From: Rheinheimera texasensis
Lineage (GTDB): Bacteria > Pseudomonadota > Gammaproteobacteria > Enterobacterales > Alteromonadaceae
DNA: 64,000 nucleotides
Direction of reading: 5' to 3'
Assembly (NCBI RefSeq): GCF_964031785.1
Contig: NZ_CAXIRE010000014.1
Coordinates: 59,927 to 123,926, forward strand
Numbering within the stretch: the stretch's first letter is position 1; each line of letters opens with the position of its first letter. Under the pieces are notes generated by a model that saw nothing but the letters and a program-made list of their open reading frames with translations, was not told where the DNA came from and made no database searches. Below are positions 1 to 64,000 of this stretch, in pieces. The position numbers were made by a program, and so were the translations under genes.

Positions 1-296
1 CACCTCACGTTGACACCGGCGACTACATCATCGTAGTTAACGCTGACAAAGTGACTGTCACTGGCAACAAAGCGAAAAACAAAATGTACTACTCTCACTC
101 TGGTTTCCCAGGTGGCATCAAAGAAATTAACTTTGAAAAGCTGTTGGATAAAAAACCTGAGATGGTACTGGAAGCTGCGATCAAAGGCATGCTGCCAAAA
201 GGTCCACTGGGTCGCGCTATGTTCCGTAAGTTAAAAGTGTATGCAGGCGCCGAGCATCAGCACGCTGCCCAGCAACCACAAGTTTTAGACATCTAA
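1..296 (+). CDS. rplM: 50S ribosomal protein L13 (5' truncated by window edge)
   Basis: Frame from base 3 reads [17 protein letters not shown]...[13 protein letters not shown]...[13 protein letters not shown]...[17 protein letters not shown]; directly followed by rpsI. Confidence 0.98.
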
Positions 297-309
297 CGGG
301 AGCATAGAC

Positions 310-702
310 ATGGCACAGAATCAATATTACGGTACTGGTCGTCGCAAGACCTCTACTGCACGTGTATTCCTGAAAGCTGGTGCTGGTAACATCGTTATCA
401 ACCAACGCTCAATCACTGAATACTTCGGTCGTGAAACTGCTCGTATGGTTGTAATGCAGCCATTAGAGTTAGTTGAAATGGTTGGCAAGTTTGACATGTA
501 CATCACTGTAAAAGGTGGTGGTATTTCTGGTCAGGCTGGCGCAATCCGTCACGGTATCACTCGTGCACTGATGGAATTCGACGAATCTCTGCGTCCTGCA
601 CTGCGTAAAGCTGGTTTCGTTACCCGCGACGCTCGTCAGGTTGAACGTAAGAAAGTCGGTCTGCACAAAGCGCGTAAGCGTCCACAGTACTCTAAACGTT
701 AA
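310..702 (+). CDS. rpsI: 30S ribosomal protein S9
   Basis: [61 protein letters not shown]. Confidence 0.99.
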
Positions 703-714
703 TTCGTTTTACCG

Positions 715-743
715 AAAAACCCGGCATTTGCCGGGTTTTTTTT
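715..743 (+). terminator. Rho-independent terminator of rplM-rpsI
   Basis: AAAAACCCGGC-ATTT-GCCGGGTTTTT plus further T's. Confidence 0.9.
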
Positions 744-863
744 ATCCGTTACTGTACCGGCAGCGGTGGCAATTCATAAAAGCCCGACAATACTTGTCTG
801 CAACCAGCTGGAAACCGAACTCCGACCTCAGGCTGATGTGGCTGAAATTGTCACTTCATTCCC

Positions 864-878
864 GTTACTAATTTGTAA
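864..878 (+). promoter_or_regulatory. Possible ArcA box upstream of petABC
   Basis: GTTA-CTAATTT-GTAA resembles the ArcA GTTA-N7-GTTA direct repeat; single site, about 200 nt before petA. Confidence 0.3.
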
Positions 879-1082
879 AGTAAATTCAGTCTGTTGAATG
901 CGTTGTCCGGGATCAAAAAATTGCGAAAAAAAAGCTGCAGCTGGTCGCAGAGAATCATGGTAAATCCTTGTAACACGCAGGGCTTTTCATTATGATCCGC
1001 CGTATTTTTCAACTTATAATAATCGCTGTAATTCAGCCGCTTAAACCGTTCAGGTTTTAAGCGTAAACGTGGAGATGAGTGG

Positions 1083-1673
1083 ATGAGCAATGCGCCAGTT
1101 GATCATGGTCGCCGTCGCTTCCTGACCATCGCTACCTCAGTTGTGGGTGGTGTTGGTGCTGTTGGAGCAGCCGTTCCCTTTATTGCGTCCTGGAATCCGA
1201 GTGAGAAAGCAAAACAAGCGGGTGCGCCTGTTACTGCGAATATCGGTAAACTCGAGCCAGGCCAGTTAATTCGGGTGGAATGGCGTGGTAAACCGGTATG
1301 GGTCGTCAATCGCACACCGGATATGTTAAAAAGTCTGGCGGCCGTAGAAGACAAACTGCGGGATCCGAATTCTGATGAAGAACAGCAGCCGGCTTATGCA
1401 AAGAACCAGCATCGTTCTAAAAAGCCAGAAGTTTTTGTTGCTGTCGGGATTTGTACTCACCTCGGTTGTTCTCCGACTTACAAAATGGCTGACTTTGACG
1501 CCCACGTTGAAGGCATCGCATCTGGTTTCTTCTGTCCTTGCCATGGTTCTACGTACGACATGGCCGGTCGGGTATTCCAGGGTGTTCCGGCACCAAAAAA
1601 CCTGATGATCCCACCATATATGTTCACTGATGACACGACGCTGGTGATCGGTGTTGACGAGGGGACTGCCTGA
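1083..1673 (+). CDS. petA: Ubiquinol-cytochrome c reductase Rieske Fe-S subunit
   Basis: Tat-type GRRRFL, TM helix, CTHLGC and CPCHGS boxes. Confidence 0.97.
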   Translation: MSNAPVDHGRRRFLTIATSVVGGVGAVGAAVPFIASWNPSEKAKQAGAPVTANIGKLEPGQLIRVEWRGKPVWVVNRTPDMLKSLAAVEDKLRDPNSDEEQQPAYAKNQHRSKKPEVFVAVGICTHLGCSPTYKMADFDAHVEGIASGFFCPCHGSTYDMAGRVFQGVPAPKNLMIPPYMFTDDTTLVIGVDEGTA

Positions 1674-2947
1674 TGTTTAAAAATTTCATGAACTGGATTG
1701 AATACCGCATGCCATTTATGGAGAAAATGAATCTCCATGTCATGCAGTATCCTGCGCCAAAAAACTTCAACTTCTGGTACTTCTTCGGCTCGCTGGCGAT
1801 GCTGGTACTGGTAAACCAAATCGTCACTGGTATCTGGCTGACGATGAACTTCGAACCTTCTGCTGAACGTGCTTTCGCCTCAGTTGAATACATCATGCGT
1901 GATGTTGACTACGGCTGGTTGCTGCGTTACATGCACTCTACCGGTGCTTCTGCTTTCTTCGTCGTGGTCTATCTGCATATGTTCCGCGGCATGATGTATG
2001 GCTCATATCAGAAGCCACGTGAATTGCTGTGGATCTTCGGTATGCTGATTTTTGTCGTGCTGATGGCCGAAGCTTTCATGGGTTACCTGCTGCCTTGGGG
2101 CCAGATGTCATTCTGGGGTGCTCAGGTTATTATCTCGATTTTCGGTGTTATTCCGGGCATTGGTGATGATTTAACACTGTGGATCCGTGGTGACTACGTT
2201 ATCTCCGGCGCTACGCTGAACCGTTTCTTCGCCTTGCACGTCATTGCACTGCCGCTGGTACTGGTGATTCTGGTGTTCCTGCACATCATCGCACTGCATG
2301 AAGTAGGTTCGAACAACCCGGATGGTATCGACGTCAAAGTGCCAAACGAAGGTCAGAAGTTCGAAAACAACGTGTCTGACAAATTCACTTTCCATGAATA
2401 CTTCACCAAAGGCGGTAAGAAAATTATCGTTGATGCGATCCCATTCCATCCGTATTACACGGTGAAAGATATCGTTGGTGTGGTTGGTTTCCTGATTATC
2501 TTCTGTGCGGTGATTTTCTTCGCACCTGAAGGTGGTGGTTACCTGCTGGAAGCGCCGAACTTTGAACCGGCTAACCCAATGAAGACCCCTGATCATATTG
2601 CACCAGTGTGGTATTTCACACCGTTCTACGCCATTCTGCGCGCGGTACCGGATCAACTGTGGGGCGCGATTTTCATGTTCGCCGCTATTATCCTGCTGGC
2701 ATTGTTGCCTTGGTTAGATCGTTGCAAAGTGCGTTCAGTGCGTTACCGTTCTACTTTACACAAACTGAATCTGGTCAACTTTGTGATTAGCTTCTCGGTG
2801 TTGGGTGTGTTGGGTGTATTACCTGCAACACCAACCTATACGCTGTTTGCGCAAATTGCATCCGTTGCTTATTTCGGCTTCTTCGGTTTGCTGTGGTGGT
2901 ATAGCAAAAACGAAAAAACCAAGCCATTGCCTGTGAGGTTGTCATAA
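1673..2947 (+). CDS. petB: Cytochrome b
   Basis: NFWYFFGSL, RYMHSTGAS, GYLLPWGQMSFWGA, RFFALH, TPDHIAPVWYF; overlaps petA stop. Confidence 0.97.
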   Translation: MFKNFMNWIEYRMPFMEKMNLHVMQYPAPKNFNFWYFFGSLAMLVLVNQIVTGIWLTMNFEPSAERAFASVEYIMRDVDYGWLLRYMHSTGASAFFVVVYLHMFRGMMYGSYQKPRELLWIFGMLIFVVLMAEAFMGYLLPWGQMSFWGAQVIISIFGVIPGIGDDLTLWIRGDYVISGATLNRFFALHVIALPLVLVILVFLHIIALHEVGSNNPDGIDVKVPNEGQKFENNVSDKFTFHEYFTKGGKKIIVDAIPFHPYYTVKDIVGVVGFLIIFCAVIFFAPEGGGYLLEAPNFEPANPMKTPDHIAPVWYFTPFYAILRAVPDQLWGAIFMFAAIILLALLPWLDRCKVRSVRYRSTLHKLNLVNFVISFSVLGVLGVLPATPTYTLFAQIASVAYFGFFGLLWWYSKNEKTKPLPVRLS

Positions 2948-3687
2948 TGCTGAAAAAGTTATTCTCAGTACTGGCACTGGTAACGTCTGCTTCAGTGCTG
3001 GCGGCAGGTGGACATGCAGTCCACCTGGATAAAGCGCCAATTAACCTGCATGACAAAGAGTCACTGCAGCGTGGTGCCAAGATGTTCCAGAACTACTGTC
3101 TGGGTTGTCACCAGATGGAATATCAGCGCTATTCACGGACTTTCCGTGACCTGGGTATCCCGGATGAAGTCGGCATGAAAGAGCTGGCCTTCACCGCGAA
3201 CAAAGTCGGTGATTTTATTAAAAATGCCGCACCAAAAGCTGATCTGGCCAGATGGTTTGGTGCACCGCCACCAGATTTAACTAACGTTGCACGGGTGCGT
3301 GGTCCGGACTGGATTTACACCTATCTGCGTTCGTTTTATGTCGACCCAACCCGTCCATTTGGCGTGAACAATGAAGTGTTCCCGCTGGTCGGTATGCCGC
3401 ATGTGTTACAGGAACTGCAAGGTATCCCGTACAAAAAACACGAAACGCAGATGGTCGATGGTGAATCTAAAGAAGTTTATGTAGGTATCGTTGCTGATGG
3501 TTCAGGTGAGTTAAGCCCGGATGAATATGACCGTGCTGTGGCTGATCTGGTGAACTATCTGGAATACACCGGTGAACCTTCGAAGTTAGAATCTCATAGC
3601 ATTGGCATTAAGGTCATGATCTTCCTGTTTATTTTCTTCATCCTGGCATTCCTGTTGAAGAAAGAATACTGGAAAGACGTCCATTAA
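2947..3687 (+). CDS. petC: Cytochrome c1
   Basis: Signal peptide, CLGCH heme motif, PPDL, GMPHVL, C-terminal TM ending KKEYWKDVH. Confidence 0.97.
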   Translation: MLKKLFSVLALVTSASVLAAGGHAVHLDKAPINLHDKESLQRGAKMFQNYCLGCHQMEYQRYSRTFRDLGIPDEVGMKELAFTANKVGDFIKNAAPKADLARWFGAPPPDLTNVARVRGPDWIYTYLRSFYVDPTRPFGVNNEVFPLVGMPHVLQELQGIPYKKHETQMVDGESKEVYVGIVADGSGELSPDEYDRAVADLVNYLEYTGEPSKLESHSIGIKVMIFLFIFFILAFLLKKEYWKDVH

Positions 3688-3707
3688 GCGTCAGCCGCTG
3701 TTTGTTT

Positions 3708-3728
3708 AAGGGGCCGCAAGGCCCCTTT
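3708..3728 (+). terminator. Terminator-like hairpin after petC
   Basis: AAGGGGCC-GCAA-GGCCCCTT followed by T/C-rich tract. Confidence 0.7.
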
Positions 3729-3747
3729 GCCTTTTCCGGAGGAAGCT

Positions 3748-4383
3748 ATGGCGAGCAACGCCAGCAGACGAAATACCATGACTTTATTTAGTGCCGCCGC
3801 TGAGATGGACAGTCATCATGTCCGTATCGTGCTGGCAGAAAAGGGCATTACCGCTGATATTCTGATCGCACATCCGGGCAATCTGCCGGAAGATGTCTAC
3901 GAAGTGAATCCTTATGGCAGCCTGCCGACTTTGATTGACCGTGATCTGGCGCTGTACCAGGCCGACATCATCATGGAATATCTGGACGAGCGTTTCCCAC
4001 ACCCGCCGTTGTTGCCGGTTTATCCGGTGGCCCGTGCCCAGACTCGTCTGATGATGTATCGCATCAAACATGATTGGTATGGTCTGGCGACGAAGATTTT
4101 GGCTGATGGCGAAGATGCCGCCGACGCCCGGCATGATTTACGCGAAAGTTTATTATCGACCGCGCCAATTTTTGCAGATACCGCATTTTTCATGAGTGAT
4201 GAATACAGTCTGCAGGATGTGTATTTGTCGGTGCTGTTATGGCGTTTGCCGCTGCTTGGTATTGAACTGAGCGGCCCTGGCAGCAAACCTATTAAAAACT
4301 ATATGCTGCGGATGTTCGAACGCGATGCGTTTCAACAGTCGTTGACTGACGCCGAGCGCCGGATCCATCCCGGTATGTATTGA
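3748..4383 (+). CDS. sspA: Stringent starvation protein A (GST-like)
   Basis: GGAGG RBS then ATG 3748; RIVLAEKG, NPYGSLPTLIDRDLAL, IMEYLDERFPHPPL; upstream of sspB. Confidence 0.93.
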   Translation: MASNASRRNTMTLFSAAAEMDSHHVRIVLAEKGITADILIAHPGNLPEDVYEVNPYGSLPTLIDRDLALYQADIIMEYLDERFPHPPLLPVYPVARAQTRLMMYRIKHDWYGLATKILADGEDAADARHDLRESLLSTAPIFADTAFFMSDEYSLQDVYLSVLLWRLPLLGIELSGPGSKPIKNYMLRMFERDAFQQSLTDAERRIHPGMY

Positions 4384-4400
4384 GAGCTGGAGACCAAAAG

Positions 4401-4841
4401 ATGCAAATGACCCCCAATCGGCCTTATCTGTTACGCGCCTTTTATGAATGGATTGTGGACAACAATTGCACACCCTATCTGGTCGTGGACGCAACTATGC
4501 CTGGCGTGAAAGTGCCGCTGCAACATGTTAAAGACGGTCAGATAGTGCTGAATATCAGCCCGGGCGCTGTCGGTAACTTGTTGCTGGGTAATGATGCGGT
4601 GACCTTTAATGCCCGTTTCAGCGGTAACCCGTTTGCGCTGTATATTCCGCAGCGTTCTGTGCTGGCGATTTATGCCCGCGAAAATGGCGCCGGCACTATG
4701 TTTACGCCGGAAGAAGAGTGGCAGGAAGATGAGCTGGACGACACAGAGCTTGAGCTGGATGTGCCGGCCGCAGACCCGACCGAGCCAGGCCCGGACGATG
4801 ACAAACCGAAAAAAGGCAGTCATTTACGCGTCGTGAAATAA
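4401..4841 (+). CDS. sspB: ClpXP adaptor SspB
   Basis: PNRPYLLRAFYEWIVDN, DGQIVLNI, FNARFSG, acidic linker, C-terminal HLRVVK ClpX-binding tail. Confidence 0.96.
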   Translation: MQMTPNRPYLLRAFYEWIVDNNCTPYLVVDATMPGVKVPLQHVKDGQIVLNISPGAVGNLLLGNDAVTFNARFSGNPFALYIPQRSVLAIYARENGAGTMFTPEEEWQEDELDDTELELDVPAADPTEPGPDDDKPKKGSHLRVVK

Positions 4842-4890
4842 TCTGTCCAATTTATCTGTCCAGGTTATCTGCCCAAGCCAATCTACAAAG
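4839..4890. repeat. Imperfect 13-nt tandem repeat
   Basis: TAATCTGTCCAAT / TTATCTGTCCAGG / TTATCTGCCCAAG / CCAATCTACAAAG. Confidence 0.55.
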
Positions 4891-4899
4891 TTCCAAAGC

Positions 4900-4924
4900 A
4901 AAAAGCCGCATGATGCGGCTTTTT
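4900..4924. terminator. Bidirectional terminator between sspB and the small lipoprotein gene
   Basis: AAAAAGCCGCA-TGA-TGCGGCTTTTT. Confidence 0.85.
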
Positions 4925-4942
4925 CGTTTTCAGCCCAATCTA

Positions 4943-5140
4943 TTAATGCACCACGACTTTTCGCACCACCACAGGTTTTTTCACCACGACTGCCTGTTTG
5001 ACCACCACAGTTTTTGTCACCGGTTTTGCTACCACCACATGCCGATGATGTGCCGGATGCACCACACAACCGGACAGCATCAGCAGCGCTATCAAAGCCG
5101 TTAATCCAATTTTTAGAGATGAGTCAGCAACCTTGTTCAT
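4943..5140 (-). CDS. Small Val/Lys/His-rich lipoprotein (65 aa), function unknown
   Basis: AAGGTG RBS, hydrophobic signal with LSG-C lipobox, five VVV blocks, terminator just downstream. Confidence 0.7.
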   Translation of the reverse strand: MNKVADSSLKIGLTALIALLMLSGCVVHPAHHRHVVVAKPVTKTVVVKQAVVVKKPVVVRKVVVH

Positions 5141-5444
5141 ATGGGCACCTTTTGCGGTTTGGTATCAGATACCACTCAGTCTAGTCATTGCTGCGTCAAC
5201 ACGGCGAAAAGGCAGGTAAAGGTTGGGTAAAGCTTTGGGCAACTCTTTGCTTGGCTGAACAATTTTTCGCGGTACTCCTTCAAATTATCAATTTTTCATT
5301 AGGTTTTCGGCGGCATTTTTCTTTAACTTGCGTTAAATATTTACCGCTATATTGCTACAAATATACATTAAAGTTACATTCGTCTTTAAATAACATACTG
5401 ATCATGCTCAGTTTGTGCAGTTTTTCACAGAGGATGTGACATCA

Positions 5445-6707
5445 ATGCAAATCCCCGCAGAACGTCAGCCATATTGGCAAAGTCGTAATTTATTGCTGCT
5501 AGTTGCATGCGTCGTCCTGGTCACCGTCTTGGGTTTGTTGAGCTCAGGCGCGGTGCGGGGTTCCAGTGCCCAGATTTCACAGAGTAGCCCGGTGACACGA
5601 GGCAATTTAGACCATCAAATCAGCGCATTTGGCGTTTTAGTGCCACAAAAAGTCCAAAGTCTGATCGCAATGACTGAAGGCCGGGTGCTGCAGCTGGCGC
5701 AACGACCCGGTGCTATGCTCGAGGCCGGCCAGCCGATTTTGCAGCTGGTGAATCCAAAATTACAGCGTCAGCTGGAAGAGCAGGAACTGGCATTACAAGC
5801 ACAACAAGCCGAATTTTTATTGTTGCAGCAGCAGTTAGAACAAGAACAGTTGCAACTGAGGCATGATTTACAGCTGGCCAAGGCTGAACAGCAGTTGTTG
5901 CAAAGCCAGCTGGCAGCCAAACAAGAGCTGTTTCGCCAGCAGATTATTTCAGCGCTCGATTTTGCCCAAAGCGAGGCGCTGCTGATGCAAGCCAAACAAA
6001 AAGTGCTGCTGGCCGAAGAGAAACTCAAAGGCTTTGCTAAATCCAGCCAAAACCGGCTGGCAGCGGCAGAACTCAACCGGCAACGGGCAGAAAAACAACG
6101 TGATATTGCCAAGCAAGATGTGCTGGCGTTGGCCGTCAGCAGTGAGATCAGCGGCCAGCTGATTGCGCTGGATGAAAGTTTAAAACCGGGTAGCCAGGTG
6201 GTGGCAGGGCAGGCGCTCGGGCAAGTGGCTGAGCCAGGGCAATTGTTAGCGGATCTGAAAATCGGTGCGGTCGATGCCGCTTTAGTGAAGCCCGGCCAGG
6301 CAGTGACGCTGAATATCAAAGGCAAACCCATGCTCGGTGAAGTCAGCTGGGTGTCGCCAAATGTGGTAGACAACTTTTTACGCGTCGATGTGGCGTTATT
6401 AAGTGAATTGCCGGATACCGCCCGCGCCAATATTGAAGTCAAAGCCGATATCAATGTCGGGACCCAGGAGCAGACGCTACTCAGTGACCGCGCTTCCTAC
6501 ATTCAAAAACCACAACAACGCCAGGCGCTGTTTGTCTGGGATGCTGCTACTGAACAATATCAGCGCCGCGAAGTGCTGATCGGCAGCCTGACGCCAAAAC
6601 AAATGCAGCTGTTAGATGGCGTGAAAGCCGGTGAACAGATTTTATTGCAGGTGCCGGCGGCACTGTTAAACAACGAAGTAATTGCACCGGAGGACCTCAA
6701 TGGCTGA
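5445..6707 (+). CDS. Periplasmic adaptor (MFP/HlyD family) of a MacAB-like exporter
   Basis: N-terminal TM, VTRG..I.AFG.LVP, biotin-lipoyl-like halves flanking a long Q/L coiled coil; AGGA RBS before ATG 5445. Confidence 0.85.
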   Translation: MQIPAERQPYWQSRNLLLLVACVVLVTVLGLLSSGAVRGSSAQISQSSPVTRGNLDHQISAFGVLVPQKVQSLIAMTEGRVLQLAQRPGAMLEAGQPILQLVNPKLQRQLEEQELALQAQQAEFLLLQQQLEQEQLQLRHDLQLAKAEQQLLQSQLAAKQELFRQQIISALDFAQSEALLMQAKQKVLLAEEKLKGFAKSSQNRLAAAELNRQRAEKQRDIAKQDVLALAVSSEISGQLIALDESLKPGSQVVAGQALGQVAEPGQLLADLKIGAVDAALVKPGQAVTLNIKGKPMLGEVSWVSPNVVDNFLRVDVALLSELPDTARANIEVKADINVGTQEQTLLSDRASYIQKPQQRQALFVWDAATEQYQRREVLIGSLTPKQMQLLDGVKAGEQILLQVPAALLNNEVIAPEDLNG

Positions 6708-7482
6708 AGCACATAACCCGCAATCCAATCTGGCTGAAACCCTCATCGACATCCGGCAGGCCTCAAAGGTGTTTACTCAGGGCAAGCTGCAACTGCCGGT
6801 ATTACAGGCTTTAGATTTTAGCGTGACGCGCGGTGAGTTTGTCGCGATTGAAGGCCGCTCCGGTAGTGGTAAATCGACCTTGTTATCGATTATCGGTTTA
6901 CTCGACAGCTTTTCTGCCGGCCAGTATTTGCTGCTTGGCCAGTCGGTGCCGGGCTTGTCGGCTTATCAGCATAGTGTGCTGCGTAACCGCCATATTGGCT
7001 GGATTTTTCAGAACTTTAACCTGATTAGCAGCATGACTGTGGCGGAGAATGTCAGTTTACCACTGCGTTATTTAGCCGGCGTCAAAGCAGCCGACTACCG
7101 CAGCCGCGCAGCGCAAGTGCTGGCACAGGTGGAGCTTTCAGACAAGCTGGATGCATATCCCGAGCAGTTATCCGGTGGTCAGCAACAACGGGTAGCGATA
7201 GCGCGGGCGCTTATTACTAACCCGAGTTTGTTATTGGCAGATGAACCGACCGGTAACCTGGATTCGCAAAGCGCCGAGATTGTGATGAACCTGCTGAGCA
7301 AATTACACCAGGATGGCGCAACCGTGCTGATGGTGACACATGACCCGCAGCTGGCCGCCAGGGCACAGCGCCGTTTGTATCTGGCTGATGGTCAGTTTGT
7401 CGCAACAGCGCCAGTCACAGCAAGACAGCCAACTTGTGTTGCGCCAGTAAACTCGTCACTGGCCGAACAGAGGGCAGGCTGA
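6700..7482 (+). CDS. ABC transporter ATP-binding protein (MacB/LolD-like)
   Basis: Walker A GRSGSGKST, LSGGQQQRVAIARAL, LLADEPTGNLD, VTHD. Confidence 0.93.
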   Translation: MAEAHNPQSNLAETLIDIRQASKVFTQGKLQLPVLQALDFSVTRGEFVAIEGRSGSGKSTLLSIIGLLDSFSAGQYLLLGQSVPGLSAYQHSVLRNRHIGWIFQNFNLISSMTVAENVSLPLRYLAGVKAADYRSRAAQVLAQVELSDKLDAYPEQLSGGQQQRVAIARALITNPSLLLADEPTGNLDSQSAEIVMNLLSKLHQDGATVLMVTHDPQLAARAQRRLYLADGQFVATAPVTARQPTCVAPVNSSLAEQRAG

Positions 7483-9893
7483 TGCAGATGCTGTTCACAC
7501 TTAAGTTTAGCTGGCGCTTATGGCGCGGACAGCGCCTGCAATGGAGTTTGCTAGCGCTTGGCCTAGGTTGTTTCAGTGCTTTATTGCTGTTACTACTGCA
7601 ATTAGGGCCACAGCTGCGCACACCGTTGCCGGGCTGGGCGCAGCCGGCAGATTTAGTGGCGACTGTGCACCGCACCGACCCACAAGGCCGTTATCAACCC
7701 GTCAGTCATGCTGAGCTGTACCGGTTAAAGCAGCAGCCTGAAGTGAAGGCGCTGGCCATCGCGCAGTTTAGGTCCAGTGAGCTGCGGATTGCCGAACAGA
7801 ATATCGACCGCACTAAGCTGGTGTATTACAGCGAAAATTTGCCAGCAGTGTTGGGGCTGCAAGCACCTTTTACCCGGCCGGAAGCAGGGCAGGCGCAGCC
7901 GGTGTACCTGAGTCATTGGCTCTGGCAGTTATTGGGTAAGCCGGAAGTTCAAGGTTTAGATGTATTGGTCCGTGAAAATGACAAACGTTATGTGATTGCA
8001 GCGGTATTACCGCCGGCGCTGGACCGCTTTAGTGAGAAACGTCCGGGTCTGTGGCTGCCGTGGGAAGACCGGTTTATGCCTTTATTGGATATTGACGAAG
8101 GCCATGACACCAGCAAAGGCCCTGGCCCCGAAGCATTAGCGATGACTGAAAACCTTCCTGATAGTATTGGTTTTATTCAGCATAAAGCGGAGGCGGATCT
8201 CACTGCGCTAGCCAAGAACTATGATGCGACACCGGTTGAATGGCTCGGTCTGCAAGCTTTTAAAATGCTGGAAGATAAACATCAGGCCGATATTATTCCG
8301 GGTATTGAGCTGTTTCCTGAGCAACGCGCTGACTTATTGCAGCAATTCTGGTTGCTGTGTTGCCTGACGCTGTTATGCGGCGCCGTGGTTGCTATTAACC
8401 TGGTATTTTGCCTGATCGGTCAGTTGGTGCAACGCCAGCATGAAATGGGGATGCGCCAGGTGTTGGGTGCCCGCAGCCTGCAGTTAAGCCGGCAGCTGGC
8501 GCTGGAGCAGTTGCCACTTTGGTGCGCAGCTTTGGCCATAGGTGGGATGCTGTATTGGCAGGGGACGACGTTATTATCCGGTTTGCGGGTCTATCAGCAA
8601 TATTTTGGCAGCGCCGGTGTGCCCTTTGCCTGGGGTTATGCCGCCGTTGCCGTGTTGGGGCTGACTTTGTTTTTGCTGCTGTGCAGCCAGTTGCCCCTGC
8701 TGTGGTTGTTGCGCCGCGCCCGGATGTTCCGCAATCGTCAGGGCCAGCGTAACTTGTTACAGCAAAGGCTGGCGTGGGCGCAACAAGTGCTGCAACTGAG
8801 TTTTGCTGGTCTGGCGCTGGTATTGGCTTTGTCGTTACAGTTCCAATTACTGCAACAGGAAAAAACCATCAGCCGCTGGTTGCCATTCGAGGAGCTGCAG
8901 TTGCGATTAAACCCAGGCATTCAACCTGATGCGAAGCTGCAACATGGTGAATTTGGTCAGTATTCAGCAGCACAAGTGGCGTTTGCCAGCGAATTCACGG
9001 AGCCGGTGGAACGTAAACTCACTACCACTGTAGATGGTCACTCGTTGGAGTTGTTTGTCCACAGTACTGAAATGAGCAGCAATTATCTGCAATTTATCGG
9101 TGCCGATGTTATTGCAGGCAGTGCCGAAACAGACAGTGACGGCATTGTGATCAACCGGGCGCTGGCCGACCGTTTGCTGGAGCCGGGCCAAACCTATGCG
9201 GATTTGCCTGGCAAGACTTTGAGCTACATAGCCCCATTTCCCTTGCAGACACAAATCCGTGGCGTGATTCAAAACCTGCCGCATCGCGGCGTTGCTGCAG
9301 CGCCAATGCTGATGATGTATACCCAGCTGAAAGTCAACGGCTGGGGCCCGCATGATGTTCTAACCCTAACCACAAATCCGGCGTTAGTCGATGAAGTGAC
9401 CACAGCACTGGAAGACTGGGCCGACCGGCAAGGCCAGGATTTAGACATCAGCTACCAAGGCACTTTGGCCACCCAGTTGGAACAAATGAATGAACCTTAT
9501 TGGATTTTTGCCCGCATCTCGTTGCTGTTGGCTGGGGTGATTAGCCTGCTGGCCGCGTTAAGTTTGTATTATCAGCTGAAAACCCAGTTGCTGTTAGAGC
9601 AAAGTGTGCTGGCGACCAAACTTGCGGTCGGTGCCACAGTACCGGGTTTAATCAGCCGCTTATGTGGCCATCAGCTCGGGTTATTACTGTTCAGCCTGCC
9701 GGTCTGTGCGCTGTTGGCGGCAGGGCTTTCGCCCTGGCTGAGCGGCAAATTAGGCGCACCGGTATTTCAGCACAGTGCTGTGTTACCGGCGCTGGCACTG
9801 CTGCTGGGTCTGGTGCTGCTGGCCACAGTGTTGCCTGCGCTGCGGCTGTTGCAAAAACCAATCGCTTTATTGCTGCAGGGCAGGGCCACCTGA
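7482..9893 (+). CDS. ABC transporter permease (duplicated MacB/FtsX-like)
   Basis: Two periplasmic domain + TM repeats, R..EMGMRQVLGA and TKLAVGA motifs; TGATG coupling to the ATPase. Confidence 0.8.
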   Translation: MQMLFTLKFSWRLWRGQRLQWSLLALGLGCFSALLLLLLQLGPQLRTPLPGWAQPADLVATVHRTDPQGRYQPVSHAELYRLKQQPEVKALAIAQFRSSELRIAEQNIDRTKLVYYSENLPAVLGLQAPFTRPEAGQAQPVYLSHWLWQLLGKPEVQGLDVLVRENDKRYVIAAVLPPALDRFSEKRPGLWLPWEDRFMPLLDIDEGHDTSKGPGPEALAMTENLPDSIGFIQHKAEADLTALAKNYDATPVEWLGLQAFKMLEDKHQADIIPGIELFPEQRADLLQQFWLLCCLTLLCGAVVAINLVFCLIGQLVQRQHEMGMRQVLGARSLQLSRQLALEQLPLWCAALAIGGMLYWQGTTLLSGLRVYQQYFGSAGVPFAWGYAAVAVLGLTLFLLLCSQLPLLWLLRRARMFRNRQGQRNLLQQRLAWAQQVLQLSFAGLALVLALSLQFQLLQQEKTISRWLPFEELQLRLNPGIQPDAKLQHGEFGQYSAAQVAFASEFTEPVERKLTTTVDGHSLELFVHSTEMSSNYLQFIGADVIAGSAETDSDGIVINRALADRLLEPGQTYADLPGKTLSYIAPFPLQTQIRGVIQNLPHRGVAAAPMLMMYTQLKVNGWGPHDVLTLTTNPALVDEVTTALEDWADRQGQDLDISYQGTLATQLEQMNEPYWIFARISLLLAGVISLLAALSLYYQLKTQLLLEQSVLATKLAVGATVPGLISRLCGHQLGLLLFSLPVCALLAAGLSPWLSGKLGAPVFQHSAVLPALALLLGLVLLATVLPALRLLQKPIALLLQGRAT

Positions 9894-10763
9894 GGCTACT
9901 TGCCAGAAAGCACGCATCAGCGGTTCGTGCAGGCGTTTGGATTGCATGCAGATGCCCAAATCAAAAGGGCTGAACTGATAATCCAGCGCCAGCACGCGCA
10001 CCCGGTCGCGCACCGGGCTGTGCTGCACCACGGGATCGGGCGCAATGGCTACGCCAGTGCCAAGCGCCACCATACTGACCATGGCTTCATGGCCTTCTAC
10101 TTTGGCGACAATATTCGGTGTGATGCCCTGATGTTTTAACCAGGCATCGAGGCGGCTGCGCGCCGGGCCATGTTCTGGCACAATCAGCGGGATTTTATCC
10201 CAGTCTGGTGCAGCTTCACTGAGTAAATCATTGACCTTACAGGGGATCACCGGCGCTATCAGCTGCAGCGGTAATTTGGCGATACTGGCAAAAGCGATAT
10301 TCAGCGGTAAATTCGGTGGATAAACAGCCAGCGCAATATCGGCTTCGTCGTTTTTCACTTTCTCCAGCGCCAGCGCGGCGTCGCCGGTGGTCAGGCTGAT
10401 TTCAGCTTTGGGGCACAGCAGGCGGAATTTATCCAGAATGGCCGGTAAATGGCTGTAGCTGGCTGTGACAGTACAAAACAGCCGGATCTCGCCTTGTAAG
10501 GCGTCTGAGGTTAATGACAAATCAACCTGCAGCTGATGCCAGTCAGCCAGATATTGCTTCACAAACTGCTGAAAGCGCACACCGGCCGGTGTCAGCCGCA
10601 CCGACCTTTTGTCGCGGCTGAACAGCTGCACGCCTAAATCATCTTCCAGCCGCTGAATAATGCGCGTCAGCGTCGACGGTGAAACATATAACTGTTCACT
10701 GGTTTTACTGAAATTCAGGCTGCTGGCCAGATGCAGAAAAAGCTGCGCGCTGCGGATATCCAT
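9867..10763 (-). CDS. ilvY: LysR-family regulator IlvY
   Basis: LysR HTH (LNFSKTS..VSPSTLTR.IQRLE), LFCTVTASYSHLP.ILDKFR; divergent from ilvC. Confidence 0.95.
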   Translation of the reverse strand: MDIRSAQLFLHLASSLNFSKTSEQLYVSPSTLTRIIQRLEDDLGVQLFSRDKRSVRLTPAGVRFQQFVKQYLADWHQLQVDLSLTSDALQGEIRLFCTVTASYSHLPAILDKFRLLCPKAEISLTTGDAALALEKVKNDEADIALAVYPPNLPLNIAFASIAKLPLQLIAPVIPCKVNDLLSEAAPDWDKIPLIVPEHGPARSRLDAWLKHQGITPNIVAKVEGHEAMVSMVALGTGVAIAPDPVVQHSPVRDRVRVLALDYQFSPFDLGICMQSKRLHEPLMRAFWQVASGGPALQQ

Positions 10764-10803
10764 CAGATTCCTTCGCTACAATCTGTCGATTGCAGATTCT
10801 TAA

Positions 10804-10869
10804 TTGCAAAAAGTGAAATACTGTTTTGAGAATATATCACTTCACGCAATGAAACCAGTGGCCTATGCT
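10804..10869 (+). promoter_or_regulatory. IlvY operators O1/O2 and ilvC -10
   Basis: TTGCAAAAAGTGAAAT (10804-10819) and GAATATATCACTTCACGCAAT (10830-10850) closely resemble the E. coli ilvYC operators as I recall them; TATGCT at 10864-10869. Confidence 0.75.
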
Positions 10870-10968
10870 GGCTTTATCAAAACAGCGCACAGAGCGTTGT
10901 TCTGCCAAAGCTCCCACAGTGCTTGTTGCACCACCGGACCGGCAAATCAGAATTATCAGGATCGACAG

Positions 10969-12450
10969 ATGGCTAATTATTTCAACACACTGAACTTACG
11001 CCAGCAGTTAAAGCAGCTGGGCAAATGCCGTTTTATGCAAAAAGAAGAGTTTGCTGACGGTTGTAACTTTATCAAAGGTTGGAAAGTAGTCATCGTTGGC
11101 TGTGGTGCTCAGGGTTTAAACCAGGGCCTGAACATGCGCGATTCTGGTGTGAACATTTCTTATGCACTGCGTGCTGACGCCATTGCGCAAAAACGTAAAT
11201 CTTTCCTGCAGGCCAGCGAAAATGGTTTCACGGTAGGGACTTACGAAGAATTAATTCCAACGGCCGATCTGGTACTGAACCTGACGCCGGACAAACAACA
11301 TACTTCAGTCGTGAAAGCGGTGATGCCGCTGATGAAACAAGGCGCGACGCTGGCTTATTCGCACGGTTTTAATATCGTCGAAGAAGGCACGCAAATCCGC
11401 AAAGACATCACCGTCATCATGGTGGCGCCGAAGTGCCCGGGTACTGAAGTGCGTGAAGAATACAAACGTGGTTTTGGTGTACCGACGCTGATTGCGGTGC
11501 ATCCGGAAAACGACCCGAACGGCAACGGCCTGGCCATCGCCAAAGCTTATGCTTCAGCCACCGGCGGCGACCGTGCCGGCGTGCTGGAATCCAGCTTCGT
11601 CGCTGAAGTGAAATCAGATTTGATGGGTGAGCAGACCATTCTGTGCGGCATGTTACAGACCGGTGCGATCCTGGCCTATGACAAGCTGGTTGCTGATGGT
11701 TATGAAGCCGGTTTTGCTGCCAAGCTGATCCAGTTTGGCTGGGAAACGATTACTGAAGCGCTGAAGCACGGTGGCATCACCAACATGATGGACCGCCTGT
11801 CGAACCCGGCGAAAATCAAAGCCTATGATTTGGCTGAACAATTAAAAGGCATTCTGCAGCCGCTGTTTGCCAAGCACATGGACGACATCATCTCCGGCAA
11901 GTTCTCTGAGACTATGATGGCGGACTGGGCCAACGACGACAAACAATTGCTGGGCTGGCGCGAAGAAACCCGTCAAAGCGGTTTTGAAAATGCACCGGTA
12001 TCGAGCGAGCAAATTGCTGAACAAGATTATTTCGACCGCGCGATTTTGTTAGTCGCCATGGTGAAAGCGGGTGTTGAACTGGCGTTTGATACCATGGTGG
12101 AAGCCGGTATCGTGGAAGAATCAGCCTATTACGAGTCGTTGCATGAGACGCCACTGATTGCGAACACTATTGCCCGTAAACGTCTGTATGAGATGAACGT
12201 GGTGATCAGCGACACGGCAGAATACGGTAACTATCTGTTTGCCAACGCCGCAGTACCGATGCTGCGCGACCTGGTGAACAACATCAGCCCTGAACTGTTG
12301 GGCAAAGGTTTAGCCTCAGCCAGCAACGGTGTCGATAACGTGCGGTTGATTGAAGTAAACGATGCCATCCGCAATCATCCGGTGGAAATCGTTGGCAAGA
12401 AATTACGGGGTTACATGACCGCGATGAAGCGGATTGTAGTAAGCGCTTAA
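10969..12450 (+). CDS. ilvC: Ketol-acid reductoisomerase (long, class II)
   Basis: [57 protein letters not shown]. Confidence 0.98.
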
Positions 12451-12500
12451 TCTGCGCCACTAACCCCACACTGAGTTTTTTACGTGGACCTTGGTTGTTT

Positions 12501-12524
12501 GCCCGGCTTTGCCGGGCTTTTTTT
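12501..12524 (+). terminator. Terminator of ilvC
   Basis: GCCCGGC-TTT-GCCGGGC-T7. Confidence 0.9.
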
Positions 12525-12526
12525 AT

Positions 12527-12705
12527 GTACAGGAAGTACGGTACAGCGAAGCAGGGATTTCGAAACGCCAACAGTTTGGCGTTTCGCCTGATAAGCACCA
12601 TTCGCTCTGCGAATGGAAAATGCAGGTACGTGGTACCCAGAGCTTTTCCGTGATGCGCACCATCCATGGCGCTTACCCTACCTACAGCTTTTCGTGATGG
12701 TGTAT
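12527..12705. repeat. Multi-hairpin palindromic intergenic element (REP/MITE-like or structured leader)
   Basis: Hairpins CGAAACGCCAA/TTGGCGTTTCG (12561-12586), CCATTCGC/GCGAATGG (12598-12616), GGTAC/GTACC (12625-12637); GTAC-AGGAA-GTAC at the left end and CATCCATG near the right end. Confidence 0.45.
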
Positions 12706-12737
12706 CTTCAATCACAAATGTAGCGCAAAGGAACCTT

Positions 12738-13175
12738 ATGAAATCTATCGCCCTGATTGCCCACGACGGTAAAAAAGCTGAATTGCTGGATTGGGTTGCA
12801 ACGCATGCGGCTTTTTTCCAGAACAAAACGTTGTACGCCACCGGTACCACCGGGCGCCTCATCAGCGACAAATTACAGCTGCCGGTGCATTGTTTTGCCA
12901 GCGGGCCACTCGGTGGTGACCAGCAAATCGGTGCTTTAATCGCAGAACAAAAAATCGACTGGCTGGTATTTTTCTGGGACCCACTCAGTTCCCAGCCGCA
13001 TGACCCTGATGTCAAAGCGCTGATCCGCCTTGCCGTGGTGTGGAATATCCCGGTAGCCTGTAACAAAGCCACCGCCGATTTTATTGTGCATTCGAGTTTA
13101 TTTCAGACTGATTATCAGCGCGCGGTGCCGGATTTCAGTGCCCATCAGCGCCGGTTTGAGCCGGGGAAATCTTAG
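12738..13175 (+). CDS. mgsA: Methylglyoxal synthase
   Basis: [55 protein letters not shown]. Confidence 0.97.
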
Positions 13176-13178
13176 ACT

Positions 13179-13583
13179 TCACGTTGGCTTTGCCAGCTGA
13201 TTCAGAATATTGCAGTGTGGGCTGCCGTCGCCTTTGCAACTGTCTGCCAGCGCGGTCAGCACTTGCTGCATATGTTGCAGTTCCGCAATTTTGGCGGCGA
13301 TTTCAGCGAGATGCTGTTGGGCCAGTTGTTTTACGGCCCGGCTTTCGCGCTCGGGGTTTTGCCACAGCTCAAGCAGGGCATGAATATCTGCTAGCGAAAA
13401 CCCAAGATTACGCGCCTGGCGGATAAAGCGTAACTGATTGATTTGTTCACTGTTATACAAACGATAACCCGCGTCAGTCCGGGCAGATTTTCGCAGCAAC
13501 CCAGACTGTTCGTAATGGCGAATCATTTTGGCGCTTAAGCCGCTGGCTTTCGCCGCATCGCCGATGGTCAGTAAAGTTGCCAT
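13179..13583 (-). CDS. cueR: Cu(I)-responsive MerR-family regulator
   Basis: IGDAAKASGLSAKMIRHYE, GYRLY, metal loop CKGDGSPHC; downstream of copA. Confidence 0.93.
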   Translation of the reverse strand: MATLLTIGDAAKASGLSAKMIRHYEQSGLLRKSARTDAGYRLYNSEQINQLRFIRQARNLGFSLADIHALLELWQNPERESRAVKQLAQQHLAEIAAKIAELQHMQQVLTALADSCKGDGSPHCNILNQLAKPT

Positions 13584-13596
13584 GGTTTTTTCCTTT

Positions 13597-15999
13597 TTAG
13601 AAAGACATGCGTTGCAAACGCAGGGCGTTAGTGACGACGAATACACTGCTACAGGCCATGGCCGCACCGGCAATCACCGGGTTTAAAAAGCCCATGGCGG
13701 CGAGTGGGATGCCGACAATATTAAAGGCAAAAGCCCAAAACAGATTTTGCTGAATATTGCGGTAAGTGGCACTGGCGAGCTGCAAGGCGGAGGCGACCAG
13801 CGCCGGGTTGCCGCGCATCAGCGTCATCGCCGCAGCGCTGACGGCGACTTCGGTGCCAGTGGCCATCGCAATACCCAAATCGGCCTGCGCCAAAGCCGGC
13901 GCATCATTGATGCCATCACCGACCATCGCCACCTGAAAGCCTTGCGCCTGAATATCCGCAATCGCCTGTGCTTTGCCTTGTGGTAACACTTCGGCCTGCA
14001 CATGATCCAGCCCCAACTGCTCAGCGATGTAGCTGGCGCTTTGTTGAGAATCACCGGTCAGCATCGCGACTTGAATGCCACGCTGCTGCAGTTTTTGCAC
14101 TGCGGCTTTGGCTTCAGGTTTGGCTTGGTCAGCAAAGCAGAACAACCCAAGCAGTTTGGCCTGACCAGCGCTGGTTTCGGCCAGCCAGGACACGGACGCG
14201 CCCGGGATCTGGATTTGCTCGGTCGGCAGTGTTAATCCCAGTTCGCGCATCCAGTGACCAGACCCCAGCACAACAGTGCGCTCGCCGAACTGTGCCTGCA
14301 CGCCTTTACCGGCCACCACAGTGAACTGGCTGACTTCGTCGAGTGGCACTTGCTGGATTTGGGCATAATGGACCACCGCTTTGGCCAGCGGATGTTCGCT
14401 GTGCTGCGACAGCGCGTAGGCTATCCGCAGCACTGTTTGCTTTTCTTCTGCGAAGGCGGTCAATTGCAGCAATTCAGGTTTACCTGCGGTCAGGGTACCG
14501 GTTTTATCAAAGACGACATAATCGATTTTGGTCGCCTGCTCGAGTGCAACAGCGTCTTTGACCAGAATGCCGTGCCGGGCGGCGGTGCCGGTACCGGCCA
14601 TAATAGCGGCTGGCGTGGCAAGGCCTAGTGCACAAGGACAGGCAATCACCAACACCGCCACAGCGTGTAAGATGCCTTGGGTCCAGTCGTTTAGCACCAG
14701 CCCCCAAACCAGCAATGTGAGTAGGGCAATCAGCAGCACGACCGGCACAAAAATATTGCTGATCTTATCGACCAGTGCCTGGACCGGTGCTTTGGCGCCT
14801 TGGGCTTGCTCGACTAACCGGATGATTTTTGCCAGCGTGGATTCGCTCCCCACAGCCGTGGCTTCGAATTCAAGCAAGCCATCCAGATTAATGGCACCAC
14901 CGGTCAGGTGATCGCCAACAGTTTTGTGCAGCGGAATACTTTCACCACTGATCAGCGCTTCATCGACATGGCTGCTGCCGCCTATCACAATGCCGTCGGC
15001 CGGAATGCGCTCGCCGGGCAAAACTTTGACTCTGTCGTATTTTTTCAACGCCGCGGCAGCAATATTGCGCCAGCTGCCATCGCGCCAGACGGTGGCTGTT
15101 GTTGGCTTTAAGTTTTCCAGTGCCTGCAACGCGTCTGTCGTACGTTTTTTCGCGCGTTTTTCTAAGAATTTGCCGAGCAATACCAGCGTCAATACCGCTG
15201 CGCTGCTTTCGAAATACAGGTGCGGTGCGCCATGATGACCATCAAAGCTGTACCACAGATAAAGTGACAACCCATAAGCCGCGCTGGTGCCGATCGACAC
15301 CAATAAATCCATATTGCCGCTTTTTGCTTTTAAGGCGTGCCATCCGGCTTGGTAAAAGCGCGCACCAAAATAAAACTGCACTGGCGTTGCCAGCACCCAC
15401 TGCCAGAAGGCCGGCAGCATCCAGTCGATGCCAAATAACAGGCCAAACATTGGCAGCACCAGCGGGATGGTCAGCAGCGCCGCGCCGAGCACCGGCCAGC
15501 TGTCGGTCTGATAAAACGCCAATGGCTTTGTTGCAGCGCCATTTTCAGCGCCGTTTTCAGCATTATTCCCAGCCCCAGTTTCAGTGGTAGTTGGTGCCAG
15601 CACCAATTCATAACCGGCGTTTGTGACAGCTTGCGCCAGACTTTCTTCGCTGACGGCGCTGGTTAAACGCAGGCTGACCTGTTCTGTGGCCAGATTGACG
15701 CTGGCGGCCAATACACCAGGCACTTTCAGCAGGCTTTTTTCCACCCGACCGGCGCAGGAGGCGCAAGTCATGCCTTGGACGGCAAACTGTCGCTGCTTGC
15801 TCTCGAGCTGATAACCGGCCGCGCTGATGGCGGCTTCTAATGCATCAGTGGCGACCTGACCAGTCACTGTTGCCGTCTCAGTCGCCAGATTCACACTGGC
15901 CGCTTCGACGCCAGCGACCGCACTTAAGGCTTTTTCCACCCGGCCGGCACATGAGGCGCAGCTCATCCCATTGATTTTCAACTGCGTGGTCGCTGTCAT
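13597..15999 (-). CDS. copA: Copper-translocating P1B-type ATPase
   Basis: Two GMxCASC domains, CPCALGLA, DKTGTLT, SEHPLA, GDGINDAPALA, MACSS. Confidence 0.95.
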   Translation of the reverse strand: MTATTQLKINGMSCASCAGRVEKALSAVAGVEAASVNLATETATVTGQVATDALEAAISAAGYQLESKQRQFAVQGMTCASCAGRVEKSLLKVPGVLAASVNLATEQVSLRLTSAVSEESLAQAVTNAGYELVLAPTTTETGAGNNAENGAENGAATKPLAFYQTDSWPVLGAALLTIPLVLPMFGLLFGIDWMLPAFWQWVLATPVQFYFGARFYQAGWHALKAKSGNMDLLVSIGTSAAYGLSLYLWYSFDGHHGAPHLYFESSAAVLTLVLLGKFLEKRAKKRTTDALQALENLKPTTATVWRDGSWRNIAAAALKKYDRVKVLPGERIPADGIVIGGSSHVDEALISGESIPLHKTVGDHLTGGAINLDGLLEFEATAVGSESTLAKIIRLVEQAQGAKAPVQALVDKISNIFVPVVLLIALLTLLVWGLVLNDWTQGILHAVAVLVIACPCALGLATPAAIMAGTGTAARHGILVKDAVALEQATKIDYVVFDKTGTLTAGKPELLQLTAFAEEKQTVLRIAYALSQHSEHPLAKAVVHYAQIQQVPLDEVSQFTVVAGKGVQAQFGERTVVLGSGHWMRELGLTLPTEQIQIPGASVSWLAETSAGQAKLLGLFCFADQAKPEAKAAVQKLQQRGIQVAMLTGDSQQSASYIAEQLGLDHVQAEVLPQGKAQAIADIQAQGFQVAMVGDGINDAPALAQADLGIAMATGTEVAVSAAAMTLMRGNPALVASALQLASATYRNIQQNLFWAFAFNIVGIPLAAMGFLNPVIAGAAMACSSVFVVTNALRLQRMSF

Positions 16000-16037
16000 C
16001 GTACTGACTCCTGGTCAACAAGGGTTTTTGATAACAT

Positions 16038-16069
16038 AAGGCTAAACCTTGCCATGGTGGTAAGGTCAA
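16038..16069 (-). promoter_or_regulatory. CueR-type promoter for copA
   Basis: Minus strand TTGACC-19 nt-TAGCCT containing ACCTT-N11-AAGGT dyad; 19-bp spacer typical of MerR promoters. Confidence 0.88.
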
Positions 16070-16096
16070 ACAGTTTTTTAAAAATAAAATTCTGGC

Positions 16097-16127
16097 TTGA
16101 CTCTGCCATAGGGAGAAGCTTCAGTCT
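16097..16127 (+). promoter_or_regulatory. CueR-type promoter for copZ
   Basis: TTGACT-CTGCCATAGGGAGAAGCTT(19 nt)-CAGTCT; degenerate CueR dyad. Confidence 0.7.
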
Positions 16128-16157
16128 GGGTACCGAGTTCAACAGAGGAGATGTAAC

Positions 16158-16394
16158 ATGATGAAATTCTACGTCGCAGACATGACCTGCGGTCATTGTG
16201 TCAGCCGGATCACCAAAGCAATAGTGCAACTGCAGGCTGATGCCACAGTTGAAGCAGATTTAGCCAATACCACTGTGTCGGTGCATAGCACACTCAGTGC
16301 GGACGAGATTATCGACGCCATCACAGACGCCGGTTATACCGCGGCCAGCCAGCAAAGCGATTGCTGTGATCCAGCCAACAGTTGTCACAGCTAA
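16158..16394 (+). CDS. copZ: Copper chaperone (HMA domain)
   Basis: AGAGGAG RBS, DMTCGHC, DAGY; extra tail SDCCDPANSCHS. Confidence 0.88.
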   Translation: MMKFYVADMTCGHCVSRITKAIVQLQADATVEADLANTTVSVHSTLSADEIIDAITDAGYTAASQQSDCCDPANSCHS

Positions 16395-16413
16395 AACGGC
16401 TAAATCTGATAAA

Positions 16414-16440
16414 ACCAACCCCGCTTTTGGCGGGGTTGGT
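16414..16440. terminator. Terminator hairpin between convergent copZ and alx
   Basis: ACCAACCCCGC-TTTTG-GCGGGGTTGGT, flanked by A and T runs. Confidence 0.75.
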
Positions 16441-16478
16441 GGTTTTGCTGGGGCAGTCAGCTCTTTCACAACCTGCCG

Positions 16479-17465
16479 CTAGTCAGCCCTATGTTCCTGC
16501 TCAGCATCGGTGCTGCGGCTTTGGCGCAGCGATAACACCACGGACGTTGCGATGATGAGGGCGACAACGCTTAAAGAGACCGCAACCGGGATCTTATAGA
16601 TATCAATCAGCAACATCTTCGCGCCGATAAACACCAGCACTAAAGCCAGGCCGTATTTGAGCAAGCTGAAGCGGTCTGCCATATCAGCCAGCAAAAAGTA
16701 CATGGCGCGCAGGCCCAGGATCGCAAAGATATTCGAGGTCAGCACGATAAAGGGGTCGGTAGTGATGGCAAAAATCGCCGGGATTGAATCAACGGCAAAA
16801 ATCACATCAGAAAACTCGACTAACACCAGTACCAAAAATAATGGCGTGGCATAACGTACCCAACGGCCATTGACTTCACGGCGCACAAAAAACTTTTCGC
16901 CTTCCAGCTCTTCTGTGACGTTAAAGCGCCGGCGGACCCATAACACCAGTGGATTATTTTGCAGATCAGGCTCTTGGTCTGCTGCCCACCACATTTTAAT
17001 GCCGGTGAACAGCAGGAAAGCGCCAAACACATACAGTAGCCAGTGGAACTGGGTGATAAGCCAGACGCCGGCAAAAATCATCACAGTGCGCAGCACAATA
17101 GCCCCCAGCACGCCTAAAACCAGCACGCGTTTTTGTAATTCCGGCGGGATAGCAAAGACACTGAAAATCATCAGCCAGACAAAGACGTTGTCAATCGCCA
17201 GCGATTTTTCAATCAGATAACCGGTAATGAATTCGAGCGTTTTGGCGTTAGCAATTTCAGGCCCGGCAGTGTCACGCAAATACCACCATAAACCGGCAGC
17301 AAACAGCATCGACACCGACACCCAAATCACCGACCAGATAGCCGCTTCTTTGACCGAAACTTTGTGTTGTTTACCGCCACCGACCAAAAACAGATCGATA
17401 GCGAGCATGATCAGCACCAGGCTGAAAAATACAGCCCAGAGCCAGGGATTGGCGATTGTTTCCAT
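16479..17465 (-). CDS. alx: TerC-family membrane protein Alx (Mn homeostasis)
   Basis: [49 protein letters not shown]; yybP-ykoY riboswitch upstream. Confidence 0.93.
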
Positions 17466-17565
17466 AAATGAACTCCAAACAGGGTGATACAGCCGGTTGC
17501 TGCCGGCGTTGTCCGGCCCACGCTGGCCGGATGTCCTGTTTAGAGGGGGATCTTTGCCAGAGTGG

Positions 17566-17658
17566 CAAAGGTCTTGCTCATCAGCTGGGCTGACCCGGTT
17601 ACCGGAAACCTGTGGGTTTCGGCATGACGATAAACCGGCGTGGAGCTACTCCCCTTTG
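17566..17658 (-). ncRNA. yybP-ykoY (Mn2+) riboswitch
   Basis: Minus strand CAAAGGGGAGTAGC ... TCGTCATG ... GAGCAAGACCTTTG with P1 CAAAGG/CCTTTG; further hairpins before the alx ATG; TTGACT -35 at 17693-17698. Confidence 0.9.
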
Positions 17659-17698
17659 GGATGGCGCGACTCTAACAAAAGCTGACGAATTTAGTCAA

Positions 17699-18862
17699 CT
17701 ATTCGGCGGGTGAAAAATTCGCCGCCGTGTAGCCGGGATGGGCTATTTGCCAGCGCTGCATTTCATAAAGACGCGAGACGGTGCGTTCAAAGGCAAAACT
17801 AAGCTGACTGGCCTGATACCAATGCTCCGGCGCGCTGTCGGCAGTGCAGAGCAGCAACACGCCACGCTCATAACATTCGTCGACCAGCGCAATCAGCCGG
17901 CGCGCTTCGTTGTCGAGTTTGCTGACAAACACCTCGCTGTGTTCACGCTGATAATTCTCTTCCACGCCATGCAAAATGGCAGTGGCGCTTTCGGGCAAAA
18001 ACTGCGGAATATTGGCCAGGGCAATAGCGCGGTATTGTCTGCCCTGATCTGGCTGGCACAGCGCCATGTAATCAAGCTGGCTGCGTGGCCCGCTGCAGAG
18101 CGCCATAAAGTCAAAGCCGATGACGTGTTGATTGCGCCATAAGGCCAGTATCGGCCTGTTGTGCACCAGCACCTGCTCGCAGGGTTCTACAGCACCAAAA
18201 TACTGCTGCGCCTGTTGCGCCAGCCAGTCGGCGGGCATGGCAATGCCGAGATAACGCCAGTCGCTGGCCTGCTGGCGGCGATAGTCGATGCCGGCATCCA
18301 GGCTCAGCACCTGACAATGTTGCTGCAGTACATCGATAAAAGGCAGGAACCGCGCGCGTTGCAGGCCGTTATTGTACAAATCCTGCGGCGCACAGTTGGA
18401 CGTTGCTACCAGCACCACACCTTGCGCAAACAGCTGGCGCCATAAAGTGGCCAGTAACATCGCATCACCAATGTCACTGACAAAAAACTCGTCAAAACAC
18501 AGCAGCTGATATTGTGCTGCCCAGCTGCGCGCGACCTGTACCAGCGGGTCCGGCTCCCCTTGCCGCTGGCGTAATTCCTGATGCACCGCCGCCATAAAAT
18601 GATGAAAGTGCAGCCGTAATTTACGCGGCGTGGCTGTCGTGTCGAAGAACCAGTCCATCAGCATGGTTTTACCACGGCCAACCGGGCCGTACAGGTAAAT
18701 CCCTGTGCTGGCCTGGTCCGCGGCTAATTGCTGTTGCAGCTGCGCCAGTGCATTAACCAGATGCTGCTGTGCCGCATCCGGCTGCAACTGGCCAGTGGCG
18801 ATGGCAGCCTGATAGCGTTGTTGCAGGCTATCAGGCCTTATGTTGTCGGTTAAAGCTGTCAC
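17699..18862 (-). CDS. ZapE/AFG1-family ATPase
   Basis: Walker A GPVGRGKT, RLHFHHFM, LCFDEFFVSDIGDAM, TSNCAP, FERTVSRLYEM. Confidence 0.88.
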   Translation of the reverse strand: MTALTDNIRPDSLQQRYQAAIATGQLQPDAAQQHLVNALAQLQQQLAADQASTGIYLYGPVGRGKTMLMDWFFDTTATPRKLRLHFHHFMAAVHQELRQRQGEPDPLVQVARSWAAQYQLLCFDEFFVSDIGDAMLLATLWRQLFAQGVVLVATSNCAPQDLYNNGLQRARFLPFIDVLQQHCQVLSLDAGIDYRRQQASDWRYLGIAMPADWLAQQAQQYFGAVEPCEQVLVHNRPILALWRNQHVIGFDFMALCSGPRSQLDYMALCQPDQGRQYRAIALANIPQFLPESATAILHGVEENYQREHSEVFVSKLDNEARRLIALVDECYERGVLLLCTADSAPEHWYQASQLSFAFERTVSRLYEMQRWQIAHPGYTAANFSPAE

Positions 18863-18886
18863 TGAATCAGCTGTTTATTCAGCTTT

Positions 18887-20917
18887 TTATTCACTGGAAC
18901 CTTTGCCAATATAACGCTCCAGCCACTGGCCAAATTCGTGGTACCAGTAAATCGAGTTTTGCGGTTTTAAGATCCAGTGATTTTCGTCCGGGAAATACAC
19001 CAGGCGTGCATCGACGCCTTTGCCTTTGAGCACACCATAAAGCGCTAAACCCTGAGTGACCGGCACGCGATAATCCTGTTCGCCATGAGTGATTAACATC
19101 GGTGTATTGAAGTTTTCCGCGAACATGGCCGGACTGGCTTTCAGCACATTGTCTTTATCTTTCCACGGTGAGCCGGCATAGGCATAAGTGCGCATTAAAG
19201 TACTGTCGGAGGCAAACTGCGCCATCAGATCATAAACACCGGCATGGTTAACCAGTGCTTTATATTTAGTGCTGTGGCCGGCTATCCAGCTGACCAGATA
19301 ACCGCCATAACTGCCACCGGCCGCTGCGACGCGGCTTTCGTCGATATAACCGCGGGAAGTCATGTAATCGATGGCGGCTTCGCTGTCAAAAAACGGCTTA
19401 GTCGCATGGTCGCCGTGAATGGACGCAGTGAACGCTTCGCCAAAACCGGTCGAACCGTGGAAGTTTGGCATAATCACCACATAGCCCATGGCGGCAAACA
19501 CTTGCGGGTGCCAGCGCGTACCAAAAGCGTCGTTAAAAGCACCATGTGGGCCGCCATGTAACAGGCTCAGCAGTGGCCAGCGTTTTTTCGCGTCAAAGTT
19601 GGGCGGGAAAATCACAAACATCTGGATCGGTTTGTTGTCCGAGCCCGGATACGTCATGTCTTCGACTTTGCCCCATTGGGTGTTTTGCTGCAGCGCCGTG
19701 TTGATCTGGCTGATCTGTTTTAAGGTGCGGCTTTTATTGTCGAGCAGGAAAATCTCCGGCAACTGACTGATGCCATGCTGTACCAGTGCAAATTGCGCTG
19801 GGCCTGCCACTTGTACTTGCTCATTAGTGGCCTGACGCAGCACTTGTTTCACCGGGCCGCCGGCGGCCGGCACGGAAAATAACGACACCCGCGCTTTGTC
19901 TTCGGCGAGGAAATACAACATCTGGCTGTCTTTGCTGAAGAACCACTGCTGTGGCGATAAATCGATATTGCCGGCCAGCACTGTGGCGGTTTTTGCGGCT
20001 AAATCAAACCGGGTCAGTTTGACGTTGTCATTGCCAAAATCGGTGCGTTTTTGTGCGCCGTACAGCAGGCTGCGGCCGTCCGGGCTGAATGCCGGTTTGC
20101 TGTCGTCGGCCGGATTGGCTTCGGTCAGATTCACTGCTTTACCACTGCCGTCGGTCGGCACTAAATACACGTCATAATTTAAGCTGTTGTAAGGCGGTTT
20201 ACTGCTGACAGCACTCAAGGCCAGCTGTTTGCCGTCTGGCGATAAATCAAATTCGACACCGCCGTCGAGGCTGGTCCATTGCGCCCAGCCCGGTGTCAGC
20301 GCCTGTACGTCGCCAGTTGCAATGTTGTAGGCGAAAAACTGGGTAACTTTGTCGTCGGTGAGGAAATGGTCCCAGTAGCGGTAAATGCGATTTTCGCTGA
20401 CTTTGGCCGAATGCAGTGGTTTTTTCTCATCTTTTAATAAGTTGAAATCACCGGCAAAACCTGCCGGCACTTCGGCACTGAACAGGATTTTTTTGCCATC
20501 CGGGAAAAACCGCGGATTACTGACGCTGACCGACAAATCAGTCAGCTGGCGGGCCTCACCACCGCCTAACGTCAGCAGTTGTAGCTGATTTTTTTCGCCA
20601 TCGCGTTTGGAAACAAACACCAGCTGACGGCCATCCGGGCTCCAGGCTGGCTGATTGTCGGCGGCCGGATGGAAGGTGAGCTGGGTTTGTCGGCCGGAAC
20701 CGAGTTCCAGCAGGTGTAAATCGGTATTGCTTTTGTTTTTCGCCAGATCATAGCGGTTCAGGCTAAAGACCGCGCGCTGACCGTCCGGCGATACCTGCAT
20801 GCCGGTTGGTTTTTGCACCTGATATAAATCAGTGGCGGTCAGTGGCGCGGCTGGCGCCGCCAATACGGCACTCGTAGACAGTGTGAATAACAGAGACAAA
20901 GACAAGGATAATTTCAT
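18887..20917 (-). CDS. Secreted S9-family (prolyl/dipeptidyl oligo)peptidase
   Basis: Signal peptide from ATG 20917, WSPDG/FSPDG propeller repeats, LHGGPH, GGSYGG nucleophile, DYRVP Asp, ENHW His. Confidence 0.92.
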   Translation of the reverse strand: MKLSLSLSLLFTLSTSAVLAAPAAPLTATDLYQVQKPTGMQVSPDGQRAVFSLNRYDLAKNKSNTDLHLLELGSGRQTQLTFHPAADNQPAWSPDGRQLVFVSKRDGEKNQLQLLTLGGGEARQLTDLSVSVSNPRFFPDGKKILFSAEVPAGFAGDFNLLKDEKKPLHSAKVSENRIYRYWDHFLTDDKVTQFFAYNIATGDVQALTPGWAQWTSLDGGVEFDLSPDGKQLALSAVSSKPPYNSLNYDVYLVPTDGSGKAVNLTEANPADDSKPAFSPDGRSLLYGAQKRTDFGNDNVKLTRFDLAAKTATVLAGNIDLSPQQWFFSKDSQMLYFLAEDKARVSLFSVPAAGGPVKQVLRQATNEQVQVAGPAQFALVQHGISQLPEIFLLDNKSRTLKQISQINTALQQNTQWGKVEDMTYPGSDNKPIQMFVIFPPNFDAKKRWPLLSLLHGGPHGAFNDAFGTRWHPQVFAAMGYVVIMPNFHGSTGFGEAFTASIHGDHATKPFFDSEAAIDYMTSRGYIDESRVAAAGGSYGGYLVSWIAGHSTKYKALVNHAGVYDLMAQFASDSTLMRTYAYAGSPWKDKDNVLKASPAMFAENFNTPMLITHGEQDYRVPVTQGLALYGVLKGKGVDARLVYFPDENHWILKPQNSIYWYHEFGQWLERYIGKGSSE

Positions 20918-21040
20918 ACAGGTTGTCCTGACAGAAGGAAACACAATGCCGGCTAGCATAGGGCAAGCGCGGGCTGGCAGGCAACCAGGTGTTGGTTCAG
21001 ACCCGACAGTCGGCGGCGCCAGCCTGACCAATGGCAAGTG

Positions 21041-21889
21041 TCATTGAGTAGGCTGGGCAACAGCAGCTGCGGGGGCTGTTTGCAGATAAGACATCGATAA
21101 ATAACGCTGATAAATCTCAGTGCCTTTATTGGCCTGCAACTGCTGCCACAAGGCGTCAGCGCTGGCGCGCTGCTGTTGGTAAAATTGCCGGCTGAACAGC
21201 AGATAACCGACATTTGAGTGCAAAGCCGGCGTCAGTACTTTCAGGCCTCGCTGCAGAATATTTGGCGACACTACGGATTGGCCGGCGATGTTACACAAAG
21301 TCGTGACCGCATGGACCCGTCCGGCCTGCAGCAGTTCTAAATCCATAGTGCCGGATAAGGTGTAGTGCATCAGCACTTGTTTTGGCCCAGGTACCAGCAG
21401 CGGCGCATAACCCAGCGGTCTTGCCACCACCAGACTATCGATACCGCTGACTTCATGGCCATTCCAGCGCCAGCTGCTGCCGACTTTTTGTACCAGGCAG
21501 GTTTGGTGTTCACTAAACGCACGGTGTGGATCAGGCTGGTTGTTCAGCATCGGATAGACGCCAATGTCTTCACGTTCGGGTCTGTAGCTGGCAACGACGG
21601 CGTCGGTTTCGCCTTGGTGCAGTTTGGCGAGGCACCGTTTCCATGGCCGGCGTTCCAGCTGCAGTCGGATACCAGACATTTTGCTGACCAGCAGCTGTAA
21701 GTGTTCGATCGTCGCGCCCGGATTGTCTTTAGGGACCAGCGCGCCCTGGCCGCGGTAATAAGGTTCGAGTGGTTTATCTTCGTAGCAAAACCGCAATACC
21801 ACTGCATTGGTGGCTGTTGTGTCATCTGCCAGCACGTCTATGGCAGTCAGGCTACAAAGCAGGCTCAACACAATTTTTATTCGCAGCAC
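21041..21889 (-). CDS. Orphan periplasmic solute-binding protein (family 3-like)
   Basis: Signal peptide, PWKRCL..L..GE.DA, GYLLFS; no permease or ATPase adjacent. Confidence 0.7.
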   Translation of the reverse strand: MLRIKIVLSLLCSLTAIDVLADDTTATNAVVLRFCYEDKPLEPYYRGQGALVPKDNPGATIEHLQLLVSKMSGIRLQLERRPWKRCLAKLHQGETDAVVASYRPEREDIGVYPMLNNQPDPHRAFSEHQTCLVQKVGSSWRWNGHEVSGIDSLVVARPLGYAPLLVPGPKQVLMHYTLSGTMDLELLQAGRVHAVTTLCNIAGQSVVSPNILQRGLKVLTPALHSNVGYLLFSRQFYQQQRASADALWQQLQANKGTEIYQRYLSMSYLQTAPAAAVAQPTQ

Positions 21890-21944
21890 GGCAGTTCATC
21901 CATCACGGTCGTGGTTGCAGTATCGCACAGATTTCACACAGAAG

Positions 21945-21980
21945 AAAAAACCGGGCAAAGAGGCATGACTTTGCCACGGT
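21945..21980 (-). terminator. Terminator of the permease-esterase operon
   Basis: Minus strand ACCG(T)GGCAAAG-TCATGCCT-CTTTGCCCGGT followed by T run. Confidence 0.7.
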
Positions 21981-22042
21981 GGGCCCACGCAACACGCCTC
22001 AAATAGCGGCGCCGGGGCAGACAGGACAGGGAAGCAAAAGGT

Positions 22043-23269
22043 TCATTTCTGCGGTTGTTGTAAAAAGGCCTTTAACTCAGGCGCTATCGTCTGAATATTC
22101 AATAATCCATCTAAGTGGCCCATCTGGCCGGGGATCTGCGACAGCTGGTTGGCTGTGCTGCGGGCGCCGTTAGTATCCAGCGCTTGCTGGCTTTGCTGCG
22201 CCATCAAAGGTGTCAGCAATAAGTCGCCCGCCGCTGGCAACCACAGTACCGGCGCTTTGATGTTTTTGATGGCTTGTTGCCAGTTGTCGCCCATGCCGGC
22301 ACGCCATAACTGCGAAGCGCGCACCAGATACAGCAAATGATTGGCGTCCTGCAGCGCGGCGCGCTGAGTGGCGACTGCCAGTAATTGATCAAGCGCAGTG
22401 AAACTGGCGCGGATATCCTGATGGGCGGCTTTGTCCAAGCGTAAATCCGGGTACTTCTGGTTAAAACCGGCTGGATTTAACGCATCTAAAGTCACCCAGG
22501 CCAGCGCCATGGCAAGCCCTGCAGTGGGTTGTTGCGGTTTGTCGTAATAATCGCCTTGTTGCCAGTGCGGATCGGCTTTAATCGGATAAGCCCAACGTTC
22601 TAACTTGATGGCGCTGTAAGCATCGATATAAGCAGTACCGATCACCGGCACCAGCCGCTGCACCCGCTCTGGGTAACGCTGCGCCCATTCAATCGCCTGA
22701 AAAGAACCCATCGAAGCACCGACTACTGCGTGTAGCTTGTTGATGCCAAGACTGTCTAACAATGCTTTTTGCACTTCAACAAAATCGGTGATGGTCACCA
22801 CCGGAAAGCTCAGGCCATATCTTTTACCTGTCGCCGGATTGATGCTGGCAGGGCCTGTGGTGATGACATGTGGATCATTGGCATTGGCATTGGCATTGAC
22901 CAATGTATCAACGCTAACCACATAAAACTGATTGGTATCAATGGCTTTGCCAGGACCAATGATGGCATCCCAATAACCGGGCGCTGCGTCTGTCGCCTGA
23001 TAACGGCCGGCTGCATGTGAAGTGCCGGAAAAATAATGCGTAATTAAAATCACATTCGATTTGTCAGTATTCAGCTTGCCATAGGCTTCCCAGCCGACTT
23101 GCACTTGCTTTAACTGCGCGCCGTTTTGCGTGATAAAAGTTGGCAGTTCAAAGCGCTGTTTTTGCACCAGCGGCAGTTCGGCGGCCTGACTGGCGGCAGC
23201 GCACAGCAGGCCCAACACCAGACTCGATAAAAACCAGCCGTATTTGATGAAATGTCGCATGCGAAACAA
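22043..23269 (-). CDS. Exported MetX(HTA)-fold alpha/beta hydrolase (E22-like esterase)
   Basis: Signal peptide ending ASQA, LITHYFSGTSHAAG, GYWD..IGPGKAIDT, GASMG Ser, GDLL Asp, GHLDG His. Confidence 0.85.
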   Translation of the reverse strand: MFRMRHFIKYGWFLSSLVLGLLCAAASQAAELPLVQKQRFELPTFITQNGAQLKQVQVGWEAYGKLNTDKSNVILITHYFSGTSHAAGRYQATDAAPGYWDAIIGPGKAIDTNQFYVVSVDTLVNANANANDPHVITTGPASINPATGKRYGLSFPVVTITDFVEVQKALLDSLGINKLHAVVGASMGSFQAIEWAQRYPERVQRLVPVIGTAYIDAYSAIKLERWAYPIKADPHWQQGDYYDKPQQPTAGLAMALAWVTLDALNPAGFNQKYPDLRLDKAAHQDIRASFTALDQLLAVATQRAALQDANHLLYLVRASQLWRAGMGDNWQQAIKNIKAPVLWLPAAGDLLLTPLMAQQSQQALDTNGARSTANQLSQIPGQMGHLDGLLNIQTIAPELKAFLQQPQK

Positions 23270-23286
23270 TCCTGTTTAAAAACCGG

Positions 23287-24588
23287 TTAAAACCACTGAA
23301 ACATTAAAATCGCCAGGCCAGTCCCGAGCGCCGGCACTACCACTGTCACTGCCGCGACGGGCCAATAAGCCTGCTGGTGACTTTCGCCACAAATGGCCCG
23401 GATGGTGGTGACCACATAACCGTTATGCGGCAGTGAATCCAAAGCACCGGATGAAATCGCCACCACACGGTGTAACTCTTCCGCGTCGACCCCCCGGTCC
23501 AGATAGACAGGCGCCAGTTCCGGCAGCGCAATGGCCTGACCGCCGGAGGCAGAGCCGGTAAGGCCAGCAATAGCACTGACCGCGACCGCAGCACCCAAGA
23601 GTTCTGGCCCAGGCAGATGGGTCATGGTTTGAACTATGTCGTTAAACGCAGGTGTTAGCTTGGCGACAGCACCAAAACCCACCACAGCCGCCGTGTTGCC
23701 GATGGCCAGCAGAGAGCCCAACACGCCTTCGTTAATGGCTTTATCCAGGCTTTGAATAAAACGCCGGTTCAGCACATACAGCGCCAGCACGCCGCCGCTC
23801 AGCGCTACGATGAGCGCCGCCTGCTGCAGACTATGATGCAGCCAGTTCGATAAACCCAGCACCACCAACAGCGGAATCAGGCCCATTAACGGATGCGGTA
23901 ACTTGCGGTCAGTCAGCTGCGGGTCGCTGTCGCGGCCAATAAAGACTTCACCTTGCGCCACGGCTTTGCGAATCATCTGACTTAACCAGGCATAACCAAA
24001 AGCGGCCATAAAAATCGCCACCACAATACTGACTTCCCAGCCGGCATAAGGCGAAGTGTGCAGATATTGAATAGGGATCCAGTTCTGGATTTCCGGCGAG
24101 CCGGCGGAAGTCATGGTAAAGGTTACTGAACCCAAACCCAGCGCGGCCGGAATAAAACGGCGCGGTAAGTTGGCGTCTTTAAACAAACTGACCGCCATCG
24201 GGTAGGCCGAAAACGCCACGACAAACACCGAGACACCACCATAGGTCAACACGGCACAAGCCAGCACCACAGCGGCAACGGCGTGCGCCCTGCCCAGTTT
24301 TTGCACAATCCATAAAGCGACAGCATCGGCGGCGCCGCTGTGTTCCATCAGTTTGCCGAACAGCGAACCTAACAAAAACATCAGAAACCAGGCGGCGACA
24401 AAACCGGAAAAACCGTTCATGTAAGCGTGGATAAAATCGGTATTACCACTGGCTTGCCAAAACGGAATACCGTTAGTGACAGCGACAAACAAGGCGCACA
24501 AAGGCGCCAAAATAAACAGGTTCAGCCCGCGCATCGTCAGCCAAATCAGCAGGCAGAGCCCGAGCAACAAGCCGGTTAAACTCAGCAT
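23287..24588 (-). CDS. GntP-family H+/monocarboxylate permease
   Basis: About 12 TM segments, GSLFGKLMEHSGAA, LTYGGVS.FVV.F, AGLTGSASGG, LDSLPHNG. Confidence 0.88.
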   Translation of the reverse strand: MLSLTGLLLGLCLLIWLTMRGLNLFILAPLCALFVAVTNGIPFWQASGNTDFIHAYMNGFSGFVAAWFLMFLLGSLFGKLMEHSGAADAVALWIVQKLGRAHAVAAVVLACAVLTYGGVSVFVVAFSAYPMAVSLFKDANLPRRFIPAALGLGSVTFTMTSAGSPEIQNWIPIQYLHTSPYAGWEVSIVVAIFMAAFGYAWLSQMIRKAVAQGEVFIGRDSDPQLTDRKLPHPLMGLIPLLVVLGLSNWLHHSLQQAALIVALSGGVLALYVLNRRFIQSLDKAINEGVLGSLLAIGNTAAVVGFGAVAKLTPAFNDIVQTMTHLPGPELLGAAVAVSAIAGLTGSASGGQAIALPELAPVYLDRGVDAEELHRVVAISSGALDSLPHNGYVVTTIRAICGESHQQAYWPVAAVTVVVPALGTGLAILMFQWF

Positions 24589-24616
24589 AAAAAAGTCCTT
24601 GCTTCGGTTTTTTCTG

Positions 24617-24690
24617 AGTCTGAGCCATCAGGCAGCGTATCTCTATAGTACTAAGGTACAGATTAACATTTCATCAGTTCAGCCTAAAGT
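24617..24690. promoter_or_regulatory. Back-to-back promoters sharing a central activator-type palindrome
   Basis: GTAC-TAAG-GTAC (24648-24659); 25 nt from it on each side lie -10-like hexamers CAGACT (minus, 24622-24617) and TAAAGT (plus, 24685-24690). Confidence 0.65.
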
Positions 24691-24858
24691 AAGGCTATCA
24701 GTCTGAGCGTTTTGTCACTGATTTGCCTGTGCCCCGATTTTTATGACAGCGGGTATTAAGCGGGTTAGTATCACAGCGAAACGCCCGGAGCAACTATAAC
24801 AAGTAACTGAAATAATTCAGAAAGATAAGTGATAGCCGAGATCAGCAGGAGATGCCCG

Positions 24859-27096
24859 ATGGCCCAGAATAACTATAAATTAAACCGTACCACTGACAAT
24901 TCGTTTAAACCGGCGCTGTTGGCGCTGACCATCAGCGCTGTGCTGGCAGGCCCTGTGTATGCACAGGATGCGGCAGCTGGCAAAGATGTCAAAAAAGAAG
25001 AAGCAGCACTGGAAGTGATCCAGGTCACGGCGCGACGCACTGCAGAAAACCTGCAATCGGTGCCGGTGGCGGTGACGTCGATTGGCGCCGAAGATTTAAA
25101 ACAAAAAGGTATCGAAAACCTGACGGCGATTCAACAGCAATCACCGAATACTACGCTGCAGGTGTCGCGCGGCACTAACAGCACTTTAACCGCCTATATT
25201 CGCGGTATTGGTCAGCAAGATCCGCTGTGGGGTTTTGAGCCTGGCGTCGGCATCTACATTGATGATGTGTACATGGCGCGTCCACAAGGCGCGGCAATGG
25301 ATATCTATGATGTCGAGCGCATTGAAGTATTACGCGGCCCGCAAGGTACTTTATACGGCCGTAACACTATCGGTGGCGCGGTGAAATATGTCACTAAGCC
25401 TTTGAGCGGTGAAGACGAGTTTGCTATTCGCGGCACTGTCGGCAGCTACCATCAGCGCGACTTAAAACTGTCTGGCCAGAAAGCCATTACTGACAAGCTG
25501 TCCATCGGTGGAGCCGGCGCATTTTACGACCGTGATGGTTTTGGTAAATACCTCAATACCGGCGCAGAAAACTACAACAAAGACATCATCACTGGTCGTT
25601 TCAGTGCGCAGTATCAGGCGCTGGACAATCTTCGTTTTAACTTTGCCTACGACAAAACCAAAGATGATTCCAATTCCAAAGGCGGCCACCGCTTAACGCC
25701 GAGTTTACTGACCAAAGAAACGCCGCCGTCGAATGTCTACGACTCCAACACCAGTATGCCGGCCACTAACATGGTCCGTACCGAAGGCCACTCACTGACA
25801 ATGGCCTGGGATATCAATGCCGACTGGACGATGAAAGCCATCACTGCCAAGCGTGAAGGCGTCACCGATACCAACATCGACTTTGACTCGACCAAACTGC
25901 CTTCGCTCGATGTGCCGGCGTTTTATGAAGATGAACAAACTTCACACGAATTGCAGTTCCTGTATAACAGTGGCCCGTTGAAGTTTGCGTCAGGCCTGTA
26001 TTCGTTTGAAGGCGACGCCTGTGGTGCCTTTGGTACTGTGCTGGTGTCTGGCCTTGGCGTGACCATCGAAAACGGTGGCTGTGTGCAAACGGATTCTTTT
26101 GCCGGTTATGCGCAGGGTACTTATCAGCTGAATGACCAGTGGTCGTTCACTTTGGGTGGTCGGTATACCGAAGACGACAAAGACGCCAACGTGTATCGTT
26201 ATGTGTATCTTGGCTACAAACTGCCACGCAATACCGCGACCAAAATCGGCACCCAGTCGGATTTTAAAGGCAGTGAAAGTTTCAGCCATTTCTCGCCACG
26301 TGTTGGTTTTGAATATCAGGCCAATGACAGCATGATGGTGTATGGCTCTTATACTGACGGCTTTAAATCCGGTGGTTTTGATATGCGTGGTAACCAGTCG
26401 GTCAACCCAAATGCCGGCGATCCGTACCAGCCAGAAACGGTCGATACTTATGAGCTGGGTCTGAAAAGCGAATGGCTGGACCGCCGGCTGCGTTTAAATG
26501 CCGCAGTGTTTGCCTCAGCTTATGATGATATGCAAGTGACAGTGCAACGTGCGGTGAATAACACTGTGGCATCACAAGTACTGAACGCCGCCAGCGCTGA
26601 TATCAATGGTATTGAGCTGGAAGCCACGGCGGTGGCCAGCGATGCCCTGCAATTTAACCTGATTGTTGGTTATACCGACGCCAAGTTTAACGAAGTGCTG
26701 TTTTATGATGCCGTGACTAAAACCACGTCAGACGTGTCTGGGTTATGGTCCTTTGCCAACACGCCAGAACTGACCGCGACTTTAGGCGGCAAATACACAG
26801 TGGCGATGTATGGCGGCGAACTGGTGCTGAATGCGAACTTGTCCCACCGCAGCGAAACGCAGATTTTTGAGCTGCCATCGATGCTGGACTACGGCGGTTA
26901 CACGTTGTTTAACGCCGGCGCCACCTGGTATTCCGCTGATGGCCACTGGGACGTGTCACTGCAGGGCCGTAACTTAGGCGATAAGATCACCCGCATCGCC
27001 GGTTACAACTTCCCGCTGCTGGCGGCCGAACAAACCATCACGGCCTATTATGGTGACCCAAGAACAGTGAGTTTGTCACTGGGTTACCGGTTCTGA
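24859..27096 (+). CDS. TonB-dependent receptor
   Basis: AGGAG RBS, signal peptide, TonB box EVIQVTARR, RIEVLRGPQGTLYGRNTIGGA, terminal GYRF. Confidence 0.95.
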   Translation: MAQNNYKLNRTTDNSFKPALLALTISAVLAGPVYAQDAAAGKDVKKEEAALEVIQVTARRTAENLQSVPVAVTSIGAEDLKQKGIENLTAIQQQSPNTTLQVSRGTNSTLTAYIRGIGQQDPLWGFEPGVGIYIDDVYMARPQGAAMDIYDVERIEVLRGPQGTLYGRNTIGGAVKYVTKPLSGEDEFAIRGTVGSYHQRDLKLSGQKAITDKLSIGGAGAFYDRDGFGKYLNTGAENYNKDIITGRFSAQYQALDNLRFNFAYDKTKDDSNSKGGHRLTPSLLTKETPPSNVYDSNTSMPATNMVRTEGHSLTMAWDINADWTMKAITAKREGVTDTNIDFDSTKLPSLDVPAFYEDEQTSHELQFLYNSGPLKFASGLYSFEGDACGAFGTVLVSGLGVTIENGGCVQTDSFAGYAQGTYQLNDQWSFTLGGRYTEDDKDANVYRYVYLGYKLPRNTATKIGTQSDFKGSESFSHFSPRVGFEYQANDSMMVYGSYTDGFKSGGFDMRGNQSVNPNAGDPYQPETVDTYELGLKSEWLDRRLRLNAAVFASAYDDMQVTVQRAVNNTVASQVLNAASADINGIELEATAVASDALQFNLIVGYTDAKFNEVLFYDAVTKTTSDVSGLWSFANTPELTATLGGKYTVAMYGGELVLNANLSHRSETQIFELPSMLDYGGYTLFNAGATWYSADGHWDVSLQGRNLGDKITRIAGYNFPLLAAEQTITAYYGDPRTVSLSLGYRF

Positions 27097-27250
27097 TGAC
27101 TAGTTAAAGAAGAAGAGTTGCTGGCGCGGGGCTGTTCAGGCGCTGTGCCTGCCAACTGCGCGACGCCATCAAAGCCGGTGTGAGTGTAATGCTTGCACCG
27201 GCTTGTCTGCTCCCGCATCATGGTTGTTCTGCTGTCTGGACCTGTGACTT

Positions 27251-27898
27251 ATGATTGCCATTATTGCTGATGACCACCCGTTATTCCGTATTGCTTTATC
27301 GCAGGCACTGCAGACGATTCTTGGCCTTGAGGCCAGCCTGTATCAGGCGCACAGCATGGCGCAGTTGTGGCCTTTATTGCGCGAACATCCGGATACCCAA
27401 TTAATTCTGCTCGATCTGAAATTGCCGGATGCTGAAGGTTTTGCCGGTTTAACCGCGCTGCGTACTGAATATCCGGATATTTCTATTCTGATGGTGTCGG
27501 CGATTGAAGACCCGGCCGTGATTAAACAAGCGTTGCAATTAGGCGCTGCCGCTTATCTGCCCAAATCGGCGCCGCTGGACGTGTTAACCGAAGCGGTGGA
27601 CGCTGTGCTGGCGGGGGACACCTGGTTGCCGGCGGATTTACAACAAAGTGTGGCGCAGGCGCAGGATTTGATTGACGCCGAATTTGCCGGGCGGCTCGAG
27701 CAGCTGACGCCGCAACAATTTCGTGTGTTAAAAATGATTGCCGATGGTTTGCTGAATAAACAAATCGCTTATGAAATGAATGTGCAGGAAACCACCGTCA
27801 AGCAGCATGTGTCGGCGATTTTGCGCAAACTCAATGTCAATAATCGTACCCTGGCCGGGATCTTATTTGAAAAACTGAAACTTCCGGATACCCTGTAG
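27251..27898 (+). CDS. NarL/LuxR-family response regulator, CrbR/ErdR-like
   Basis: ADDHPLFR, LLDL phosphoacceptor, PKS; HTH LTPQQFRVL.MIADGLLNKQIAYE..V.ETTVK.HVSAILRKL. Confidence 0.9.
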   Translation: MIAIIADDHPLFRIALSQALQTILGLEASLYQAHSMAQLWPLLREHPDTQLILLDLKLPDAEGFAGLTALRTEYPDISILMVSAIEDPAVIKQALQLGAAAYLPKSAPLDVLTEAVDAVLAGDTWLPADLQQSVAQAQDLIDAEFAGRLEQLTPQQFRVLKMIADGLLNKQIAYEMNVQETTVKQHVSAILRKLNVNNRTLAGILFEKLKLPDTL

Positions 27899-27938
27899 CC
27901 TCTAACTGCCAGTCTTGAGTCTTCCGGGAGAGCGCCAG

Positions 27939-28517
27939 ATGCGCCGAATCACTTTGTTTGTCCTGTCTTGTTCCACTATGTTCAGTATTTTTCCCAGCCA
28001 TGCTACTCAGCTGCAGCCGCAAACCGGTCACTGGCGCAGTCAGCATCAGGTGCTGGTCAATGGCCAGGATATTCTGCAGCAGATGAAAGCACTGCAACAA
28101 CAAATGCTGGCGGCGGTGCCGGCGGAACAACGGGCTTTAGTCGCCGGTATGATGCCGAAAAAAGACTTAAGTACGGCGCAGGAATGTTTAACTGCGGCTG
28201 AAGTCGCGTTGTTAAAAACGCCGGAGCAATGGCTGGCCAGAGCCAAACAGCAGTTACCGCGTTGCCAGTTACAACTGACCGGCAGCACGACCAATTCGGT
28301 GTCAGTCAAAGGCCAGTGTCAGGATCAGGGCGGCTACACCGGCTCGTTGCAGGGCACTGTCACATTAAAAACACCGCAATGGATGCAGATGAACATGCAG
28401 GGCACCGGCCAGTACAAAATGCCGCTGCCGGGCCAGGCACAAAACGGTGACGTGCAGTTTAAACTCGATAGTGACTCGCGTTGGCAAAGTGCCAGCTGCC
28501 CGGCCGGTATGCGGTAA
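27939..28517 (+). CDS. Secreted DUF3617-like protein
   Basis: Signal peptide, TGHW, ECLT, four spaced cysteines ending RWQSASC. Confidence 0.6.
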   Translation: MRRITLFVLSCSTMFSIFPSHATQLQPQTGHWRSQHQVLVNGQDILQQMKALQQQMLAAVPAEQRALVAGMMPKKDLSTAQECLTAAEVALLKTPEQWLARAKQQLPRCQLQLTGSTTNSVSVKGQCQDQGGYTGSLQGTVTLKTPQWMQMNMQGTGQYKMPLPGQAQNGDVQFKLDSDSRWQSASCPAGMR

Positions 28518-28606
28518 GCCGGCGGGACTCGTCTGTTAACCTGATGTTGTGATTGAAATGTGTTTCCTGCATGCTGAAATCTTTCGCAGCAATACAGGAC
28601 AATCAG

Positions 28607-29833
28607 ATGACAACAGCAACATCAGGCAGCGCCGGCCAGCCCAGCTGGCAAAAAACACCGCAAACCGGTTTACAGGTCAATTCAGTGGCAGTCAGTCCGG
28701 ATGGTCAACTGACCGTTGGCGGCACCTCCAGCGAATTTGGCAGCGGGCAGTTTAATTTTTATGGCTTTGACGCGACTGGCCAGCAACTCTGGTCGGTGCC
28801 GGTTACCGCCGCCAACGTCACGCAGGGCATTTTCTGGGTCGCCGTCAGTGACGATAAACGTTTTGCCGCCTGTGGTGGCGAAACCAGTAAAACCTGTGGT
28901 TTTTTGTGTATCCTCGATGCCAGCACTGGCAGTATTCTGTTTCAGGATAACAACTTACCTGCCCGCGTCAATCAACTGACTTTCAGCAGTGACGGCACTT
29001 TGCTGCTGGCGGATTTCCAGCACGAATTACGCTTGTATCACTATGCCAGCGGCAGCACCTTGGTGCCGGTCTGGTCACTGAGTGACAGCTTGGCGCTTTC
29101 GGCCGACTTTTCCAGTTACAGCGCTGTGCTGGCGCCAAACGGCGGCCGGGTTTGGGTCGGCGCTATCAACTACAACGTGAAACCGGTCTACACCGGGCTG
29201 GTGCAGCAGATTGCGCTGGATAACGGCAAATTCGGCGCAGCAACCAGTTATCAGCAAGCACAAGGGGTGATGCGGGTGGTGACGACCACAGATGGCACTT
29301 ATGCCGCCGCGGCGTTACACGATGGCAGCTGCGCGTTTTTTCAGGCGGTACAGCCCAGCACAGCTTTTGTCTATAAACCGGCGCTGACCGGGCTTAATAT
29401 CGCCTATGCCATCGCCATCACTGAAACGCCAGCCAAAGAACTGGTGATAGTGGTCGGTGCTAACCAAGGCGAAGCCGGGGTGTTGTACCGGGTGGATGCA
29501 GAGCAAACAGCGTCTGAGATCGCCAACTATCCCATCTGGGGGCCAGTGCTGAAATGGAGCAAACCGGTGCAATATGCGGTGAATCCGGGCGTGACTTTAG
29601 ACGCTGCAGCAACCCTGGTCAGTGTCACTGACGGTAAACCGGATGAAAGCTCCGGCGGCAGCGATCAAAAGGAATCACCGGGTAACTTTTATCTGTTCGA
29701 CGCTTGCTCTGGGCAGCAACTGTGGCAATATGGCACCAAGCTGATGAACTGGCCAATGATGCTGACGCCGGACGGTAAAACCGCAGTGGGTGGCAGTGAT
29801 GATGGCAGTATTTATTACTGGAATTTGCAGTAA
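28607..29833 (+). CDS. Beta-propeller (WD40/PQQ-like) protein without signal peptide
   Basis: Repeated VAVSPDG / VAVSDD / TFSSDG / LTPDG blades, QQLWS and QQLWQY, GSDDGSIYYW. Confidence 0.7.
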   Translation: MTTATSGSAGQPSWQKTPQTGLQVNSVAVSPDGQLTVGGTSSEFGSGQFNFYGFDATGQQLWSVPVTAANVTQGIFWVAVSDDKRFAACGGETSKTCGFLCILDASTGSILFQDNNLPARVNQLTFSSDGTLLLADFQHELRLYHYASGSTLVPVWSLSDSLALSADFSSYSAVLAPNGGRVWVGAINYNVKPVYTGLVQQIALDNGKFGAATSYQQAQGVMRVVTTTDGTYAAAALHDGSCAFFQAVQPSTAFVYKPALTGLNIAYAIAITETPAKELVIVVGANQGEAGVLYRVDAEQTASEIANYPIWGPVLKWSKPVQYAVNPGVTLDAAATLVSVTDGKPDESSGGSDQKESPGNFYLFDACSGQQLWQYGTKLMNWPMMLTPDGKTAVGGSDDGSIYYWNLQ

Positions 29834-31303
29834 GTGAAACCTGAAGGTCTGGCCCAAGCGCCGCTGTTTGACCGCCAACGTTGGCAAGACCGGCTGCAGC
29901 AATCCTGGTTGCTGCGCAACCTGTTGTTATTGCTGCTGTGGCTGCTGGTGTTTGAGATCGGCTGGCTGGTGGAATATACCCATCACGCCAGTGTCTGGTA
30001 TCCGGTCGCGGGCCTGACTTTCGCATCGTTGTTATTACTGGGTTTTTCTGTGTTACCGGCCTTGTTGACAGGCTGCGTGCTTATCACTTTTTACACCGCC
30101 CGCCACTACAATATTCAGCTGCCGCCGTGGCAAATTCTCGAGGCCGGTTTGTTATTTGGCCTGGCGCATATTTTACCTTATGCCGTCGGTGCTATTGCCT
30201 TGCGCACGCTGGCCAAACGCGGCGCCCGCGATATTAGCCGGATCATCGTATCCTTCCTGGTGATTGCAGCCGTCAGTTCATTTTGTGCCACCTGGCTGGT
30301 GCTGCCGACTTTGGTGATCACTGACATGATGACGGAAGCTGAGATCGCCTCAACCTGGCTGCCGTTCTGGATTGGTGATATGGCCGGTGTCATGGTGCTG
30401 GCGCCGTTTTTTGTTGGCCTGCTGAGTCGGGTTTTACCTGGCGCGCTGTTTCGTCTGACCGATATGGCGGGCCTGCAACAGCAAAAGTTCAGCTCGCGTT
30501 ATCTGTTGAAACTGTTGCTGAACGGTCTGTTACTGACTGCATGCATGCTGCTGGCGAAAGTGACAGATTCACCAAACAGCGCTTTTGCGATTTTTTTCCT
30601 GGTGATCCCGCATATGTGGATCGCCTGTTCCGAATCGGCATTACTTAATGTCAGTAGTGTGGCGCTGTCGAGTTTCCTGATTGCCTTTTGGGTGCATCTG
30701 TTTGATTTGATGGACTATGTGATGGTCTATCAGTTTGCGATCAACGTCATTGCCGCGAACACCTTATTTGGCCTCGCCATTCCGACTTTATTGGCAGATA
30801 ACCTGCAACTGCGCAAAGTGGCTTTTACTGACAGCCTGACACAAGTGGCGTCCCGTGACCGGCTGGAGCAAAGGGCAACGCTTGAGATCAGCCGTAGCCG
30901 GCACGAACAGCGGCCTTTGTCGCTGTTGGTGTTTGATATCGATTATTTCAAAAAAATTAATGATGAGTTTGGTCACCATGTTGGCGATCAGGCGCTGCAG
31001 CAACTGGCGCGTTTAGCCCAGCTGTCGCTGCGACCGACGGATTTGCTTGGCCGTTTTGGCGGCGATGAATTTGTCGTGTTATTGCCACAAACCGCGCAGC
31101 CGGCCGCTTTGTTGATTGCCGAGCGGATTATCAGCGAATTACGCCAGGTCTACATCTGTGATGTCCATCCGCTGACCGCCAGTTTTGGCGTCGCGCAATT
31201 ACAGCCAGACGAAGATTACGAACGGCTGTTCCGCCGCGCCGACCGGGCTTTGTATCAGGCCAAGCTGGCCGGGCGCAATCAGGCTTGTGTCGCGGCCGAC
31301 TAA
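29834..31303 (+). CDS. MASE1-GGDEF diguanylate cyclase
   Basis: Multi-TM N-terminus with WYPVAG and WIGDMAG, TDSLT, DIDYFKKINDEFGH..GD, RPTD I-site, intact GGDEF. Confidence 0.9.
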   Translation: MKPEGLAQAPLFDRQRWQDRLQQSWLLRNLLLLLLWLLVFEIGWLVEYTHHASVWYPVAGLTFASLLLLGFSVLPALLTGCVLITFYTARHYNIQLPPWQILEAGLLFGLAHILPYAVGAIALRTLAKRGARDISRIIVSFLVIAAVSSFCATWLVLPTLVITDMMTEAEIASTWLPFWIGDMAGVMVLAPFFVGLLSRVLPGALFRLTDMAGLQQQKFSSRYLLKLLLNGLLLTACMLLAKVTDSPNSAFAIFFLVIPHMWIACSESALLNVSSVALSSFLIAFWVHLFDLMDYVMVYQFAINVIAANTLFGLAIPTLLADNLQLRKVAFTDSLTQVASRDRLEQRATLEISRSRHEQRPLSLLVFDIDYFKKINDEFGHHVGDQALQQLARLAQLSLRPTDLLGRFGGDEFVVLLPQTAQPAALLIAERIISELRQVYICDVHPLTASFGVAQLQPDEDYERLFRRADRALYQAKLAGRNQACVAAD

Positions 31304-31320
31304 AGATTTAACCCCGGCGC

Positions 31321-34300
31321 TCAGCGCAGCAGGCGTTGCAGCAACCGCTTCAGATTGGCCGGTTTGAGTGGTTTCAGCATAAAGTGAAAGCCGTTATTCA
31401 GTGCATGGTCGCGGGTTTGTTGTTGTTGATCGGCGGAATGGATTAACACCGGCACCTGCAACGCATAATGCTGCTGCAGTTGCATCGCCACTTCGACACC
31501 GGTCGCGCCCTGGTCCAGATGATAATCAAACAACAATAAATCCACCGGATGACCTTCGCTGAGCCAATGCAGCGCCTGAGAAGGCTGCTGCGCCACCAGT
31601 ACCTGACAATCCCAGCTTCTGAGCAATGCCGCGACCGCGCCGGATAATTGCGGGTCGTTATCGAGCAATAAGATTGTTTTACCGCGGAAACTGACCGACT
31701 GCTCACGTGGTTGCAGCGCAGGTGCTGCAGTCGCGCCCGATGCACAGACCGGCACTGTCACGGCAAAACAGCTGCCTTTGCCTGGTTCGGAGTGCAAAGT
31801 CAGCGCATGCTGCAGCAAATCGCTGATGCGCTGGCTGATGGCAAGACCAATGCCAAGGCCCTGATTATTCGCTTCTTTACCCTGCTGAAATTCCTGAAAA
31901 ATCCGTTGTTGTTCATCCGGACTGATGCCGACGCCGGTATCCCAGACTTCAATCCGCACCGCCGGCAGCCCTTGCCAGTGGCAGCGCCGGCAGCCCAACA
32001 GGATTTTGCCTTGTGGGGTGTACCGCAGGGCGTTGGCGACCAGATTCTGCACCACACGGCGTAGCAGACGGCTGTCAGTATCCACCCAAAGCCGGCTTGG
32101 CCGGTAGCGGAAACGAATCGGTTTACCGGTTGAGATTAAGCCGGCTTCGCGGGCGATTTGGTCCAGCAGGCTGGTCATTGCTACCGGCGCTTTTTGCGCT
32201 TTAATCACGCCGGCATCCAGTTTGGTCAGTTCCAGAATACCGGCCAGGAGTTCTTCAGCGGAATTTAACGACGCCGCTAAATCTTTCGCCAGTTGCTGCA
32301 CCTGGCCATCGCTGCTTTTCTCGCGGATCAGCCCGCAAAATAATGCGGCGGCATTAAAGGGTTGCAGCAAATCGTGGCTGGCTGCAGCAAAAAAACGGTT
32401 TTTGCTGGCGGTTTGTTCTTCCAGCTGTTGTTTGGCGGCGGCCAATTGTTGATTAAGTTGCTCCAGCTCGGCGGTGCGGCTCATCACCCGTTGCTCCAGC
32501 GTGCTGTTACTGGCTTCGAGCTGTTGTTGCACCTCGATAAAAGAGCTGACATCGCTGTAGGTTGTAACAAAACCACCGCCCGGCAGCGGATGGCCCTGCA
32601 TCTCAAACACCCGGCCGTCGCGCTGGCGGCGCTGAAAACGATAACTGCTGCCCTGGCGTAAAAAATTCAGCCGTTTTTCTACTTCGGCGCTGATTTGCGT
32701 GGCATCGGGTAGGGCACTGTCATGGAACCAGCCGCGTTCGGCGTTATAACGAATTAAATCCGCGACCGGCCGGCCTACTTCAATCAGGCCAGGCGGATAA
32801 GCAAACATCTGCAGATAACGTTGGTTCCAGGCGATCAGGCGTAAATCGGCGTCCACCACGCTGATGCCCATACTGATATTGTCGATAGTGGCGCGCAGCA
32901 GCGCCTGATTAAACAGATAGACCTGACTGGCTTCGTCGACAAAACGCGCGACAGATTCCAGCGGCAGCTGACTGTTTTTGCCGGCGGCGTTCAGTAACAA
33001 CCGCATCGAAGCACCGCCAACCACAGCTGCCAGCGTACGCTCTGTGCTTTGCTGCAGCGCTTGTGGCGCGCGCGTCTCCAGCTGAGGTGAAACCGATTTA
33101 AACTGACGCTGCAGCAATAAGCGCGCTTCACGCTCGCCGGCAAAACGCCGCACCAGCAGATAACAATCCTGTACTGTCAGCTGTGGCGCCACCTGTTGCG
33201 GTTTTGACTGGCTCTGGCGGAAAAAACGTGCACTTTCCAGATACTCCGTCAGCCGGGTGTGGCTGAGCTGACTGACCAGCAACAGCAGCAAGGTATTCAT
33301 GCTCAGACTGACCACCACCCCGAGGCTTATCAGATCAAACTGGCCACCGAGCAAGGCATTGGGCGCCAACGCCTGCCAGCCAAAAGGCCCCTGGCTCAGC
33401 CAGTCCCAGCGGATTAAACCGGCGCGGCTTAATTCCGGTAACAACAGAATGTAGGCCCACAAACTGGCGCCGCAGAGTAAACCGGCCAAAGCGCCCTGAC
33501 GATTGACCCGGCGGTTCAGCAGGCCAAAAATCAGCGCCGGTGCCAGCTGGGCAATTAACGCAAAGGCCATCAGGCCAAGCTGAGCCAGACCGGTTTCAGT
33601 GCCAATCAATAAGTAGTACAGATAGCCCAGCGTCAGCACGCTTAACATCGATAAACGGCGCAGCGTCACCATGCGGATCCAGGGTTTGCCGTCGGCCGGT
33701 TTCTGCTGCTGGCGGTATATCAGTGGCGTCAGTAAGTCGTTGGTGATCATAATGCCAAGCACCACAGTGGCGACTATCACCATACTGGTGGCAGCAGAAA
33801 AACCACCTAAGTAAGCCAGCAGTGCCATATCGGTGCGATTCGCCGACAGCGGCAGCTGCAACACCACTAAATCGATGCTGGCGCTCTGGCCCAGTAACAA
33901 AGTACCGGCCAGTGCCACCGGCAATGTAAACAGGCTCATCAGCAGTAAATAGCCGGGGAAGATCCAACGCGCATAGCGCAGATGACCCAAATGCTGGATC
34001 TCAACAAAACTGACGTGAAACTGGCGCGGCAGGCATAAAGTCGCGACAAAACCGAGCAAGACGTGGATCCAATACACTGACCAGGGCGCGCCCTGACTTT
34101 GCAGCTGCTGGACGTCGGCTGAGACGGCTGCCTTGGCAAAAATATCGCTAAAACCATCAAACAGCCCAAACACGACAAAAAATCCGACGGCCAGCAGTGC
34201 TAATAATTTCACCAGCGATTCAAAGGCAATAGCCGTCATCAGGCCGGGATTGGGCTGATGCGCTTTGGCGCTGCGACCGACAAATAACATGGCAAATATC

Positions 34301-34833
34301 GCCAGCCATAAGCTGACGTAAAGCCCGGTGTCCTGATACCAGGGCCCGCCGCTGCTGCTGCCGACCAAGGCGTTGATACTGGTCGACACCGCCTGTAGCT
34401 GCAAAGCGATATAAGGAATAACCGCCATCAACACGATGAGTGTGGTGATCACGGCTAATAAGCGGGAATGCCCATAGCGGGTGGCGATAAAGTCGGCGAC
34501 TGAAGTGATACGTAAACGCCGGCAGACAATAGCGATGCGGCTAATCAGGCCAAACGCGAACCAGAACAACAACAAAGAACCGATATAAGTCGGCGGGATC
34601 CACCAGCCATTGACTGCGGCCTGCGCGGTCACGCCATAAAAGGCCCAGCTGGTACAGTAGATGGCGAGGGCAAAACTAAACACCCAGGGCGCGAGCGGAT
34701 GGCGGCCAGTCAGACGCCGGCCGAGCAGCCCGACGCTGTACAGTACCGCCAGATACAGCAGCGACAGCACGGCTATGCTGCCAATGCCAATGCTGCCCTG
34801 ACTCAGAATCATTTCAGAATTTACCGCATTCAC
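31321..34833 (-). CDS. SLC5 symporter-fused hybrid histidine kinase (CrbS/MxtR-like)
   Basis: 13-TM SLC5 region (AIYCTSWAFYG, PYIALQL, LPRQFHV, GGFSAATSMVIV), PAS, SHDLLQP His box, DTGVGI / GLGIGL, C-terminal REC (LFDYHLD); alternative start 34812. Confidence 0.92.
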   Translation of the reverse strand: MNAVNSEMILSQGSIGIGSIAVLSLLYLAVLYSVGLLGRRLTGRHPLAPWVFSFALAIYCTSWAFYGVTAQAAVNGWWIPPTYIGSLLLFWFAFGLISRIAIVCRRLRITSVADFIATRYGHSRLLAVITTLIVLMAVIPYIALQLQAVSTSINALVGSSSGGPWYQDTGLYVSLWLAIFAMLFVGRSAKAHQPNPGLMTAIAFESLVKLLALLAVGFFVVFGLFDGFSDIFAKAAVSADVQQLQSQGAPWSVYWIHVLLGFVATLCLPRQFHVSFVEIQHLGHLRYARWIFPGYLLLMSLFTLPVALAGTLLLGQSASIDLVVLQLPLSANRTDMALLAYLGGFSAATSMVIVATVVLGIMITNDLLTPLIYRQQQKPADGKPWIRMVTLRRLSMLSVLTLGYLYYLLIGTETGLAQLGLMAFALIAQLAPALIFGLLNRRVNRQGALAGLLCGASLWAYILLLPELSRAGLIRWDWLSQGPFGWQALAPNALLGGQFDLISLGVVVSLSMNTLLLLLVSQLSHTRLTEYLESARFFRQSQSKPQQVAPQLTVQDCYLLVRRFAGEREARLLLQRQFKSVSPQLETRAPQALQQSTERTLAAVVGGASMRLLLNAAGKNSQLPLESVARFVDEASQVYLFNQALLRATIDNISMGISVVDADLRLIAWNQRYLQMFAYPPGLIEVGRPVADLIRYNAERGWFHDSALPDATQISAEVEKRLNFLRQGSSYRFQRRQRDGRVFEMQGHPLPGGGFVTTYSDVSSFIEVQQQLEASNSTLEQRVMSRTAELEQLNQQLAAAKQQLEEQTASKNRFFAAASHDLLQPFNAAALFCGLIREKSSDGQVQQLAKDLAASLNSAEELLAGILELTKLDAGVIKAQKAPVAMTSLLDQIAREAGLISTGKPIRFRYRPSRLWVDTDSRLLRRVVQNLVANALRYTPQGKILLGCRRCHWQGLPAVRIEVWDTGVGISPDEQQRIFQEFQQGKEANNQGLGIGLAISQRISDLLQHALTLHSEPGKGSCFAVTVPVCASGATAAPALQPREQSVSFRGKTILLLDNDPQLSGAVAALLRSWDCQVLVAQQPSQALHWLSEGHPVDLLLFDYHLDQGATGVEVAMQLQQHYALQVPVLIHSADQQQQTRDHALNNGFHFMLKPLKPANLKRLLQRLLR

Positions 34834-34880
34834 CGCGAAGCCTTTGATTGTGCCTCAGATTTTGTTAGCAGGAAAGGGCG

Positions 34881-35633
34881 CTAGCGCGCCGTCCAGCCAC
34901 CGTCGAGCACCAGCGTTTGCGCCGTGATATGGCGGGCCGCGGCTGTGGTCAGAAACACTGCGGTTGCGGCAATTTCATCGACGCCAATAAAGGCTTTTTG
35001 TGGCATTGGCGCCAGCATGATTTTTTCGATGACTTCGGTTTCGCTGAGCTGATGTTCTTTGCACTGAGCAGCAATTTGCGCATCTACCAATGGCGTACGC
35101 ACATAAGCCGGGCAGATAGTATTGATAGTGAAATCAATATCAGCGTTCTCCAGTGCTACCACTTTACTAAAGCCAAGCAAACCGTGTTTGGCCGCGACAT
35201 AAGCCGACTTAAACGGCGAGGCGACTAAGGCGTGAATAGAGCCGATGTTCACAATCCGGCCAAAACCGCGGCTGCGCATGCCTGGCAATAAGGCTTTACT
35301 CAGCATCGCCGGGCCGGTCAGCATCACCTGTAACAGCTGCTGCCATTTGTGTTCCGGAAATTCTTCCAGGCGCGCCACGTGCTGGATACCGGCGTTATTG
35401 ACCAATACATCCACCTGGCCTGCGGCTGCAGCGGTATTTTCAATACTGTCCTGAGAGGTTAAATCCAGCAGCAACGCGCTGGCTTTGGCGCCGCTGGCGA
35501 TCAGTTCTGCCGCTTTTTGTTCGGCGACGGCCAGATTAATATCGGCCAGGATCACTTCGTCGCCCTGAGCGGCATACGCCTGTGCCACCGCAAAGCCAAT
35601 ACCGCCGCTGCCGCCTGTGATCAGTACCCGCAT
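34881..35633 (-). CDS. bdhA: D-3-hydroxybutyrate dehydrogenase
   Basis: TGGSGGIG, NNAGIQHV, SPFKSAYVAAKHG, ICPAYVRTPLVDAQI, MPQKAF, DGGWTA: HBDH subfamily signatures. Confidence 0.9.
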   Translation of the reverse strand: MRVLITGGSGGIGFAVAQAYAAQGDEVILADINLAVAEQKAAELIASGAKASALLLDLTSQDSIENTAAAAGQVDVLVNNAGIQHVARLEEFPEHKWQQLLQVMLTGPAMLSKALLPGMRSRGFGRIVNIGSIHALVASPFKSAYVAAKHGLLGFSKVVALENADIDFTINTICPAYVRTPLVDAQIAAQCKEHQLSETEVIEKIMLAPMPQKAFIGVDEIAATAVFLTTAAARHITAQTLVLDGGWTAR

Positions 35634-35666
35634 AACACCCTCTGCTGTTGTTGTGTGCTTTGCTGC

Positions 35667-35713
35667 AGGGTAGAAGTTTGCGGTCAGGCGGTAAACGGTA
35701 CTTTAGTGCTATA
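35667..35713 (-). promoter_or_regulatory. bdhA promoter with the shared palindrome
   Basis: Minus strand TATA-GCACTAAAGTAC-cg-TTTACC-17 nt-TACCCT. Confidence 0.65.
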
Positions 35714-36047
35714 CCGCTGAATGGTTGGCAACAGTCGGTGAAAATAACAACAGCAGTGCAATTAACTCAGACTCTTCACGCATGTAAATTCAAATTAGAT
35801 AGCAGAGAAACTCAGACACAGCCGTTCATAGCGCTGAGCGCTCAGAAAACCGCACAAGACTTTGCCAGAACCCATATCTATGATATGTTTCGGCACATAA
35901 TAAAAAAATTATCTTGTGCTTCCCACGCAGTTTAGACCGTAAAAAACTCTTGATAACAATGTGTTGTGCCATTGTTTCGCGTTAAGTCGGAAAAAGTCCT
36001 GCTCAGTTGCACTTCATTCTGTAGACCTGTCACGTAAGGAATTCTGC

Positions 36048-37298
36048 ATGCAGACTTCAACCGCATTGATCACCAACGACGCCGTCGTGCTCGGCCTGTT
36101 GGCGCTTATTTTAGGCTTTGTGTTTCATACCAGTGCCAGTAACCATCCGTTCTGGCAGAAGTTTTATAAATACGTGCCTTCGGTATTGTTGTGTTATTTC
36201 ATTCCGTCGTTGTTTAACACTTTCGGCATTATCGATGGCGATACCTCAAAACTCTATGAGATGGCGTCGCGTTATCTGTTACCAGTCTGCTTAGTGCTTT
36301 TGACACTGAGCATTGATTTTAAAGCTATTTTAGGACTCGGCCCTAAGGCACTGGCGTTGTTTCTGACCGGTACCGTCGGTGTTGTGCTCGGTGGCCCCAT
36401 TGCGCTTGCGACTGTGGGTACTTTCTTCCCTGAGCAAATGGGCGGTGAAGGCGCTGATGCGGTCTGGCGTGGTATGGCAACTATCGCTGGTAGCTGGATC
36501 GGCGGCAGTGCCAACCAGGCGGCGATGAAAGAAGTGTTTCAGCCGAGTGGCGAAATCTTCTCGGTGATGATCACTGTCGATGTAGTCGTCGCAAATTGCT
36601 GGATGGCGATCCTGTTGTGGATGGCGGCCAATGCGTCCCGTATTGATCAGGCCAATGGCGCTGATACCCGTGCCATTGAAGCGTTAAAAAGCAAAATCGA
36701 AAAGTACCAGGCGGAAAATTCGCGTAATCCGTCTACGTCAGATTTGATTAAATTACTGGCTGTTGGTTTTGGTTTGGCCGGTGTTGCACATTGGTTGTCA
36801 GACTATATCGTGCCATTTATCAAAACCCATGCGCCGGAACTGGCGATGTACAGCCTGACCAGCAGTTTCTTCTGGATTGTGGTGCTTGCGACGACTTTTG
36901 GTTTGTTATTGTCCTTTACCAAAGCGCGGGAACTGGAATCAGTCGGCGCGTCTAAAGTCGGCTCTGTGCTGGTGTATGTGCTGGTCGCCAGTATCGGGAT
37001 GCATATGGATATCACCGCAGTGGTGGATTATCCGGTGATGTTCCTGGCCGGTGTGGTTTGGATTTCGTTCCACGGTTTACTGATGTTTGGCATGTTACGC
37101 CTGTTAAAAGCACCGGCGTTTTATATGGCTGTCGGTAGTCAGTCGAATATCGGTGGTGCAGCGTCAGCTCCTATTGTTGCAGCAGCTTTCCATCCGGCGT
37201 TAGCGCCTGTTGGTGTGTTGCTGGCGGTATTAGGTTATGCGCTTGGCACTTATGGCGGTTACCTGTCAGCATTAATTATGCAGTCGATTGCGCCTTAA
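36048..37298 (+). CDS. DUF819-family membrane protein
   Basis: AAGGA RBS, about 11 TM, GSWIGGSANQAAM, SQSNIGGAASAPIVAAAF, LGYALGTY. Confidence 0.85.
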   Translation: MQTSTALITNDAVVLGLLALILGFVFHTSASNHPFWQKFYKYVPSVLLCYFIPSLFNTFGIIDGDTSKLYEMASRYLLPVCLVLLTLSIDFKAILGLGPKALALFLTGTVGVVLGGPIALATVGTFFPEQMGGEGADAVWRGMATIAGSWIGGSANQAAMKEVFQPSGEIFSVMITVDVVVANCWMAILLWMAANASRIDQANGADTRAIEALKSKIEKYQAENSRNPSTSDLIKLLAVGFGLAGVAHWLSDYIVPFIKTHAPELAMYSLTSSFFWIVVLATTFGLLLSFTKARELESVGASKVGSVLVYVLVASIGMHMDITAVVDYPVMFLAGVVWISFHGLLMFGMLRLLKAPAFYMAVGSQSNIGGAASAPIVAAAFHPALAPVGVLLAVLGYALGTYGGYLSALIMQSIAP

Positions 37299-37329
37299 GA
37301 CCGGACCCTGAAGCTGAACCCATCCTATG

Positions 37330-37356
37330 AAAAAGGAGCCATTTGGGCTCCTTTTT
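37330..37356. terminator. Bidirectional terminator between DUF819 and nagR
   Basis: AAAAAGGAGCC-ATTTG-GGCTCCTTTTT. Confidence 0.85.
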
Positions 37357-37383
37357 TCATTTGCCGAACTTTATTTGCCGACC

Positions 37384-38412
37384 TCAGTGCTGGCAGGGCG
37401 CGGTTGATTCGCGTACCAGCAACTCCGGAATAAATACCGGCTGCTGTTCCACAGCGCTGCGGGCATTGCCGGGTCTGGTGTGGCGGAACAACAGCTCAGC
37501 GGCCTGTGCAGCGATAGTGCTGTTCGGCTGGTTCGCTGTGGTCAGTGGTGGCCAGGTCTGCCGCGAGAACGGACTGTTTTCAAAGCCGACAATGGACAGC
37601 TGCTGTGGGATCTCAACGTGACTGAGCCTGGCGCTAAATAAAGCCCCCGCGGCAATTTCGTCGTTACAGGCGAAGATGGCGGTGGGTTTATGCGCCATCG
37701 CCAGCAGATGTTTGGCGCCTTTGACACCGGATTCAAACGAATAACTGCCCGGCACCACAAATTTTGGATTGGCCTGAATGCCGCGTTTGGTCAGGGCTGC
37801 CTGAAAACCGGCCAGCCGCTCGCCGCTCGAACTGTGTTCTTCATCACCACATAAAAACGCGATGTCGGTGTGACCCAGTTCCAGCAGGTGATTGGTGATT
37901 TTAAAGGCGGCCGTGAAGTCGTCAATCAACACACAGTTGGTCAGCTTCGGCGACGGCGTCGAGCCGGAAATGATCCGGACGAAGTCGACATCAATCCGTT
38001 CCAGCGCTTCAGCAATTTCCGGCATTTCGGAAAACGGCGGGGTCAGTACTAAACCGGCAAGGCGTGAATGCTGCACGACGTCTATCACTTCCTGCACTAT
38101 GTTGGCGGACTTGGCGTTGGTCGGGTGGATCAGCAGTTCATAACCATGCTTGCGGCAGGTATCCAATAAACCCTTTTGCATATCAATCACATAATAAGCA
38201 TTCGGGTTGTCGTAGATATAACCGATGGTGTAAGAGCGGGTACTGGCAAGATTACGGGCGGCGGCATTGGGCTGATAATTCAGCTGGGCGATGGCTGCCG
38301 TGACTTTATCCAGCGTGGCCTTTTTCACCGAAGGTTCGTTGTTCATCACCCGCGACACCGTCTTGATCGACACTCCGGCCAGCTCAGCGACGTCATTAAT
38401 GGTTACTTTCAT
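37384..38412 (-). CDS. nagR: LacI-family regulator of GlcNAc utilisation (Shewanella-type NagR)
   Basis: TINDVAELAGVSIKTVSRV HTH, YQPNAAARNLAS, IFACNDEIAAG; adjacent nag cluster carries repeated LacI-type operators. Confidence 0.85.
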   Translation of the reverse strand: MKVTINDVAELAGVSIKTVSRVMNNEPSVKKATLDKVTAAIAQLNYQPNAAARNLASTRSYTIGYIYDNPNAYYVIDMQKGLLDTCRKHGYELLIHPTNAKSANIVQEVIDVVQHSRLAGLVLTPPFSEMPEIAEALERIDVDFVRIISGSTPSPKLTNCVLIDDFTAAFKITNHLLELGHTDIAFLCGDEEHSSSGERLAGFQAALTKRGIQANPKFVVPGSYSFESGVKGAKHLLAMAHKPTAIFACNDEIAAGALFSARLSHVEIPQQLSIVGFENSPFSRQTWPPLTTANQPNSTIAAQAAELLFRHTRPGNARSAVEQQPVFIPELLVRESTAPCQH

Positions 38413-38759
38413 AGCGCTTCCAGGCAAATAAGCCGCTGTCAGCAAGCCTGTCCGGTATTCCGAAAACAGGCTGGAAATTTCCCCTGTAAAGCAGGGAATG
38501 ACAGCGGTAGTCATTTTGTAAGAATTATTGAACTAAGGGATACAACGTTTTGGCCAAAACAGCAATTGTTTATTTATCAAAAAATGAGCAGTAGCGTGAC
38601 TGATATTTTTCTTAATTAAAAAAGATGAATAAATACATATAGTTATAGTGTGATTGATCTGTGATAGCCTGAAAATACAGCTGTCCTGGTCTAAAATCAG
38701 CCATAACTGAGGCCTTGTCTTAAGCGACAAAATCAGTCTAAAAAATCAGCGGATGGGGT

Positions 38760-38812
38760 TTGCAAAGTAAAAATAATTTGTGTATGTTGAGATTTAATGA
38801 CAGCGTTGTCAT
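38760..38812 (+). promoter_or_regulatory. Nag TBDR promoter with NagR operator
   Basis: TTGCAA-17 nt-TATGTT, then ATGACAGCGTTGTCAT (38797-38812) at about +1. Confidence 0.85.
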
Positions 38813-38868
38813 TGCAGGACAAATAAAAATTCATCGCACACGAAGAAAAACAGGAATGGGAGAAGCTT

Positions 38869-41472
38869 ATGTCGCACAATAAAATGAATAAATGTGCCGT
38901 AGCGGTCAAACTGGGTCTGATGGTGGGTACTGTGGCGTTTACTGCGCCGGTATTTGCTCAGCAGGCTCCGGCTGATGGCGCGAAGAAAGATCAACAGGTA
39001 GAAGTCATTCAGGTGCGCGGTATCCGTGCATCACAGGAAGCCAACTTAAACGCTAAGCGTTTCAGCGATACAATCGTTGACGTCGTGACCGCGGAAGATA
39101 TCGGTAAGTTTCCGGATAAAAACGTCGCTGAATCTCTGCAACGGGTACCGGGTGTCACTATCCAGCGCCAGTTCGGTGAAGGCGCCGGTGTGTCTATCCG
39201 TGGTTCAGGCCAGGATTTAACTCTGACGACCCTGAACGGTCAGAACGTGGCTTCTACCGGCTGGTTCGTACTGGAACCTGCCCGCCGCAGCTTCAACTAT
39301 GAATTACTGCCATCTGAACTGGTGGGTAACCTGGAAGTGTATAAAGCTTCTCAGGCTGATCTGAGTGAAGGTGGTATCGGTGGTACTGTGGTGGTTCATA
39401 CCCGTAAACCACTGGATTTGGATGCCAACACCGCATACGCCTCTATTGAAAGCACTTATCAGAGCGATTCAGGCAGCAACGACCCACAGTTGTCGGGCAT
39501 GTACAGCTGGAAAAACGACGCTGAAACTTTTGGTGCTTTAGTATCGTTAGTGGCGCAAGAGCGTAGCCTGCAACGTCAGGGTAACGAAGCATTCTGGGAA
39601 TGGGGTGCTGGCCCAGTTGGTTTTGAACAGGACCGTAAACGTTCTGCTTATACTGCGACTTTACAGTTTGCACCAAGTGATAACCTGAATATCGTGTTCA
39701 ATGCCTTAGATATGCAAATGGACGCGGATAACACCAACTATGCATTATGGCTGACACAAGCGGACACTACCTGGGGTACAGGCGGTACTGAAGCCTGGAT
39801 TGGCGGTGACGGTAAAACGCCTGGCAAACAAGGTACACAAGCCAAAGGCCCGTTGAACGTGGCTTATTATCAGGCTCGTCCACGCGAAGCTACGATGAAC
39901 TCAGAAGTGTACGATCTGAAGTTTGAATACGAAGGTGACGGCTACAAGTGGGCCACCCAGATTGGTGATACTTCATCAACTGGCGGTACTGACTTTGAAA
40001 TGGTGGTGGACGATGGTACCGGCGGTACGCCAATCGTCGGTGGTAAGTATGACTTCACCGGTGGTGGTCAGAGCTGGGCACCAGGTAACCTGAACATCGG
40101 CACTTATGACCCGGGTTCACTGGCCATGGGTACAGGTCCGAACTTCAACAAAACACCAAAAACTGATGGCGAAAGTTATATCCAGTCTGATTTGACCTTC
40201 CCATCAACACTGGGTCCAATCACTGAATTCAAAACTGGTTTCCGTTATGCGGATCACAACACCACCAGCCGTCGTTTTGAATTTATTCAGAAAGCTGGTT
40301 TTAACCCGGTCATCTCTACCAAAGACATTCAGGCTGGTTCAATTGATGTTGGTGCCGGTAACTACAGCATCAAGAAATTTGACGTAAACGCGCTGAAAGC
40401 CTGGGCAAAAGCCAGCATCACCGGTGAAACCGAAGATTTAGGTGCTTACTCAGAAATCACGGAGAAAAATGCGGCGCTGTATGGTATGGCCATCTACAGC
40501 ACTGACAAAGTGCGCGGTAACTTCGGTGTGCGTTATGTCACCACTGATGCGACCTCAACTTACTACGTGAACAAAAAGCAAACAGAATCAGACGCAGATT
40601 ATTCTGAGTTCCTGCCAAGCTTCAACATGGTCGTTGACCTGGCGGATGACAAAATCCTGCGTGCTTCTGCCGCCCGTGCACTGGCGCGTCCACAGTATGT
40701 CGATATGTACGTCAACCCGAACGTGATGGGCACCAACGATGACACGCCAAACAACCAGCGCTGGATTGTTGGTAACATCGGTCTGAAACCATTTATTTCT
40801 GACCAGTTCGATTTAGGTGTCGAGTGGTACTACGATGCCAACTCTATGGTGTCTGCTGCACTGTTCCTGAAAGATGTGAAGAACTTCGTGAACATCGCGC
40901 AGGGCACTGCAACTGCTGCAGAAATTCCATTCCCGCTGACGCGTCCGGATGAAGCCGCCAACGGCTGGATCACTGAACAGAAAGGCAACGGTAAAGATGC
41001 TTCTATCAGCGGTATCGAGTTACAGCATCAGGCGTATTACGGCAATGGTTTCGGTACCATCGTCAACTATACCTACACTGATACTGAAACAGACAAAGAC
41101 ACCTTCACTGACATGAACCCAATCCTGAGCGACAGTTCACGTCATTCATACAACCTGACCGGTTACTATGAAAACGATCTGTTCCAGGTCCGTGTTGCTT
41201 ACAACTGGCGTAGTGAGTACATGATCCGTGAATCAGGTTCTTACGGTAACCGTCTGCATGACGACTTCGGTTCTCTGGACCTGAGCGCTGTGTATCATGC
41301 GACTGATTACCTGGACGTGAAGCTGGACGTGAACAACCTGCTGGAAGAGAGTTCTAAACAGTTTGGTCATAACAACAAACAAACCAACTACTCGGGCTTT
41401 GCCAAAGGCTTCCCGCTGTATGAATATGAAATGGCCCGCCGTATTTCTTTAGGCGCCAGCTTCAAGTTCTAA
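38869..41472 (+). CDS. TonB-dependent receptor, probably GlcNAc/chito-oligosaccharide
   Basis: Signal peptide, EVIQVRGIR, AEDIGKFPDKNVAESLQRVPGV, terminal SFKF; NagR operator upstream. Confidence 0.93.
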   Translation: MSHNKMNKCAVAVKLGLMVGTVAFTAPVFAQQAPADGAKKDQQVEVIQVRGIRASQEANLNAKRFSDTIVDVVTAEDIGKFPDKNVAESLQRVPGVTIQRQFGEGAGVSIRGSGQDLTLTTLNGQNVASTGWFVLEPARRSFNYELLPSELVGNLEVYKASQADLSEGGIGGTVVVHTRKPLDLDANTAYASIESTYQSDSGSNDPQLSGMYSWKNDAETFGALVSLVAQERSLQRQGNEAFWEWGAGPVGFEQDRKRSAYTATLQFAPSDNLNIVFNALDMQMDADNTNYALWLTQADTTWGTGGTEAWIGGDGKTPGKQGTQAKGPLNVAYYQARPREATMNSEVYDLKFEYEGDGYKWATQIGDTSSTGGTDFEMVVDDGTGGTPIVGGKYDFTGGGQSWAPGNLNIGTYDPGSLAMGTGPNFNKTPKTDGESYIQSDLTFPSTLGPITEFKTGFRYADHNTTSRRFEFIQKAGFNPVISTKDIQAGSIDVGAGNYSIKKFDVNALKAWAKASITGETEDLGAYSEITEKNAALYGMAIYSTDKVRGNFGVRYVTTDATSTYYVNKKQTESDADYSEFLPSFNMVVDLADDKILRASAARALARPQYVDMYVNPNVMGTNDDTPNNQRWIVGNIGLKPFISDQFDLGVEWYYDANSMVSAALFLKDVKNFVNIAQGTATAAEIPFPLTRPDEAANGWITEQKGNGKDASISGIELQHQAYYGNGFGTIVNYTYTDTETDKDTFTDMNPILSDSSRHSYNLTGYYENDLFQVRVAYNWRSEYMIRESGSYGNRLHDDFGSLDLSAVYHATDYLDVKLDVNNLLEESSKQFGHNNKQTNYSGFAKGFPLYEYEMARRISLGASFKF

Positions 41473-41489
41473 GTGGTTGATTGAATGAA

Positions 41490-41515
41490 AAAAAGGGAAG
41501 GAAACTTCCCTTTTT
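41490..41515 (+). terminator. Terminator after the nag TBDR
   Basis: AAAAAGGGAAG-GAAA-CTTCCCTTTTT. Confidence 0.85.
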
Positions 41516-41663
41516 CTTTCTGCAAAAGTGCTGGTCAAAACGCTGTGCAACACAGTTTCCAGTGTTTTGACCAACACTTCTGCCCGGCACGGAACTGCAC
41601 CCTTCGCAAAGGGAACAATCCCTGTCATGCTGCTGTTTTCACCATTTACCGAGGAGCCGAAGT

Positions 41664-42368
41664 ATGAGCCAACCTGTGGTCGCGCTGCATCCTGATGTCC
41701 ATGCCCATGTACGTCTGACTGAATCCCGTAGTTTTGCGCCTTTTGCCCGACAACATTTATTCCCGCTGTCGGTGCATGAGTTTGTTCGCGCCAGTACTGA
41801 GTTTGCGCTGGTATTTGTTAAAGACAGTGAAACCGGTCAATTCCGTGCCGTCGCTTTAACCGGCCTGGTGCCGGGGGAGAATCTGTATGCAACAGCTTCT
41901 GTCAGCCCCAACTACCTGCCGCACGCAGTTACTAACTACCCGTTGGTGCTGCTGGCCAATCCGCAGCAACCGGATCAATTCAGTATTGGCCTGAATACCG
42001 CAGCCTCTCAGGTACAGGTCAATGACGGTGAAGCCTTGTTCAGTGGCGGACAGGAAACCCCTTACCTGAGCAAACGCAAACAACAGTTGCTGCAAAGCTT
42101 TGAGCAGTTGCAGGTCACTGCCGCTTTTGTTGAACTGCTGCAACAACATGAACTGCTGGTGCCGCAAGGCTTTCAGTTTGATTTAAAAGGTCAGCAGCAT
42201 CAGCTGAACGGCATTTATATCATCAGCGAGGCCAAACTGAATCAGTTGCCAACGGACGTATTCGCCGATTTGCGTCAGCGCGGGTTTTTACCGGCGATTT
42301 ATGCGCAACTGACATCATTGCATCAGCTGAACCGGCTGGCGGCGCTGAAAATCAGTCAGCTGGCGTAA
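41664..42368 (+). CDS. sapC: SapC-family protein
   Basis: PLSVHEF.RAS.EF.LVF, G.NLY, YLP.....YP, G..LF, GFLPAIYAQL.SL; typical TBDR-sapC-halogenase context. Confidence 0.85.
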   Translation: MSQPVVALHPDVHAHVRLTESRSFAPFARQHLFPLSVHEFVRASTEFALVFVKDSETGQFRAVALTGLVPGENLYATASVSPNYLPHAVTNYPLVLLANPQQPDQFSIGLNTAASQVQVNDGEALFSGGQETPYLSKRKQQLLQSFEQLQVTAAFVELLQQHELLVPQGFQFDLKGQQHQLNGIYIISEAKLNQLPTDVFADLRQRGFLPAIYAQLTSLHQLNRLAALKISQLA

Positions 42369-43930
42369 TGGAGGCGAAGATGCAGCAGATCCGCAAAGTA
42401 TTGATCGTCGGTGGCGGCACCGCCGGCTGGTTAGCCGCCTGCCACCTGGCGAAAAAGCTGCACAGGCCAGACGGCACAGGTGTTGAGATTTGCCTGATTG
42501 AATCGGCAGATATTCCGACCATCGGCGTGGGTGAGGGCACGGTGCCGGCTATCCGCCAAAGTTTGCAATATCTGGGCATCAGCGAAACCGAATTTATCCG
42601 CGACTGCGACGTCACTTTTAAGCAAAGCATTAAGTTTGTCGACTGGGTCAAAGCGCCAGGGCAAGCCAGCCCGAATTATTACCATCATGTGTTTGATTAT
42701 CCGGATCTGGCTACGCTGGACCTGACGCCGTATTGGCTGCAGGGCCTGGCCGGGGACTGTTCATATGCAGATGCAGTGTCCGTGCAGGGGCGGGTGGCTG
42801 ACGCCGGCTTTGGGCCAAAAACCATACTGCAGCCCGAGTTTCAGGGCCTGACTAATTACGCTTACCACCTTGATGCCGCCAAGTTTGCCGCCTTATTAAC
42901 TAAACATGCGACGCAAAAACTGGGTGTACGCCATTTGTTTGGTAATGTCGGCGCAGTACGTTTTGCTGACAACGGCGATATTGCCGCCATCCAGACTGAC
43001 AGCCACGGTGAGCTGACAGCCGACATTTTTGTTGATTGCACCGGGTTTCGCGCTTTATTAATTGGCGACGCCTGTCAGGTACCTTTTATCCCGAAAAACG
43101 ATGTGATGTTTGTTGACCGCGCTTTGGCGGTGCAAGTGCCATATCGCGACCCGGCAGCGCCTATTCCCTGTTACACCATCGCGACGGCACAACCGGCCGG
43201 CTGGATCTGGGATATCGGTCTGACCGAGCGGCGCGGCACTGGTTATGTCTACTCGAGCCGTTATACCTCAGACGATGAAGCGCTGGCGGTACTTAAGCAG
43301 TATCTGCAAGGCGATGCTGATCATCTAACGCCGCGCCGGATTGAGATGCAGGTCGGTTACCGCGAGAAATTCTGGCATCGCAACTGTATTGCGCTGGGGT
43401 TGTCGCAGGGTTTTGTTGAACCGCTGGAGGCCACCGGTTTGTTGGTCTACGACGCCACAGCACGCATGCTGGCGGATTCATTTCCGGCCCACACTGCCGT
43501 GATGCCATTGCTGGCAGAGCGGTTTAATCAACGGGTGCGCACTGCCTGGGATAAGGTCATCGACTTTATCAAACTGCATTATTTCCTGTCGCAGCGTGAC
43601 GATTCGGCGTTTTGGCGCGATAACCGCGACCCGGCCAGTTGCCCGCAAAGTTTGCTGGATAATCTGGCGTTATGGGCGCATCAGGTGCCCACGCCTTATG
43701 ATTTCCATAGCAAGTTAGAAATTTTTAACCTGGAAAATTATCTCTATGTGCTGTACGGCATGCAGTTCGGCACTGATTTGAGCCAGCAGCAATATCGCTT
43801 CAGTCAGCCGGAACTCGCCGCGCAAATGTTTGGTTTTTACCGGCATAAAGCCGCGCAATTACAGTCGCAATTGCTGCCACACCGTGAATTGCTCAATCGT
43901 ATCCGCCAGTTTGGTTTACAAAAAGTCTGA
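42368..43930 (+). CDS. Tryptophan halogenase-family flavoprotein 1
   Basis: GGGTAGW, IGVGEGT, TFKQ Lys, FVDCTGF, WIWDIG, GFVEPLEATG. Confidence 0.9.
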   Translation: MEAKMQQIRKVLIVGGGTAGWLAACHLAKKLHRPDGTGVEICLIESADIPTIGVGEGTVPAIRQSLQYLGISETEFIRDCDVTFKQSIKFVDWVKAPGQASPNYYHHVFDYPDLATLDLTPYWLQGLAGDCSYADAVSVQGRVADAGFGPKTILQPEFQGLTNYAYHLDAAKFAALLTKHATQKLGVRHLFGNVGAVRFADNGDIAAIQTDSHGELTADIFVDCTGFRALLIGDACQVPFIPKNDVMFVDRALAVQVPYRDPAAPIPCYTIATAQPAGWIWDIGLTERRGTGYVYSSRYTSDDEALAVLKQYLQGDADHLTPRRIEMQVGYREKFWHRNCIALGLSQGFVEPLEATGLLVYDATARMLADSFPAHTAVMPLLAERFNQRVRTAWDKVIDFIKLHYFLSQRDDSAFWRDNRDPASCPQSLLDNLALWAHQVPTPYDFHSKLEIFNLENYLYVLYGMQFGTDLSQQQYRFSQPELAAQMFGFYRHKAAQLQSQLLPHRELLNRIRQFGLQKV

Positions 43931-43944
43931 AGAGGTCGGCAAAA

Positions 43945-45456
43945 ATGATGAAATCTATCTGTATTGTTGGCGGTGGTTCTTCCGGCTGGATGACCGCTAT
44001 TTATCTGAACCGCTATTTTAATCAGCAACAAGCACGTGTGCAGGTGCGGGTCGTTGAAAGCGAAGACATCGGCATCATTGGTGTTGGCGAAGCAACAGTA
44101 CACAGCATCCGTTATTTCTTTGCGGCTATGGGGCTGGACGAAGCTGAGTTGCTGGAAGCGACCAATGCCACTTTTAAAACCGGCATTATGTTCAGAAACT
44201 GGATGAAACCGGTCGACGGCCAGATGCATCAGTATTTCCATCCGTTTGACCATCTGAAACCGCCGCTGGATTTGGATATCTCCACCAGCTGGCTGCTGGA
44301 CCGGCGCTTTGAACTGGAGCGTTTTGACCAGGGCGCCAGTCTGTCGTCGCACCTGGTTGCCAGCGGTCATAGCCCCAAAACGCCGCAGTCGCCGCCGTAT
44401 CAGGGCGTGGTGCCTTATGGTTACCACTTAGATGCCGTCAAAATGGCGCGTTTCCTGCGCAAAAAAGCTATCGAAGCCGGTGTGCTGCACAGTGTCGCGA
44501 CTGTGACAGATGTAACGGTAGCCGATGGCAATATCCGCGCGGTGCAAACCGATCAGGGCGAATTCAGCGCCGATGTGTTTATTGACTGTACCGGTTTCCG
44601 TGGGCTGTTAATGGAAGCGTTAAAAGCCGATAACTGGCAGTCCTTTACTGATGCCCTGCCTTGTAACAAAGCGGTGGCAATTCAGCGCGAACTGCCGGGC
44701 GAGCCGAAGCCGTATACCACAGCCACCGCGTTAACCAACGGCTGGGTCTGGGAGATTGACCTCGTTGACCGCCAGGGCACAGGTTATGTCTATGACGGCG
44801 AACGCCTGAGCCGCGAACAGGCCGAGCAGGAGCTGCGGGACTATTTGGGCCCGGCTGCGGCAGTGCTCAAATGCACCCATTTGGATATGAAAGTGGGCTG
44901 TCGCAAAGAATTCTGGGTCGGTAACTGCATCGCGGTTGGCCTGGCTGGCGGTTTTATCGAACCGCTGGAATCGACCGGCCTGCATCTGATTAACCTTGGC
45001 GTGCGGCTGTTATCGACACATCTGGCCGGCAGCGAGCTGACGCAACCGGTGCGGGACTCCTACAATCGGCTGATGAATGGTTTTTACACTGATTTAAAAC
45101 AGTTTATTGTGCTGCATTATTGCCTGACCGACCGCGATGACTCTGCCTTTTGGCGCGACGCAGCGGCAAAAGCCGCTTATTGCCCGGGCTTAGAAACGCA
45201 GCTGGCGGCCTGGCGTTATAAAGTCTGTGAGTACATGGATCTAGCCGGCACTTTCTCGACAACCTTCACCGATGAAAACTATCGGTTTATTTTGTACGGC
45301 ATGGGCCATTATCCGCAGTTACAAGCGACGGCGACTGGGCGACAGTTTGATGAGCTGTTTAGCAAAGTCGCCCAGCAAGCCAAGCATGCGGTTTTCAGCA
45401 CTTTGCCGTTACAAGCCTGGATCCGCCAGCTGCATAGCAGCAAAAACAGCGCCTGA
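43945..45456 (+). CDS. Tryptophan halogenase-family flavoprotein 2
   Basis: GGGSSGW, IGVGEAT, TFKT Lys, FIDCTGF, WVWEID, GFIEPLESTG. Confidence 0.9.
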   Translation: MMKSICIVGGGSSGWMTAIYLNRYFNQQQARVQVRVVESEDIGIIGVGEATVHSIRYFFAAMGLDEAELLEATNATFKTGIMFRNWMKPVDGQMHQYFHPFDHLKPPLDLDISTSWLLDRRFELERFDQGASLSSHLVASGHSPKTPQSPPYQGVVPYGYHLDAVKMARFLRKKAIEAGVLHSVATVTDVTVADGNIRAVQTDQGEFSADVFIDCTGFRGLLMEALKADNWQSFTDALPCNKAVAIQRELPGEPKPYTTATALTNGWVWEIDLVDRQGTGYVYDGERLSREQAEQELRDYLGPAAAVLKCTHLDMKVGCRKEFWVGNCIAVGLAGGFIEPLESTGLHLINLGVRLLSTHLAGSELTQPVRDSYNRLMNGFYTDLKQFIVLHYCLTDRDDSAFWRDAAAKAAYCPGLETQLAAWRYKVCEYMDLAGTFSTTFTDENYRFILYGMGHYPQLQATATGRQFDELFSKVAQQAKHAVFSTLPLQAWIRQLHSSKNSA

Positions 45457-45480
45457 ATTATAGGGCTCAGCACCCGATTA

Positions 45481-45512
45481 AACGCCGGCCTTTTCAGGCC
45501 GGCGTTGTTATT
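45481..45512 (+). terminator. Terminator after the halogenase-like genes
   Basis: AACGCCGGCCT-TTTC-AGGCCGGCGTT then GTTATTTT. Confidence 0.75.
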
Positions 45513-45571
45513 TTGGCGGCAGAGAGCGTGGCAACCATAAAGCTGAAAAAATGTCTGAAAATTCGGCAAAT

Positions 45572-45605
45572 AACTAATGACAGCGTTGTCATTAGTTGGT
45601 AGGAT
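45572..45605 (+). promoter_or_regulatory. NagR operator overlapping a sigma70 promoter
   Basis: AACTAATGACA-GCGT-TGTCATTAGTT; ATGACA-17 nt-TAGGAT with TGn extended -10. Confidence 0.8.
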
Positions 45606-45611
45606 GTTTTT

Positions 45612-45852
45612 AACCTGAACACAAAGTCAGTGGTACTTGTGTGCAGACTAGCCGGAATAAGCGGACGCGTTGCGACCTTATGCCGGTGCACGATAGCGGC
45701 CCGACTGGTAGCTGCTGTTGTCTCCCTTGTCGCAGTCGGTAACATTGGTAGTTGGTGTTACAGGCTGACCAGTCACACGGATGTTGTGTTTTATTTGCCA
45801 ATCCTTATCCAAGGGTATTTGCAGGATACTGTGTTCAGTGTCCTGCTTTTTT
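45612..45852 (+). ncRNA. Candidate NagR-repressed sRNA (~240 nt)
   Basis: Promoter and operator at 5' end, 5' hairpin ACACAA(A)GT/ACTTGTGT, intrinsic terminator GCAGGATACTG-TGTT-CAGTGTCCTGC-T6 (45821-45852), no convincing ORF. Confidence 0.55.
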
Positions 45853-45944
45853 ATTGCCGCAAAGGTTTCCTGCTGCGTAAACTCTCCATGACTGCAGATA
45901 CGTGAACCTGTCAATTTCCGAAATAGATCAACAAGAGCTGTCTG

Positions 45945-46955
45945 ATGAACAACACAATTCGCTGGGGCATTTTAGGTTGTGGCAACGTCACTGAAGTTAA
46001 AAGTGGTCCGGCTTATCAGCAAACGCCGGGTTTTGTTGTCCAGGCCGTGATGCGCCGCGATGCCGGCAAAGCCGCCGATTATGCCAGTCGCCATCAGGTA
46101 CCGGTGTGGTACAGCGATGCTGATACGCTCATTAATGACCCGGATATCGATGCGGTGTATATCGCCACGCCGCCGGACAGCCATCTGTTTTATGCGCTGA
46201 AAGTCGCAGCCGCCGGCAAAATCTGTTGTGTTGAAAAGCCGATGGCGCTTGATGCAGAAGAGTGCGCACAAATGAATGCGGCTTTTGCTGCGGCGGGTGT
46301 GCCGCTGTTTGTCGCTTATTACCGGCGCAGTCTGCCGCGTTTTTTACAAGTCAAACAATGGCTGGATGCCGGCCTGATTGGCACTGTGCGACATGTACAG
46401 TGGAATTTCAGCCGCAGCCCGAATCCGCTCGATTTATCCGGCGCCGCGAACTGGCGCACCGATCCGGCTCAGGCTGGTGGTGGTTATTTTGTTGATCTGG
46501 CCAGTCACGGCCTGGATCTATTGATGTATTTACTCGGTGACATGCAACAGGTGCAAGGGCAGGCACTGAATCAGCAAGGCTTGTACCAGGCCGAAGACGC
46601 GGTCACAGCGCAGTGGTTGTTTGCACCGGATGCCAGGGGGCATGTCGCGACCGGTAGCGGTTTCTGGCATTTTGGTACGGACGGCCGGCGCGATGCGGTG
46701 GAAATCATCGGCAGTTTGGGCCACATCCGTTTTTCGGTATTTCAGGAAGACCCATTGCAGTTAACTGTGAACGGTGTGACAGAATCGGTGTTTATCGAGC
46801 ATCCGGCGCATATTCAGCACTATCATGTCGCCAATATTGCCGCGCATTTACGCGGTGAACTACAACATCCGTCAACCGGTGACAGCGCTTTACGCGCGAC
46901 CGCGGTGATGGAGCAGATCCTGCAGAAAAAATCAGGCCGGAATGAACCGGCCTGA
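45945..46955 (+). CDS. Gfo/Idh/MocA-family oxidoreductase
   Basis: WGILGCG.V, DAVYIATPPDSH, VEKPMA, GGGYFVDLASH. Confidence 0.9.
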   Translation: MNNTIRWGILGCGNVTEVKSGPAYQQTPGFVVQAVMRRDAGKAADYASRHQVPVWYSDADTLINDPDIDAVYIATPPDSHLFYALKVAAAGKICCVEKPMALDAEECAQMNAAFAAAGVPLFVAYYRRSLPRFLQVKQWLDAGLIGTVRHVQWNFSRSPNPLDLSGAANWRTDPAQAGGGYFVDLASHGLDLLMYLLGDMQQVQGQALNQQGLYQAEDAVTAQWLFAPDARGHVATGSGFWHFGTDGRRDAVEIIGSLGHIRFSVFQEDPLQLTVNGVTESVFIEHPAHIQHYHVANIAAHLRGELQHPSTGDSALRATAVMEQILQKKSGRNEPA

Positions 46956-46979
46956 ACGCTTGTCACTCACAGCTGCTCA

Positions 46980-49592
46980 TCAGGGCTGAGTCTCTGGTAA
47001 TTTAGTCAGGCGGCTGTTGCGGCCATCAACAGCCCGGCTGCGTAACCAGACTTCAGCGCCGGCACGCACCGGTACTGCTTCCTGATAACGTAACCAGCTT
47101 TTGCCCTGATCCAGACTGTATTCAATAGTGAGACCCGGATAGGCGATATTGGCAACCAGTTGCCCGGCCTGGATCTCTGCCCCTACCGGCGGCAGATAGT
47201 AGTGCACACCGGCCTGACTTAGCTTCGGCAGTTCTTTTTCACTCATGGCCCGCGCAAAACGCTGCCAGGATTGATCTCTGGCTTTCATCCGCTCTGTTGC
47301 ACTGACAGTCGCAGCTTCCCAGTCGGCTTTGTGCCAGGCGCGTTCGGCGATAGGGAGCAACCGTGGATAGACCATTTCTTCCAGTTGCGTCGCAGTGCGG
47401 ATGGTTTCGGTCCAGACCTGGCCCTGCACACCGAGAATATTTTCTGGTTTTTCCAGCTTCGGCAAGGCGCGGCCAACTAGTTGCTCCAAATCGTCGATCA
47501 CAGCACCAGTACGGGTTTTGTCGGCGTTGGCGTAGACATCGTCCGGCATATAACCAAAGATCTTTTTCGCGTCGGTATACCGCGCAGCCCAGTAATAACC
47601 GCGCTCATCCGGATGGGTTTCATTCGGGTGATCCAGATATAAATGGGTGCCGTGTGACATGACCACCTGATAACCGGCATTGGCCAGCCGGTAAGCACGG
47701 TCGGCCACACCCCATTCCCAGATGTTGTCCCAGACGTTGGCATACACGTTTTTGTTGGCAAATTGTTCACGGTTAAACGGATTGACCGCATCGTACATCA
47801 GACCATCTTCCCAGCCACCCAATGCCAGTTGGCGGCTGTGTAATAAGGCCGCAACTTTACTGACAAAATAGGGTTTAAGGTCAGCGACGCCGGCAACACC
47901 AGGCACGCCTTTGGCAAACAGCGCCTGACATTGCGGTGACGCTGTCCAGCTGCCGGCACCCACTTCATCGCCACCCATATGATAAGTCGACAGTTTTAAG
48001 CCGGCAGCGCGGTACATTTGCTGCAGTTCGTACACCACTTTATCAATAAAGGCGTAGCTGGAATCCATACAGACGTTGACCGAGTTGTCGGTGTAGTTCT
48101 GCACTGTCATGTATTTAGACTTATCCGCGGGATCACTAAGTAGATATTGCTCTGCTTCTGCTTTTTTACCTTGTTTCAGCAAACGCTGATAACGCGCCTG
48201 CATGGCCACAATCGCTGCACGGGCGTGGCCCGGCATATCAATTTCCGGGATCACTTCAATATGGCGGGCGTTGGCGTATTTCAGAATTTCAATAAAATCG
48301 TCACGCGTGTAAAAACCGTTGCCGGAGCCGGATTTGTGTGGCCCAGTGCCAAGCTGAGTCAGCAGACAACGTTGTTCAGTTAAATCAAAACAGCGCTGCG
48401 CGCCGATGTCGGTCAGCTCCGGCAAGCCTGGGATCTCCAGTCGCCAGCCTTCATCTTCGGTCAGATGCAGATGCAGTTTGTTCATTTTGTACCGCGCCAT
48501 CTGCTCAATCAGCCGCAGTGTGACCGCTTTGCCATGGAAATTGCGCGCCATGTCGTAATGCATGCCGCGCCAGCGATAACGTGGGCTGTCCTGAATTTCC
48601 TGCTGCGCCAGACTGATGCTGCTGAACTGCGCCGGTGTCAGCGCCAGTAAGGATTGCAGACCGTAAAACACACCGGCATTGTCGGCCGCGCTGACTTCAA
48701 TGCGGTTATCCGCGATGCGCAGCCGATAGCTTTCCGCCGTGGTCAGCGCCGGGTCAACCCGCAGCTGGATTTGTCTGGCGCTGTTATCGGCAAGCCCAGG
48801 CACAGTTTTCAGCGCGAGACCGGCGAGGCCCAACCGGTCCTGCAAATAAGCGGCTTCGGCCTTTAACCGGCCCTGAAAACGGATAGTCCACTGCTGATCT
48901 AACAGCAGTTTGCCGCCGAGCAATTTTTGCTGTTGCGGTGTCGGAATGATCTGGTCGGCGATGCTGCTATCGTCAGCAAGTGGCGCGTTGACGGCCAGAT
49001 TGTCCTGAAAACGGCTTTGGGCTGTAGCCACTTTATATAAATCCGGTTCAGGCTGCTGATAGCGGTACAGCTGTTCCGGGCGGCGCAACGGCGCGACAAA
49101 CTGACTGAAATCCTCTGAATCTGTATTGCTGAATACTTCCGGCTGTAGCTTGCCGGCAACAATAAAAGCGCGTGGCATAAAATCGCTGTAGGTCACCAGA
49201 TAAGGCGCGCCGCTGACTTCAACCGTCAAAGCGGCACCTGCCGCCAATCCTTTAAAGGCTTTGGTTGGCGCCAGCCGGTGCAAGTCGCCTTGTACATGTT
49301 CAAGAGTCAGTCCGGCCGGTGCGGTCAGCTGCAATCTGCGAATGGAGTGAAAATAAATCTGCCAGTTACCGCTGCCGGCAGCGAGGGCTTGCGCTGATTT
49401 GTTGTTGAGCTGGAGCTGCCCGGAGAAAGTGCCGGCTTTGGCGGCAAAATTACTGACAACAGCCATTTCAAAGCGGGCATTGCTGGCAAATGTCTGCAGT
49501 TCTGTCTGCTGATTAAACTGATGCGCCTGCAGTGGTGCCGCCGACAACAAGGCTGCGCTGAATATGACTGGAATGACCTGCGTGTTCTTCAT
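46980..49592 (-). CDS. GH20 beta-N-acetylhexosaminidase (chitobiase-like)
   Basis: Signal peptide, N-terminal CBD-like domain, DSPRY.WRG...D.ARNF, HLHLTEDEGWR, IDMPGHA, HMGGDEV, QGQVWTE. Confidence 0.95.
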   Translation of the reverse strand: MKNTQVIPVIFSAALLSAAPLQAHQFNQQTELQTFASNARFEMAVVSNFAAKAGTFSGQLQLNNKSAQALAAGSGNWQIYFHSIRRLQLTAPAGLTLEHVQGDLHRLAPTKAFKGLAAGAALTVEVSGAPYLVTYSDFMPRAFIVAGKLQPEVFSNTDSEDFSQFVAPLRRPEQLYRYQQPEPDLYKVATAQSRFQDNLAVNAPLADDSSIADQIIPTPQQQKLLGGKLLLDQQWTIRFQGRLKAEAAYLQDRLGLAGLALKTVPGLADNSARQIQLRVDPALTTAESYRLRIADNRIEVSAADNAGVFYGLQSLLALTPAQFSSISLAQQEIQDSPRYRWRGMHYDMARNFHGKAVTLRLIEQMARYKMNKLHLHLTEDEGWRLEIPGLPELTDIGAQRCFDLTEQRCLLTQLGTGPHKSGSGNGFYTRDDFIEILKYANARHIEVIPEIDMPGHARAAIVAMQARYQRLLKQGKKAEAEQYLLSDPADKSKYMTVQNYTDNSVNVCMDSSYAFIDKVVYELQQMYRAAGLKLSTYHMGGDEVGAGSWTASPQCQALFAKGVPGVAGVADLKPYFVSKVAALLHSRQLALGGWEDGLMYDAVNPFNREQFANKNVYANVWDNIWEWGVADRAYRLANAGYQVVMSHGTHLYLDHPNETHPDERGYYWAARYTDAKKIFGYMPDDVYANADKTRTGAVIDDLEQLVGRALPKLEKPENILGVQGQVWTETIRTATQLEEMVYPRLLPIAERAWHKADWEAATVSATERMKARDQSWQRFARAMSEKELPKLSQAGVHYYLPPVGAEIQAGQLVANIAYPGLTIEYSLDQGKSWLRYQEAVPVRAGAEVWLRSRAVDGRNSRLTKLPETQP

Positions 49593-49800
49593 TATTAATC
49601 CTGTTGCAAAAGATGGTACATTAGTACCACAGTTCCTTTTTAAAGCGATGCTGCTCAGTCGTTACAACAGGATGACTGGTCTAACTCGCTGATTTTTATT
49701 TTGTTTTACTGGAAGCAGCAGCTGCTGCGTGAATTTCCAGTCTGATTTTTAATCAGGGGTCTTGTTATTTGTCAAAATTATTATATGCTGAACTGAAAAA

Positions 49801-49816
49801 ATGACAACGCTGTCAT
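49801..49816. promoter_or_regulatory. NagR operator between hexosaminidase and nagK
   Basis: ATGACAACGCTGTCAT, exact reverse complement of the 38797 and 45577 sites; TATGCT -10 at 49784-49789. Confidence 0.88.
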
Positions 49817-49905
49817 AAATAAAAATGCCGGTTTTTTCAACAGCGCTGAAAATGGGGCTGGGAACAGGGCACTGACAGCCGCAAGGTGTGCAACGAGGGT
49901 GCTTG

Positions 49906-50832
49906 ATGAGTAGCGAAGCAGGGCAGCACAGCCCATTGTATTTAGGCATAGACGGCGGTGGCAGCAAATGCCGGGTCGTGATCGTTGACGCCGCGGACCG
50001 GTTGTTGGGCGAAGGGCTCGGTGGGCCAGCCAATCCACTGCGCGGCATGAAAGTCGCCACTGATTCTATTTTGACCGCCACTCAGCAAGCGCTGCAGGCT
50101 GCTGGCATGACCTTTAATGACATGTCGCGTCTGATCGCCGGTGCTGGCCTTGCCGGTGTCAACATGCCGCAGTATTTCCAGTTGTTTTCTGAATGGCAGC
50201 ATCCGTTTGCCGAATTTCATCTGACCACAGATTTACATACTGCCTGCATTGGTGCGCACAAAGGCGCCGACGGTGCGGTCATTATTATCGGCACCGGTTC
50301 CTGTGGCCTCGCCGATGTGGATGGTCAGTGTCTGGATGTCGGCGGTCATGGTTTTCCGTATGGCGACAATGGCAGCGGCGCCTGGTTTGGCAATCAGCTG
50401 GTGCATCATGTATTGCTGGATAAAGACCAGATTGGCGCACCGACGCTGATGACGTCGTTACTCTGTGAAGCGCTCGGCGTCAGCGGCACTTTAGAAATTG
50501 TCAGTCAGTTTATGCATGCCACACCGACAGTGTTTGCCCGTTATGCGCCGCTGGTCTTTACCGCCGCCGAGCAAGGCGATGCAGTTGCTGCCGAGATTAT
50601 TCAGGCCGGCGCCCGCCATATCGATAATATCGCGCTGCGGCTTTTAAGTATTAAACCGAAGCAGTTGTCGTTAATTGGCGGCCTTGCTTACAAAGTTCAG
50701 CCTTATTTATCAGCGCCGGTGCAAGCTTTGCTGGCGCCCGCGCAGGCCGCACCGGAATTTGGTGCCGTCTGGTTCGCCCGTGCCCGGCAGGCAAAACGCC
50801 AGGCCGCAGTATTATCCGTGTCTAATCAATGA
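49906..50832 (+). CDS. nagK: N-acetylglucosamine kinase (BadF/BadG type)
   Basis: LGIDGGGSKC, GGPAN, AGAGLAG, IIGTGS, GGHGFPYGDNGSGAW. Confidence 0.88.
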   Translation: MSSEAGQHSPLYLGIDGGGSKCRVVIVDAADRLLGEGLGGPANPLRGMKVATDSILTATQQALQAAGMTFNDMSRLIAGAGLAGVNMPQYFQLFSEWQHPFAEFHLTTDLHTACIGAHKGADGAVIIIGTGSCGLADVDGQCLDVGGHGFPYGDNGSGAWFGNQLVHHVLLDKDQIGAPTLMTSLLCEALGVSGTLEIVSQFMHATPTVFARYAPLVFTAAEQGDAVAAEIIQAGARHIDNIALRLLSIKPKQLSLIGGLAYKVQPYLSAPVQALLAPAQAAPEFGAVWFARARQAKRQAAVLSVSNQ

Positions 50833-50844
50833 AGTGAGATTCGC

Positions 50845-51843
50845 ATGACCAGCACTATCATGGCGCAAGAAGCCGCAGAAGCCCCAGTCCGTATCCGCGA
50901 ACAGTTGCAAACCAATGCAGCCGTGATCGCGGCCGTTGTGGCGCAGATCCGTCAGCGTCAGCCGAAATATGTTTATATGGTGGGCCGCGGTTCGTCAGAC
51001 CACGCCGGCGTGTTTGGCAAATACCTGATTGAAAGTGTCATTGGTCTGCCGGTGGCACCGGCTGCGCCTTCAATTGCCAGCGTTTACAACAAACAACTGC
51101 AGCTGACCGACGCGCTGGTGATTTGTATTTCGCAAAGCGGCCGCAGCCCGGACATCCTGGCCCAGGTGGCGATGGCGAAAAATGCCGGTGCTTTAGTGGT
51201 GGCGCTGGTCAACGACACCACATCGCCACTGGCGGAACAAGCTGATTTTGTCGTGCCGCTGTTTGTTGGCCCGGAAAAAGCAGTTGCCGCGACCAAAAGT
51301 TATCTGGCGACATTAAGTGCTTTGTTGCAGCTGGTCGCAGTCTGGTCAGCGGATTCCGATTTACAGGCGGCGGTCAATCAATTACCGGAATTGCTGCTGC
51401 AGGCGCAACAGCTGCCAGCGCAGCTGACTGCAGAAGCTGTCACCAGTGTTCAGCATTGCGTGGTGCTGGGTCGTGGCCCGGGTTATGCCATTTCGCGTGA
51501 AATCGCGCTGAAACTCAAAGAAGTTTGTGGCATTCATGCTGAGGCTTTCTCCAGCGCTGAATTCCTGCATGGCCCTGTGACTTTGGTCAAAGATCAGTTC
51601 GCCATTATTGATGTGTCCATCCAGGACGAAGCTTATCAGGCGCACAAAGCGCAAATCGCCGAGGTGCAAAGCCGGGGCGCCAGCCTGGTGCATCTGCATC
51701 ACGGCCAGCTCGCCAGCCATCCACGGGTGCTGCCACTCTTGTTATTACAGCGTTTTTACCTCGATGTTGAAGCGGTAGCGCGTAGTCGGGGCGTCAATCC
51801 TGATGCACCGCCGGGCCTGAATAAAGTGACAAAAACAGTTTAA
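50845..51843 (+). CDS. nagB: SIS-family glucosamine-6-phosphate deaminase (NagB-II)
   Basis: GRGSSDHA, SQSGRSPD, GPEKAVAATKS, EIALKLKE, AEFLHGP, PPGLNKVT. Confidence 0.9.
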   Translation: MTSTIMAQEAAEAPVRIREQLQTNAAVIAAVVAQIRQRQPKYVYMVGRGSSDHAGVFGKYLIESVIGLPVAPAAPSIASVYNKQLQLTDALVICISQSGRSPDILAQVAMAKNAGALVVALVNDTTSPLAEQADFVVPLFVGPEKAVAATKSYLATLSALLQLVAVWSADSDLQAAVNQLPELLLQAQQLPAQLTAEAVTSVQHCVVLGRGPGYAISREIALKLKEVCGIHAEAFSSAEFLHGPVTLVKDQFAIIDVSIQDEAYQAHKAQIAEVQSRGASLVHLHHGQLASHPRVLPLLLLQRFYLDVEAVARSRGVNPDAPPGLNKVTKTV

Positions 51844-51850
51844 CGAAAAT

Positions 51851-51890
51851 AAACGAAACCATTTTTTAGATCCGAATGGTTTCGTTTTTT
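51851..51890 (+). terminator. Long stem-loop between nagB-II and nagA
   Basis: AAACGAAACCATT-11 nt-AATGGTTTCGTTT plus T run. Confidence 0.55.
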
Positions 51891-51953
51891 CTGAGCCTGA
51901 CGTAGTATGGCGTGACAGCGCCTCAACGGGTGAAGAATAAAGGAGCGGTTTTA

Positions 51954-53075
51954 ATGCAACAACAACAGTGGGCCGTTGCGCGGTTATTTGATGGTGAGCA
52001 GTGGCATTCATCTGTGCGGGTCAGTGCGCTTGATGGCGTGATCAGCCGGATTGAAAGCTGCGCACCGGCTGAATGTGCTGATCTGACGCTGGCACCAGGT
52101 TTTATTGATGTGCAGGTCAACGGCGGCGGCGGTGCTTTATTTAATACAGCACCCACCATCGACAGCCTGCGCACTATGCTCAAAGCGCATGCCGGTTTTG
52201 GCACCACGGCGATGTTACCGACTGTGATCACAGATTCAGTTGAGACTATGCAGCACTGCGCCGACGCTATCGCTGCCGCCATCGCTGCCGGTGAACCTGG
52301 TATTCTCGGCGTGCATTTTGAAGGCCCACATTTGTCGGTGCCCAAACGTGGTGTGCATCCGACTGAGCATATCCGTGGTTTATCTGCCGAAGAACTGGCG
52401 CTGTACGGCCGTACAGATCTGGGTATTAAGCTCGTCACTGTCGCGCCGGAGAATGTTTCACCGGAGCAAATCCGTCAGTTAGTGGCGTTAAATGTCATTG
52501 TGTGTTTGGGCCATTCCAACGCCGATGGCGCGACGGTTGAAGCTGCGCTCGCGGCCGGAGCGACCGGTTTTACTCACTTATATAATGCGATGTCGCCATT
52601 GACCTCCCGCGAACCGGGTATGGTCGGCGTGGCATTGGCCGATCGCAACAGCTGGTGCGGTATTATTTTTGATGGCCACCATGTGCATCCGGTCGCCGCC
52701 AAACTGGCACTTGCAGCCAAACCGCGTGGCAAAATGCTGATTGTCACCGACGCGATGTCACCAGTCGGCACCAGCGCTACTGAATTTCCATTTTTTACCG
52801 GCAAAGTCACCCGCGACGGTAACAAACTGACTAACGATGCCGGCTCGCTGGCCGGTTCAGTGCTGGATATGGCTGGTGCTGTGCAGTATGCCGTGACTGA
52901 GTTAGGGGTTGAGCAGGGCGAAGCATTGCGGATGGCTGCGTTGTATCCGGCTGAGTTTTTGGGCATTGCGGACCATGCAGGTCGTATCGCTGCCGGCTAC
53001 CGGGCAGATTTCGTGCTACTCGACGCCCAAGGCGTGGTACAACAGTGTTATATCGCCGGTCAGGCATTGAAATAG
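51954..53075 (+). CDS. nagA: N-acetylglucosamine-6-phosphate deacetylase
   Basis: AAGGAG RBS; PGFIDVQVNGGGG, HFEGP, GHSNA, THLYNAM, DGHHV, VTDAM, LAGS. Confidence 0.96.
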   Translation: MQQQQWAVARLFDGEQWHSSVRVSALDGVISRIESCAPAECADLTLAPGFIDVQVNGGGGALFNTAPTIDSLRTMLKAHAGFGTTAMLPTVITDSVETMQHCADAIAAAIAAGEPGILGVHFEGPHLSVPKRGVHPTEHIRGLSAEELALYGRTDLGIKLVTVAPENVSPEQIRQLVALNVIVCLGHSNADGATVEAALAAGATGFTHLYNAMSPLTSREPGMVGVALADRNSWCGIIFDGHHVHPVAAKLALAAKPRGKMLIVTDAMSPVGTSATEFPFFTGKVTRDGNKLTNDAGSLAGSVLDMAGAVQYAVTELGVEQGEALRMAALYPAEFLGIADHAGRIAAGYRADFVLLDAQGVVQQCYIAGQALK

Positions 53076-53157
53076 TTTTAACGACAACAAACAGAAAAAT
53101 CACAGGGCAACAAGTCTGGCGTCAACGTCAGCGCAAATAATAACAACAGACGAAGAG

Positions 53158-54486
53158 GTGAATATGGATATGGCAATGGTACGACCGGCACCCAAAAATA
53201 CCGTACTGCCGATGGTGATCATCGGCACGCTGTTTTTTGTGTTTGGTTTTGTCACCTGGCTGAACGGGTCTTTGATCCCGTTTTTAAAGCTGGTGTGTCA
53301 CCTGACAGAATCGCAGGCGATGTGGGTCACTTTCGCTTTTTATATCGCGTACGTGGTGATGGCATTGCCGATGTCCTGGGTACTGAACCGCATTGGCTAT
53401 AAAAATGGCATGGTGGCGGGGCTTGGTATTATGGCGGCCGGCGCTGTGTTGTTTATCCCGGCGGCACAAACCACTTTGTATAGCCTGTTTCTGGTCGCGT
53501 TATTTACACTCGGCACCGGCCTGACAATTCTGCAAACCGCGTCCAATCCCTATATCGTTTGTATCGGCCCGCGTGAAACCGCGGCGATGCGTATCAGTAT
53601 TATGGGCCTGGTGAATAAAGGCGCCGGTGTTGTGGTGCCGCTGATTTTTACCGCCTGGATTTTGACCGGTATGGACCAGTTCACCCCGGAAGTGCTGGCT
53701 GCACTGAGTGAAGAAGAAAAAGCCAGCCGTATTGCTGAACTTTCCAATCGTCTGGTCACGCCATACATCTACATGACAGTGGCGCTGCTGGCGTTAATGG
53801 CTTTTGTGAAGTTTTCGCCACTGCCGGAGCCTGAGCTGGAACAGCCGGCAGAGCAAGGTGTGGCGCCGGAACACCGCACTTCAGTGCTGCAATTCCCGCA
53901 GCTGATGCTGGGTGTCGCTGCGTTGTTTTTTTACGTCGGCGTTGAAGTCATTGCCGGTGATACTATTGGTCTTTATGGCCAGCATCTGAATGTGTCGCAT
54001 TGGGGCGCGCTGACTTCTTATACCATGGTGTTTATGGTGCTGGGTTATCTGGTTGGTGTCAGCTGTATTCCGAAATACCTGTCGCAACCGCGTGCACTGC
54101 AAGGCTCTGCCGTGTTTGGCATCCTGTTCACCTTGGGTGTGATGTTTGGTTCGGCCGAAAGCCATCAGTTATCGGCGTTGTTATTTGGCTGGGCCGGCAT
54201 TCCGACTGTGCCTGATACTGTGTTGTTCCTGGCGATGCTGGGTTTTGCCAATGCCTTAGTCTGGCCTGCGGTGTGGCCACTGGCGCTGGAAGGGTTGGGC
54301 AAATTTACCGCCACCGCTTCAGCTTTATTGATTATGGGCATCGCCGGCGGTGCTGTGTTACCTAAGGTGTATGGCTATCTGTCGACCGCGTCCGGTGATG
54401 CGCAAGGTGCTTACTGGATGATGATCCCGTGTTACGCCTTTATCCTTTATTACGCTTTCAGCGGCTATAAAAAACGCCAGTGGTAA
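53158..54486 (+). CDS. nagP: FucP/GluP-family MFS sugar permease (GlcNAc)
   Basis: LFFVFGFVTWLN, LQTASNPY, YVGVEVIAG, ANALVWPA.WPLA, MGIAGGA; within nag operon. Confidence 0.85.
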   Translation: MNMDMAMVRPAPKNTVLPMVIIGTLFFVFGFVTWLNGSLIPFLKLVCHLTESQAMWVTFAFYIAYVVMALPMSWVLNRIGYKNGMVAGLGIMAAGAVLFIPAAQTTLYSLFLVALFTLGTGLTILQTASNPYIVCIGPRETAAMRISIMGLVNKGAGVVVPLIFTAWILTGMDQFTPEVLAALSEEEKASRIAELSNRLVTPYIYMTVALLALMAFVKFSPLPEPELEQPAEQGVAPEHRTSVLQFPQLMLGVAALFFYVGVEVIAGDTIGLYGQHLNVSHWGALTSYTMVFMVLGYLVGVSCIPKYLSQPRALQGSAVFGILFTLGVMFGSAESHQLSALLFGWAGIPTVPDTVLFLAMLGFANALVWPAVWPLALEGLGKFTATASALLIMGIAGGAVLPKVYGYLSTASGDAQGAYWMMIPCYAFILYYAFSGYKKRQW

Positions 54487-54505
54487 GCCATTTTTTAAAA
54501 AGTGA

Positions 54506-54532
54506 AACAGGGCTGACTTTGTCAGCCCTGTT
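54506..54532 (+). terminator. Stem-loop between nagP and nagX
   Basis: AACAGGGCTGAC-TTT-GTCAGCCCTGTT, short T tail. Confidence 0.55.
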
Positions 54533-54553
54533 GTCTTTCGGAGCACCATAACA

Positions 54554-55639
54554 ATGCAAAATTCCGCACGTTTTTATGCACTGGACGTGCTGCGTGGCCT
54601 GGCCATCGCGCTGATGATTCTGGTCAATACACCGGGCAGCTGGTCGCATGTGTATAGCCCGTTGCTGCATGCCAGCTGGGATGGTTTTACCTTTGCCGAC
54701 ATCGTGTTTCCCGGCTTTTTATTTGTTGTCGGCGCCGCCATGGCGTTTTCGCTGAAAGACAGCCGGCTCAGTTCCGCAGTGGTGGCGAAAATTGCCAAAC
54801 GCGCGTTGCTGATGTTTGGCTGCGGTTTGTTGCTGAATTTTCTCAGCCATCCGGATCTGGCAACTTTACGGATCCCTGGAGTGTTGCAGCGCATCGCGCT
54901 CTGTTACGCGCTGGCGGCATTGTTGGTGCTGAGTCTGCCCAAACGTGGGCTTTGGGCGGCAGTGTTGTTGCTACTCGGCGGTTATTTCGCTTTGCTGCAA
55001 TTATCGCCGGCGCCGTTTTCGCTGGAACAAAATATTGTTCGCACGCTGGATCTGGCAGTCTTCGGCACTGCCCATGTTTATCAGGGCTTTGGGGTGGCGT
55101 TTGATCCGGAAGGATTACTCAGCACTTTGCCGGCCACCGTCAACGTGTTGCTTGGTTATTTAGTCGCGACCGGTCTTAAAGGCAAAGCGCCGCTGCAGGC
55201 GGTGCGGGATTTAGCGGCTTTTGGTGCTGTTTTAGTGCTGCTGGCTTTGGCCGGACATTGGCTGTGGCCGGTGAATAAAGCTTTGTGGTCCGGCACTTAT
55301 GTCGCCTTAAGTAGTGGTTTATTGCTGTGGCTGCTGGCTGCGCTGGTATATCTGGTGGATATCCGCAAGGCAACCAAACTGACCGAGCCGCTTAGGATCT
55401 ACGGCACCAATCCGCTGTTTATTTATATGCTGAGCTGGATGTTTTCGGTGGCAACTGGCCGATGGCTGAGCTGGAGCACTGCAGACGGCACTCAGTCAGT
55501 CGCCGGCTTGCTTTATACGGCATTGTCGTCGCTGCTGCCGCTGCAGGCGGCTTCCTTAGTGTTTGCGCTGCTGCACGTCGTGTTGTTCTGGGCGTTGTCG
55601 CTGTGGCTGTACCGCCGGCAAATTTTTATCAAGCTGTGA
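54554..55639 (+). CDS. nagX: HGSNAT-like membrane acyltransferase NagX
   Basis: LDVLRGLAIALMILVNTPG, H..WDG.T.AD.VFP.F.F.VG, RIPGVLQRIA, FDPEGLLSTLPA, NKALWS.TY. Confidence 0.88.
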   Translation: MQNSARFYALDVLRGLAIALMILVNTPGSWSHVYSPLLHASWDGFTFADIVFPGFLFVVGAAMAFSLKDSRLSSAVVAKIAKRALLMFGCGLLLNFLSHPDLATLRIPGVLQRIALCYALAALLVLSLPKRGLWAAVLLLLGGYFALLQLSPAPFSLEQNIVRTLDLAVFGTAHVYQGFGVAFDPEGLLSTLPATVNVLLGYLVATGLKGKAPLQAVRDLAAFGAVLVLLALAGHWLWPVNKALWSGTYVALSSGLLLWLLAALVYLVDIRKATKLTEPLRIYGTNPLFIYMLSWMFSVATGRWLSWSTADGTQSVAGLLYTALSSLLPLQAASLVFALLHVVLFWALSLWLYRRQIFIKL

Positions 55640-56542
55640 TGCACTGAAGTCGGCCGGCACAAACCAATATCGCCGGTTAAGGAAGTCAGTATCCGGGCTC
55701 AGGCCCGGATTCTTGAGTTCCAGCCAATGCGGCATGCTGAATTGACTAAGCGGAAACACATGTGCAGTCAGCGGATGTTGCTGCATATGCGCCAGCAACT
55801 CGCCGTCGGCAATCATCATTTCTAAACCCTGCTCAATCCACTGCGCCAGCGCTGCATTTTGTTTGCCGGTAAAAAAATAGATGGCAAAAGGGTAGTGCAG
55901 CATCAGGTTGGGATGACGCACCAAATCAGGATACAACGCAGCGCGCTCGCGCAGTTCGGTCTGACCTTCATGTAAACCGCGCGGGAAATAATCACAGCGT
56001 CCAGCGTTCACTTGCTTAAACAGATTTTCATAGACCGGGGATGTCTGCACCTTTAAGCCGGCGTTTTGCAGGATTTTAGTATCCGGCCAGCTCAGTCCCT
56101 GGCAGGCGGTGAGTTTGTGTAGTTGCTGCAGGATACTAATTTTATTGAATTTATCTGTTTGATCCCGCCGAATCGTCAGCATCCGGAAGCCCATCAGACC
56201 GCGTTCGAGTGGGATACGGATGGCGCGCAGTTGTTGTTCTTTGTCGCGGTCCGTCCCCATCCAAAATAAATCGATGATCTGGCCTTTTTGCAGTTCACGC
56301 ACAGCGCGGCCCTGTTCCATTTCGGCCACCGGCAGAATGTCGGGCAAAGGCCGGCCGGCTGCGGCTTTTTGCAAAGCTTTGCGCAGCAGCTCCACATAAT
56401 ATTGCTGGGAGACATCATGTTCAGAACGGGGTTTGGGGACGCGGATTTGGCTGATCACAGCAGTCTCTGTGGCAAAGACCGCCGCAGCAGGCATTGCCAG
56501 CAGATAACCAATCGCGACCCAAGCTAAGCAATTTTTCACCAA
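55556..56542 (-). CDS. Orphan solute-binding protein (family 3-like)
   Basis: Signal peptide, IRIPLERGLMGFR, QGLSWPDT.IL, GRCDYFPRG, YP...YFF; start uncertain (TTG 56542 or downstream). Confidence 0.75.
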   Translation of the reverse strand: MVKNCLAWVAIGYLLAMPAAAVFATETAVISQIRVPKPRSEHDVSQQYYVELLRKALQKAAAGRPLPDILPVAEMEQGRAVRELQKGQIIDLFWMGTDRDKEQQLRAIRIPLERGLMGFRMLTIRRDQTDKFNKISILQQLHKLTACQGLSWPDTKILQNAGLKVQTSPVYENLFKQVNAGRCDYFPRGLHEGQTELRERAALYPDLVRHPNLMLHYPFAIYFFTGKQNAALAQWIEQGLEMMIADGELLAHMQQHPLTAHVFPLSQFSMPHWLELKNPGLSPDTDFLNRRYWFVPADFSASQLDKNLPAVQPQRQRPEQHDVQQRKH

Positions 56543-56584
56543 GATCCACGCTCCGTTGTCTCACGCTGCGCGGTGAGAAATCGC

Positions 56585-58476
<1,892 letters not shown>

Positions 58477-58600
58477 CTAACCTATGGTCGTTTTAGCTCT
58501 GATGCAAACGCATGCGGTCGGGCAGGCGGGGCTGGTAATTTTTTTCGATTTGACGTTACTATACCAAAATAATTCCTTTCACTATAAGCCCGTGCCGGTC

Positions 58601-59263
58601 ATGGACAAGAAGTTGCGCACTAAAGATAAAATATTACAAGCCAGCATCGAGTTGTTTAACCAGCAAGGCGAGCGTCAAATCACCACCAATCATATTGCGG
58701 CGCACCTCGGCATCAGTCCGGGTAATCTGTATTACCATTTCCGCAATAAAGAGGACATTGTCCGGCAAATTTTCAAAGAATACGCCAAATTGCTGGAAAA
58801 CCGCCTGCAGCCGCCAAGCCGGCATTCCGAAGCGCTGGATGCACTGGCGCAGTACCTGGATATTGTGTTTGAACTGATGTGGCGCTTTCACTTTTTCTAC
58901 GCCAATCTGCCGGATATTTTAAGCCGTGACCCGCTGTTGCAGCAGGACTATTTGCTGGTGCAAAAAGGCGTGCAAAGTAAAGTGGTGTCGGTGCTGCAGG
59001 CGTTAAAAGCCGCCGAGGTGATTGAGATTGATGATAGCGATATCGCCAACTTCGCCCACACCATCAAACTGGTGGTGACTTTCTGGATTAGTTATCTGAA
59101 AACGCAGGCACCGCACGCCGCCATTGATCAGGCGCAGGCTTATCAGGGGGTATTAAAAATTCTGCTGTTGTTTAAACCTTATGCCACTGCACAGGCCTTA
59201 CCGCGTATTGTTAACCTGCAACGCCATTACCAGCAGTTAGCTGGCCAGCCGGTGCTGAATTAA
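58601..59263 (+). CDS. TetR/AcrR-family regulator
   Basis: TKDKIL..S.ELFN, TTNHIAAHLGISPGNLYYHFRNKEDI. Confidence 0.92.
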   Translation: MDKKLRTKDKILQASIELFNQQGERQITTNHIAAHLGISPGNLYYHFRNKEDIVRQIFKEYAKLLENRLQPPSRHSEALDALAQYLDIVFELMWRFHFFYANLPDILSRDPLLQQDYLLVQKGVQSKVVSVLQALKAAEVIEIDDSDIANFAHTIKLVVTFWISYLKTQAPHAAIDQAQAYQGVLKILLLFKPYATAQALPRIVNLQRHYQQLAGQPVLN

Positions 59264-59497
59264 TCGTTTGGAACACTTGCAGCAGGTTGTTGCACTGTAA
59301 AGATATTTTACAGATTCGGGTGTTCCTTGTTGCATTTCGTTACAACTTGCTGGCCTTCGGCATTGTCGCCTGCCGTGCGCCGCGTTACCATGGCAACAGA
59401 GTTCAGGCGCATCTGCAGCAGGCTGCAGCCGGATCCGCAACGAGATCAGCACGCCCAAGACTCAGGGTCTTATAAAAATCAACCAGGAATTATCCCG

Positions 59498-61582
59498 ATG
59501 AAAAATATCTCTGTACTGGCGCTTAGTGTTGCACTGGCGCTTGGTCTGACCGGCTGTGAAAAAGCCGCCCAAGCTCCGGCACAAACGGCCGCTGAAACCG
59601 CACCAGTAGCCGCAGCACCGGCTAAAACCCTGGTGTCAGGTGTGGAACAGGAAAACTTTGACCCTGCGGTCAAACATAACGAAAACTTCTTCTACAGCGT
59701 CAATGGGACCTGGCTGAAGAACACCGAAATCCCGGCAGATAAATCGAACTACGGCTCTTTCACCAAACTGTATGACGATTCTCAGGTTGCGATGCGCACT
59801 ATCATCGAGTCTGCAGCAGCGAAAAAAGACAAAGTTGCCGGCACTGACGAGCAGAAGCTGGGTGATTTCTACAATAGCTATATGGATGAAGCCGGCATCG
59901 AAGCCAAAGGTGTCACACCAATCAAAGCCGATTTAGACAAAATCGCGGCGATTAAAGATCACACTGAACTGGCCCGCGTCATGGGTGAAATGCAGCTGAC
60001 CGGCACCAGCCTGCCATTTGGCTGGTATGTCAACAACGATGCCAAAGCTTCTACCCAAAACGCGGTGTATCTGGGCCAGAGCGGCCTGGGTTTACCGGAC
60101 AAAGATTATTACTTCAATAAAGACGCGAAGTTCGAAACAATCCGTGCTGAATATCAGAAATATCTGGTGGATATGCTGACCTTAGCTGGTGTGGCAGAGC
60201 CTGCCAAAGCGGCCGAGCGCATTTACGCGCTGGAGCTGAAGATTGCTGAGAAGCACTGGAGCCGTGTGGAAAACCGCGACGCCGACAAAACTTACAACAA
60301 GTTCAGCAAAGCAGATTTAACCGCCAAACTGGGCGCTTTCCCGTGGGAAGAATATGCCAAAGTGGTGAAACTGGATGGCGTGGCTGACATCATCGTTGAA
60401 CAGCCAAGTTATTTTGAAGCCTTTGGTGCTATCTACAAAGACACTGACTTGCAAACCTGGAAAGACTACCTGAGCATCCGTTTTGTCTCTGAGTATTCAG
60501 GCAAACTGAGCAAAGCCTTTGTTGACCGCCAGTTCGCTTTCTACGGCACTGTGTTGTCAGGTACCAAAGAGCAACAACCACGCTGGAAAAAAGCCGTCAA
60601 CGCGTCTGACGAAGTGTTGGGTGAAATCGTTGGCAAACTGTACGTTGAGCAACATTTCAAACCAGAAGCCAAAGAACGCATGACAGTGCTGGTCGACAAT
60701 CTGATCAAAGCCTATCACCAGAGCATTGACACACTGGAATGGATGACGCCGGAAACCAAAAAAGCCGCGCATGAAAAGCTGAACAAGTTCACACCAAAAA
60801 TCGGTTATCCGGATAAATGGAAAGACTACAGCAGCCTGAGCATCAAAGGTGACGACCTGGTCGGCAACTACAAAGCAGCTGCGCAGTTCGCTTACACCAA
60901 GATGACCGAGAAACTGGGCAAGCCGGTTGACCGTTCTGAATGGTTTATGACACCACAAACTGTCAACGCCTACTACAACCCGGTGAACAACGAAATCGTG
61001 TTCCCGGCTGCGATTCTGCAACCACCGTTCTTTAACCTGGAAGCGGATGATGCGGTGAACTACGGTGGTATCGGCGCTGTGATCGGCCACGAATTAGGCC
61101 ATGGTTTTGACGACCAGGGCGCGAAGTTTGACGGTGACGGTAACCTGCGCAACTGGTGGACCGACGCCGATAAAGCCGAGTTCGAAAAACGCGGCAAGCA
61201 GTTAGTGGCGCAGTACAACCAGTACTCCCCACTGGAAGGCATGCACGTCAACGGCGAGCTGACGTTAGGTGAAAACATTGGCGACCTCGGTGGTCTGACC
61301 GTAGCTCTGAAAGCTTATAAACTGTCGTTAGGCGGTGTCGATGCCCCAGTGATGGACGGCTTCACCGGTGAACAACGTTTCTTCCTGAGCTGGTCACAAG
61401 TGTGGCGTCGCAAAGGCCGTGAAGAGTACTTACGCAATATGCTGACCACAGATCCGCATTCACCAAGCGAATACCGCGTCATTGGTATCGTGTCGAACAT
61501 TCCTGAGTTCTATGACGCATTTAACGTCAAACCAGGCGACAAGATGTACATCGCACCGGAAAACCGCGTTAAGATCTGGTAA
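59498..61582 (+). CDS. M13-family zinc endopeptidase lipoprotein (PepO-like)
   Basis: LTG-C lipobox, VNAYY, HELGH, GENIGD, DPHSP. Confidence 0.95.
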   Translation: MKNISVLALSVALALGLTGCEKAAQAPAQTAAETAPVAAAPAKTLVSGVEQENFDPAVKHNENFFYSVNGTWLKNTEIPADKSNYGSFTKLYDDSQVAMRTIIESAAAKKDKVAGTDEQKLGDFYNSYMDEAGIEAKGVTPIKADLDKIAAIKDHTELARVMGEMQLTGTSLPFGWYVNNDAKASTQNAVYLGQSGLGLPDKDYYFNKDAKFETIRAEYQKYLVDMLTLAGVAEPAKAAERIYALELKIAEKHWSRVENRDADKTYNKFSKADLTAKLGAFPWEEYAKVVKLDGVADIIVEQPSYFEAFGAIYKDTDLQTWKDYLSIRFVSEYSGKLSKAFVDRQFAFYGTVLSGTKEQQPRWKKAVNASDEVLGEIVGKLYVEQHFKPEAKERMTVLVDNLIKAYHQSIDTLEWMTPETKKAAHEKLNKFTPKIGYPDKWKDYSSLSIKGDDLVGNYKAAAQFAYTKMTEKLGKPVDRSEWFMTPQTVNAYYNPVNNEIVFPAAILQPPFFNLEADDAVNYGGIGAVIGHELGHGFDDQGAKFDGDGNLRNWWTDADKAEFEKRGKQLVAQYNQYSPLEGMHVNGELTLGENIGDLGGLTVALKAYKLSLGGVDAPVMDGFTGEQRFFLSWSQVWRRKGREEYLRNMLTTDPHSPSEYRVIGIVSNIPEFYDAFNVKPGDKMYIAPENRVKIW

Positions 61583-61604
61583 TAAAGCCGGTTAACACCG
61601 CTTA

Positions 61605-61635
61605 AAAAAATGGCCGCCTGTTGCGGCCATTTTTT
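61605..61635 (+). terminator. Terminator after the M13 peptidase
   Basis: AAAAAATGGCCGC-CTGTT-GCGGCCATTTTTT. Confidence 0.88.
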
Positions 61636-61760
61636 ATGCTTTTGCGGTGATAACGGTTTGACGCTGCAGCTGGACACAGAGAATTAAGCTGCGTTATTGT
61701 TTTAAACAAACACCATTCAGCAAACTTATAGCGACTATAAGCCATGCTGCTTATACTACG

Positions 61761-61790
61761 GTGTCAATTCCGGCCAAATTTTCTTATAAT
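61761..61790 (+). promoter_or_regulatory. sigma70 promoter of acnB
   Basis: Perfect TATAAT at 61785-61790; weak -35 GTGTCA with 18-nt spacer. Confidence 0.6.
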
Positions 61791-61859
61791 CCAGCCGTTT
61801 GATTTGCTGCCAACCCGCTGAATGGCAAGTGTTCAGCGGACCAACCTGAGGACATTACT

Positions 61860-64000
61860 GTGCTGCAACAATACCGTGAACACGTCGCTGAACGTGCGAC
61901 CCAAGGCATTCCTCCAAAGCCGCTGACTGCGCAACAAGTGGCTGATTTAGTTCAATTATTAAAGAATCCTCCAGCCGGCGAAGAAGCATTCCTCGTCGAC
62001 TTACTCGAAAACCGCATTCCACCGGGTGTTGATGAAGCGGCTTATGTCAAAGCCGGTTTCTTAACTGCAGTCGCCAAAGGCGAAGTCACCAGCCCGTTAG
62101 TGACGCCAGAACGTGCCACAGAACTGTTAGGTACTATGTTCGGCGGTTACAACATTCAGCCAATGATTGACCTGCTGGACAGCGACAAGTTAGGCGCTCT
62201 CGCCGCGAAAGGCCTGTCGCACACGCTGCTGATGTTTGATTCATTCCACGATGTGAAAGAAAAAGCTGACAAAGGCAATCAACACGCGAAAAACGTGCTG
62301 CAAAGCTGGGCCGATGCCGAGTGGTTCTTAAGTAAACCTGCTATCCCGGAAAAAATCACTGTGACTGTGTTTAAAGTCACTGGCGAAACCAACACCGACG
62401 ACCTGTCGCCGGCACCTGATGCCTGGTCACGTCCGGATATTCCGCTGCACGCTTTAGCCATGCTGAAAAACGAACGTGATGGCATTGTGCCGGACGTTCC
62501 AGGCTCAAAAGGCCCGGTCAAACAAATCGAAGCGCTGATTGCCAAAGGTTTCCCACTGGCGTACGTCGGTGACGTGGTCGGTACTGGCTCAAGCCGTAAA
62601 TCTGCGACTAACTCTGTGCTGTGGTTTATGGGCGACGACATGCCGTTTGTACCAAACAAACGCACTGGCGGTGTTTGTTTAGGTGGCAAAATCGCACCAA
62701 TTTTCTTCAACACCATGGAAGATTCAGGTTCGCTGCCAATCGAGCTGGATGTCAACAGCATGGCGATGGGCGATGTCATTGATATTTTCCCACATCAGGG
62801 CGTCGTGAAACGTCACGGCACTGATGAAGTGATTTCTACTTTTGAGCTGCGTTCTAACGTGCTGTTAGACGAAGTGCGCGCTGGTGGCCGTATTCCACTG
62901 ATCATCGGCCGTGGTCTGACTGACAAAGCGCGTGAAGCGCTGGGTCTGCCGCATTCAACAGTATTTGAGCGTCCGGCTGTGACTGCAGTCACTAATAAAG
63001 GCTTCACGCTGGCGCAAAAATTGGTCGGTAAAGCTTGTGGCGTCAAAGGGATCCGCCCTGGCCAATACTGTGAGCCAAAAATGACGACTGTTGGTTCACA
63101 AGACACCACAGGTCCTATGACACGCGATGAGTTAAAAGACTTAGCCTGTTTAGGTTTCTCGGCCGATTTAGTGATGCAGTCTTTCTGTCACACGGCGGCG
63201 TATCCGAAACCAGTAGACGTGAATACTCACCACACGCTGCCGGATTTCATCATGAACCGCGGCGGTATTTCACTGCGTCCGGGTGACGGCGTGATCCACA
63301 GCTGGTTAAACCGCATGTTGTTACCAGACACAGTCGGCACTGGTGGTGACTCACACACCCGTTTCCCACTGGGTATTTCGTTCCCGGCCGGTTCTGGCCT
63401 GGTGGCATTCGCGGCTGCTACCGGCGTAATGCCGCTGGATATGCCGGAGTCTGTGTTAGTGCGCTTTAAAGGCGAAATGCAGCCAGGTATCACCTTACGT
63501 GATTTGGTCCATGCCATCCCTTACTACGCCATTCAGCAAGGCCTGCTGACGGTGGAGAAAAAAGGCAAGGTCAACATTTTCTCAGGCCGCGTGCTGGAAA
63601 TCGAAGGTCTGGAGCATTTAACTGCGGAACAGGCGTTTGAACTGTCTGACGCTTCTGCTGAGCGTTCAGCGGCTGGTTGTACTATCACGTTGTCGGAAGA
63701 TTCAGTGCGTGAGTACCTGCAATCGAACATCGTGATGCTGAAGTGGATGATTAGCGAAGGGTACGGCGATGTCCGCACTATCGAGCGCCGGATCAACGCG
63801 ATGGAAGCCTGGTTGGCCAATCCGAAACTGGAACGCGCGGATGCGGATGCTGAATATGCAGCTGTCATTGAAATTGATCTGGCGGATGTGAAAGAACCAA
63901 TCCTGTGTGCGCCAAATGACCCGGACGACGCCCGTCTGTTGTCAGCAGTTGCCGGTGAGAAGATTGACGAAGTCTTTATCGGTTCTTGTATGACTAACAT
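61860..64000 (+). CDS. acnB: Aconitate hydratase B (3' truncated by window edge; absent from the ORF track)
   Basis: GAGGA RBS, GTG start: [68 protein letters not shown], ends VFIGSCMTN. Confidence 0.98.

Follow-up and report, generated by a model that had tools for sequence, protein, structure and literature searches.

The locus described here lies in a 64,000-nt window, the whole stretch of DNA that we analyzed, from the 4.69-Mb genome of Rheinheimera texasensis (GCF_964031785.1, NZ_CAXIRE010000014.1:59927-123926). Profile searches recovered every gene that an earlier note had named in this region, at the same coordinates. On the minus strand, an exported E22-family esterase with a MetX fold (22043-23269, likely start ATG 23260) and a GntP-family permease (23287-24588), which is the first gene, form one operon. 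The operon ends at a terminator-like hairpin with a T-run (21954-21975, minus strand), located by a consensus scan within the 153-bp gap past the esterase stop codon. Divergent from it, on the plus strand, lie a TonB-dependent receptor (TBDR; 24829-27096, likely start ATG 24859) and, downstream, an ErdR/CrbR-family response regulator with REC and LuxR-type HTH (GerE) domains (27251-27898). Farther along the window, both on the minus strand, are a 3-hydroxybutyrate (3HB) dehydrogenase gene (bdh; 34881-35633) and, 47 bp downstream of it, a gene for a hybrid kinase with SSF (SLC5), PAS_7, HisKA, HATPase and REC domains (31321-34833). The plus-strand insert at 27915-31303, where domain hits identify DUF3617, WD40-like propeller and MASE1-GGDEF genes, is species-variable, with only some members of the genus having it and other genera lacking it; these three genes fall outside the conserved core, which narrows the scope of the original reading.

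The palindrome that the earlier note had described as common to the TBDR/permease-esterase and bdh promoter regions is real, with TAGTACTAAGGTAC at 24646-24659 and TAGCACTAAAGTAC at 35698-35711 on the minus strand, and extends to an operator of 14-16 bp with the consensus TAGYAC-N4-GTAC. Operator 1 (TAGTACTAAGGTACAG, 24646-24661, assigned to neither strand), supported by genome scan, conservation and a position weight matrix (PWM), is flanked by the permease and TBDR promoters, which stand back to back, and operator 2 (TAGCACTAAAGTACCG, 35696-35711, minus strand) abuts a -35-like hexamer, TTTACC, about 65 bp upstream of the ATG of bdh. One nucleotide past operator 1, a promoter-like TTAACA-16-TAAAGT (24663-24690, plus strand) points toward the TBDR, an assignment that is uncertain because some 200 bp separate the operator from the start of the TBDR in the window. 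On the minus strand, a weak candidate promoter, TAGAGA-17-CAGACT, would put the start of permease transcription about 24 nt ahead of the ATG of that gene. Perfect operator matches occur exactly twice in the 4.69-Mb genome, once at the permease/TBDR promoters and once at bdh, where we estimate that approximately 0.14 would be expected by chance. The same two sites are the genome's top PWM hits (31.6 bits for operator 1 and 23.3 bits for operator 2; next best 17.7 bits). Operator 1 is invariant in 20 same-genus genomes though the proteins have diverged to 65-80% identity, and operator 2 is kept upstream of bdh within the genus. Outside Rheinheimera, the operator was present in all of the permease/TBDR intergenic regions checked (34/34), against a chance level, taken from shuffles, of about 0.002 hits per region.

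The esterase scores 559.5 bits against the model for E22-family MetX-like esterases (NF005262; cut-off 450) and matches the E22 crystal structure 5JKF with 413 bits over residues 34-404, at approximately 60% identity over 371 residues, with S186, D349 and H385 invariant as a Ser-Asp-His triad. A true homoserine O-acetyltransferase MetX was considered and rejected, as NF001209 gave 254 bits against a cut-off of 331 and TIGR01392 235 against 500, and the cytoplasmic location of MetX is contradicted by a Sec signal at the N-terminus (MRHFIKYGWFLSSLVLGLLCAAASQA/AE). In an alignment to 2B61, the three homoserine-binding residues of MetX are replaced in the E22 family, with Leu for Arg, Ala for Tyr and His-Leu for His-Asp; following the MetX literature, we take them to be those of the GLxxARxxxxxTY motif (Arg and Tyr) and of the His-Asp pair. 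Since these are lost, nothing in the MetX-like fold points positively to a leaving group that bears a carboxylate. The window esterase reads GHLDG where E22 has GHLEG, which in the 5JKJ mutant is changed back to GHD. Signal peptides are present on the esterase orthologs in 80 of 80 related loci, some with lipoboxes. One E22 paralog, in genome G053, has no signal peptide, so that some ester may be split in the cytoplasm. E22 has reportedly been characterized on artificial short-chain esters only, and is said to have been described as an isolated enzyme without a physiological substrate or genomic role. We propose, from sequence and gene context, that the window esterase is a periplasmic hydrolase of 3HB esters or oligomers.

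The TBDR carries a Plug domain (PF07715, 72 bits) and a barrel (PF00593, 156 bits), and a signal peptide (AVLAGPVYA/QD) and a TonB box (LEVIQVTA) are visible. Our searches returned no characterized close relative, the best solved match reaching only 58 bits. We propose that it imports soluble 3HB oligomers or esters across the outer membrane; porins could admit 3HB dimers and trimers (190-280 Da), in which case the receptor would not be strictly needed. The permease reaches 35.8 bits against PF02447 (GntP; cut-off 22.5) with only residues 4-140, its N-terminal part, aligned, and because it reaches no NCBIfam equivalog we place it in a divergent GntP branch. It shares an operon with bdh-scoAB in Pseudoalteromonas and Thalassotalea, and is proposed to be the 3HB importer. 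The dehydrogenase passes TIGR01963 (324.9 bits vs 307), and its best solved relatives are all HBDHs. It conserves the S-Y-K triad together with the 3HB-binding residues Q94, H144, K152 and Q196 of Pseudomonas fragi HBDH (1WMB). The scoAB genes of R. texasensis sit in a leucine-catabolic cluster, where only a poor operator-like site is found.

In the synteny search that the earlier note had set as a check, the association of esterase, permease, TBDR and regulator holds in 13 named genera: Rheinheimera, Arsukibacterium, Alishewanella, Alkalimonas, Gallaecimonas, Bowmanella, Pseudoalteromonas, Thalassotalea, Paraglaciecola, Alteromonas, Aestuariibacter, Lacimicrobium and Aliiglaciecola. In 72 of the 74 loci that span 12 kb or more, the esterase adjoins the permease; the TBDR lies beside the permease in 68 of them, and in 65 the regulator follows the TBDR. 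The genera with the gene set, at least 13 in number, are related and aquatic. In Pseudoalteromonas and Thalassotalea, the order is permease-esterase-bdh-scoA-scoB (TIGR02429, 247 bits vs 128; TIGR02428, 323 vs 244). In Alteromonas, Paraglaciecola, Bowmanella and others, the catalytic domain of a type-2 scl-PHA depolymerase (NF050059, 354-385 bits vs 280), exported in these three genera, stands between the esterase and bdh. In G053, an exported esterase/TBDR pair is unlinked from a cluster holding permease-esterase and regulator-kinase-bdh-scoBA, and both loci carry the identical 20-bp operator CATAGTACTAAGGTACAGCG.

A gene with the same type-2 scl-PHA-depolymerase catalytic domain is also present in R. 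texasensis, outside the window (C21:386541-387557; NF050059, 371 bits vs 280). Its promoter has a conserved operator-like site abutting a TTGACG -35, and of the 22 columns that are invariant upstream of its orthologs (55-94% identical), 20 fall in this operator-like/-35 block. The lack of a depolymerase gene in the window had been read as a sign of cross-feeding, and this gene, with its operator-like site, weakens that suggestion. PhaC_N, a hallmark of PHB synthase, was not found anywhere in the genome, and therefore the 3HB comes from outside. The 3HB-oligomer hydrolase family PF10605 gave no hit above cut-off in the whole genome, from which it follows that the known oligomer hydrolase is missing from it.

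The kinase, in which SLC5 is fused to PAS, HisKA, HATPase and REC, and the regulator, with REC and a LuxR-type HTH, have the architecture of CrbS/CrbR (MxtR/ErdR), the acetate two-component system with its ACTU operator (PMC5715377); the kinase gene is linked to the cluster across genera. On NF041830, the regulator reaches 229 bits, below the cut-off of 390, and the genome's other two ErdR-like regulators likewise fall under it. A separate acetate locus at C24:438-453 kb encodes a CrbS-like kinase, a VC_2705-family symporter, a CrbR-like regulator and acs, with an ACTU-type site before acs (GTAGACTAATGTCTAA; half-sites GAC/GTC, TAGAC-N4-GTCTA). The window regulator is 44% identical to the acs-adjacent regulator there, and the window kinase aligns end to end (residues 51-1168), at 37% identity, with the kinase of that locus, the genome's second full-length SLC5 kinase. 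A genome scan did not find the window-type operator, with its GTAC half-sites, at the acs promoter. Control of acs and actP via ACTU, as exerted by CrbS/CrbR, does not fall to the window pair, as acs and its ACTU site lie at the other locus with a pair of their own; the window pair is distinct from the acetate CrbS/R system of this genome. We propose that the window regulator is an activator binding both operators, and that the kinase, a CrbS paralog, senses 3HB.

Reading the substrate from the gene context, in view of the gene identities, operon layout, operator conservation and cross-genus synteny, we consider it probable that the locus is a dedicated regulon for exogenous ester-bound 3HB, most likely soluble PHB dimers or oligomers. 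In its core, the earlier proposal of a regulon scavenging 3HB or 3HB esters has passed every available computational check, namely synteny, the cross-genus operator, co-regulation in G053 and scoAB and depolymerase genes in relatives; its cross-feeding element is weakened. A single-domain exported esterase of the PHA-depolymerase type, encoded outside the window here and in-operon in Alteromonas-type relatives, would free soluble products, which the TBDR would carry across the outer membrane and the Sec-exported E22-family esterase would cut to 3HB in the periplasm. That oligomers, rather than the monomer or other esters, take this route and are cut there is what we infer. The GntP-family permease would then import 3HB, the dehydrogenase would convert it to acetoacetate, and ScoAB, encoded elsewhere in R. 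texasensis and in-operon in Pseudoalteromonas and Thalassotalea, would make acetoacetyl-CoA. The SLC5/STAC-type hybrid kinase is predicted to sense 3HB or a close product and to activate the ErdR/CrbR-family regulator, which would bind TAGTAC-N4-GTACTA-type operators abutting the -35 boxes at the promoters of permease/TBDR and of bdh. Induction should be self-reinforcing, as the regulator is encoded behind the TBDR and the kinase behind bdh.

Other readings of the same gene set have to be weighed against this one. TBDRs for small nutrients are known, and a simpler regulon could serve free 3HB only, with the receptor capturing the monomer or another small acid at high affinity and the E22 protein being a general periplasmic short-chain esterase, a passenger in the cluster. 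For this purpose the permease, bdh, scoAB and a carboxylate-type SLC5 sensor suffice, the E22 family is without a demonstrated natural substrate, and Pseudomonas putida manages 3HB with a permease and a dehydrogenase (10.1101/2020.07.04.188060). However, the G053 esterase is co-regulated with a TBDR even when unlinked from the permease, and in relatives the operon itself includes a catalytic domain of the PHA-depolymerase type; selection has therefore maintained the coupling between ester hydrolysis and 3HB catabolism, and we regard a monomer-only regulon as unlikely. Somewhat less likely still is that the architecture serves other short hydroxyacyl esters, such as mixed, 3-hydroxyvalerate-containing scl-PHA fragments or alkyl and lipid esters of 3HB, with PHB oligomers as one substrate among several. 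The esterase family is reported from generic ester assays only, one paralog (in G053) is cytoplasmic, and an acyl-CoA ligase follows bdh in some Bowmanella and Lacimicrobium clusters, all of which would suit a broader range, but the dehydrogenase retains the HBDH substrate residues and the additional hydrolase in relatives belongs specifically to the scl-PHA depolymerase type.

PfeA/PfeE and IroN/IroE likewise combine a TBDR with a periplasmic alpha/beta-hydrolase, which raises the question of whether the TBDR and esterase here import and hydrolyze an ester siderophore for iron. The best family hits of the TBDR are indeed siderophore-receptor models, but all are far under their cut-offs and no such equivalog is reached (TIGR01783, 162.9 bits vs 223.5); no Fur box stands above background in either promoter region (best 12/19, typical of random windows), control appears to lie with a carboxylate-type two-component pair, and the genes share an operon with bdh and scoAB in relatives. 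Siderophore piracy is accordingly very improbable. Equally slight is the chance of an ordinary acetate-switch CrbS/CrbR regulon lying beside unrelated genes, for which the domain architecture of the kinase and regulator and the resemblance of the operator to the ACTU motif (PMC5715377) could be adduced. This reading is already contradicted by the second full-length SLC5 kinase and regulator adjoining acs and a VC_2705-type symporter, by the GTAC half-sites in the window versus GAC/GTC at acs, whose promoter lacks the window operator, and by the linkage to esterase, permease, TBDR and bdh, kept across 13 genera.

The regulon for ester-bound 3HB that we favor resembles several known systems in part. 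CbrA/B and RpuS/R are other systems with SLC5/STAC kinases (PMC9100948). With CrbS/CrbR the favored regulon shares an SLC5-PAS-HK-REC kinase, a LuxR-type regulator and a target set made of a transporter and the enzyme that begins the catabolism of a small carboxylate, and its operator, like ACTU, is an imperfect inverted repeat with an AC-N4-GT center directly upstream of the -35. The half-sites are GTAC rather than GAC/GTC, however, and in place of acs and actP the predicted targets are the TBDR, exported esterase, GntP-family permease and bdh, with 3HB as the presumed signal. P. putida takes up 3HB with a permease and a dehydrogenase (10.1101/2020.07.04.188060), and its PP_3073-PP_3075 genes similarly combine a GntP-family permease (the likeness being one of family) with an HBDH in a small regulon that handles exogenous 3HB and feeds AtoAB/ScoAB. 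That system has a sigma-54 regulator, whereas the window has another regulator type, a TBDR and an exported esterase.

The esterase shares with E22 (PDB 5JKF/5JKJ, from a deep-sea sediment metagenome) the MetX/HTA fold, the triad, the His-Leu and the loss of Arg and Tyr, and differs from E22 as described in that the family here is exported and lies within a conserved regulon alongside a TBDR and 3HB catabolism. The proposed reaction, oligomer to 3HB following PHB depolymerization, is that of the 3HB-oligomer hydrolases (PF10605 3HBOH; the extracellular or intracellular enzymes of Ralstonia/Cupriavidus), which act after extracellular scl-PHA depolymerases, but the MetX-like window esterase is unrelated to the PF10605 type in fold and family. 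We found no description in the searchable literature of TBDR coupling for the known 3HB-oligomer hydrolases. The overall logic, in which a polymer is cut outside, fragments pass through a TBDR, and periplasmic trimming, an inner-membrane permease and a dedicated sensor follow, is that of SusC/D-type PULs, chitin and alginate TBDR loci of Alteromonadales, PfeA/PfeE-type systems with a TBDR plus periplasmic esterase, and the Sphingomonad PEG operon with PegB (reviewed in PMC11644497). Unlike these, the system proposed here would act on a bacterial storage polyester as its substrate class, and it has an SLC5-fused kinase pair and no SusD-like partner.

The only economical reading of the cluster at 22043-35713, as far as its genes and promoters go, is the uptake and hydrolysis of 3-hydroxybutyrate (3HB) esters. 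This reading follows from three lines of evidence: an exported esterase is kept together with a permease, a TonB-dependent receptor (TBDR) and a 3HB dehydrogenase, control appears to lie with one operator and a carboxylate-type sensor pair, and relatives add either scoAB, which makes acetoacetyl-CoA from acetoacetate, or a PHA-depolymerase domain. In nature, such esters would most obviously come from PHB-derived oligomers.

Both the ORFs and their matches in two profile libraries bear out all the genes that the earlier note named for this cluster. A permease that is a divergent member of the GntP family (23287-24588, minus strand) ends 17-26 bp upstream of a MetX-like esterase of the E22 family (22043-23269, minus strand), which scores 559.5 bits against NF005262 (cut-off 450), falls under all true MetX cut-offs and begins with a Sec signal (...LGLLCAAASQA/AELP). 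Divergent from the permease lies the TBDR (24829-27096, plus strand), which probably starts at the ATG at 24859, behind AGGAGA, and shows a TonB box, LEVIQVTA; the ErdR/CrbR-type regulator (27251-27898, plus strand) comes next. The 3HB dehydrogenase gene, bdh (34881-35633, minus strand), has the gene of a 1170-aa SSF-PAS-HisKA-HATPase-REC kinase (31321-34833, minus strand) beginning 47 bp downstream. The closest solved relatives of the dehydrogenase are 3HB dehydrogenases without exception, and it retains the residues aligned to the substrate-binding Q94, H144, K152 and Q196 of P. fragi 3HB dehydrogenase.

The spacer between TBDR and regulator (folding z = -2.4) contains a strong hairpin, AAGCCGGTG...CACCGGCTT, at 27172-27205, which is without a clear T-run and may be an attenuator or a processing site. 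Genes for a DUF3617 protein, a WD40-like propeller and a MASE1-GGDEF diguanylate cyclase occupy 27915-31303 on the same strand as the regulator, with gaps of 16, 35 and 0 bp; this insert differs from species to species, and if it is cotranscribed with the regulator, a 3HB signal could reach c-di-GMP signalling. A DUF819 membrane protein (35961-37298), divergent from bdh, is kept in this place only in the Rheinheimera group; a promoter-like site of its own is at 35862-35889, and the operator is absent on its side.

Since the esterase resembles E22 and has lost residues of MetX, it is predicted to be an E22-type hydrolase and no transferase. It has Leu and Ala at the positions of the homoserine-binding Arg and Tyr of H. 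influenzae MetX. It is ~60% identical to esterase E22 (5JKF), and both have His-Leu in place of the MetX His-Asp, the Asp being restored in the deposited variant 5JKJ. The carboxylate-binding Arg of MetX, had it been kept, would have suited a hydroxy acid such as 3HB as the leaving group, but these replacements (Arg to Leu, Tyr to Ala, Asp to Leu) rule this out, and the substrate of the esterase cannot be read from sequence alone. A signal peptide is present in every esterase orthologue of the 80 loci compared, with lipoboxes in some, so that predicted export is a trait of the family in this genomic context.

The TBDR/permease and bdh promoter regions had been said to have a palindrome in common, and its two copies prove to be the only perfect ones in the genome: across 4.69 Mb, TAGYACTAARGTAC is matched perfectly only by TAGTACTAAGGTAC (24646-24659, site 1) and TAGCACTAAAGTAC (35698-35711, minus strand, site 2). 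A weight matrix derived from sites of many genera also ranks site 1 first (31.6 bits) and site 2 second (23.3 bits) genome-wide, followed by a match of 17.7 bits, and the remaining matches are mostly intragenic. A promoter-like element aimed at the TBDR, TTAACA-16-TAAAGT, starts 1 nt past site 1, and TTTACC directly adjoins site 2 on the bdh side. On the other side, site 1 is 58 bp from the permease ATG, and the permease leader would be ~24 nt if the site were centred near -41.5. Of the further operator-like sites, one, TGGTACTAATGTAC (GGTACTAATGTACC) at 49616-49629, is a perfect palindrome with GTAC half-sites and 2 mismatches to the operator, situated 24 bp before the start of an 870-aa TBDR gene (46980-49592); this distance to the start codon is too short for an activator site. 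Another, GATAGTACTTTGGTTATGCA (contig C15, 170999; 17.0 bits), occupies the spacer that separates a class-II amidotransferase-like gene from the gene for a FadE-like 783-aa acyl-CoA dehydrogenase.

Twenty further genomes of the genus have the gene order esterase-permease / TBDR-regulator / variable genes / kinase-bdh-DUF819-LacI, with the bdh-kinase part just past the first 20 kb of the locus in two of them. The 16-bp operator is invariant in their permease/TBDR spacers, and doubled in one clade; the bdh operator is likewise kept, despite unequal spacer lengths and only 65-80% protein identity. Beyond the genus, the proposed synteny holds as well. Scanning one genome per species gave 80 loci, with ORFs taken from simple calls, and in the 74 that are at least 12 kb long the permease adjoins the esterase in 72, with the TBDR in 68 and the regulator in 65. 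These come from 13 genera (Rheinheimera, Arsukibacterium, Alishewanella, Alkalimonas, Gallaecimonas, Bowmanella, Pseudoalteromonas, Thalassotalea, Paraglaciecola, Alteromonas, Aestuariibacter, Lacimicrobium and Aliiglaciecola). The exceptions are two Wenzhouxiangella loci, in which the esterase homologues are surrounded by housekeeping genes and are uninformative as to context. In genera other than Rheinheimera, the operator is present, with no more than 2 mismatches, in each of the 34 permease/TBDR spacers examined (consensus ATAG[TC]AC-N4-GTAC[TA]; full palindrome TAGTAC-N4-GTACTA). The TBDR, at a fixed position, comes in two versions in the genus and its neighbours (loci L043, L044, L072, L074 and others), ~65-83% or ~47% identical to that of the window, beside a permease that stays at 78-85%, which suggests replacement of the receptor at the locus.

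Relatives add further genes to this core. While the Rheinheimera group has the arrangement of the window, Pseudoalteromonas and Thalassotalea have a single string, permease-esterase-bdh-scoA-scoB, which is a full route from 3HB to acetoacetyl-CoA. Alteromonas, Paraglaciecola, Bowmanella, Aestuariibacter, Lacimicrobium and Aliiglaciecola instead have one more gene between esterase and bdh, encoding an exported protein of ~330 aa. This protein is similar to the type-2 catalytic domain found in extracellular short-chain PHA depolymerases (354-385 bits against NF050059, cut-off 280), and a substrate-binding domain is absent. In G053, a genome of another family, the locus is split: one contig has an exported esterase divergent from a TBDR, and another has permease-esterase / regulator / kinase-bdh-scoB-scoA. 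An identical 20-mer, CATAGTACTAAGGTACAGCG, occurs in both spacers as the sole perfect match per 20-kb locus, and its presence at unlinked loci places the TBDR and exported esterase in one regulon with 3HB catabolism. The two E22-type paralogues of this genome (L052:9419-10546 and L051:10187-11344) differ in that the one paired with the TBDR has a signal peptide and the one in the permease-bdh-scoAB cluster has none, a hint that the cytoplasm may be a second place where some 3HB ester, perhaps the dimer, is cleaved.

In the genome of the window itself, scoAB (contig C21, 336450-337857) is found at the end of a leucine-catabolic cluster and can be set aside as a member of the regulon, as the operator-like site closest to it, TAGTTCTAAAGTAG, has a broken AC core and is located within the previous gene. 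Whole-genome profile searches found neither a PhaC_N domain nor the known 3HB-oligomer hydrolase family PF10605. A borderline type-1-like esterase is present on contig C17 (148 bits vs 150). The earlier note correctly stated that the window has no depolymerase gene, but the pure cross-feeding drawn from this is not well founded, given an exported, single-domain type-2 depolymerase-domain protein of 338 aa at C21:386541-387557 (NF050059, 371 bits vs 280) with an operator-like site in its promoter. This site ranks seventh among the operator matches of the genome (15.4 bits), and a TTGACG -35 follows it after 2 nt. Upstream regions of eight orthologues (this genome and seven metagenome contigs; protein identity 55-94%) share the block CTGTAC[CT]AAAGCACTATTGAC, which holds 20 of the 22 invariant columns; in C21:386435-387557 the corresponding block, CTGTACCAAAGCACTATTGAC, comprising the operator-like site and the -35, is the only stretch conserved among the orthologues. 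Such conservation makes it probable that the depolymerase-type gene is controlled by the same regulator or by one closely related to it.

The main rival is that these bacteria use only 3HB monomer, with the esterase as a passenger. This is hard to reconcile with synteny and an operator conserved across genera, with the scoAB and PHA-depolymerase additions of relatives, or with the split loci of G053 under the same operator. A siderophore-type system is disfavoured, since no Fur box was found in the promoter regions and the partner genes are catabolic. Of sequencing runs, only DNA and metagenome runs contain the window sequence, the RNA runs being of distant relatives (at most 0.16 of sampled words). 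On the preferred reading of 3HB-ester use, the TBDR would be specific for 3HB esters or oligomers, these would be hydrolysed in the periplasm, 3HB would be both the permease substrate and the kinase signal, and the regulator would bind the operators. We give about even chances to the broader proposal that aquatic Alteromonas-type gammaproteobacteria have a conserved, PUL-like polyester utilisation system, in which the TBDR imports soluble PHB oligomers, the periplasmic hydrolases of 3HB oligomers that had been missing are the E22/MetX-fold esterases, and 3HB is sensed by a CrbS paralogue, a transporter-kinase that has a GTAC-type operator of its own.

PHB and related polyesters serve bacteria as major carbon stores, and they are also the leading marine-degradable bioplastics. 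To our knowledge, the capture of their soluble breakdown products from dilute water is poorly described, and the E22 family, frequently annotated as MetX, is so far known from a metagenomic screen alone. If the proposal is true, TonB-dependent uptake would be described for a storage polyester for the first time, and E22-family esterases would gain their first physiological role. For product capture in many common aquatic genera, the receptor in the outer membrane, the hydrolase family in the periplasm, the permease and the sensor would then be named. The few SLC5-fused kinases studied so far would be joined by one with a new signal and operator, and a compact marker gene set would be at hand for spotting PHB-product consumers in metagenomes.

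Studied SLC5/STAC systems in the literature searched are CrbS/R, CbrA/B and RpuS/R. The CrbR ACTU motif lies at -52 to -36, immediately before the RpoD promoter (PMC5715377), and the site-to-promoter geometry of the window operators agrees with this. A second full-length SLC5 kinase (1270 aa, 37% identical to that of the window) is encoded at C24:438489-453038, along with a VC_2705-family symporter with a small DUF4212-like ORF, an ErdR-like regulator (44% identical to that of the window) and acs; this is the probable canonical acetate system. A third ErdR-like regulator, on contig C7, is partnered with an NahK/ErcS-like kinase, and all three score under the NCBIfam ErdR cut-off (229 bits for the window, the highest, then 199 and 169). 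The site before acs, GTAGACTAATGTCTAA, is of the classical ACTU type with GAC/GTC half-sites, whereas the window sites have GTAC half-sites; this difference, and the second kinase and regulator beside acs, show that the window pair is not the acetate system but a paralogue with its own operator. We found nothing in the literature searched that links a TBDR to 3HB oligomers or PHB products, and the reviews there describe TBDRs for PEG and alkanes only. The parts of this system are thus of known kinds, and its novelty is in their combination and apparent target.

Follow-up and report, generated by a model that had tools for sequence, protein, structure and literature searches.

A MetX-like esterase of the E22 family as a candidate periplasmic 3-hydroxybutyrate-oligomer hydrolase in Rheinheimera texasensis

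The esterase gene described here lies in a 64,000-nucleotide stretch of Rheinheimera texasensis DNA (the window, analysed at its full length). Its product is best explained as a serine esterase of the E22 family, having the homoserine-transacetylase (HTA) fold and probably not the transferase chemistry that goes with it. Gene context and comparative genomics suggest that the esterase is a periplasmic hydrolase of 3-hydroxybutyrate (3HB) oligomers, which would let the cell feed on fragments of poly(3-hydroxybutyrate) (PHB). We judge both the explanation as a whole and this physiological assignment to be probable rather than secure, with 3HB oligomers as the presumptive substrate. The E22 family and its corrected name are already known, the protein itself being an unexceptional orthologue within a crystallised esterase family; a role for that family in the periplasmic hydrolysis of 3HB oligomers, as part of a TonB-dependent locus for PHB scavenging, seems not to have been described before.

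Results

The protein belongs to the E22 esterase family and is not MetX

Within the open reading frame (ORF) that opens at TTG (Table 1), an ATG is found nine bases further in, at 23260, with AGGA 9 nt upstream. The normal spacing of this AGGA, together with the 405-residue length of the public protein of the same sequence (P0001), makes the ATG (405 aa) a likelier start than the TTG. The HTA-family motifs and the Ser-Asp-His triad that the initial annotation had read in the ORF are all present, as GASMG with Ser186, GDLL with Asp349 and GHLDG with His385 (408-aa numbering), and the three catalytic residues were unchanged in 50 of 50 aligned sequences, comprising 34 members of the E22 family and 16 true MetX proteins.

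The esterase scored 559.5 bits against NCBIfam NF005262, "E22 family MetX-like putative esterase" (equivalent to PRK06765; cut-off 450). The match spanned residues 34-404 and model positions 1-366, and a whole-genome profile search agreed. All MetX models fell below their cut-offs, with scores between 190 and 254 bits (NF001209, 254.1 vs 331; TIGR01392, 234.7 vs 500; NF047916, 217.3 vs 560), and the Pfam matches were to generic alpha/beta-hydrolase (Abhydrolase-type) families only. In a phmmer comparison with the PDB, the esterase matched 5JKF, "Esterase E22", with E=1e-122 and 55% identity. Esterase E22 was obtained from a deep-sea sediment metagenome, and structures were deposited for the enzyme (5JKF) and for its L374D mutant (5JKJ); the title of the paper and the PDB molecule name present it as an esterase without transferase activity (Li et al. 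2017, Appl Environ Microbiol 83:e00131-17). The alignment with E22 is full-length, the triad and NF005262 membership are shared, and both proteins contain the insertion "DP(H/N)VITTGP". They also share a Leu after the catalytic His: E22 reads GHLEG (Leu374) at this point, and its L374D mutant GHDEG.

The AF2 model of the esterase (mean pLDDT 83.9) gave 5JKF/5JKJ as its best fold matches (TM 0.83/0.91), followed by 3I1I, a B. anthracis "homoserine O-acetyltransferase", and then by true HTAs (23-30% identity). As the second-closest structure (34% identity, TM 0.85/0.92), 3I1I resembles the esterase in having no Asp after the catalytic His (GHM); unlike in the esterase, no leader is visible in the crystallised chain, where the alignment starts at residue 4. 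CgHle and MekB also have the MetX fold and work as hydrolases, not transferases (PDB 5D6O, 5E4Y/5EFZ; Tolzer et al. 2016, FEBS Lett 590:174), but they form a distant subfamily (E ~1e-16 to 1e-18, 22-24% identity) outside NF005262. The two-domain alpha/beta-hydrolase plus lid fold, the deep tunnel and the triad are common to the esterase and the MetX/HTA enzymes (PDB 2B61, 2PL5, 6PUX, 6IOH and others), from which the esterase differs, at 25-30% identity, in its signal peptide, in GHL for GHD, in Leu256 and Ala263, and in the insertion before TTGP.

Several of these differences fall on the HTA tunnel, where polar residues help bind acetyl-CoA and homoserine: the Thr/Ser in HALTGD, Arg227 and Tyr234 on helix alpha-L3, and Asp351 in GHD(G/A)FL (PMC6937278). 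In the alignment, the tunnel Arg, present in 16 of 16 MetX sequences, is Leu256 in the esterase (Leu in 30 and Met in 4 of the 34 E22-family members). The Tyr of at least 85% of MetX sequences is Ala263 (Ala in at least 90% of the E22 family), and the Asp that follows the catalytic His in all 16 MetX sequences is Leu386 (Leu in 34 of 34). Only the Ser81 position of the set is retained. Compared with MetX, E22-family sequences also carry an insertion of 6-8 residues ahead of the TTGP motif. MetA (PF04204, 428.6 bits) is encoded on another contig of the same genome, which is 99.9% complete and yielded no MetX above cut-off in a profile search. Because the MetX models remain below cut-off, the tunnel residues are replaced and MetA is present without MetX, the protein is not MetX, and on these comparisons a true MetX function is effectively excluded, which bears out the initial annotation on this point. 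That annotation had also called the gene a likely misannotated homoserine acetyltransferase. This holds for homologues in JGI and older NCBI records, which are named "homoserine O-acetyltransferase", but not for current NCBI and UniRef entries, where the name already reads "E22 family MetX-like putative esterase".

Table 1. Positions of the esterase gene, its functional codons and neighbouring features, counted from the first nucleotide of the window
Feature	Position	Strand	Remarks
Terminator-like hairpin then T-run	21954..21975	(-)	~70 nt past esterase stop
E22-family MetX-like esterase gene	22043..23269	(-)	maximal ORF 408 aa from TTG
Catalytic His385 and Leu386 codons	22112..22117	(-)	positions calculated from residue number
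Triad acid Asp349 codon (GDLL)	22223..22225	(-)	position calculated from residue number
Nucleophile Ser186 codon (GASMG)	22712..22714	(-)	position calculated from residue number
Predicted Sec signal peptide MRHFIKYGWFLSSLVLGLLCAAASQA, coding region	23183..23260	(-)	cleavage before AELP; leader features, homologue conservation
GntP-like (IT superfamily) permease, first gene of operon	23287..24588	(-)	beside E22 gene in ~50 genomes
Operator-like site ATAGTACTAAGGTAC	24645..24659	(+)	upstream of permease-esterase operon
TonB-dependent outer-membrane receptor (TBDR)	24829..27096	(+)	divergent from permease-esterase operon; synteny
ErdR/CrbR-like response regulator	27251..27898	(+)	REC + LuxR HTH; NF041830 229 bits, below cut-off
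CrbS/MxtR-like hybrid sensor kinase	31321..34833	(-)	SSF transporter domain, PAS, HisKA, HATPase, REC
bdhA, 3-hydroxybutyrate dehydrogenase	34881..35633	(-)	TIGR01963 324.9 bits vs cut-off 307
Second operator-like site ATAGCACTAAAGTAC	35698..35712	(-)	upstream of bdhA

A Sec-type leader is conserved among homologues

The initial annotation had placed a Sec signal ahead of AELP, and the expected leader features were found there: in the N-terminus MRHFIKYGWFLSSLVLGLLCAAASQA, a basic n-region is followed by a hydrophobic core, with S-Q-A as the cleavage motif. The call was made from sequence heuristics and from conservation among homologues. A comparable leader, with a basic n-region and a run of 10 or more hydrophobic residues, occurred in 115 of 120 homologues; the leader sequence itself was not conserved, and the cleavage sites were mostly of the A-x-A type. 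The five leaderless homologues look like start-codon miscalls. The crystallised E22 chain aligns to the esterase from residue 34 on, just past the leader, and the AF2 model has a low-confidence N-terminal helix (residues 6-23) before the folded domain. True MetX proteins in the comparison set have hydrophilic N-termini, and the esterase is unlike them in having a Sec-type leader. A lipoprotein reading was rejected: the LLC of the esterase is no lipobox, though some orthologues have LAGC. The esterase is most likely periplasmic.

The esterase gene lies in an operon beside genes for uptake, 3HB oxidation and regulation

E22 itself is said to have been studied as an isolated enzyme, outside its genomic context and without a natural substrate, and to have been characterised with model esters only; the window esterase, in contrast, is seen in its native operon. 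It is the second gene of two, downstream of a GntP-like permease whose stop codon is ~26 nt from the esterase ATG, and the hairpin past the esterase stop (Table 1) would end the operon. Two genes further downstream were considered as partners of the esterase and set aside: one encodes a 282-aa exported protein with no family match and the other an S9/Dpp5-like peptidase, and for both the adjacency is found in close relatives only and the hairpin intervenes. On the other side, the divergent TBDR gene and the permease flank the esterase gene, and because of this arrangement hydrolysis between the two membranes makes the most sense.

The window also holds bdhA, the only 3-hydroxybutyrate dehydrogenase gene of the genome, and the CrbS/MxtR-like kinase gene lies directly downstream of it; the SSF domain of this kinase is a sodium:solute-symporter domain. 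Counting against a dedicated 3HB role, bdhA is here 11.6 kb from the esterase gene and the depolymerase gene of the genome is unlinked.

A 15-mer of the form ATAG-YAC-N4-GTAC occurs exactly twice in the 64 kb, against 0.03 copies expected, with one copy upstream of the permease-esterase operon and the other upstream of bdhA. The permease-side copy is kept in position in nearly all related loci, including that of Aestuariibacter. A further copy with one mismatch lies ~90 bp upstream of the start of the unlinked depolymerase in the same genome; the match alone is not significant, and its location is suggestive. This operator-like site is probably the element by which the CrbS/CrbR-like two-component system activates the gene set.

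E22 genes are linked to, and co-occur with, genes of PHB degradation

The order response regulator, TBDR and divergent permease-E22 is kept in ~50 genomes, down to 51% esterase identity, from Rheinheimera, Arsukibacterium, Alishewanella, Alkalimonas, Aestuariibacter, Glaciecola and an Alteromonadaceae isolate. In 13 of 14 named genomes, the distance from E22 to the one bdhA gene is 1-15 kb. In Aestuariibacter and Glaciecola, permease, E22, depolymerase and bdhA form one operon, in that order; the depolymerase adjoining E22 in these genera scores 366-367 bits against NF050059 (extracellular type-2 scl-PHA depolymerase; cut-off 280) and has its own signal peptide.

Arrangements were surveyed in 52 E22-positive Alteromonadaceae genomes from 29 genera, and in 42 of them E22 is next to bdhA, to a gene for an extracellular-type PHB depolymerase, or to both. 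E22, depolymerase and bdhA are contiguous in 24 genomes; bdhA starts 14-32 bp past E22 in nine; bdhA lies 8-16 kb upstream, as in the window, in six; and E22 is followed by the depolymerase only in three. A depolymerase-bdhA pair is found elsewhere in the genome, away from E22, in four, and the remaining six lack both bdhA and depolymerase. These six genomes are small; kinase, regulator, TBDR and permease are all retained in them, and an acyl-CoA ligase gene lies between permease and E22, which suggests that in this variant the imported acid is activated directly to a CoA thioester.

The E22 family was found in one of 400 genomes sampled across the Gammaproteobacteria and, within one GTDB family, in 158 of 301 genomes and 30 of 59 genera; it is almost confined to that GTDB family. 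With one carrier among the 400 gammaproteobacterial genomes it cannot be a housekeeping enzyme, and that reading was therefore rejected. The 301 genomes divide into 104 with E22 and depolymerase, 54 with E22 only, 2 with depolymerase only (one being an assembly of 70% completeness), and 141 with neither, an odds ratio of 136 for co-occurrence when the kinship of the genomes is ignored. E22 is carried by 104 of the 106 depolymerase-positive genomes of the 301, and of the 97 genomes with coordinates available for both genes, 75 have the depolymerase on the strand of E22 and within 400 bp of it, on the downstream side.

The initial annotation had proposed a periplasmic 3HB-oligomer hydrolase. Linkage to, and co-occurrence with, bdhA and the depolymerase support that proposal strongly, and it now stands as the probable reading, short of proof. 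Against it, 54 of the 158 E22-positive genomes are without a type-2 depolymerase.

Discussion

A proposed route for PHB fragments

The window's genome encodes a type-2 depolymerase with a signal peptide (371 bits), unlinked to the esterase gene, and ScoA, a 3-oxoacid CoA-transferase subunit (257.6 bits). Acetoacetyl-CoA synthetase was considered for acetoacetate activation and rejected: the genome has no TIGR01217 match above cut-off, the sub-threshold matches are probably to Acs, and ScoA explains this step better. In described pathways, 3HB-oligomer hydrolysis stands downstream of the PHB depolymerase and upstream of BdhA (PMC5877338, PMC7830162), and the esterase could occupy the same place.

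In the route that we propose, an extracellular type-2 PHB depolymerase (PhaZ) would cut poly(3-hydroxybutyrate) to oligomers, which the TBDR would carry into the periplasm. There the esterase, with Ser186 as nucleophile, His385 as base and Asp349 as acid, would hydrolyse the oligomers to (R)-3-hydroxybutyrate, and the co-transcribed GntP-like permease would import the monomer. BdhA would then oxidise 3HB to acetoacetate and a 3-oxoacid CoA-transferase (ScoAB) would activate it, with the whole gene set under the control of the CrbS/CrbR-like two-component system. Oligomers as cargo of the TBDR, and 3HB as cargo of the permease, are assigned by gene context and are presumptive.

The proposed reaction, from 3HB oligomers or dimer to 3HB, would be that of the canonical 3HB-oligomer hydrolases (PhaY/PhaZ2 type, PF10605, EC 3.1.1.22), which share neither fold nor family with E22; members of the E22 family would replace them as analogues without homology. 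The earlier claim that the protein is unrelated to known 3HB-oligomer hydrolases is consistent with its Abhydrolase-type Pfam matches and with the PF10605 (3HBOH) profile, which gave no match in the window's genome and 19 relatives, the control genomes being equally silent. A broader proposal would make the E22 family a third, non-homologous class of 3HB-oligomer hydrolase, acting in the periplasm, midway along a TonB-dependent system that would handle extracellular PHB in the manner of a polysaccharide-utilisation locus. In that system BdhA or an acyl-CoA ligase would come last, a 3HB-dedicated CrbS/CrbR paralogue would act as regulator, and the distribution would be largely within the Alteromonadaceae. 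We lean slightly towards accepting it. No paper linking the E22 family to PHB was found in the open-access literature, and the literature yielded no enzyme assay with a 3HB ester for any member of the family.

Alternative explanations

The exported protein might instead act as a carboxylesterase or deacetylase on short-chain esters, with a natural substrate range that is broad or other than 3HB oligomers (acetyl, short hydroxy or fatty acid esters), its linkage to PHB genes reflecting a shared carbon-scavenging regulon. Several observations lend themselves to this explanation: the family is named merely "putative esterase", other esterases with this fold (PDB 5D6O, 5E4Y/5EFZ) are acetyl esterases, and the two-component system encoded nearby is similar to the CrbS/CrbR (MxtR/ErdR) pair, which responds to acetate. 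In addition, the type-2 depolymerase is absent from a third of the E22-positive genomes, and six genomes keep the cluster with an acyl-CoA ligase in place of bdhA and depolymerase. The acyl-CoA-ligase variant fits 3HB too, however, by way of direct CoA activation. The near-invariable presence of E22 in depolymerase carriers, with the depolymerase directly downstream in most of them, the nine genomes in which bdhA follows E22 almost immediately, and the operator-like site common to the permease-E22 operon and bdhA all argue against a general esterase, and we consider this explanation rather unlikely, while giving it more weight than the others below.

Counting against our proposal, some E22 genomes are without depolymerase, bdhA or both, which shows that the family does not depend strictly on PHB; it may act more widely, on esters of short (hydroxy)acids. 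Dimers and trimers of 3HB are small enough to pass porins, so the TBDR alone is no argument for oligomers.

A further explanation keeps the same enzymatic activity and moves it outward: the esterase would be secreted past the outer membrane or attached to the surface, acting outside the cell with the depolymerase, and the monomer would enter otherwise. A Sec signal alone does not distinguish a periplasmic from a secreted protein and is compatible with either, and a lipobox occurs in some orthologues (LLAGC, in sequences of the Arsukibacterium type). Extracellular 3HB-oligomer hydrolases are known (cited in PMC7830162). Against this, a TonB-dependent importer of the outer membrane and a permease of the inner membrane flank the gene in nearly every genome and no secretion-system gene is linked to it, so we regard an extracellular esterase as improbable and retain the periplasmic hydrolase.

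That the protein could be a genuine MetX of methionine biosynthesis, a reading suggested by the shared fold and triad, by MetX model scores of up to 254 bits and by the name still on many database records, has a negligible chance of being right given the sub-cut-off scores, the signal peptide, the replacement of the tunnel Arg, Tyr and Asp alike, MetA elsewhere in the genome, and a nearest solved structure that is deposited as an esterase and denied transferase activity in the title of its paper.

Significance for marine polyester degradation

PHB and PHBH are leading marine-degradable bioplastics. Glaciecola and Aestuariibacter, in which E22 sits in one operon with depolymerase and bdhA, are reported PHBH degraders in seawater, and they exemplify the Alteromonadaceae that count there among the main colonisers of both polyesters (PMC5877338). 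Genome surveys of marine PHA degraders search for PhaZ and PhaY only, and the oligomer-hydrolase step is often reported missing (PMC7830162). If E22 does fill that step, the PHB pathway would be complete for the Alteromonadaceae, E22 would become an extra marker gene for PHA-degradation potential in metagenomes, and a common misannotation as "homoserine O-acetyltransferase" would be removed. The TBDR would then be dedicated to polyester fragments, the first such case that we are aware of; to our knowledge, no other TonB-dependent receptor has that role. For the E22 family, the literature offers a crystal structure and, as far as was found, no natural substrate. Within the set of homologues compared here, the closest relative of the crystallised E22 (L116, 67% identity) is encoded in a permease-E22-depolymerase-bdhA operon.

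An operator-like motif and PHB depolymerase genes

Conserved copies of an operator-like 15-mer, ATAG-YAC-N4-GTAC, lie upstream of the permease–esterase operon and of bdhA, the 3-hydroxybutyrate dehydrogenase gene. A copy with one mismatch is located ~90 bp upstream of an unlinked PHB depolymerase gene in the same genome (locus L108). This depolymerase and the linked ones encoded at two loci from related genomes (L051 and L057) are short, with a mature length of ~320 aa, and the type-2 catalytic-domain model spans nearly their entire length. Judging by this length, they would not accommodate a separate substrate-binding domain.

Features of the window and of related loci

Feature	Position	Strand	Context
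S9 (Dpp5-like) peptidase with PD40 repeats	18887-21037	-	after esterase
Exported 282-aa protein	21041-21889	-	after esterase
15-mer	24645-24659		upstream of permease–esterase operon
ErdR/CrbR-like regulator	27251-27898	+	adjoins TonB-dependent receptor
CrbS/MxtR-like hybrid kinase with sodium:solute-symporter domain	31321-34833	-	directly downstream of bdhA
15-mer	35698-35712		upstream of bdhA
DUF819 membrane protein	35961-37298	+	divergent from bdhA
15-mer, one mismatch	L108:1279-1293		upstream of depolymerase
PHB depolymerase	L108:1342-2397		unlinked, window genome
PHB depolymerase	L051:7173-8201		
PHB depolymerase	L057:7234-8250		
Acyl-CoA ligase, 555 aa	L110:6800-8467 (likewise L111, L112)		between permease and E22

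Variants of the esterase cluster

The genome of Alkalimonas delamerensis encodes two paralogues of the exported MetX-like esterase, E22 (L054; G460:C14:72277-74352). One resides in a Rheinheimera-type cluster with the TonB-dependent receptor and permease. The other paralogue (51% identity) lies immediately ahead of a depolymerase gene, with a further TonB-dependent receptor gene a few kb downstream. In the Arsukibacterium-type orthologues P0079, P0088, and P0112, the leader ends in a classic lipobox (LLAGC), and the esterase of these genera may, instead of being soluble in the periplasm, be a lipoprotein. Both bdhA and the depolymerase are missing from three genera whose genomes are small (2.4-2.8 Mb); their clusters encode the 555-aa acyl-CoA ligase, with its gene placed between those for the permease and E22. 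This ligase best matched the NCBIfam models for 3-(methylthio)propionyl-CoA ligase and long-chain fatty-acid CoA ligase, scoring above the cut-off only for NF004837, a generic long-chain-fatty-acid-CoA-ligase subfamily model; it appears to provide another path for the acid that is imported.

Regulatory and other neighboring genes

The kinase and regulator genes are immediate neighbors in many relatives and are separated in the window by DUF3617, WD40-like, and MASE1-GGDEF genes (27915-31303). Searches of Pfam and NCBIfam with the 282-aa protein returned no matches. Because this protein and the S9 peptidase adjoin the esterase only in close Rheinheimera relatives, both are probably unrelated to it. 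The DUF819 gene is retained beside bdhA in Rheinheimera relatives.

Follow-up and report, generated by a model that had tools for sequence, protein, structure and literature searches.

The closest described relatives of the system reported here are the acetate regulators CrbS and CrbR (MxtR-ErdR) of Pseudomonas and Vibrio. Activation by CrbR needs the ACTU motif, GAC-N4-GTC, located at -52 to -36 (Sepulveda & Lupas 2017; PMC5715377). In EMSA, ErdR binds GACNNNNGTC and accepts TAC in one half-site (bioRxiv 10.64898/2026.09.07.749794). For the related regulator NarL, a cryo-EM activation complex at the yeaR promoter places the dimer at -43.5, with Lys188, Val189 and Lys192 contacting bases (PMC10853779), and on Ti plasmids the TraR tra box I lies between divergent traCDG and traAFB (PMC3907764). 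Other sensor kinases of the SLC5/STAC type belong to the pyruvate system RpuS/RpuR and to CbrA/CbrB (PMC9100948); in the literature that we searched, we found none dedicated to 3-hydroxybutyrate (3HB).

We analysed a 64,000-nucleotide stretch of Rheinheimera texasensis DNA (the window), in which two boxes precede genes for the use of polyhydroxybutyrate (PHB) and 3HB. The first lies between divergent transcription units. On the minus strand, a GntP/CitMHS-like permease and putative 3HB importer (23,287-24,588; Pfam GntP_permease) is the first gene of a permease-esterase operon. Of 36 other Rheinheimera genomes, 33 have this permease, and versions of lower identity exist in three further families of the order. 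The esterase gene lies 17 nt downstream of the permease gene (22,043-23,269, minus strand); its product is of the secreted, MetX-like E22 family (NF005262, 559 bits, cut-off 450), carries an N-terminal signal peptide (...LLCAAASQA/AELP) and may hydrolyse 3HB oligomers. On the plus strand stands a TonB-dependent receptor (TBDR; 24,859-27,096) with plug and beta-barrel domains, which is syntenic in all related loci; its probable start is ATG 24,859, preceded by AGGAG, in a reading frame that opens at GTG 24,829. The next gene (27,251-27,898, plus strand) encodes a NarL/LuxR-type response regulator with REC and GerE domains, a paralog of CrbR/ErdR and the proposed box-binding activator. No terminator-like site was found between the two genes (27,096-27,251), and they are probably co-transcribed.

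The second box precedes bdhA, encoding 3-hydroxybutyrate dehydrogenase (34,881-35,633, minus strand; TIGR01963, 324.9 bits, cut-off 307). Forty-seven nucleotides downstream of bdhA follows the gene for a CrbS-like hybrid sensor kinase (31,321-34,833, minus strand) with an SLC5/SSF transporter domain, PAS_7, HisKA, HATPase and REC; a STAC linker was not separately detected in the domain search. Over its full length the kinase is 37% identical to the acs-linked CrbS paralog on another contig (C24). A fourth box-bearing promoter, outside the window at C21, belongs to an extracellular PHB depolymerase (NF050059, 357 bits); its box stands 25 nt from the -10 and is conserved in two orientations.

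We verified both 16-mers at the places and on the strands given by the first-pass annotation. TATAGTACTAAGGTAC occupies 24,644-24,659 (plus strand; core GTAC-TAAG-GTAC, 24,648-24,659), and TATAGCACTAAAGTAC occupies 35,713-35,698 (minus strand; core GCAC-TAAA-GTAC, 35,709-35,698); they are identical at 14 of 16 positions. Taken alone, this match is only suggestive of a shared site: of 1000 mononucleotide shuffles, 29 gave one as good between the two intergenic regions. Exact matches to the pattern GYACTAARGTAC in the 4.69-Mb genome are limited to these two boxes; as about two matches are expected by chance, it is their placement rather than their number that is notable. A genome-wide scan for the box returned 46 matches against 60 in the control, that is, no enrichment elsewhere. 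We judge the shared box to be beyond chance because it is conserved across genomes.

In 27 distinct permease/TBDR spacers from Rheinheimera, 17 of 17 box columns were invariant (mean of the other columns, 0.66). At bdhA, mean conservation over 30 genomes was 0.97 for the box and 0.49 for the other columns, and the block TAGCACTAAAGTAcCGTT was kept in these genomes amid unalignable sequence and also across four genera. The module and its boxes retain the same synteny in Rheinheimera, Alkalimonas, Alishewanella and Arsukibacterium, and a syntenic module with boxes is also present in three other GTDB families. About 12 further named genera have ATAGTAC-N4-GTAC, in which the half-sites are fixed and the 4-bp spacer is free. 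The pattern GYAC-TAAR-GTAC first read from the two copies captured a real box but was too narrow. TAAR falls outside the recognition code, because other genera show no fixed spacer sequence, and GCAC also occurs as the right half-site. As aligned, the box is an inverted repeat, (ATA)G[T/C]AC-N4-G[T/C]AC, with asymmetric flanks, ATA being conserved at just one end. Depending on the promoter, the box faces either way with respect to transcription, which is compatible with a symmetric dimer.

The boxes are held at a fixed distance from predicted promoters. The bdhA promoter, GCACTAAAGTAC-CG-TTTACC-17 nt-TACCCT, has its -35 at 35,695-35,690 and its -10 at 35,672-35,667 on the minus strand, with a predicted +1 near 35,660. 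For the TBDR, TTAACA (24,663-24,668, plus strand) and TAAAGT (24,685-24,690) are separated by 16 nt and predict a +1 near 24,697; for the permease, a weak -35, TAGAGA (24,645-24,640, minus strand), and CAGACT (24,622-24,617) are separated by 17 nt and predict a +1 near 24,610. The 12-bp core ends 2 bp before a weak -35 and, as had been claimed for all three promoters, exactly 25 nt before the -10-like hexamer: 25 nt lie between the core end at 24,659 and TAAAGT, and as many between the core start at 24,648 and the minus-strand CAGACT. Orthologous upstream regions, scanned for the motif, contained a conserved box at this fixed distance, which was ungapped throughout the alignments (27 and 30 genomes). 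The TAnnnT hexamer of bdhA kept its distance in the 30 genomes. TTAAC and TARAGT of the TBDR promoter were conserved in every aligned genome, and of 28 distant loci 26 have a TAnnnT hexamer there at a spacing of exactly 25 nt. AGTCTG, the permease -10 read on the other strand, was invariant in 27 genomes, and other genera have CACAAT or AACAAT in its position. From the aligned sequences, both boxes are real, deeply conserved DNA sites just upstream of the predicted -35 elements of PHB/3HB genes.

The suggestion that a single box is centred between back-to-back promoters also held: its centre, 24,653.5, lies 34 bp from the centre of either -10, so that the box is symmetric between them. Here, in two other genomes (G053 and G051) and in about 12 genera, 25 nt separate the core from a conserved -10-like hexamer on both sides; in G053 the permease hexamer keeps this spacing likewise, and across those genera the divergent operons of permease and TBDR-regulator keep their symmetric 25/25-nt layout around the box. 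In two-box genomes each promoter has its own box at 25 nt, with AGTCTG exactly 25 nt from the permease-proximal one. By their alignment, these relatives show that each promoter would require a box at 25 nt, and the single box is probably the ancestral layout. With +1 placed 7 nt beyond the conserved -10, these predicted start sites put the core at -49 to -38, centred at -43.5. Of the class II geometry originally assigned, the box does adjoin the predicted -35; its calculated position would fit the 'non-canonical class II' site of NarL at -43.5, not the CRP-type -41.5.

Which protein would occupy the box? The locus regulator combines PF00072 with PF00196, and its best NCBIfam match is ErdR, at 229.5 bits against a cut-off of 390; that cut-off seems Pseudomonas-specific, because the acs-linked CrbR of this genome also misses it (199 bits). 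None of the database orthologs carrying a source name has a functional one. A canonical CrbS/CrbR-acs locus coexists on contig C24, where this separate paralogous pair serves acs and the DUF4212-SSS genes; the locus regulator is 42-44% identical to its CrbR. The acs promoter, AGACTAATGTCT-AA-TTTGCC-17-TAGAAC, is conserved in 30 genomes with an ACTU box, GAC-N4-GTC, in the same geometry, and the CrbR core given in the first-pass annotation does match the published ACTU motif. At the 3HB locus, GAC-N4-GTC was not found, all orthologs having GTA rather than GTC. Across 30 genomes, only GAC/GTC boxes occur at acs and only [T/C]AC/GTA boxes at the 3HB genes, both half-sites included.

The recognition helices differ along with the boxes. 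The locus regulator has QETT[VI]KQHVSAILRKL, in which the Q of KQH, invariant in 80 of 80 loci, aligns with NarL Val189; CrbR has Ala there, the acs-linked regulator always reading TVKAH versus TVKQH. In Thalassotalea and Colwellia, the regulator pairs Asn, not Gln, with the same half-sites, so one residue does not strictly set the code. In alphaproteobacterial relatives with TVKAH, both the target genes and the box are absent. Strict synteny, joint presence and absence, and this helix difference tracking box type support the earlier attribution of the box to the 27,251 regulator. The link is correlative; the neighbouring CrbR-like regulator is the protein most likely to bind the boxes, and a CrbR-box specificity variant that this regulator would bind at a class II-like -43.5 is well supported by the comparisons.

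Since the assignment is correlative, another conserved, unlinked transcription factor might bind the box, with the two-component system controlling something else, such as the GGDEF protein or only the TBDR. We regard this as unlikely, given that the box occurs only beside this module, without genome-wide enrichment, and is similar to the site demonstrated for the nearest characterised paralog of the regulator. Moreover, the regulator gene invariably has a box upstream, also where the two directly adjoin, and box and regulator are lost together: two Rheinheimera genomes that have retained acs and CrbR, G004 and G028, are without regulator and box and also without permease, bdhA and depolymerase.

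Scarcely more credible, and if anything slightly less so, is that the canonical acetate CrbR binds the box, alone or with the locus regulator, and that the locus is an acetate or short-chain-acid regulon. The box does resemble ACTU in length, spacer preference and position, and because ErdR tolerates TAC in one half-site some cross-talk is possible. However, the acs and 3HB boxes are strictly distinct in the 30 genomes, the box always accompanies a regulator of the Q/N type, and genomes that have acs and CrbR without the locus regulator possess neither the box nor its target genes.

That the regulator represses from the box, or forms a roadblock common to two promoters, is improbable to a still greater degree. 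A site against the -35 could in principle block RNA polymerase, and the TBDR promoter, recovered with its TTAACA -35 by an independent promoter scan, has fairly good hexamers (TTAACA-16-TAAAGT, 9/12). In contrast, the permease, bdhA and depolymerase promoters have a poor -35 or -10, as is typical of activator dependence. The calculated position is that of the activating sites of CrbR (-52 to -36), NarL (-43.5) and TraR (about -45), and the paralogs CrbR and ErdR are activators. Finally, that two AT-rich promoter stretches resemble each other by chance, for which the shuffles (about 3% reach 14/16) and the expected number of exact matches might speak, is effectively refuted by the invariance of the box over dozens of genomes and some 16 genera with its geometry fixed.

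We thus return to activation by the 27,251 regulator and consider it likely that the sites act as operators in a small regulon dedicated to scavenging PHB breakdown products. Against this reading stand the weak -10 hexamers (CAGACT, TACCCT, CAAGCT) and the bdhA and permease promoters, which scored below the threshold of the generic promoter scan. What we observed is sequence, geometry, conservation and co-occurrence; binding, activation, signal and start sites are what we infer. The regulon would comprise the extracellular PHB depolymerase, the TBDR, the secreted esterase, the permease and 3-hydroxybutyrate dehydrogenase. The transporter-kinase may sense 3HB or a close relative and phosphorylate the regulator, whose dimer on the box would recruit RNA polymerase, as CrbR/ErdR does at ACTU and NarL at -43.5 of yeaR. 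One dimer at 24,648-24,659, midway, could serve both promoters, as TraR does from the tra box between traA and traC. The regulator gene follows that of the TBDR and the kinase gene follows bdhA, so that the system probably reinforces its own expression. The half-site, GTAC versus GAC, would insulate it from acetate CrbS/CrbR, as probably would Gln versus Ala at the NarL-Val189 position.

We also lean, with less assurance, towards a broader reading in which a third functional class of SLC5-kinase, after acetate CrbS/R and pyruvate RpuS/R, senses 3HB or PHB oligomers, occurs widely in Rheinheimera, Alteromonas, Colwellia and Pseudoalteromonas-type bacteria, is insulated by its own operator code (GTAC-N4-GTAC with Gln/Asn versus the acetate GAC-N4-GTC with Ala), and drives two divergent promoters at once with one dimer at -43.5. 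If so, the NarL/LuxR family would contain a minimal specificity switch of natural origin, and a biosensor for 3HB/PHB would be ready to use, with box, regulator and kinase as its candidate parts. The analysis defines an operator, a promoter architecture and a likely regulon for a previously uncharacterised CrbR paralog, and ties it to the way in which bacteria use PHB, an important storage polymer in nature and a bioplastic. The boxes of the two paralogous regulators share their geometry and differ only in the half-site, a difference that tracks one base-contacting residue; within one cell they offer a clean natural test of how cross-talk between duplicated two-component systems is avoided. 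The box may also serve as a simple marker for PHB-scavenging loci in marine and freshwater Gammaproteobacteria.

Compared with known systems, RpuS/RpuR and CbrA/CbrB share with the locus a transporter-like sensor domain for one small carboxylate or amino acid and control of its uptake genes, and differ in ligands, regulators (CbrB is sigma-54-dependent) and operators. TraR likewise uses a single LuxR-type dimer site, some 45 nt upstream, for two divergent class II-type promoters; unlike the locus regulator, it is an acyl-homoserine-lactone receptor rather than a phosphorylated response regulator, binds an 18-bp box and controls unrelated genes. NarL, of the same family and fold, is the closest solved relative and binds at the position calculated for our box, but on 7-2-7 heptamers (TACYYMT) instead of a compact repeat of 12 bp whose halves are 4 bp apart, and its signal and kinase type are unrelated. 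Closest is CrbS-CrbR. Both systems pair an SLC5-transporter-fused hybrid kinase with a NarL/LuxR-type regulator and control the uptake and first catabolic steps of a short-chain carboxylate. Both operators are imperfect inverted repeats with a 4-bp central spacing, often TAAR; that of the locus, like ACTU, would stand directly upstream of a sigma-70 -35, in a conserved predicted order of box, 2 nt, -35, 16-17 nt and -10; at acs in this genome the spacing is identical (2 and 17). In contrast, the half-sites are GAC in ACTU and G[T/C]AC in both halves here, CrbR has Ala where the locus regulator has Gln (or Asn), and acs and actP are replaced as targets by the PHB depolymerase, TBDR, esterase, permease and bdhA.

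The two matching 16-mers, TATAGTACTAAGGTAC at 24644-24659 (+) and TATAGCACTAAAGTAC at 35713-35698 (-), are identical at 14 of 16 positions, and the promoter geometry described for them in the first-pass annotation proved exact: the 12-bp core ends 25 nt before a -10-like hexamer at three promoters. That of bdhA (3-hydroxybutyrate dehydrogenase, 34881-35633, -) reads core-CG-TTTACC-17-TACCCT. The core at 24648-24659 faces TAAAGT on the side of the TonB-dependent receptor (TBDR) gene (24859-27096, +) and, on the opposite strand, CAGACT on the side of a GntP-like permease gene (23287-24588, -), and at 25 nt from each it is thus equidistant from two back-to-back -10 elements. On the TBDR side TTAACA, with a 16-nt spacer, makes a better -35, and a generic promoter scan returned the same element. 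A secreted E22-type MetX-like esterase with a signal peptide is encoded at 22043-23269 (-), a NarL/LuxR response regulator whose top family match is ErdR/CrbR, under that model's cut-off, at 27251-27898 (+), and a CrbS-like hybrid kinase with an SLC5 transporter domain at 31321-34833 (-). The locus of R. texasensis DSM 17496 is almost identical.

Divergent from bdhA lies a DUF819 membrane protein gene (35961-37298), whose synteny extends to many Rheinheimera genomes. The promoter-like site of this gene, TTGCCA-16-TATGTT at 35862-35889, lies ~150 bp from the bdhA box, which it therefore probably does not share. The TBDR leader measures ~160 nt in the window's clade (24697-24859) and ~35-60 nt in other Rheinheimera species, which lack a ~110-nt insertion (about 24700-24830). 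Within this insertion is another sigma-70-like site, ATGACA-17-TAGTAT (24743-24771); the long leader matched no Rfam family of structured RNA. Variable cargo occupies 27915-31303 (+): its three genes, for a DUF3617 lipoprotein-like protein, a WD40 beta-propeller and a MASE1-GGDEF diguanylate cyclase, occur together only in the window's clade, and elsewhere GGDEF alone, or nothing, separates the regulator and kinase genes. Should the cargo share a transcript with the TBDR and regulator genes, 3-hydroxybutyrate (3HB) sensing would feed c-di-GMP signalling.

By themselves, the two window sites are barely beyond chance. The degenerate 12-mer has two copies in the genome, where about 2 per genome are expected, and 29 of 1000 shuffles produced a match of 14/16 between the spacers. 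The comparative evidence is decisive. Across the permease/TBDR spacer of 27 Rheinheimera genomes (permease identity 78-100%), the block ATAGTACTAAGGTACAG-TTAAC..CCTARAGT is invariant, as is AGTCTG on the permease side, and the stretch between the two varies freely; 17/17 box columns are invariant, and the remaining columns average 0.66. Upstream of bdhA in 30 genomes, TAGCACTAAAGTAcCGTT and TAnnnT stand at an ungapped 25-nt distance amid unalignable surroundings, with a conservation of 0.97 for the box versus 0.49 elsewhere. More distant Rheinheimera species possess a pair of boxes at a distance of 82 bp, and each box has its own -10 at 25 nt; the lone shared box in the window's clade would thus stand in for both. 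In our judgement the box is almost certainly a functional promoter-proximal operator.

Tandem repeats adjoin the box in some relatives, with CATCTAGCAC repeated three to four times just upstream of it at bdhA (loci L050, L053 and L054) and CCACTGTACTAAT three times at a depolymerase gene (L228). These repeats contain half-sites and could either offer the regulator extra half-sites to bind or have arisen by replication slippage.

The regulator-centred loci of Alkalimonas, Alishewanella and Arsukibacterium have both boxes and the same synteny. Three further GTDB families of the order keep the 25/25 geometry with box variants, namely GTACTAAGGTAC, common to the permease and the regulator gene itself, TAGTAC-TATA-GTAC-TG-GTTAAT-17-TAGAGT at bdhA, and CTAC-TATC-GTAC. 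A broader survey took in Neptunicella, Alteromonas, Bowmanella, Aliiglaciecola, Lacimicrobium, Aestuariibacter, Aliidiomarina, Pseudohongiella, Pseudoalteromonas, Thalassotalea and Colwellia. Here the permease, esterase, depolymerase and bdhA genes usually run in that order to one side of ATAGTAC-N4-GTAC, and the TBDR and regulator genes to the other, with a kinase gene in convergent orientation after them. The single box centred between divergent promoters is thus a conserved architecture and probably the ancestral layout. TAnnnT lies exactly 25 nt downstream in 26 of 28 loci (chance ~1.6% per site), and the permease-side hexamer is CACAAT or AACAAT in most. Of the GYAC-TAAR-GTAC pattern first proposed for the operator, the GTAC half-sites are constant in these genera, whereas the TAAR spacer is a local feature, the four base pairs changing to TATG, TTAA, GTTA, GATG, TAAG or TATA.

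A third architecture, distinct from the lone box and from the pair 82 bp apart, occurs in the permease/TBDR gap of Alteromonas indica and A. lipotrueiana (L234 and L252, about 5395-5450), where boxes 30 bp apart, start to start, differ in spacer (GTACGTTAGTAC, plus GTACTAACGTAC or GTACTAAGGTAC). In the family to which genome G053 belongs (L193, 13570-15010), 3-oxoacid CoA-transferase (sco) genes precede bdhA in one operon; the box variant TAACACTAAAGTAG further upstream (about L193:15005) would add acetoacetate activation to the regulon.

Genome-wide pattern searches did not extend the regulon. Neither GYACTAARGTAC at up to one mismatch (58 matches versus 47 with the reversed-pattern control) nor TAGYACTAARGTAC at up to two (46 versus 60) was enriched; the matches lay in coding sequence without common flanks, and no further strict site was found in the genome. 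All seven genomic copies of GCACTAAAGCAC are coding and share no context, hence reflect chance or codon bias. A hybrid site, TAGTACTAAAGTCG, upstream of adk (contig C15:209498) has no functional link and is probably fortuitous, and additional boxes in five loci (L080, L084, L085, L198 and L199) were rejected, as all fall within coding sequence. Orthologs led to a different site. In several Rheinheimera species the gene for an extracellular short-chain-length PHA depolymerase (NF050059, 357 bits) is preceded by an additional box, once more at 25 nt from a -10. The window genome's own copy (contig C21, ATG at 386541) is preceded by GTACCAAAGCAC-TA-TTGACG-17-CAAGCT, which has two mismatches and is kept in 10 genomes of its clade. 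This is the only further real site in the window genome; it implies that the right half-site may be GCAC and that either box orientation is possible. Judging from the annotations, the gene set would form a poly-3-hydroxybutyrate (PHB)/3HB pathway: PHB would be depolymerised outside the cell, the oligomers carried across the outer membrane by the TBDR and hydrolysed by the secreted esterase, and the resulting 3HB taken up via the permease and oxidised by BdhA.

Which protein binds the box? CrbR/ErdR requires the acetate operator ACTU, an inverted repeat with the GAC-N4-GTC core also named in the first-pass annotation. This operator lies at -52..-36, directly against the RpoD -35 (PMC5715377), and CrbR/ErdR binds it in EMSA (bioRxiv 10.64898/2026.09.07.749794). 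The window genome has a canonical acetate locus outside the window (contig C24:438678-453140), comprising an operon for DUF4212 and an ActP-like symporter with the box TTCGACTAAAGTCGGG at 440577-440592, CrbS (in an ORF containing 440848-444243), and acs followed by CrbR. The acs promoter, AGACTAATGTCT-AA-TTTGCC-17-TAGAAC, in which AGACTAATGTCT is the ACTU box, equals that of bdhA in geometry and is kept in 30 genomes. Upstream of acs, about 50-90 nt farther out, is a second ACTU-like element (CAATTAGCC.TTAGTCG), weaker and also conserved. A third ErdR-like regulator, with a TVKAH helix and 168.7 bits on the ErdR model, occurs at contig C7:50385-52992 beside a soluble hybrid kinase without the SLC5 domain, whose alignment with the locus kinase is confined to the C-terminal kinase part (38% identity).

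Synteny is strict: a box-controlled promoter invariably precedes the regulator gene (27251-27898 in the window), which directly adjoins the box in genomes without the TBDR gene. Two Rheinheimera genomes (G004 and G028) lack regulator, permease, bdhA, depolymerase and box together, yet retain acs and its regulator. The recognition helix of the locus regulator reads QETT[V/I]KQHVSAILRKL, with the Q of VKQH invariant in 80/80 loci and present in 118/120 database orthologs, versus SEATVKAH.TAIFRKL in the acs-linked CrbR of 30/30 genomes. This Q/A position aligns with Val189 of NarL, which makes base-specific contacts together with Lys188 and Lys192 (PMC10853779). In the broader survey, Q-type regulators, with Asn in place of Q in Thalassotalea and Colwellia, accompany the module and GTAC boxes, and Ala-type alphaproteobacterial relatives have neither module nor boxes. 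A homolog search with the regulator returned orthologs only, those named in their sources bearing generic response-regulator names. The ErdR model, run across the class in search of a bona fide Pseudomonas ErdR, matched 6 of 151 sampled genomes, none above cut-off, and the comparison was made with acs-linked paralogs instead. Synteny, joint loss, the paralog's known site and the helix difference thus point to the locus regulator, the binder originally proposed, and we consider it quite probable that it binds the box and activates.

Assuming that transcription begins 7 nt past the -10, the core would span -49 to -38, centred at -43.5. The NarL dimer on yeaR occupies -43.5, termed 'non-canonical class II' (PMC10853779), and the calculated centre is close to those of ACTU (about -44) and of TraR class II boxes (about -45; PMC3907764). 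The box is too compact to be a NarL 7-2-7 site itself. Geometry and family knowledge suggest class II-like activation, and the weak hexamers TAGAGA/CAGACT, TTTACC/TACCCT and CAAGCT would fit activator dependence. A single dyad amid divergent class II promoters has been documented before: TraR tra box I occupies such a place between traCDG and traAFB (PMC3907764). As no terminator-like site was found between the TBDR and regulator genes or between the bdhA and kinase genes, positive autoregulation of regulator and kinase is likely.

In conclusion, the original interpretation is supported by the sequence comparisons, its probable binder included, once the spacer is taken as local and a GCAC half-site is allowed for. 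The Cupriavidus PHB two-component system is not homologous, and the literature searched describes neither a 3HB- or PHB-dedicated SLC5 kinase system nor the box. The system is widespread, solid and easily testable, and introduces no new principle. It would function like CrbS/CrbR-ACTU yet is distinct from it, since the locus has neither the GAC/GTC half-site nor the acs/actP regulon that define that system, and a true CrbS/CrbR-ACTU coexists in the same genome.

Follow-up and report, generated by a model that had tools for sequence, protein, structure and literature searches.

The 64,000-nt stretch of Rheinheimera texasensis DNA analysed here (the window) encodes a transporter-fused sensor kinase and an ErdR-like regulator that, judged by sequence comparison, probably (we put this at about 0.7) form a CrbS/CrbR (MxtR/ErdR) paralogue controlling a regulon for external 3-hydroxybutyrate (3HB) and its oligomers, not acetate. 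The earlier note on this DNA had proposed a paralogue dedicated to a non-acetate carboxylate, and the proposal gains support from (i) a kinase clade, (ii) neighbourhoods of 3HB genes, including the PF10605 3HB-oligomer hydrolase, (iii) a private operator 5' of bdhA and (iv) a phyletic pattern like that of BdhA. With two transporter-fused kinases, this one genome offers a natural side-by-side comparison of signal choice; 3HB and its oligomers are breakdown products of bioplastics. We found no publication describing the 3HB-linked kinase clade.

The bdhA gene and the kinase gene

The kinase gene (31321..34833, minus strand) encodes a 1170-aa SLC5-(STAC)-PAS-HisKA-HATPase-REC hybrid, placed in the 3HB-linked clade by trees, with SSF at residues 47-455, PAS_7 at 650-769, HisKA at 810-875, HATPase_c at 920-1029 and Response_reg at 1054-1164. 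The SSF match scores 23.5 bits (cut-off 22.8); the SLC5 part matches the cryo-EM chain of the CbrA SLC5-STAC (10ED) at E=5e-54. Upstream lies bdhA (34881..35633, minus strand), first gene of the proposed operon, whose 250-aa product scores 324.9 against the TIGR01963 cut-off of 307. In alignment to Pseudomonas fragi HBDH (1WMB), BdhA keeps S142/Y155/K159 and Q94/H144/K152/Q196, which we take, from their roles in that enzyme, to be catalytic and carboxylate-binding.

ORF coordinates and domain search agree with the earlier description of an SLC5-fused kinase just 3' of bdhA, the gap being 47 nt (GTG at 34833) or 68 nt (in-frame ATG at 34812). No terminator-like or promoter-like site was found in this gap, bdhA lies directly 5' of the kinase gene at all congener loci recovered with that flank (L015-L035), and in a metagenomic locus (L046) the two genes overlap. 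We infer that they are co-transcribed, and the lack of a terminator and the L046 overlap would fit positive autoregulation through the bdhA promoter. As also claimed before, the window lacks acs and actP: tblastn of the window gave no homologue of acs or of a VC_2705/ActP-type symporter.

A kinase clade associated with 3HB genes

The 14 kinases found in linkage with bdhA, GntP or TonB-dependent receptor (TBDR) genes formed a single clade in a 28-sequence tree (SH-aLRT 97). A larger tree of 184 sequences, which took in 150 representatives drawn from clusters at 50% identity, resolved a 53-row clade (SH-aLRT 99) containing every bdhA/GntP/TBDR-linked kinase and a 131-row remainder containing every acs-linked one. 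In this comparison with acs-linked CrbS/R, one of the checks suggested earlier, the kinase of the window thus groups apart from all acs- or symporter-linked kinases.

At 14 or more separate loci, clade kinases have as neighbours BdhA, a GntP-like permease, a TonB receptor, and either a PF10605 hydrolase or an E22-family esterase. The Pseudoalteromonas locus (L044) reads kinase..TBDR-RR-TBDR<->GntP-like-E22 esterase, where RR is the response regulator; L046 has bdhA overlapping the kinase, RR, GntP-like and esterase genes; G037 and G039 have bdhA, RR, kinase, GntP-like and TBDR genes; and PF10605 occurs at L074, L075, L076, L077 and L078 together with BdhA, a transporter of the GntP-like or TRAP type, and either a TBDR or a DcaP porin. 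Six SDRs from these loci were tested, and each reaches a curated 3-hydroxybutyrate dehydrogenase cut-off. Conservation of the clade, together with its 3HB neighbourhood, spans several families of the order and extends to relatives from metagenomes.

The clade kinase is present in 23 of 24 congeners, the exception (G004) also lacking BdhA. Among 41 related genomes, BdhA and the clade kinase share nearly one phyletic pattern: all 26 genomes with BdhA have the kinase, and G038 has the kinase with BdhA not found at E<=1e-70.

Transport and esterase genes

A GntP-like carboxylate permease (23287..24588, minus strand; weak PF02447/TIGR00791 matches) is the proposed 3HB importer. Its orthologues (64-78% identity) adjoin clade kinases in Pseudoalteromonas, L046, G037, G039 and Rheinheimera, and GntP-like genes were found also at L074, L076, L077, L078 and L080. 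Next to it is encoded an exported MetX-like esterase of the E22 family (22043..23269, minus strand; NF005262 559.5 against a cut-off of 450; 413 bits to PDB 5JKF, 'Esterase E22'), with a Sec signal peptide ending ...AASQA/AELP. Homologues lie 3' of the GntP-like permease gene in L044 and L046, and in deeper clade members the PF10605 hydrolase occupies the esterase position; we propose that the esterase is periplasmic and hydrolyses oligomers or esters of 3HB. The exported 282-aa protein encoded 3' of it (21041..21889, minus strand; signal-peptide-like N-terminus), of unassigned family and with no match in Pfam or NCBIfam, possibly belongs to the same permease-esterase operon.

The TBDR gene (24829..27096, plus strand; Plug and TonB_dep_Rec_b-barrel domains) has homologues adjoining clade kinases or regulators in L044, L048, L051, L054, L056, L074, L076, L077 and L078, and its product may take up 3HB oligomers. 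At the other end of the locus, a DUF819 membrane protein gene (35961..37298, plus strand; PF05684, 329.8 bits), divergent from bdhA, is kept beside bdhA in congeners, a linkage confined to the Rheinheimera group. It has its own promoter-like site (35862-35889), with the bdhA operator described below 263 nt 5' of its start, and its membership in the regulon is uncertain.

Since neither a class I PHA synthase nor PF10605 was found in the window's genome and the esterase has a signal peptide, the 3HB substrate appears to come from outside the cell. ScoAB is encoded elsewhere, last in a leucine-catabolic-like operon; no operator was found near that operon, so the pathway downstream of acetoacetate has no visible co-regulation.

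Ligand pocket and signal

The ligand would be 3HB, an oligomer of it or acetoacetate, and the most likely sensing site is the SLC5 substrate pocket. Mapped on CbrA 10ED, the pocket positions of the window kinase are Y59, T61, W63, A64, I79, Y83, K209, G261 and F424. The clade signature is A64, Q71, T82, non-Pro86 and G261: over diverse sequences, 46 from the clade and 128 others, position 64 is A in 32/46 and T in 119/128, position 82 is T in 42/46 and I in 117/128, and position 261 is G in 45/46 and A/S in 121/128; Q71 is present in all 46 clade members. In CbrA, A56 and F248 line the histidine pocket (PMC13022988); these align to A64 and G261 in the window kinase, and the acs-linked paralogue has T and A there.

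The same regulon could instead be governed by a signal received outside the SLC5 pocket, a reading we hold clearly less probable but worth serious weight: the kinase might follow 3HB catabolism in the cytoplasm (through acetoacetate, acetoacetyl-CoA or redox state acting on the PAS domain) or transport flux, with the pocket differences reflecting transport specificity or drift. The CbrA SLC5 domain was reported to be non-essential for signal perception, with cytoplasmic sensing suggested (PMC9100948), a 2026 MxtR preprint argues that perception may not need the SLC5 domain and may take place in the cytoplasm, and in either clade PAS_7 is the region conserved most strongly (54% and 51% within the clades, 45% between them). 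However, the five clade-specific residues cluster in and beside the TM2 break/gate and at the F248-equivalent and are nearly invariant over 46 diverse sequences, a pattern that drift would not give. Pokhrel et al. 2026, cited in the MxtR preprint, report that SCFAs shift the thermostability of AcmS, the Acinetobacter baumannii MxtR orthologue.

Somewhat less probable again is that the locus is controlled as proposed and its inducer is acetoacetate or an oligomer of 3HB (dimer or trimer) and not the 3HB monomer. The conserved core of TBDR, hydrolase and permease suggests that oligomers enter, and acetoacetate was also allowed in the earlier note, but the pocket, modestly enlarged and with a conserved carboxylate-contacting TM2 break (T61, W63), suits a small monocarboxylate, and L075 and L080 have a permease or TRAP transporter without a TBDR.

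The regulator and its probable partnership with the kinase

The proposed partner is a 215-aa NarL/LuxR-type response regulator (27251..27898, plus strand; Response_reg and GerE), whose best NCBIfam match is ErdR (NF041830, 229.5 bits, under the cut-off of 390). A CrbR/ErdR-like regulator had been placed near the kinase and is indeed present, convergent and 3.4 kb off, non-adjacent: three lineage-specific genes stand between (27915..31303, plus strand), assigned by domain search to DUF3617, a beta-propeller protein and a MASE1-GGDEF diguanylate cyclase, and lying outside the conserved core. The complete set occurs in the closest congeners only, with the GGDEF gene also in L032; these genes were not detected at the other loci examined. 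In congener loci L030 and L035 they are absent and the regulator abuts the kinase; the two genes also immediately adjoin in L046, L076, L077 and L079, and are near each other in most other loci. We infer that the window kinase and regulator are partners. The three unrelated intervening genes, the unknown phosphotransfer route of hybrid CrbS-type kinases and a poorly resolved regulator tree, in which the regulators of two PF10605 loci (L076, L077) fall apart from the rest, leave a very small chance that the kinase works with another regulator, such as a third ErdR-like one on contig C7; the recurrent adjacency argues against this, as does the pairing of the C7 regulator with its own NahK/ErcS-like kinase.

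Operators and promoters

The exact 12-mer GYACTAARGTAC has two sites in the 4.69-Mb genome, both in promoters of the locus and both with TATA on the 5' flank: operator 1 (GTACTAAGGTAC, 24648..24659), in the region from which the permease and TBDR promoters diverge, and operator 2 (GCACTAAAGTAC read towards bdhA, 35698..35709, minus strand). By our own estimate, chance alone would place about two copies of the exact 12-mer in a genome this large, so the significance of the operators comes from location and conservation, not count. Allowing one mismatch, the window has 4 matches against 0.42 expected, a number reached in 0 of 100 shuffles. At 64-111 nt 5' of bdhA, nearly every Rheinheimera-group locus (L035/L070 excepted) has this 12-mer or a version of it that differs by one base, G037 has GTACTATAGTAC at -79 from bdhA, and distant clade members have TAC-N4-GTA palindromes within promoter regions. 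The clade consensus, yATA-GYAC-TAWR-GTAC, is the predicted regulator site. The acs regulons of the same genomes carry GAC-N4-GTC sites instead, and this half-site difference (TAC/CAC against GAC) is consistent over many genomes.

A conserved -10-like hexamer lies 25 nt downstream of operator 1 on each strand, TAAAGT on the TBDR side and CAGACT on the permease side, the latter recurring at equal spacing in L068, L046 and L080. Operator 2 is followed at about 25 nt by a conserved TAnnnT hexamer, TACCCT here and TAGCCT, TAGCAT or TAACCT in other loci. The sigma-70-like promoter of the TBDR gene (24663..24690, plus strand; TTAACA-16-TAAAGT, 9/12 matches) abuts operator 1 and thus sets its centre at about -43, just where acs of P. 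fluorescens has its ACTU motif (-52 to -36; PMC5715377). No operator was found directly 5' of the regulator gene.

The recognition helix follows operator type (E-T-T..K-Q-H-V-S against E-A-T..K-A-H-x-T), reading vQETTvKQHVSAIL in the window regulator and vSEATvKAHxTAIF in regulators of acs-linked loci. L076, the sole locus with a GAC-type operator, carries the acs-like helix; the covariation has exceptions, L078 combining a KAH helix with a TAC operator.

The canonical pair elsewhere in the genome

A search of the genome for a separate acs-linked CrbS/R copy, suggested earlier as a check, found one on another contig. The second CrbS-like kinase (C24:440731-444240) is 38% identical to the window kinase and its gene is divergent from genes for a VC_2705-family symporter (TIGR03648, 874 bits), a DUF294/CBS protein and an exonuclease; an ErdR-like regulator directly adjoins acs (NF001208, 1050 bits). 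Here the sites are of the ACTU-like GAC-N4-GTC type, AGACTAATGTCT 5' of acs and CGACTTTAGTCG between symporter and kinase. Both pairs share architecture, at about 38-44% identity, and their operators a common AC-TAAR-GT core, but the idea that the pair in the window senses acetate/SCFA redundantly or with cross-talk and lies beside bdhA by chance, with bdhA under the acs-linked CrbR or some other regulator, is already disfavoured and the least probable of all, given the consistent outer half-site difference (T/C against G), the absence of the exact window operator at the acs locus, the wide conservation of clade and 3HB neighbourhood, and the joint loss of BdhA and kinase in G004.

Proposed wiring

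Under the 3HB regulon that we favour, other organisms would release 3HB oligomers from PHB, the TBDR would carry these over the outer membrane, and the E22-family esterase would cut them in the periplasm. The GntP-like permease would import 3HB, BdhA would convert it to acetoacetate, and ScoAB would activate the latter. The kinase would sense 3HB or a close relative, likeliest in the SLC5 pocket, where it has smaller residues than acetate-type kinases at pocket positions, and phosphate would pass from its own receiver domain to the LuxR-type regulator. The regulator probably activates the locus promoters and does not repress them: once phosphorylated and bound to its site near -43, it would turn on bdhA, TBDR and permease transcription. 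Since the kinase gene follows bdhA terminator-free and the regulator gene follows that of the TBDR, induction would raise the sensor's own level.

Comparison with known systems

CrbS/CrbR, alias MxtR/ErdR, is the acetate switch of Vibrio cholerae and Pseudomonas spp., responding also to propionate in P. alloputida. The window pair resembles it in the SLC5, PAS_7, HisKA, HATPase, REC domain order, in a NarL/LuxR regulator best matched by ErdR, and in an inverted repeat xAC-N4-GTx just 5' of a sigma-70 promoter, centred near -43/-44 like ACTU. It differs in forming a separate clade unlinked to acs/actP, in a genome that has its own acs-linked pair elsewhere; in its half-site, recognition helix and pocket residues; and in a regulon of bdhA, GntP-like permease, esterase or PF10605 hydrolase, and TBDR.

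A precedent comes from Sinorhizobium fredii NGR234, which has, in addition to CrbS/R, the RpuS/RpuR pair: here an SLC5/STAC hybrid kinase and its LuxR regulator are devoted to another monocarboxylate, pyruvate, and control an adjacent transporter operon (PMC9100948). Compared by description, RpuS/RpuR differs in its substrate (pyruvate), its target (the MctP symporter) and its alphaproteobacterial host. CbrA/CbrB, the Pseudomonas histidine transceptor system, shares the homologous SLC5 domain, the Na2-site lysine (K196, here K209) and the TM2-break motif, whereas CbrA lacks a receiver domain, works with the sigma-54 activator CbrB, binds histidine and requires the CbrX peptide.

HbcR of Pseudomonas aeruginosa, a sigma-54 enhancer-binding protein that controls bdhA, adjoins bdhA and a GntP-family gene. 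Like the system proposed here, it is devoted to growth on 3HB and encoded next to bdhA and a GntP-family permease, but it belongs to an unrelated regulator class, being a cytoplasmic one-component activator, in contrast to the membrane SLC5-fused two-component system of the window.

A kinase-regulator pair at a 3-hydroxybutyrate locus

The SLC5-fused kinase and ErdR-like regulator of the window represent a real, conserved subfamily of two-component systems, probably dedicated to the use of 3-hydroxybutyrate (3HB) and PHB breakdown products. The ORF list and domain scans confirmed the layout described in the earlier note, with a 1170-aa SLC5 kinase gene 3' of bdhA across a gap of 47-68 nt and a CrbR/ErdR-like regulator gene nearby. 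BdhA (34881-35633, - strand) scores 324.9 bits against the TIGR01963 profile (cut-off 307.05), and its alignment to P. fragi HBDH (1WMB) retains the S/Y/K residues and equivalents of Q94, H144, K152 and Q196, which we take to be the SDR catalytic triad and the carboxylate-binding residues of the P. fragi enzyme, respectively. The gap before the kinase gene (31321-34833, -) is 47 nt, or 68 nt when counted to the in-frame ATG at 34812 as an alternative start, and a scan of it found no terminator-like or promoter-like site.

The kinase matches PF00474 (SSF) over residues 47-455 (23.5 bits, cut-off 22.8), followed by PAS_7 (122.9 bits), HisKA (37.7), HATPase_c (84.4) and Response_reg (51.7), all above their cut-offs. 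Residues 19-470 align to the SLC5-STAC cryo-EM chain of CbrA (10ED, E=5e-54), the phmmer match ending at residue 470; the SLC5-PAS interval at the STAC position (residues ~521-640) matches no domain model and is 25-34% identical to family members. The regulator (27251-27898, +; 215 aa, Response_reg and GerE domains) has as its best NCBIfam match ErdR NF041830, at 229.5 bits below the cut-off of 390 for this 'exception'-type model made around Pseudomonas ErdR; the acs-linked regulator of the same genome likewise falls below it (198.9 bits). A homologue search found neither acs nor a VC_2705/ActP-type symporter gene anywhere in the 64-kb window, in agreement with the earlier note.

Genes for a DUF3617 protein, a beta-propeller protein and a MASE1-GGDEF protein stand between regulator and kinase; because the regulator abuts the kinase in loci L030 and L035, these three represent a lineage-specific insertion. 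The MASE1-GGDEF diguanylate cyclase gene (29834-31303) lies 3' of the regulator gene on the same strand, with the DUF3617 and beta-propeller genes, in this lineage only, and could provide the 3HB regulon with an output through c-di-GMP.

A separate acs-linked pair in the same genome

The window corresponds to C14:59927-123926 in an assembly of 4.69 Mb and 25 contigs. Search of the whole assembly revealed a second full-length kinase on contig C24 (C24:440731-444240), 38% identical to that of the window. Genes for an exonuclease, a DUF294/CBS protein and a VC_2705-family symporter (TIGR03648, 874 bits) are divergent from it, and ~6 kb onward an ErdR-like regulator gene immediately adjoins acs (NF001208, 1050 bits). 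The sites AGACTAATGTCT, upstream of acs, and CGACTTTAGTCG, in the symporter/kinase intergenic region, both agree with the ACTU motif published for targets of CrbR, of which TACGACTAAAGTCTAAA is an example (PMC5715377). The separate acs-linked copy sought in the earlier note thus exists, and the window pair is not the only CrbS/R pair of its genome.

C24 and contig C7 each carry one further ErdR-like regulator. The one on C7 (C7:50382-52284; NF041830, 168 bits) lies beside a 648-aa NahK/ErcS-like hybrid kinase without an SLC5 domain, which shares 39% identity with residues 754-1169 of the window kinase; with it, the genome has three ErdR-type pairs in all.

A clade of 3HB-linked kinases

The window kinase is 61-98% identical to proteins of Rheinheimera, Arsukibacterium, Alkalimonas and Alishewanella, and 42-46% identical to those of Pseudoalteromonas and Thalassotalea. 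Window-type and acs-type kinases are both present in 23 of 24 congeners, and bdhA lies immediately upstream of the window-type kinase gene in every recovered congener locus. In a maximum-likelihood tree of 28 kinases, those linked to genes for BdhA, a GntP-like permease or a TonB-dependent receptor (TBDR) formed one clade (14/14, SH-aLRT 97), with sources in Rheinheimera, Pseudoalteromonas, Thalassotalea, a metagenome and three other families of the order, and all acs- or symporter-linked kinases fell outside it. A search of 1.84 billion proteins supplied 150 further sequences, each standing for one 50%-identity cluster; in the tree enlarged by these, a 53-row clade (support 99) held all 3HB-linked kinases and the 131-row remainder all acs-linked ones. 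Both trees, the check proposed in the earlier note, therefore set the window kinase apart from acs-linked CrbS.

Genomes G037, G039 and G041 (the last from Thalassotalea) have one kinase of each kind apiece, with the expected neighbours. BdhA was found (E<=1e-70) in 26 of 41 related genomes, namely the 24 Rheinheimera-group genomes with a clade kinase, G037 and G039. The sole congener without a clade kinase (G004) also lacks BdhA, and at this threshold none of the 41 genomes having acs-type kinases only encodes it; one genome, G038, has a clade kinase and no BdhA at E<=1e-70. Close kinship among most of these genomes reduces the phyletic match to a few independent events, not 41.

Gene orders around clade kinases were compared (<-> joins divergent genes). 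A Pseudoalteromonas locus, L044, reads kinase .. TBDR - regulator - TBDR <-> GntP-like permease - E22-like esterase, and in metagenome locus L046 bdhA overlaps the kinase start, with regulator <-> GntP-like - esterase. In two further genomes we found TBDR <-> GntP-like - kinase .. regulator - bdhA <-> PF10605 (G037) and bdhA <-> regulator .. kinase - GntP-like <-> TBDR .. esterase (G039). Deep-branching members were chosen from the enlarged tree (L074-L080; L079 is too short to judge), and five of these loci encode the 3HB-oligomer hydrolase PF10605 (3HBOH): BdhA <-> 3HBOH .. TBDR <-> GntP-like - kinase (L074); 3HBOH, TRAP transporter, kinase, regulator, DcaP porin, BdhA (L075); TBDR <-> GntP-like - 3HBOH - kinase, regulator (L076), with BdhA after the regulator in the otherwise identical L077; and regulator, GntP-like <-> TBDR, kinase, 3HBOH <-> BdhA (L078). 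L080 reads GntP-like - kinase, regulator. All six SDRs tested from clade loci (6/6) reach a curated 3-hydroxybutyrate dehydrogenase cut-off. In Thalassotalea sediminis (G041, locus L048), IS110-family transposase genes and a phage-integrase fragment split the kinase from a regulator-TBDR module, and no GntP-like, esterase or bdhA gene was seen within 10 kb; this may be a disrupted locus.

Operators and promoters

The 12-mer GYACTAARGTAC has two exact copies in the whole genome, one at 24648-24659 between the divergent permease (23287-24588, -) and TBDR (24829-27096, +) genes, the other at 35698-35709, 76 nt before bdhA begins. As ~2 copies are expected by chance for a 12-mer of such degeneracy in 9.4 Mb (both strands; our own estimate), the evidence for an operator lies in location and conservation, not in the count. 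In nearly all loci of the Rheinheimera group (L035/L070 being the exceptions) bdhA is preceded, at 64-111 nt, by this 12-mer or a variant differing in one base, and GTACTATAGTAC occurs at -79 in G037. GTAC-N4-GT(A/G)C is found in permease/TBDR intergenic regions of Pseudoalteromonas, L046, G037, G039 and two Rheinheimera genomes (G007 and G018, each with two operator copies in the region), and TAC-N4-GTA palindromes appear again in L074, L075, L077, L078 and L080. The acs and symporter promoters of the same genomes carry [AC]GAC-TWWN-GTC[TG]; in the Rheinheimera texasensis genome itself, the window operators are of GTAC/GCAC type and the sites at acs and symporter on C24 of GAC type.

The extended operator consensus is yATA-GYAC-TAWR-GTAC, with a conserved -10-like hexamer 25 nt past the repeat: TACCCT/TAGCCT/TAGCAT/TAACCT for bdhA, TAAAGT/TAGAGT for the TBDR gene and CAGACT for the permease gene, the last at the same spacing in L046 and L080 also. 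A promoter-like TTAACA-16-TAAAGT at 24663-24690 puts the operator centre near -43, where P. fluorescens acs has its ACTU motif (-52 to -36; PMC5715377). Transcription is predicted to start ~7 nt past the TACCCT, TAAAGT and CAGACT hexamers. In the permease/TBDR intergenic region (24589-24828) a lone palindromic operator lies exactly midway between CAGACT and TAAAGT, 25 nt from each, and one operator appears to serve both divergent promoters in this genome.

A relaxed genome-wide search (GYAC-NWWN-GTRC) returned 48 sites, 8 of them intergenic; save the two at this locus, none of the intergenic sites has obvious 3HB genes beside it, so we claim no extra regulon members. Within the window, GTACTAATGTAC (49616-49627) is one mismatch from the operator and stands between a GlcNAc-ase-like gene (46980-49592, -) and nagK (49888-50832, +); it is probably a chance match or belongs to the NagR-type sites, and is probably no 3HB operator.

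Recognition helices differ between regulators of 3HB-type loci (...NvQETTvKQHVSAIL..NRTxAG) and acs-type ones (...vSEATvKAHxTAIF..NRTQvV). A simple 'Q versus A' rule is broken by L075, L077 and L078; the sole position that tracks TAC versus GAC operators in every case seen is E-(T/R)-T versus E-(A/G)-T. One 3HB-type locus has a GAC-type site, and its helix is acs-like: L076 (metagenome, ENA ERZ23500053), with a TBDR<->GntP-like-3HBOH operon, regulator helix AEGTIKAHVT and the intergenic site AGACCATGGTCC. This exception may reflect a regulator swap or reversion. The regulator tree is weakly resolved, too weakly to prove one clade. We put the probability that the window pair controls the 3HB regulon at its locus at about 0.7.

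The sensor pocket

Residues around the bound histidine in CbrA are Y51, S53, W55, A56, F71 (the gate), Y75, F248 and F406, with K196 at the Na2 site (PMC13022988). Two independent alignments place Y59, T61, W63, A64, I79, Y83, G261 and F424 of the window kinase at the pocket positions and K209 at that of K196; the acs-linked paralogue has, in the same order, Y, T, W, T, Y, Y, A, F and K. Comparison of 46 clade sequences with 128 others shows A at position 64 in 32/46 of the clade versus T in 119/128 others, Q at 71 throughout the clade (46/46) versus variable residues, T at 82 in 42/46 versus I in 117/128, T/A/S at 86 versus P in 127/128, and G at 261 in 45/46 versus A or S in 121/128; neither W63 nor K209 varies in either set. 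The smaller side chains at two pocket positions would suit a ligand larger than acetate.

Published work allows for cytoplasmic sensing by kinases of this kind (PMC9100948; 2026 MxtR preprint). Recognition of 3HB by the SLC5 pocket is a tentative proposal, to which we give somewhat less than even odds. A broader account, on balance doubtful, is that the SLC5 pocket sets kinase specificity and that the 3HB clade is a natural switch from acetate sensors by few substitutions, matched by operator and helix changes, with three layers of insulation between two paralogous pathways of the same cell. The switch would consist of T->A at 64, I->T at 82, P->S/T/A at 86 and A/S->G at 261, at or beside CbrA ligand-contact positions, and would be accompanied by a one-base change of the operator half-site (GAC->TAC) and a change in the regulator's recognition helix. 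If this account is true, an acetate-sensing kinase should come to sense 3HB once these residues are swapped, an outcome that would settle the site of signal perception in CrbS/MxtR-type kinases, and the E22 esterase family would be periplasmic 3HB-oligomer hydrolases.

Supply and fate of 3HB

The window esterase (22043-23269, -), a member of the E22 MetX-like family, has a signal peptide and scores 559.5 bits against NF005262 (cut-off 450) and 413 bits against PDB 5JKF (E=1e-122). PF10605 was not found in this genome or its 24 congeners (25 Rheinheimera-group genomes searched), and an E22-family esterase (in the window, L044, L046 and L056) fills the position that PF10605 has in deeper clade members (L074-L078). 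The esterase may thus be a non-orthologous replacement of the 3HB-oligomer hydrolase; gene position suggests 3HB oligomers as the natural substrate of the solved E22 family, which would give these structures a physiological substrate. We know of no established natural substrate for them, and a literature search of incomplete coverage did not turn up the E22 esterase paper.

No class I PHA synthase was found in the genome; together with the exported esterase and the TonB receptor, this points to 3HB from outside rather than from the cell's own PHB. For acetoacetate from BdhA, the only activation route found is scoAB (3-oxoacid CoA-transferase, C21:336450-337857), as no acetoacetyl-CoA synthetase scored above cut-off in the genome. 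These are the last gene pair of an operon (C21:331054-337857) that resembles leucine/isovalerate catabolism by ORF sizes and order and has no operator. An S9-family Dpp5-like peptidase gene (18887-21037), 3' of the esterase operon, weakly matches a catalytic-domain model of extracellular scl-PHA depolymerases, at 43 bits and under its cut-off; an S9 peptidase gene is also near the Pseudoalteromonas locus L044, and it is probably unrelated to the 3HB locus.

Comparison with known systems

The loci outline a widespread PUL-like arrangement in aquatic Gammaproteobacteria (TBDR, oligomer hydrolase or E22 esterase, GntP-like permease and BdhA) that would scavenge PHB breakdown products, and this bears on bioplastic turnover. 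Within one genome, two paralogues have different conserved regulons, different operators and few clade-specific residues at CbrA-pocket-homologous positions, which provides a concrete swap set. A literature search of incomplete coverage turned up no account of an SLC5 kinase linked to 3HB, and the subfamily is probably undescribed so far. Its categorical novelty is lowered by RpuS/RpuR, a pyruvate system that is the published precedent of a second, non-acetate SLC5/STAC pair (PMC9100948). The window pair resembles CrbS/CrbR in architecture, kind of operator and promoter position, but is not its orthologue, as judged by clade, by linkage (acs/symporter) and by operator type, which is not the ACTU GAC-N4-GTC.
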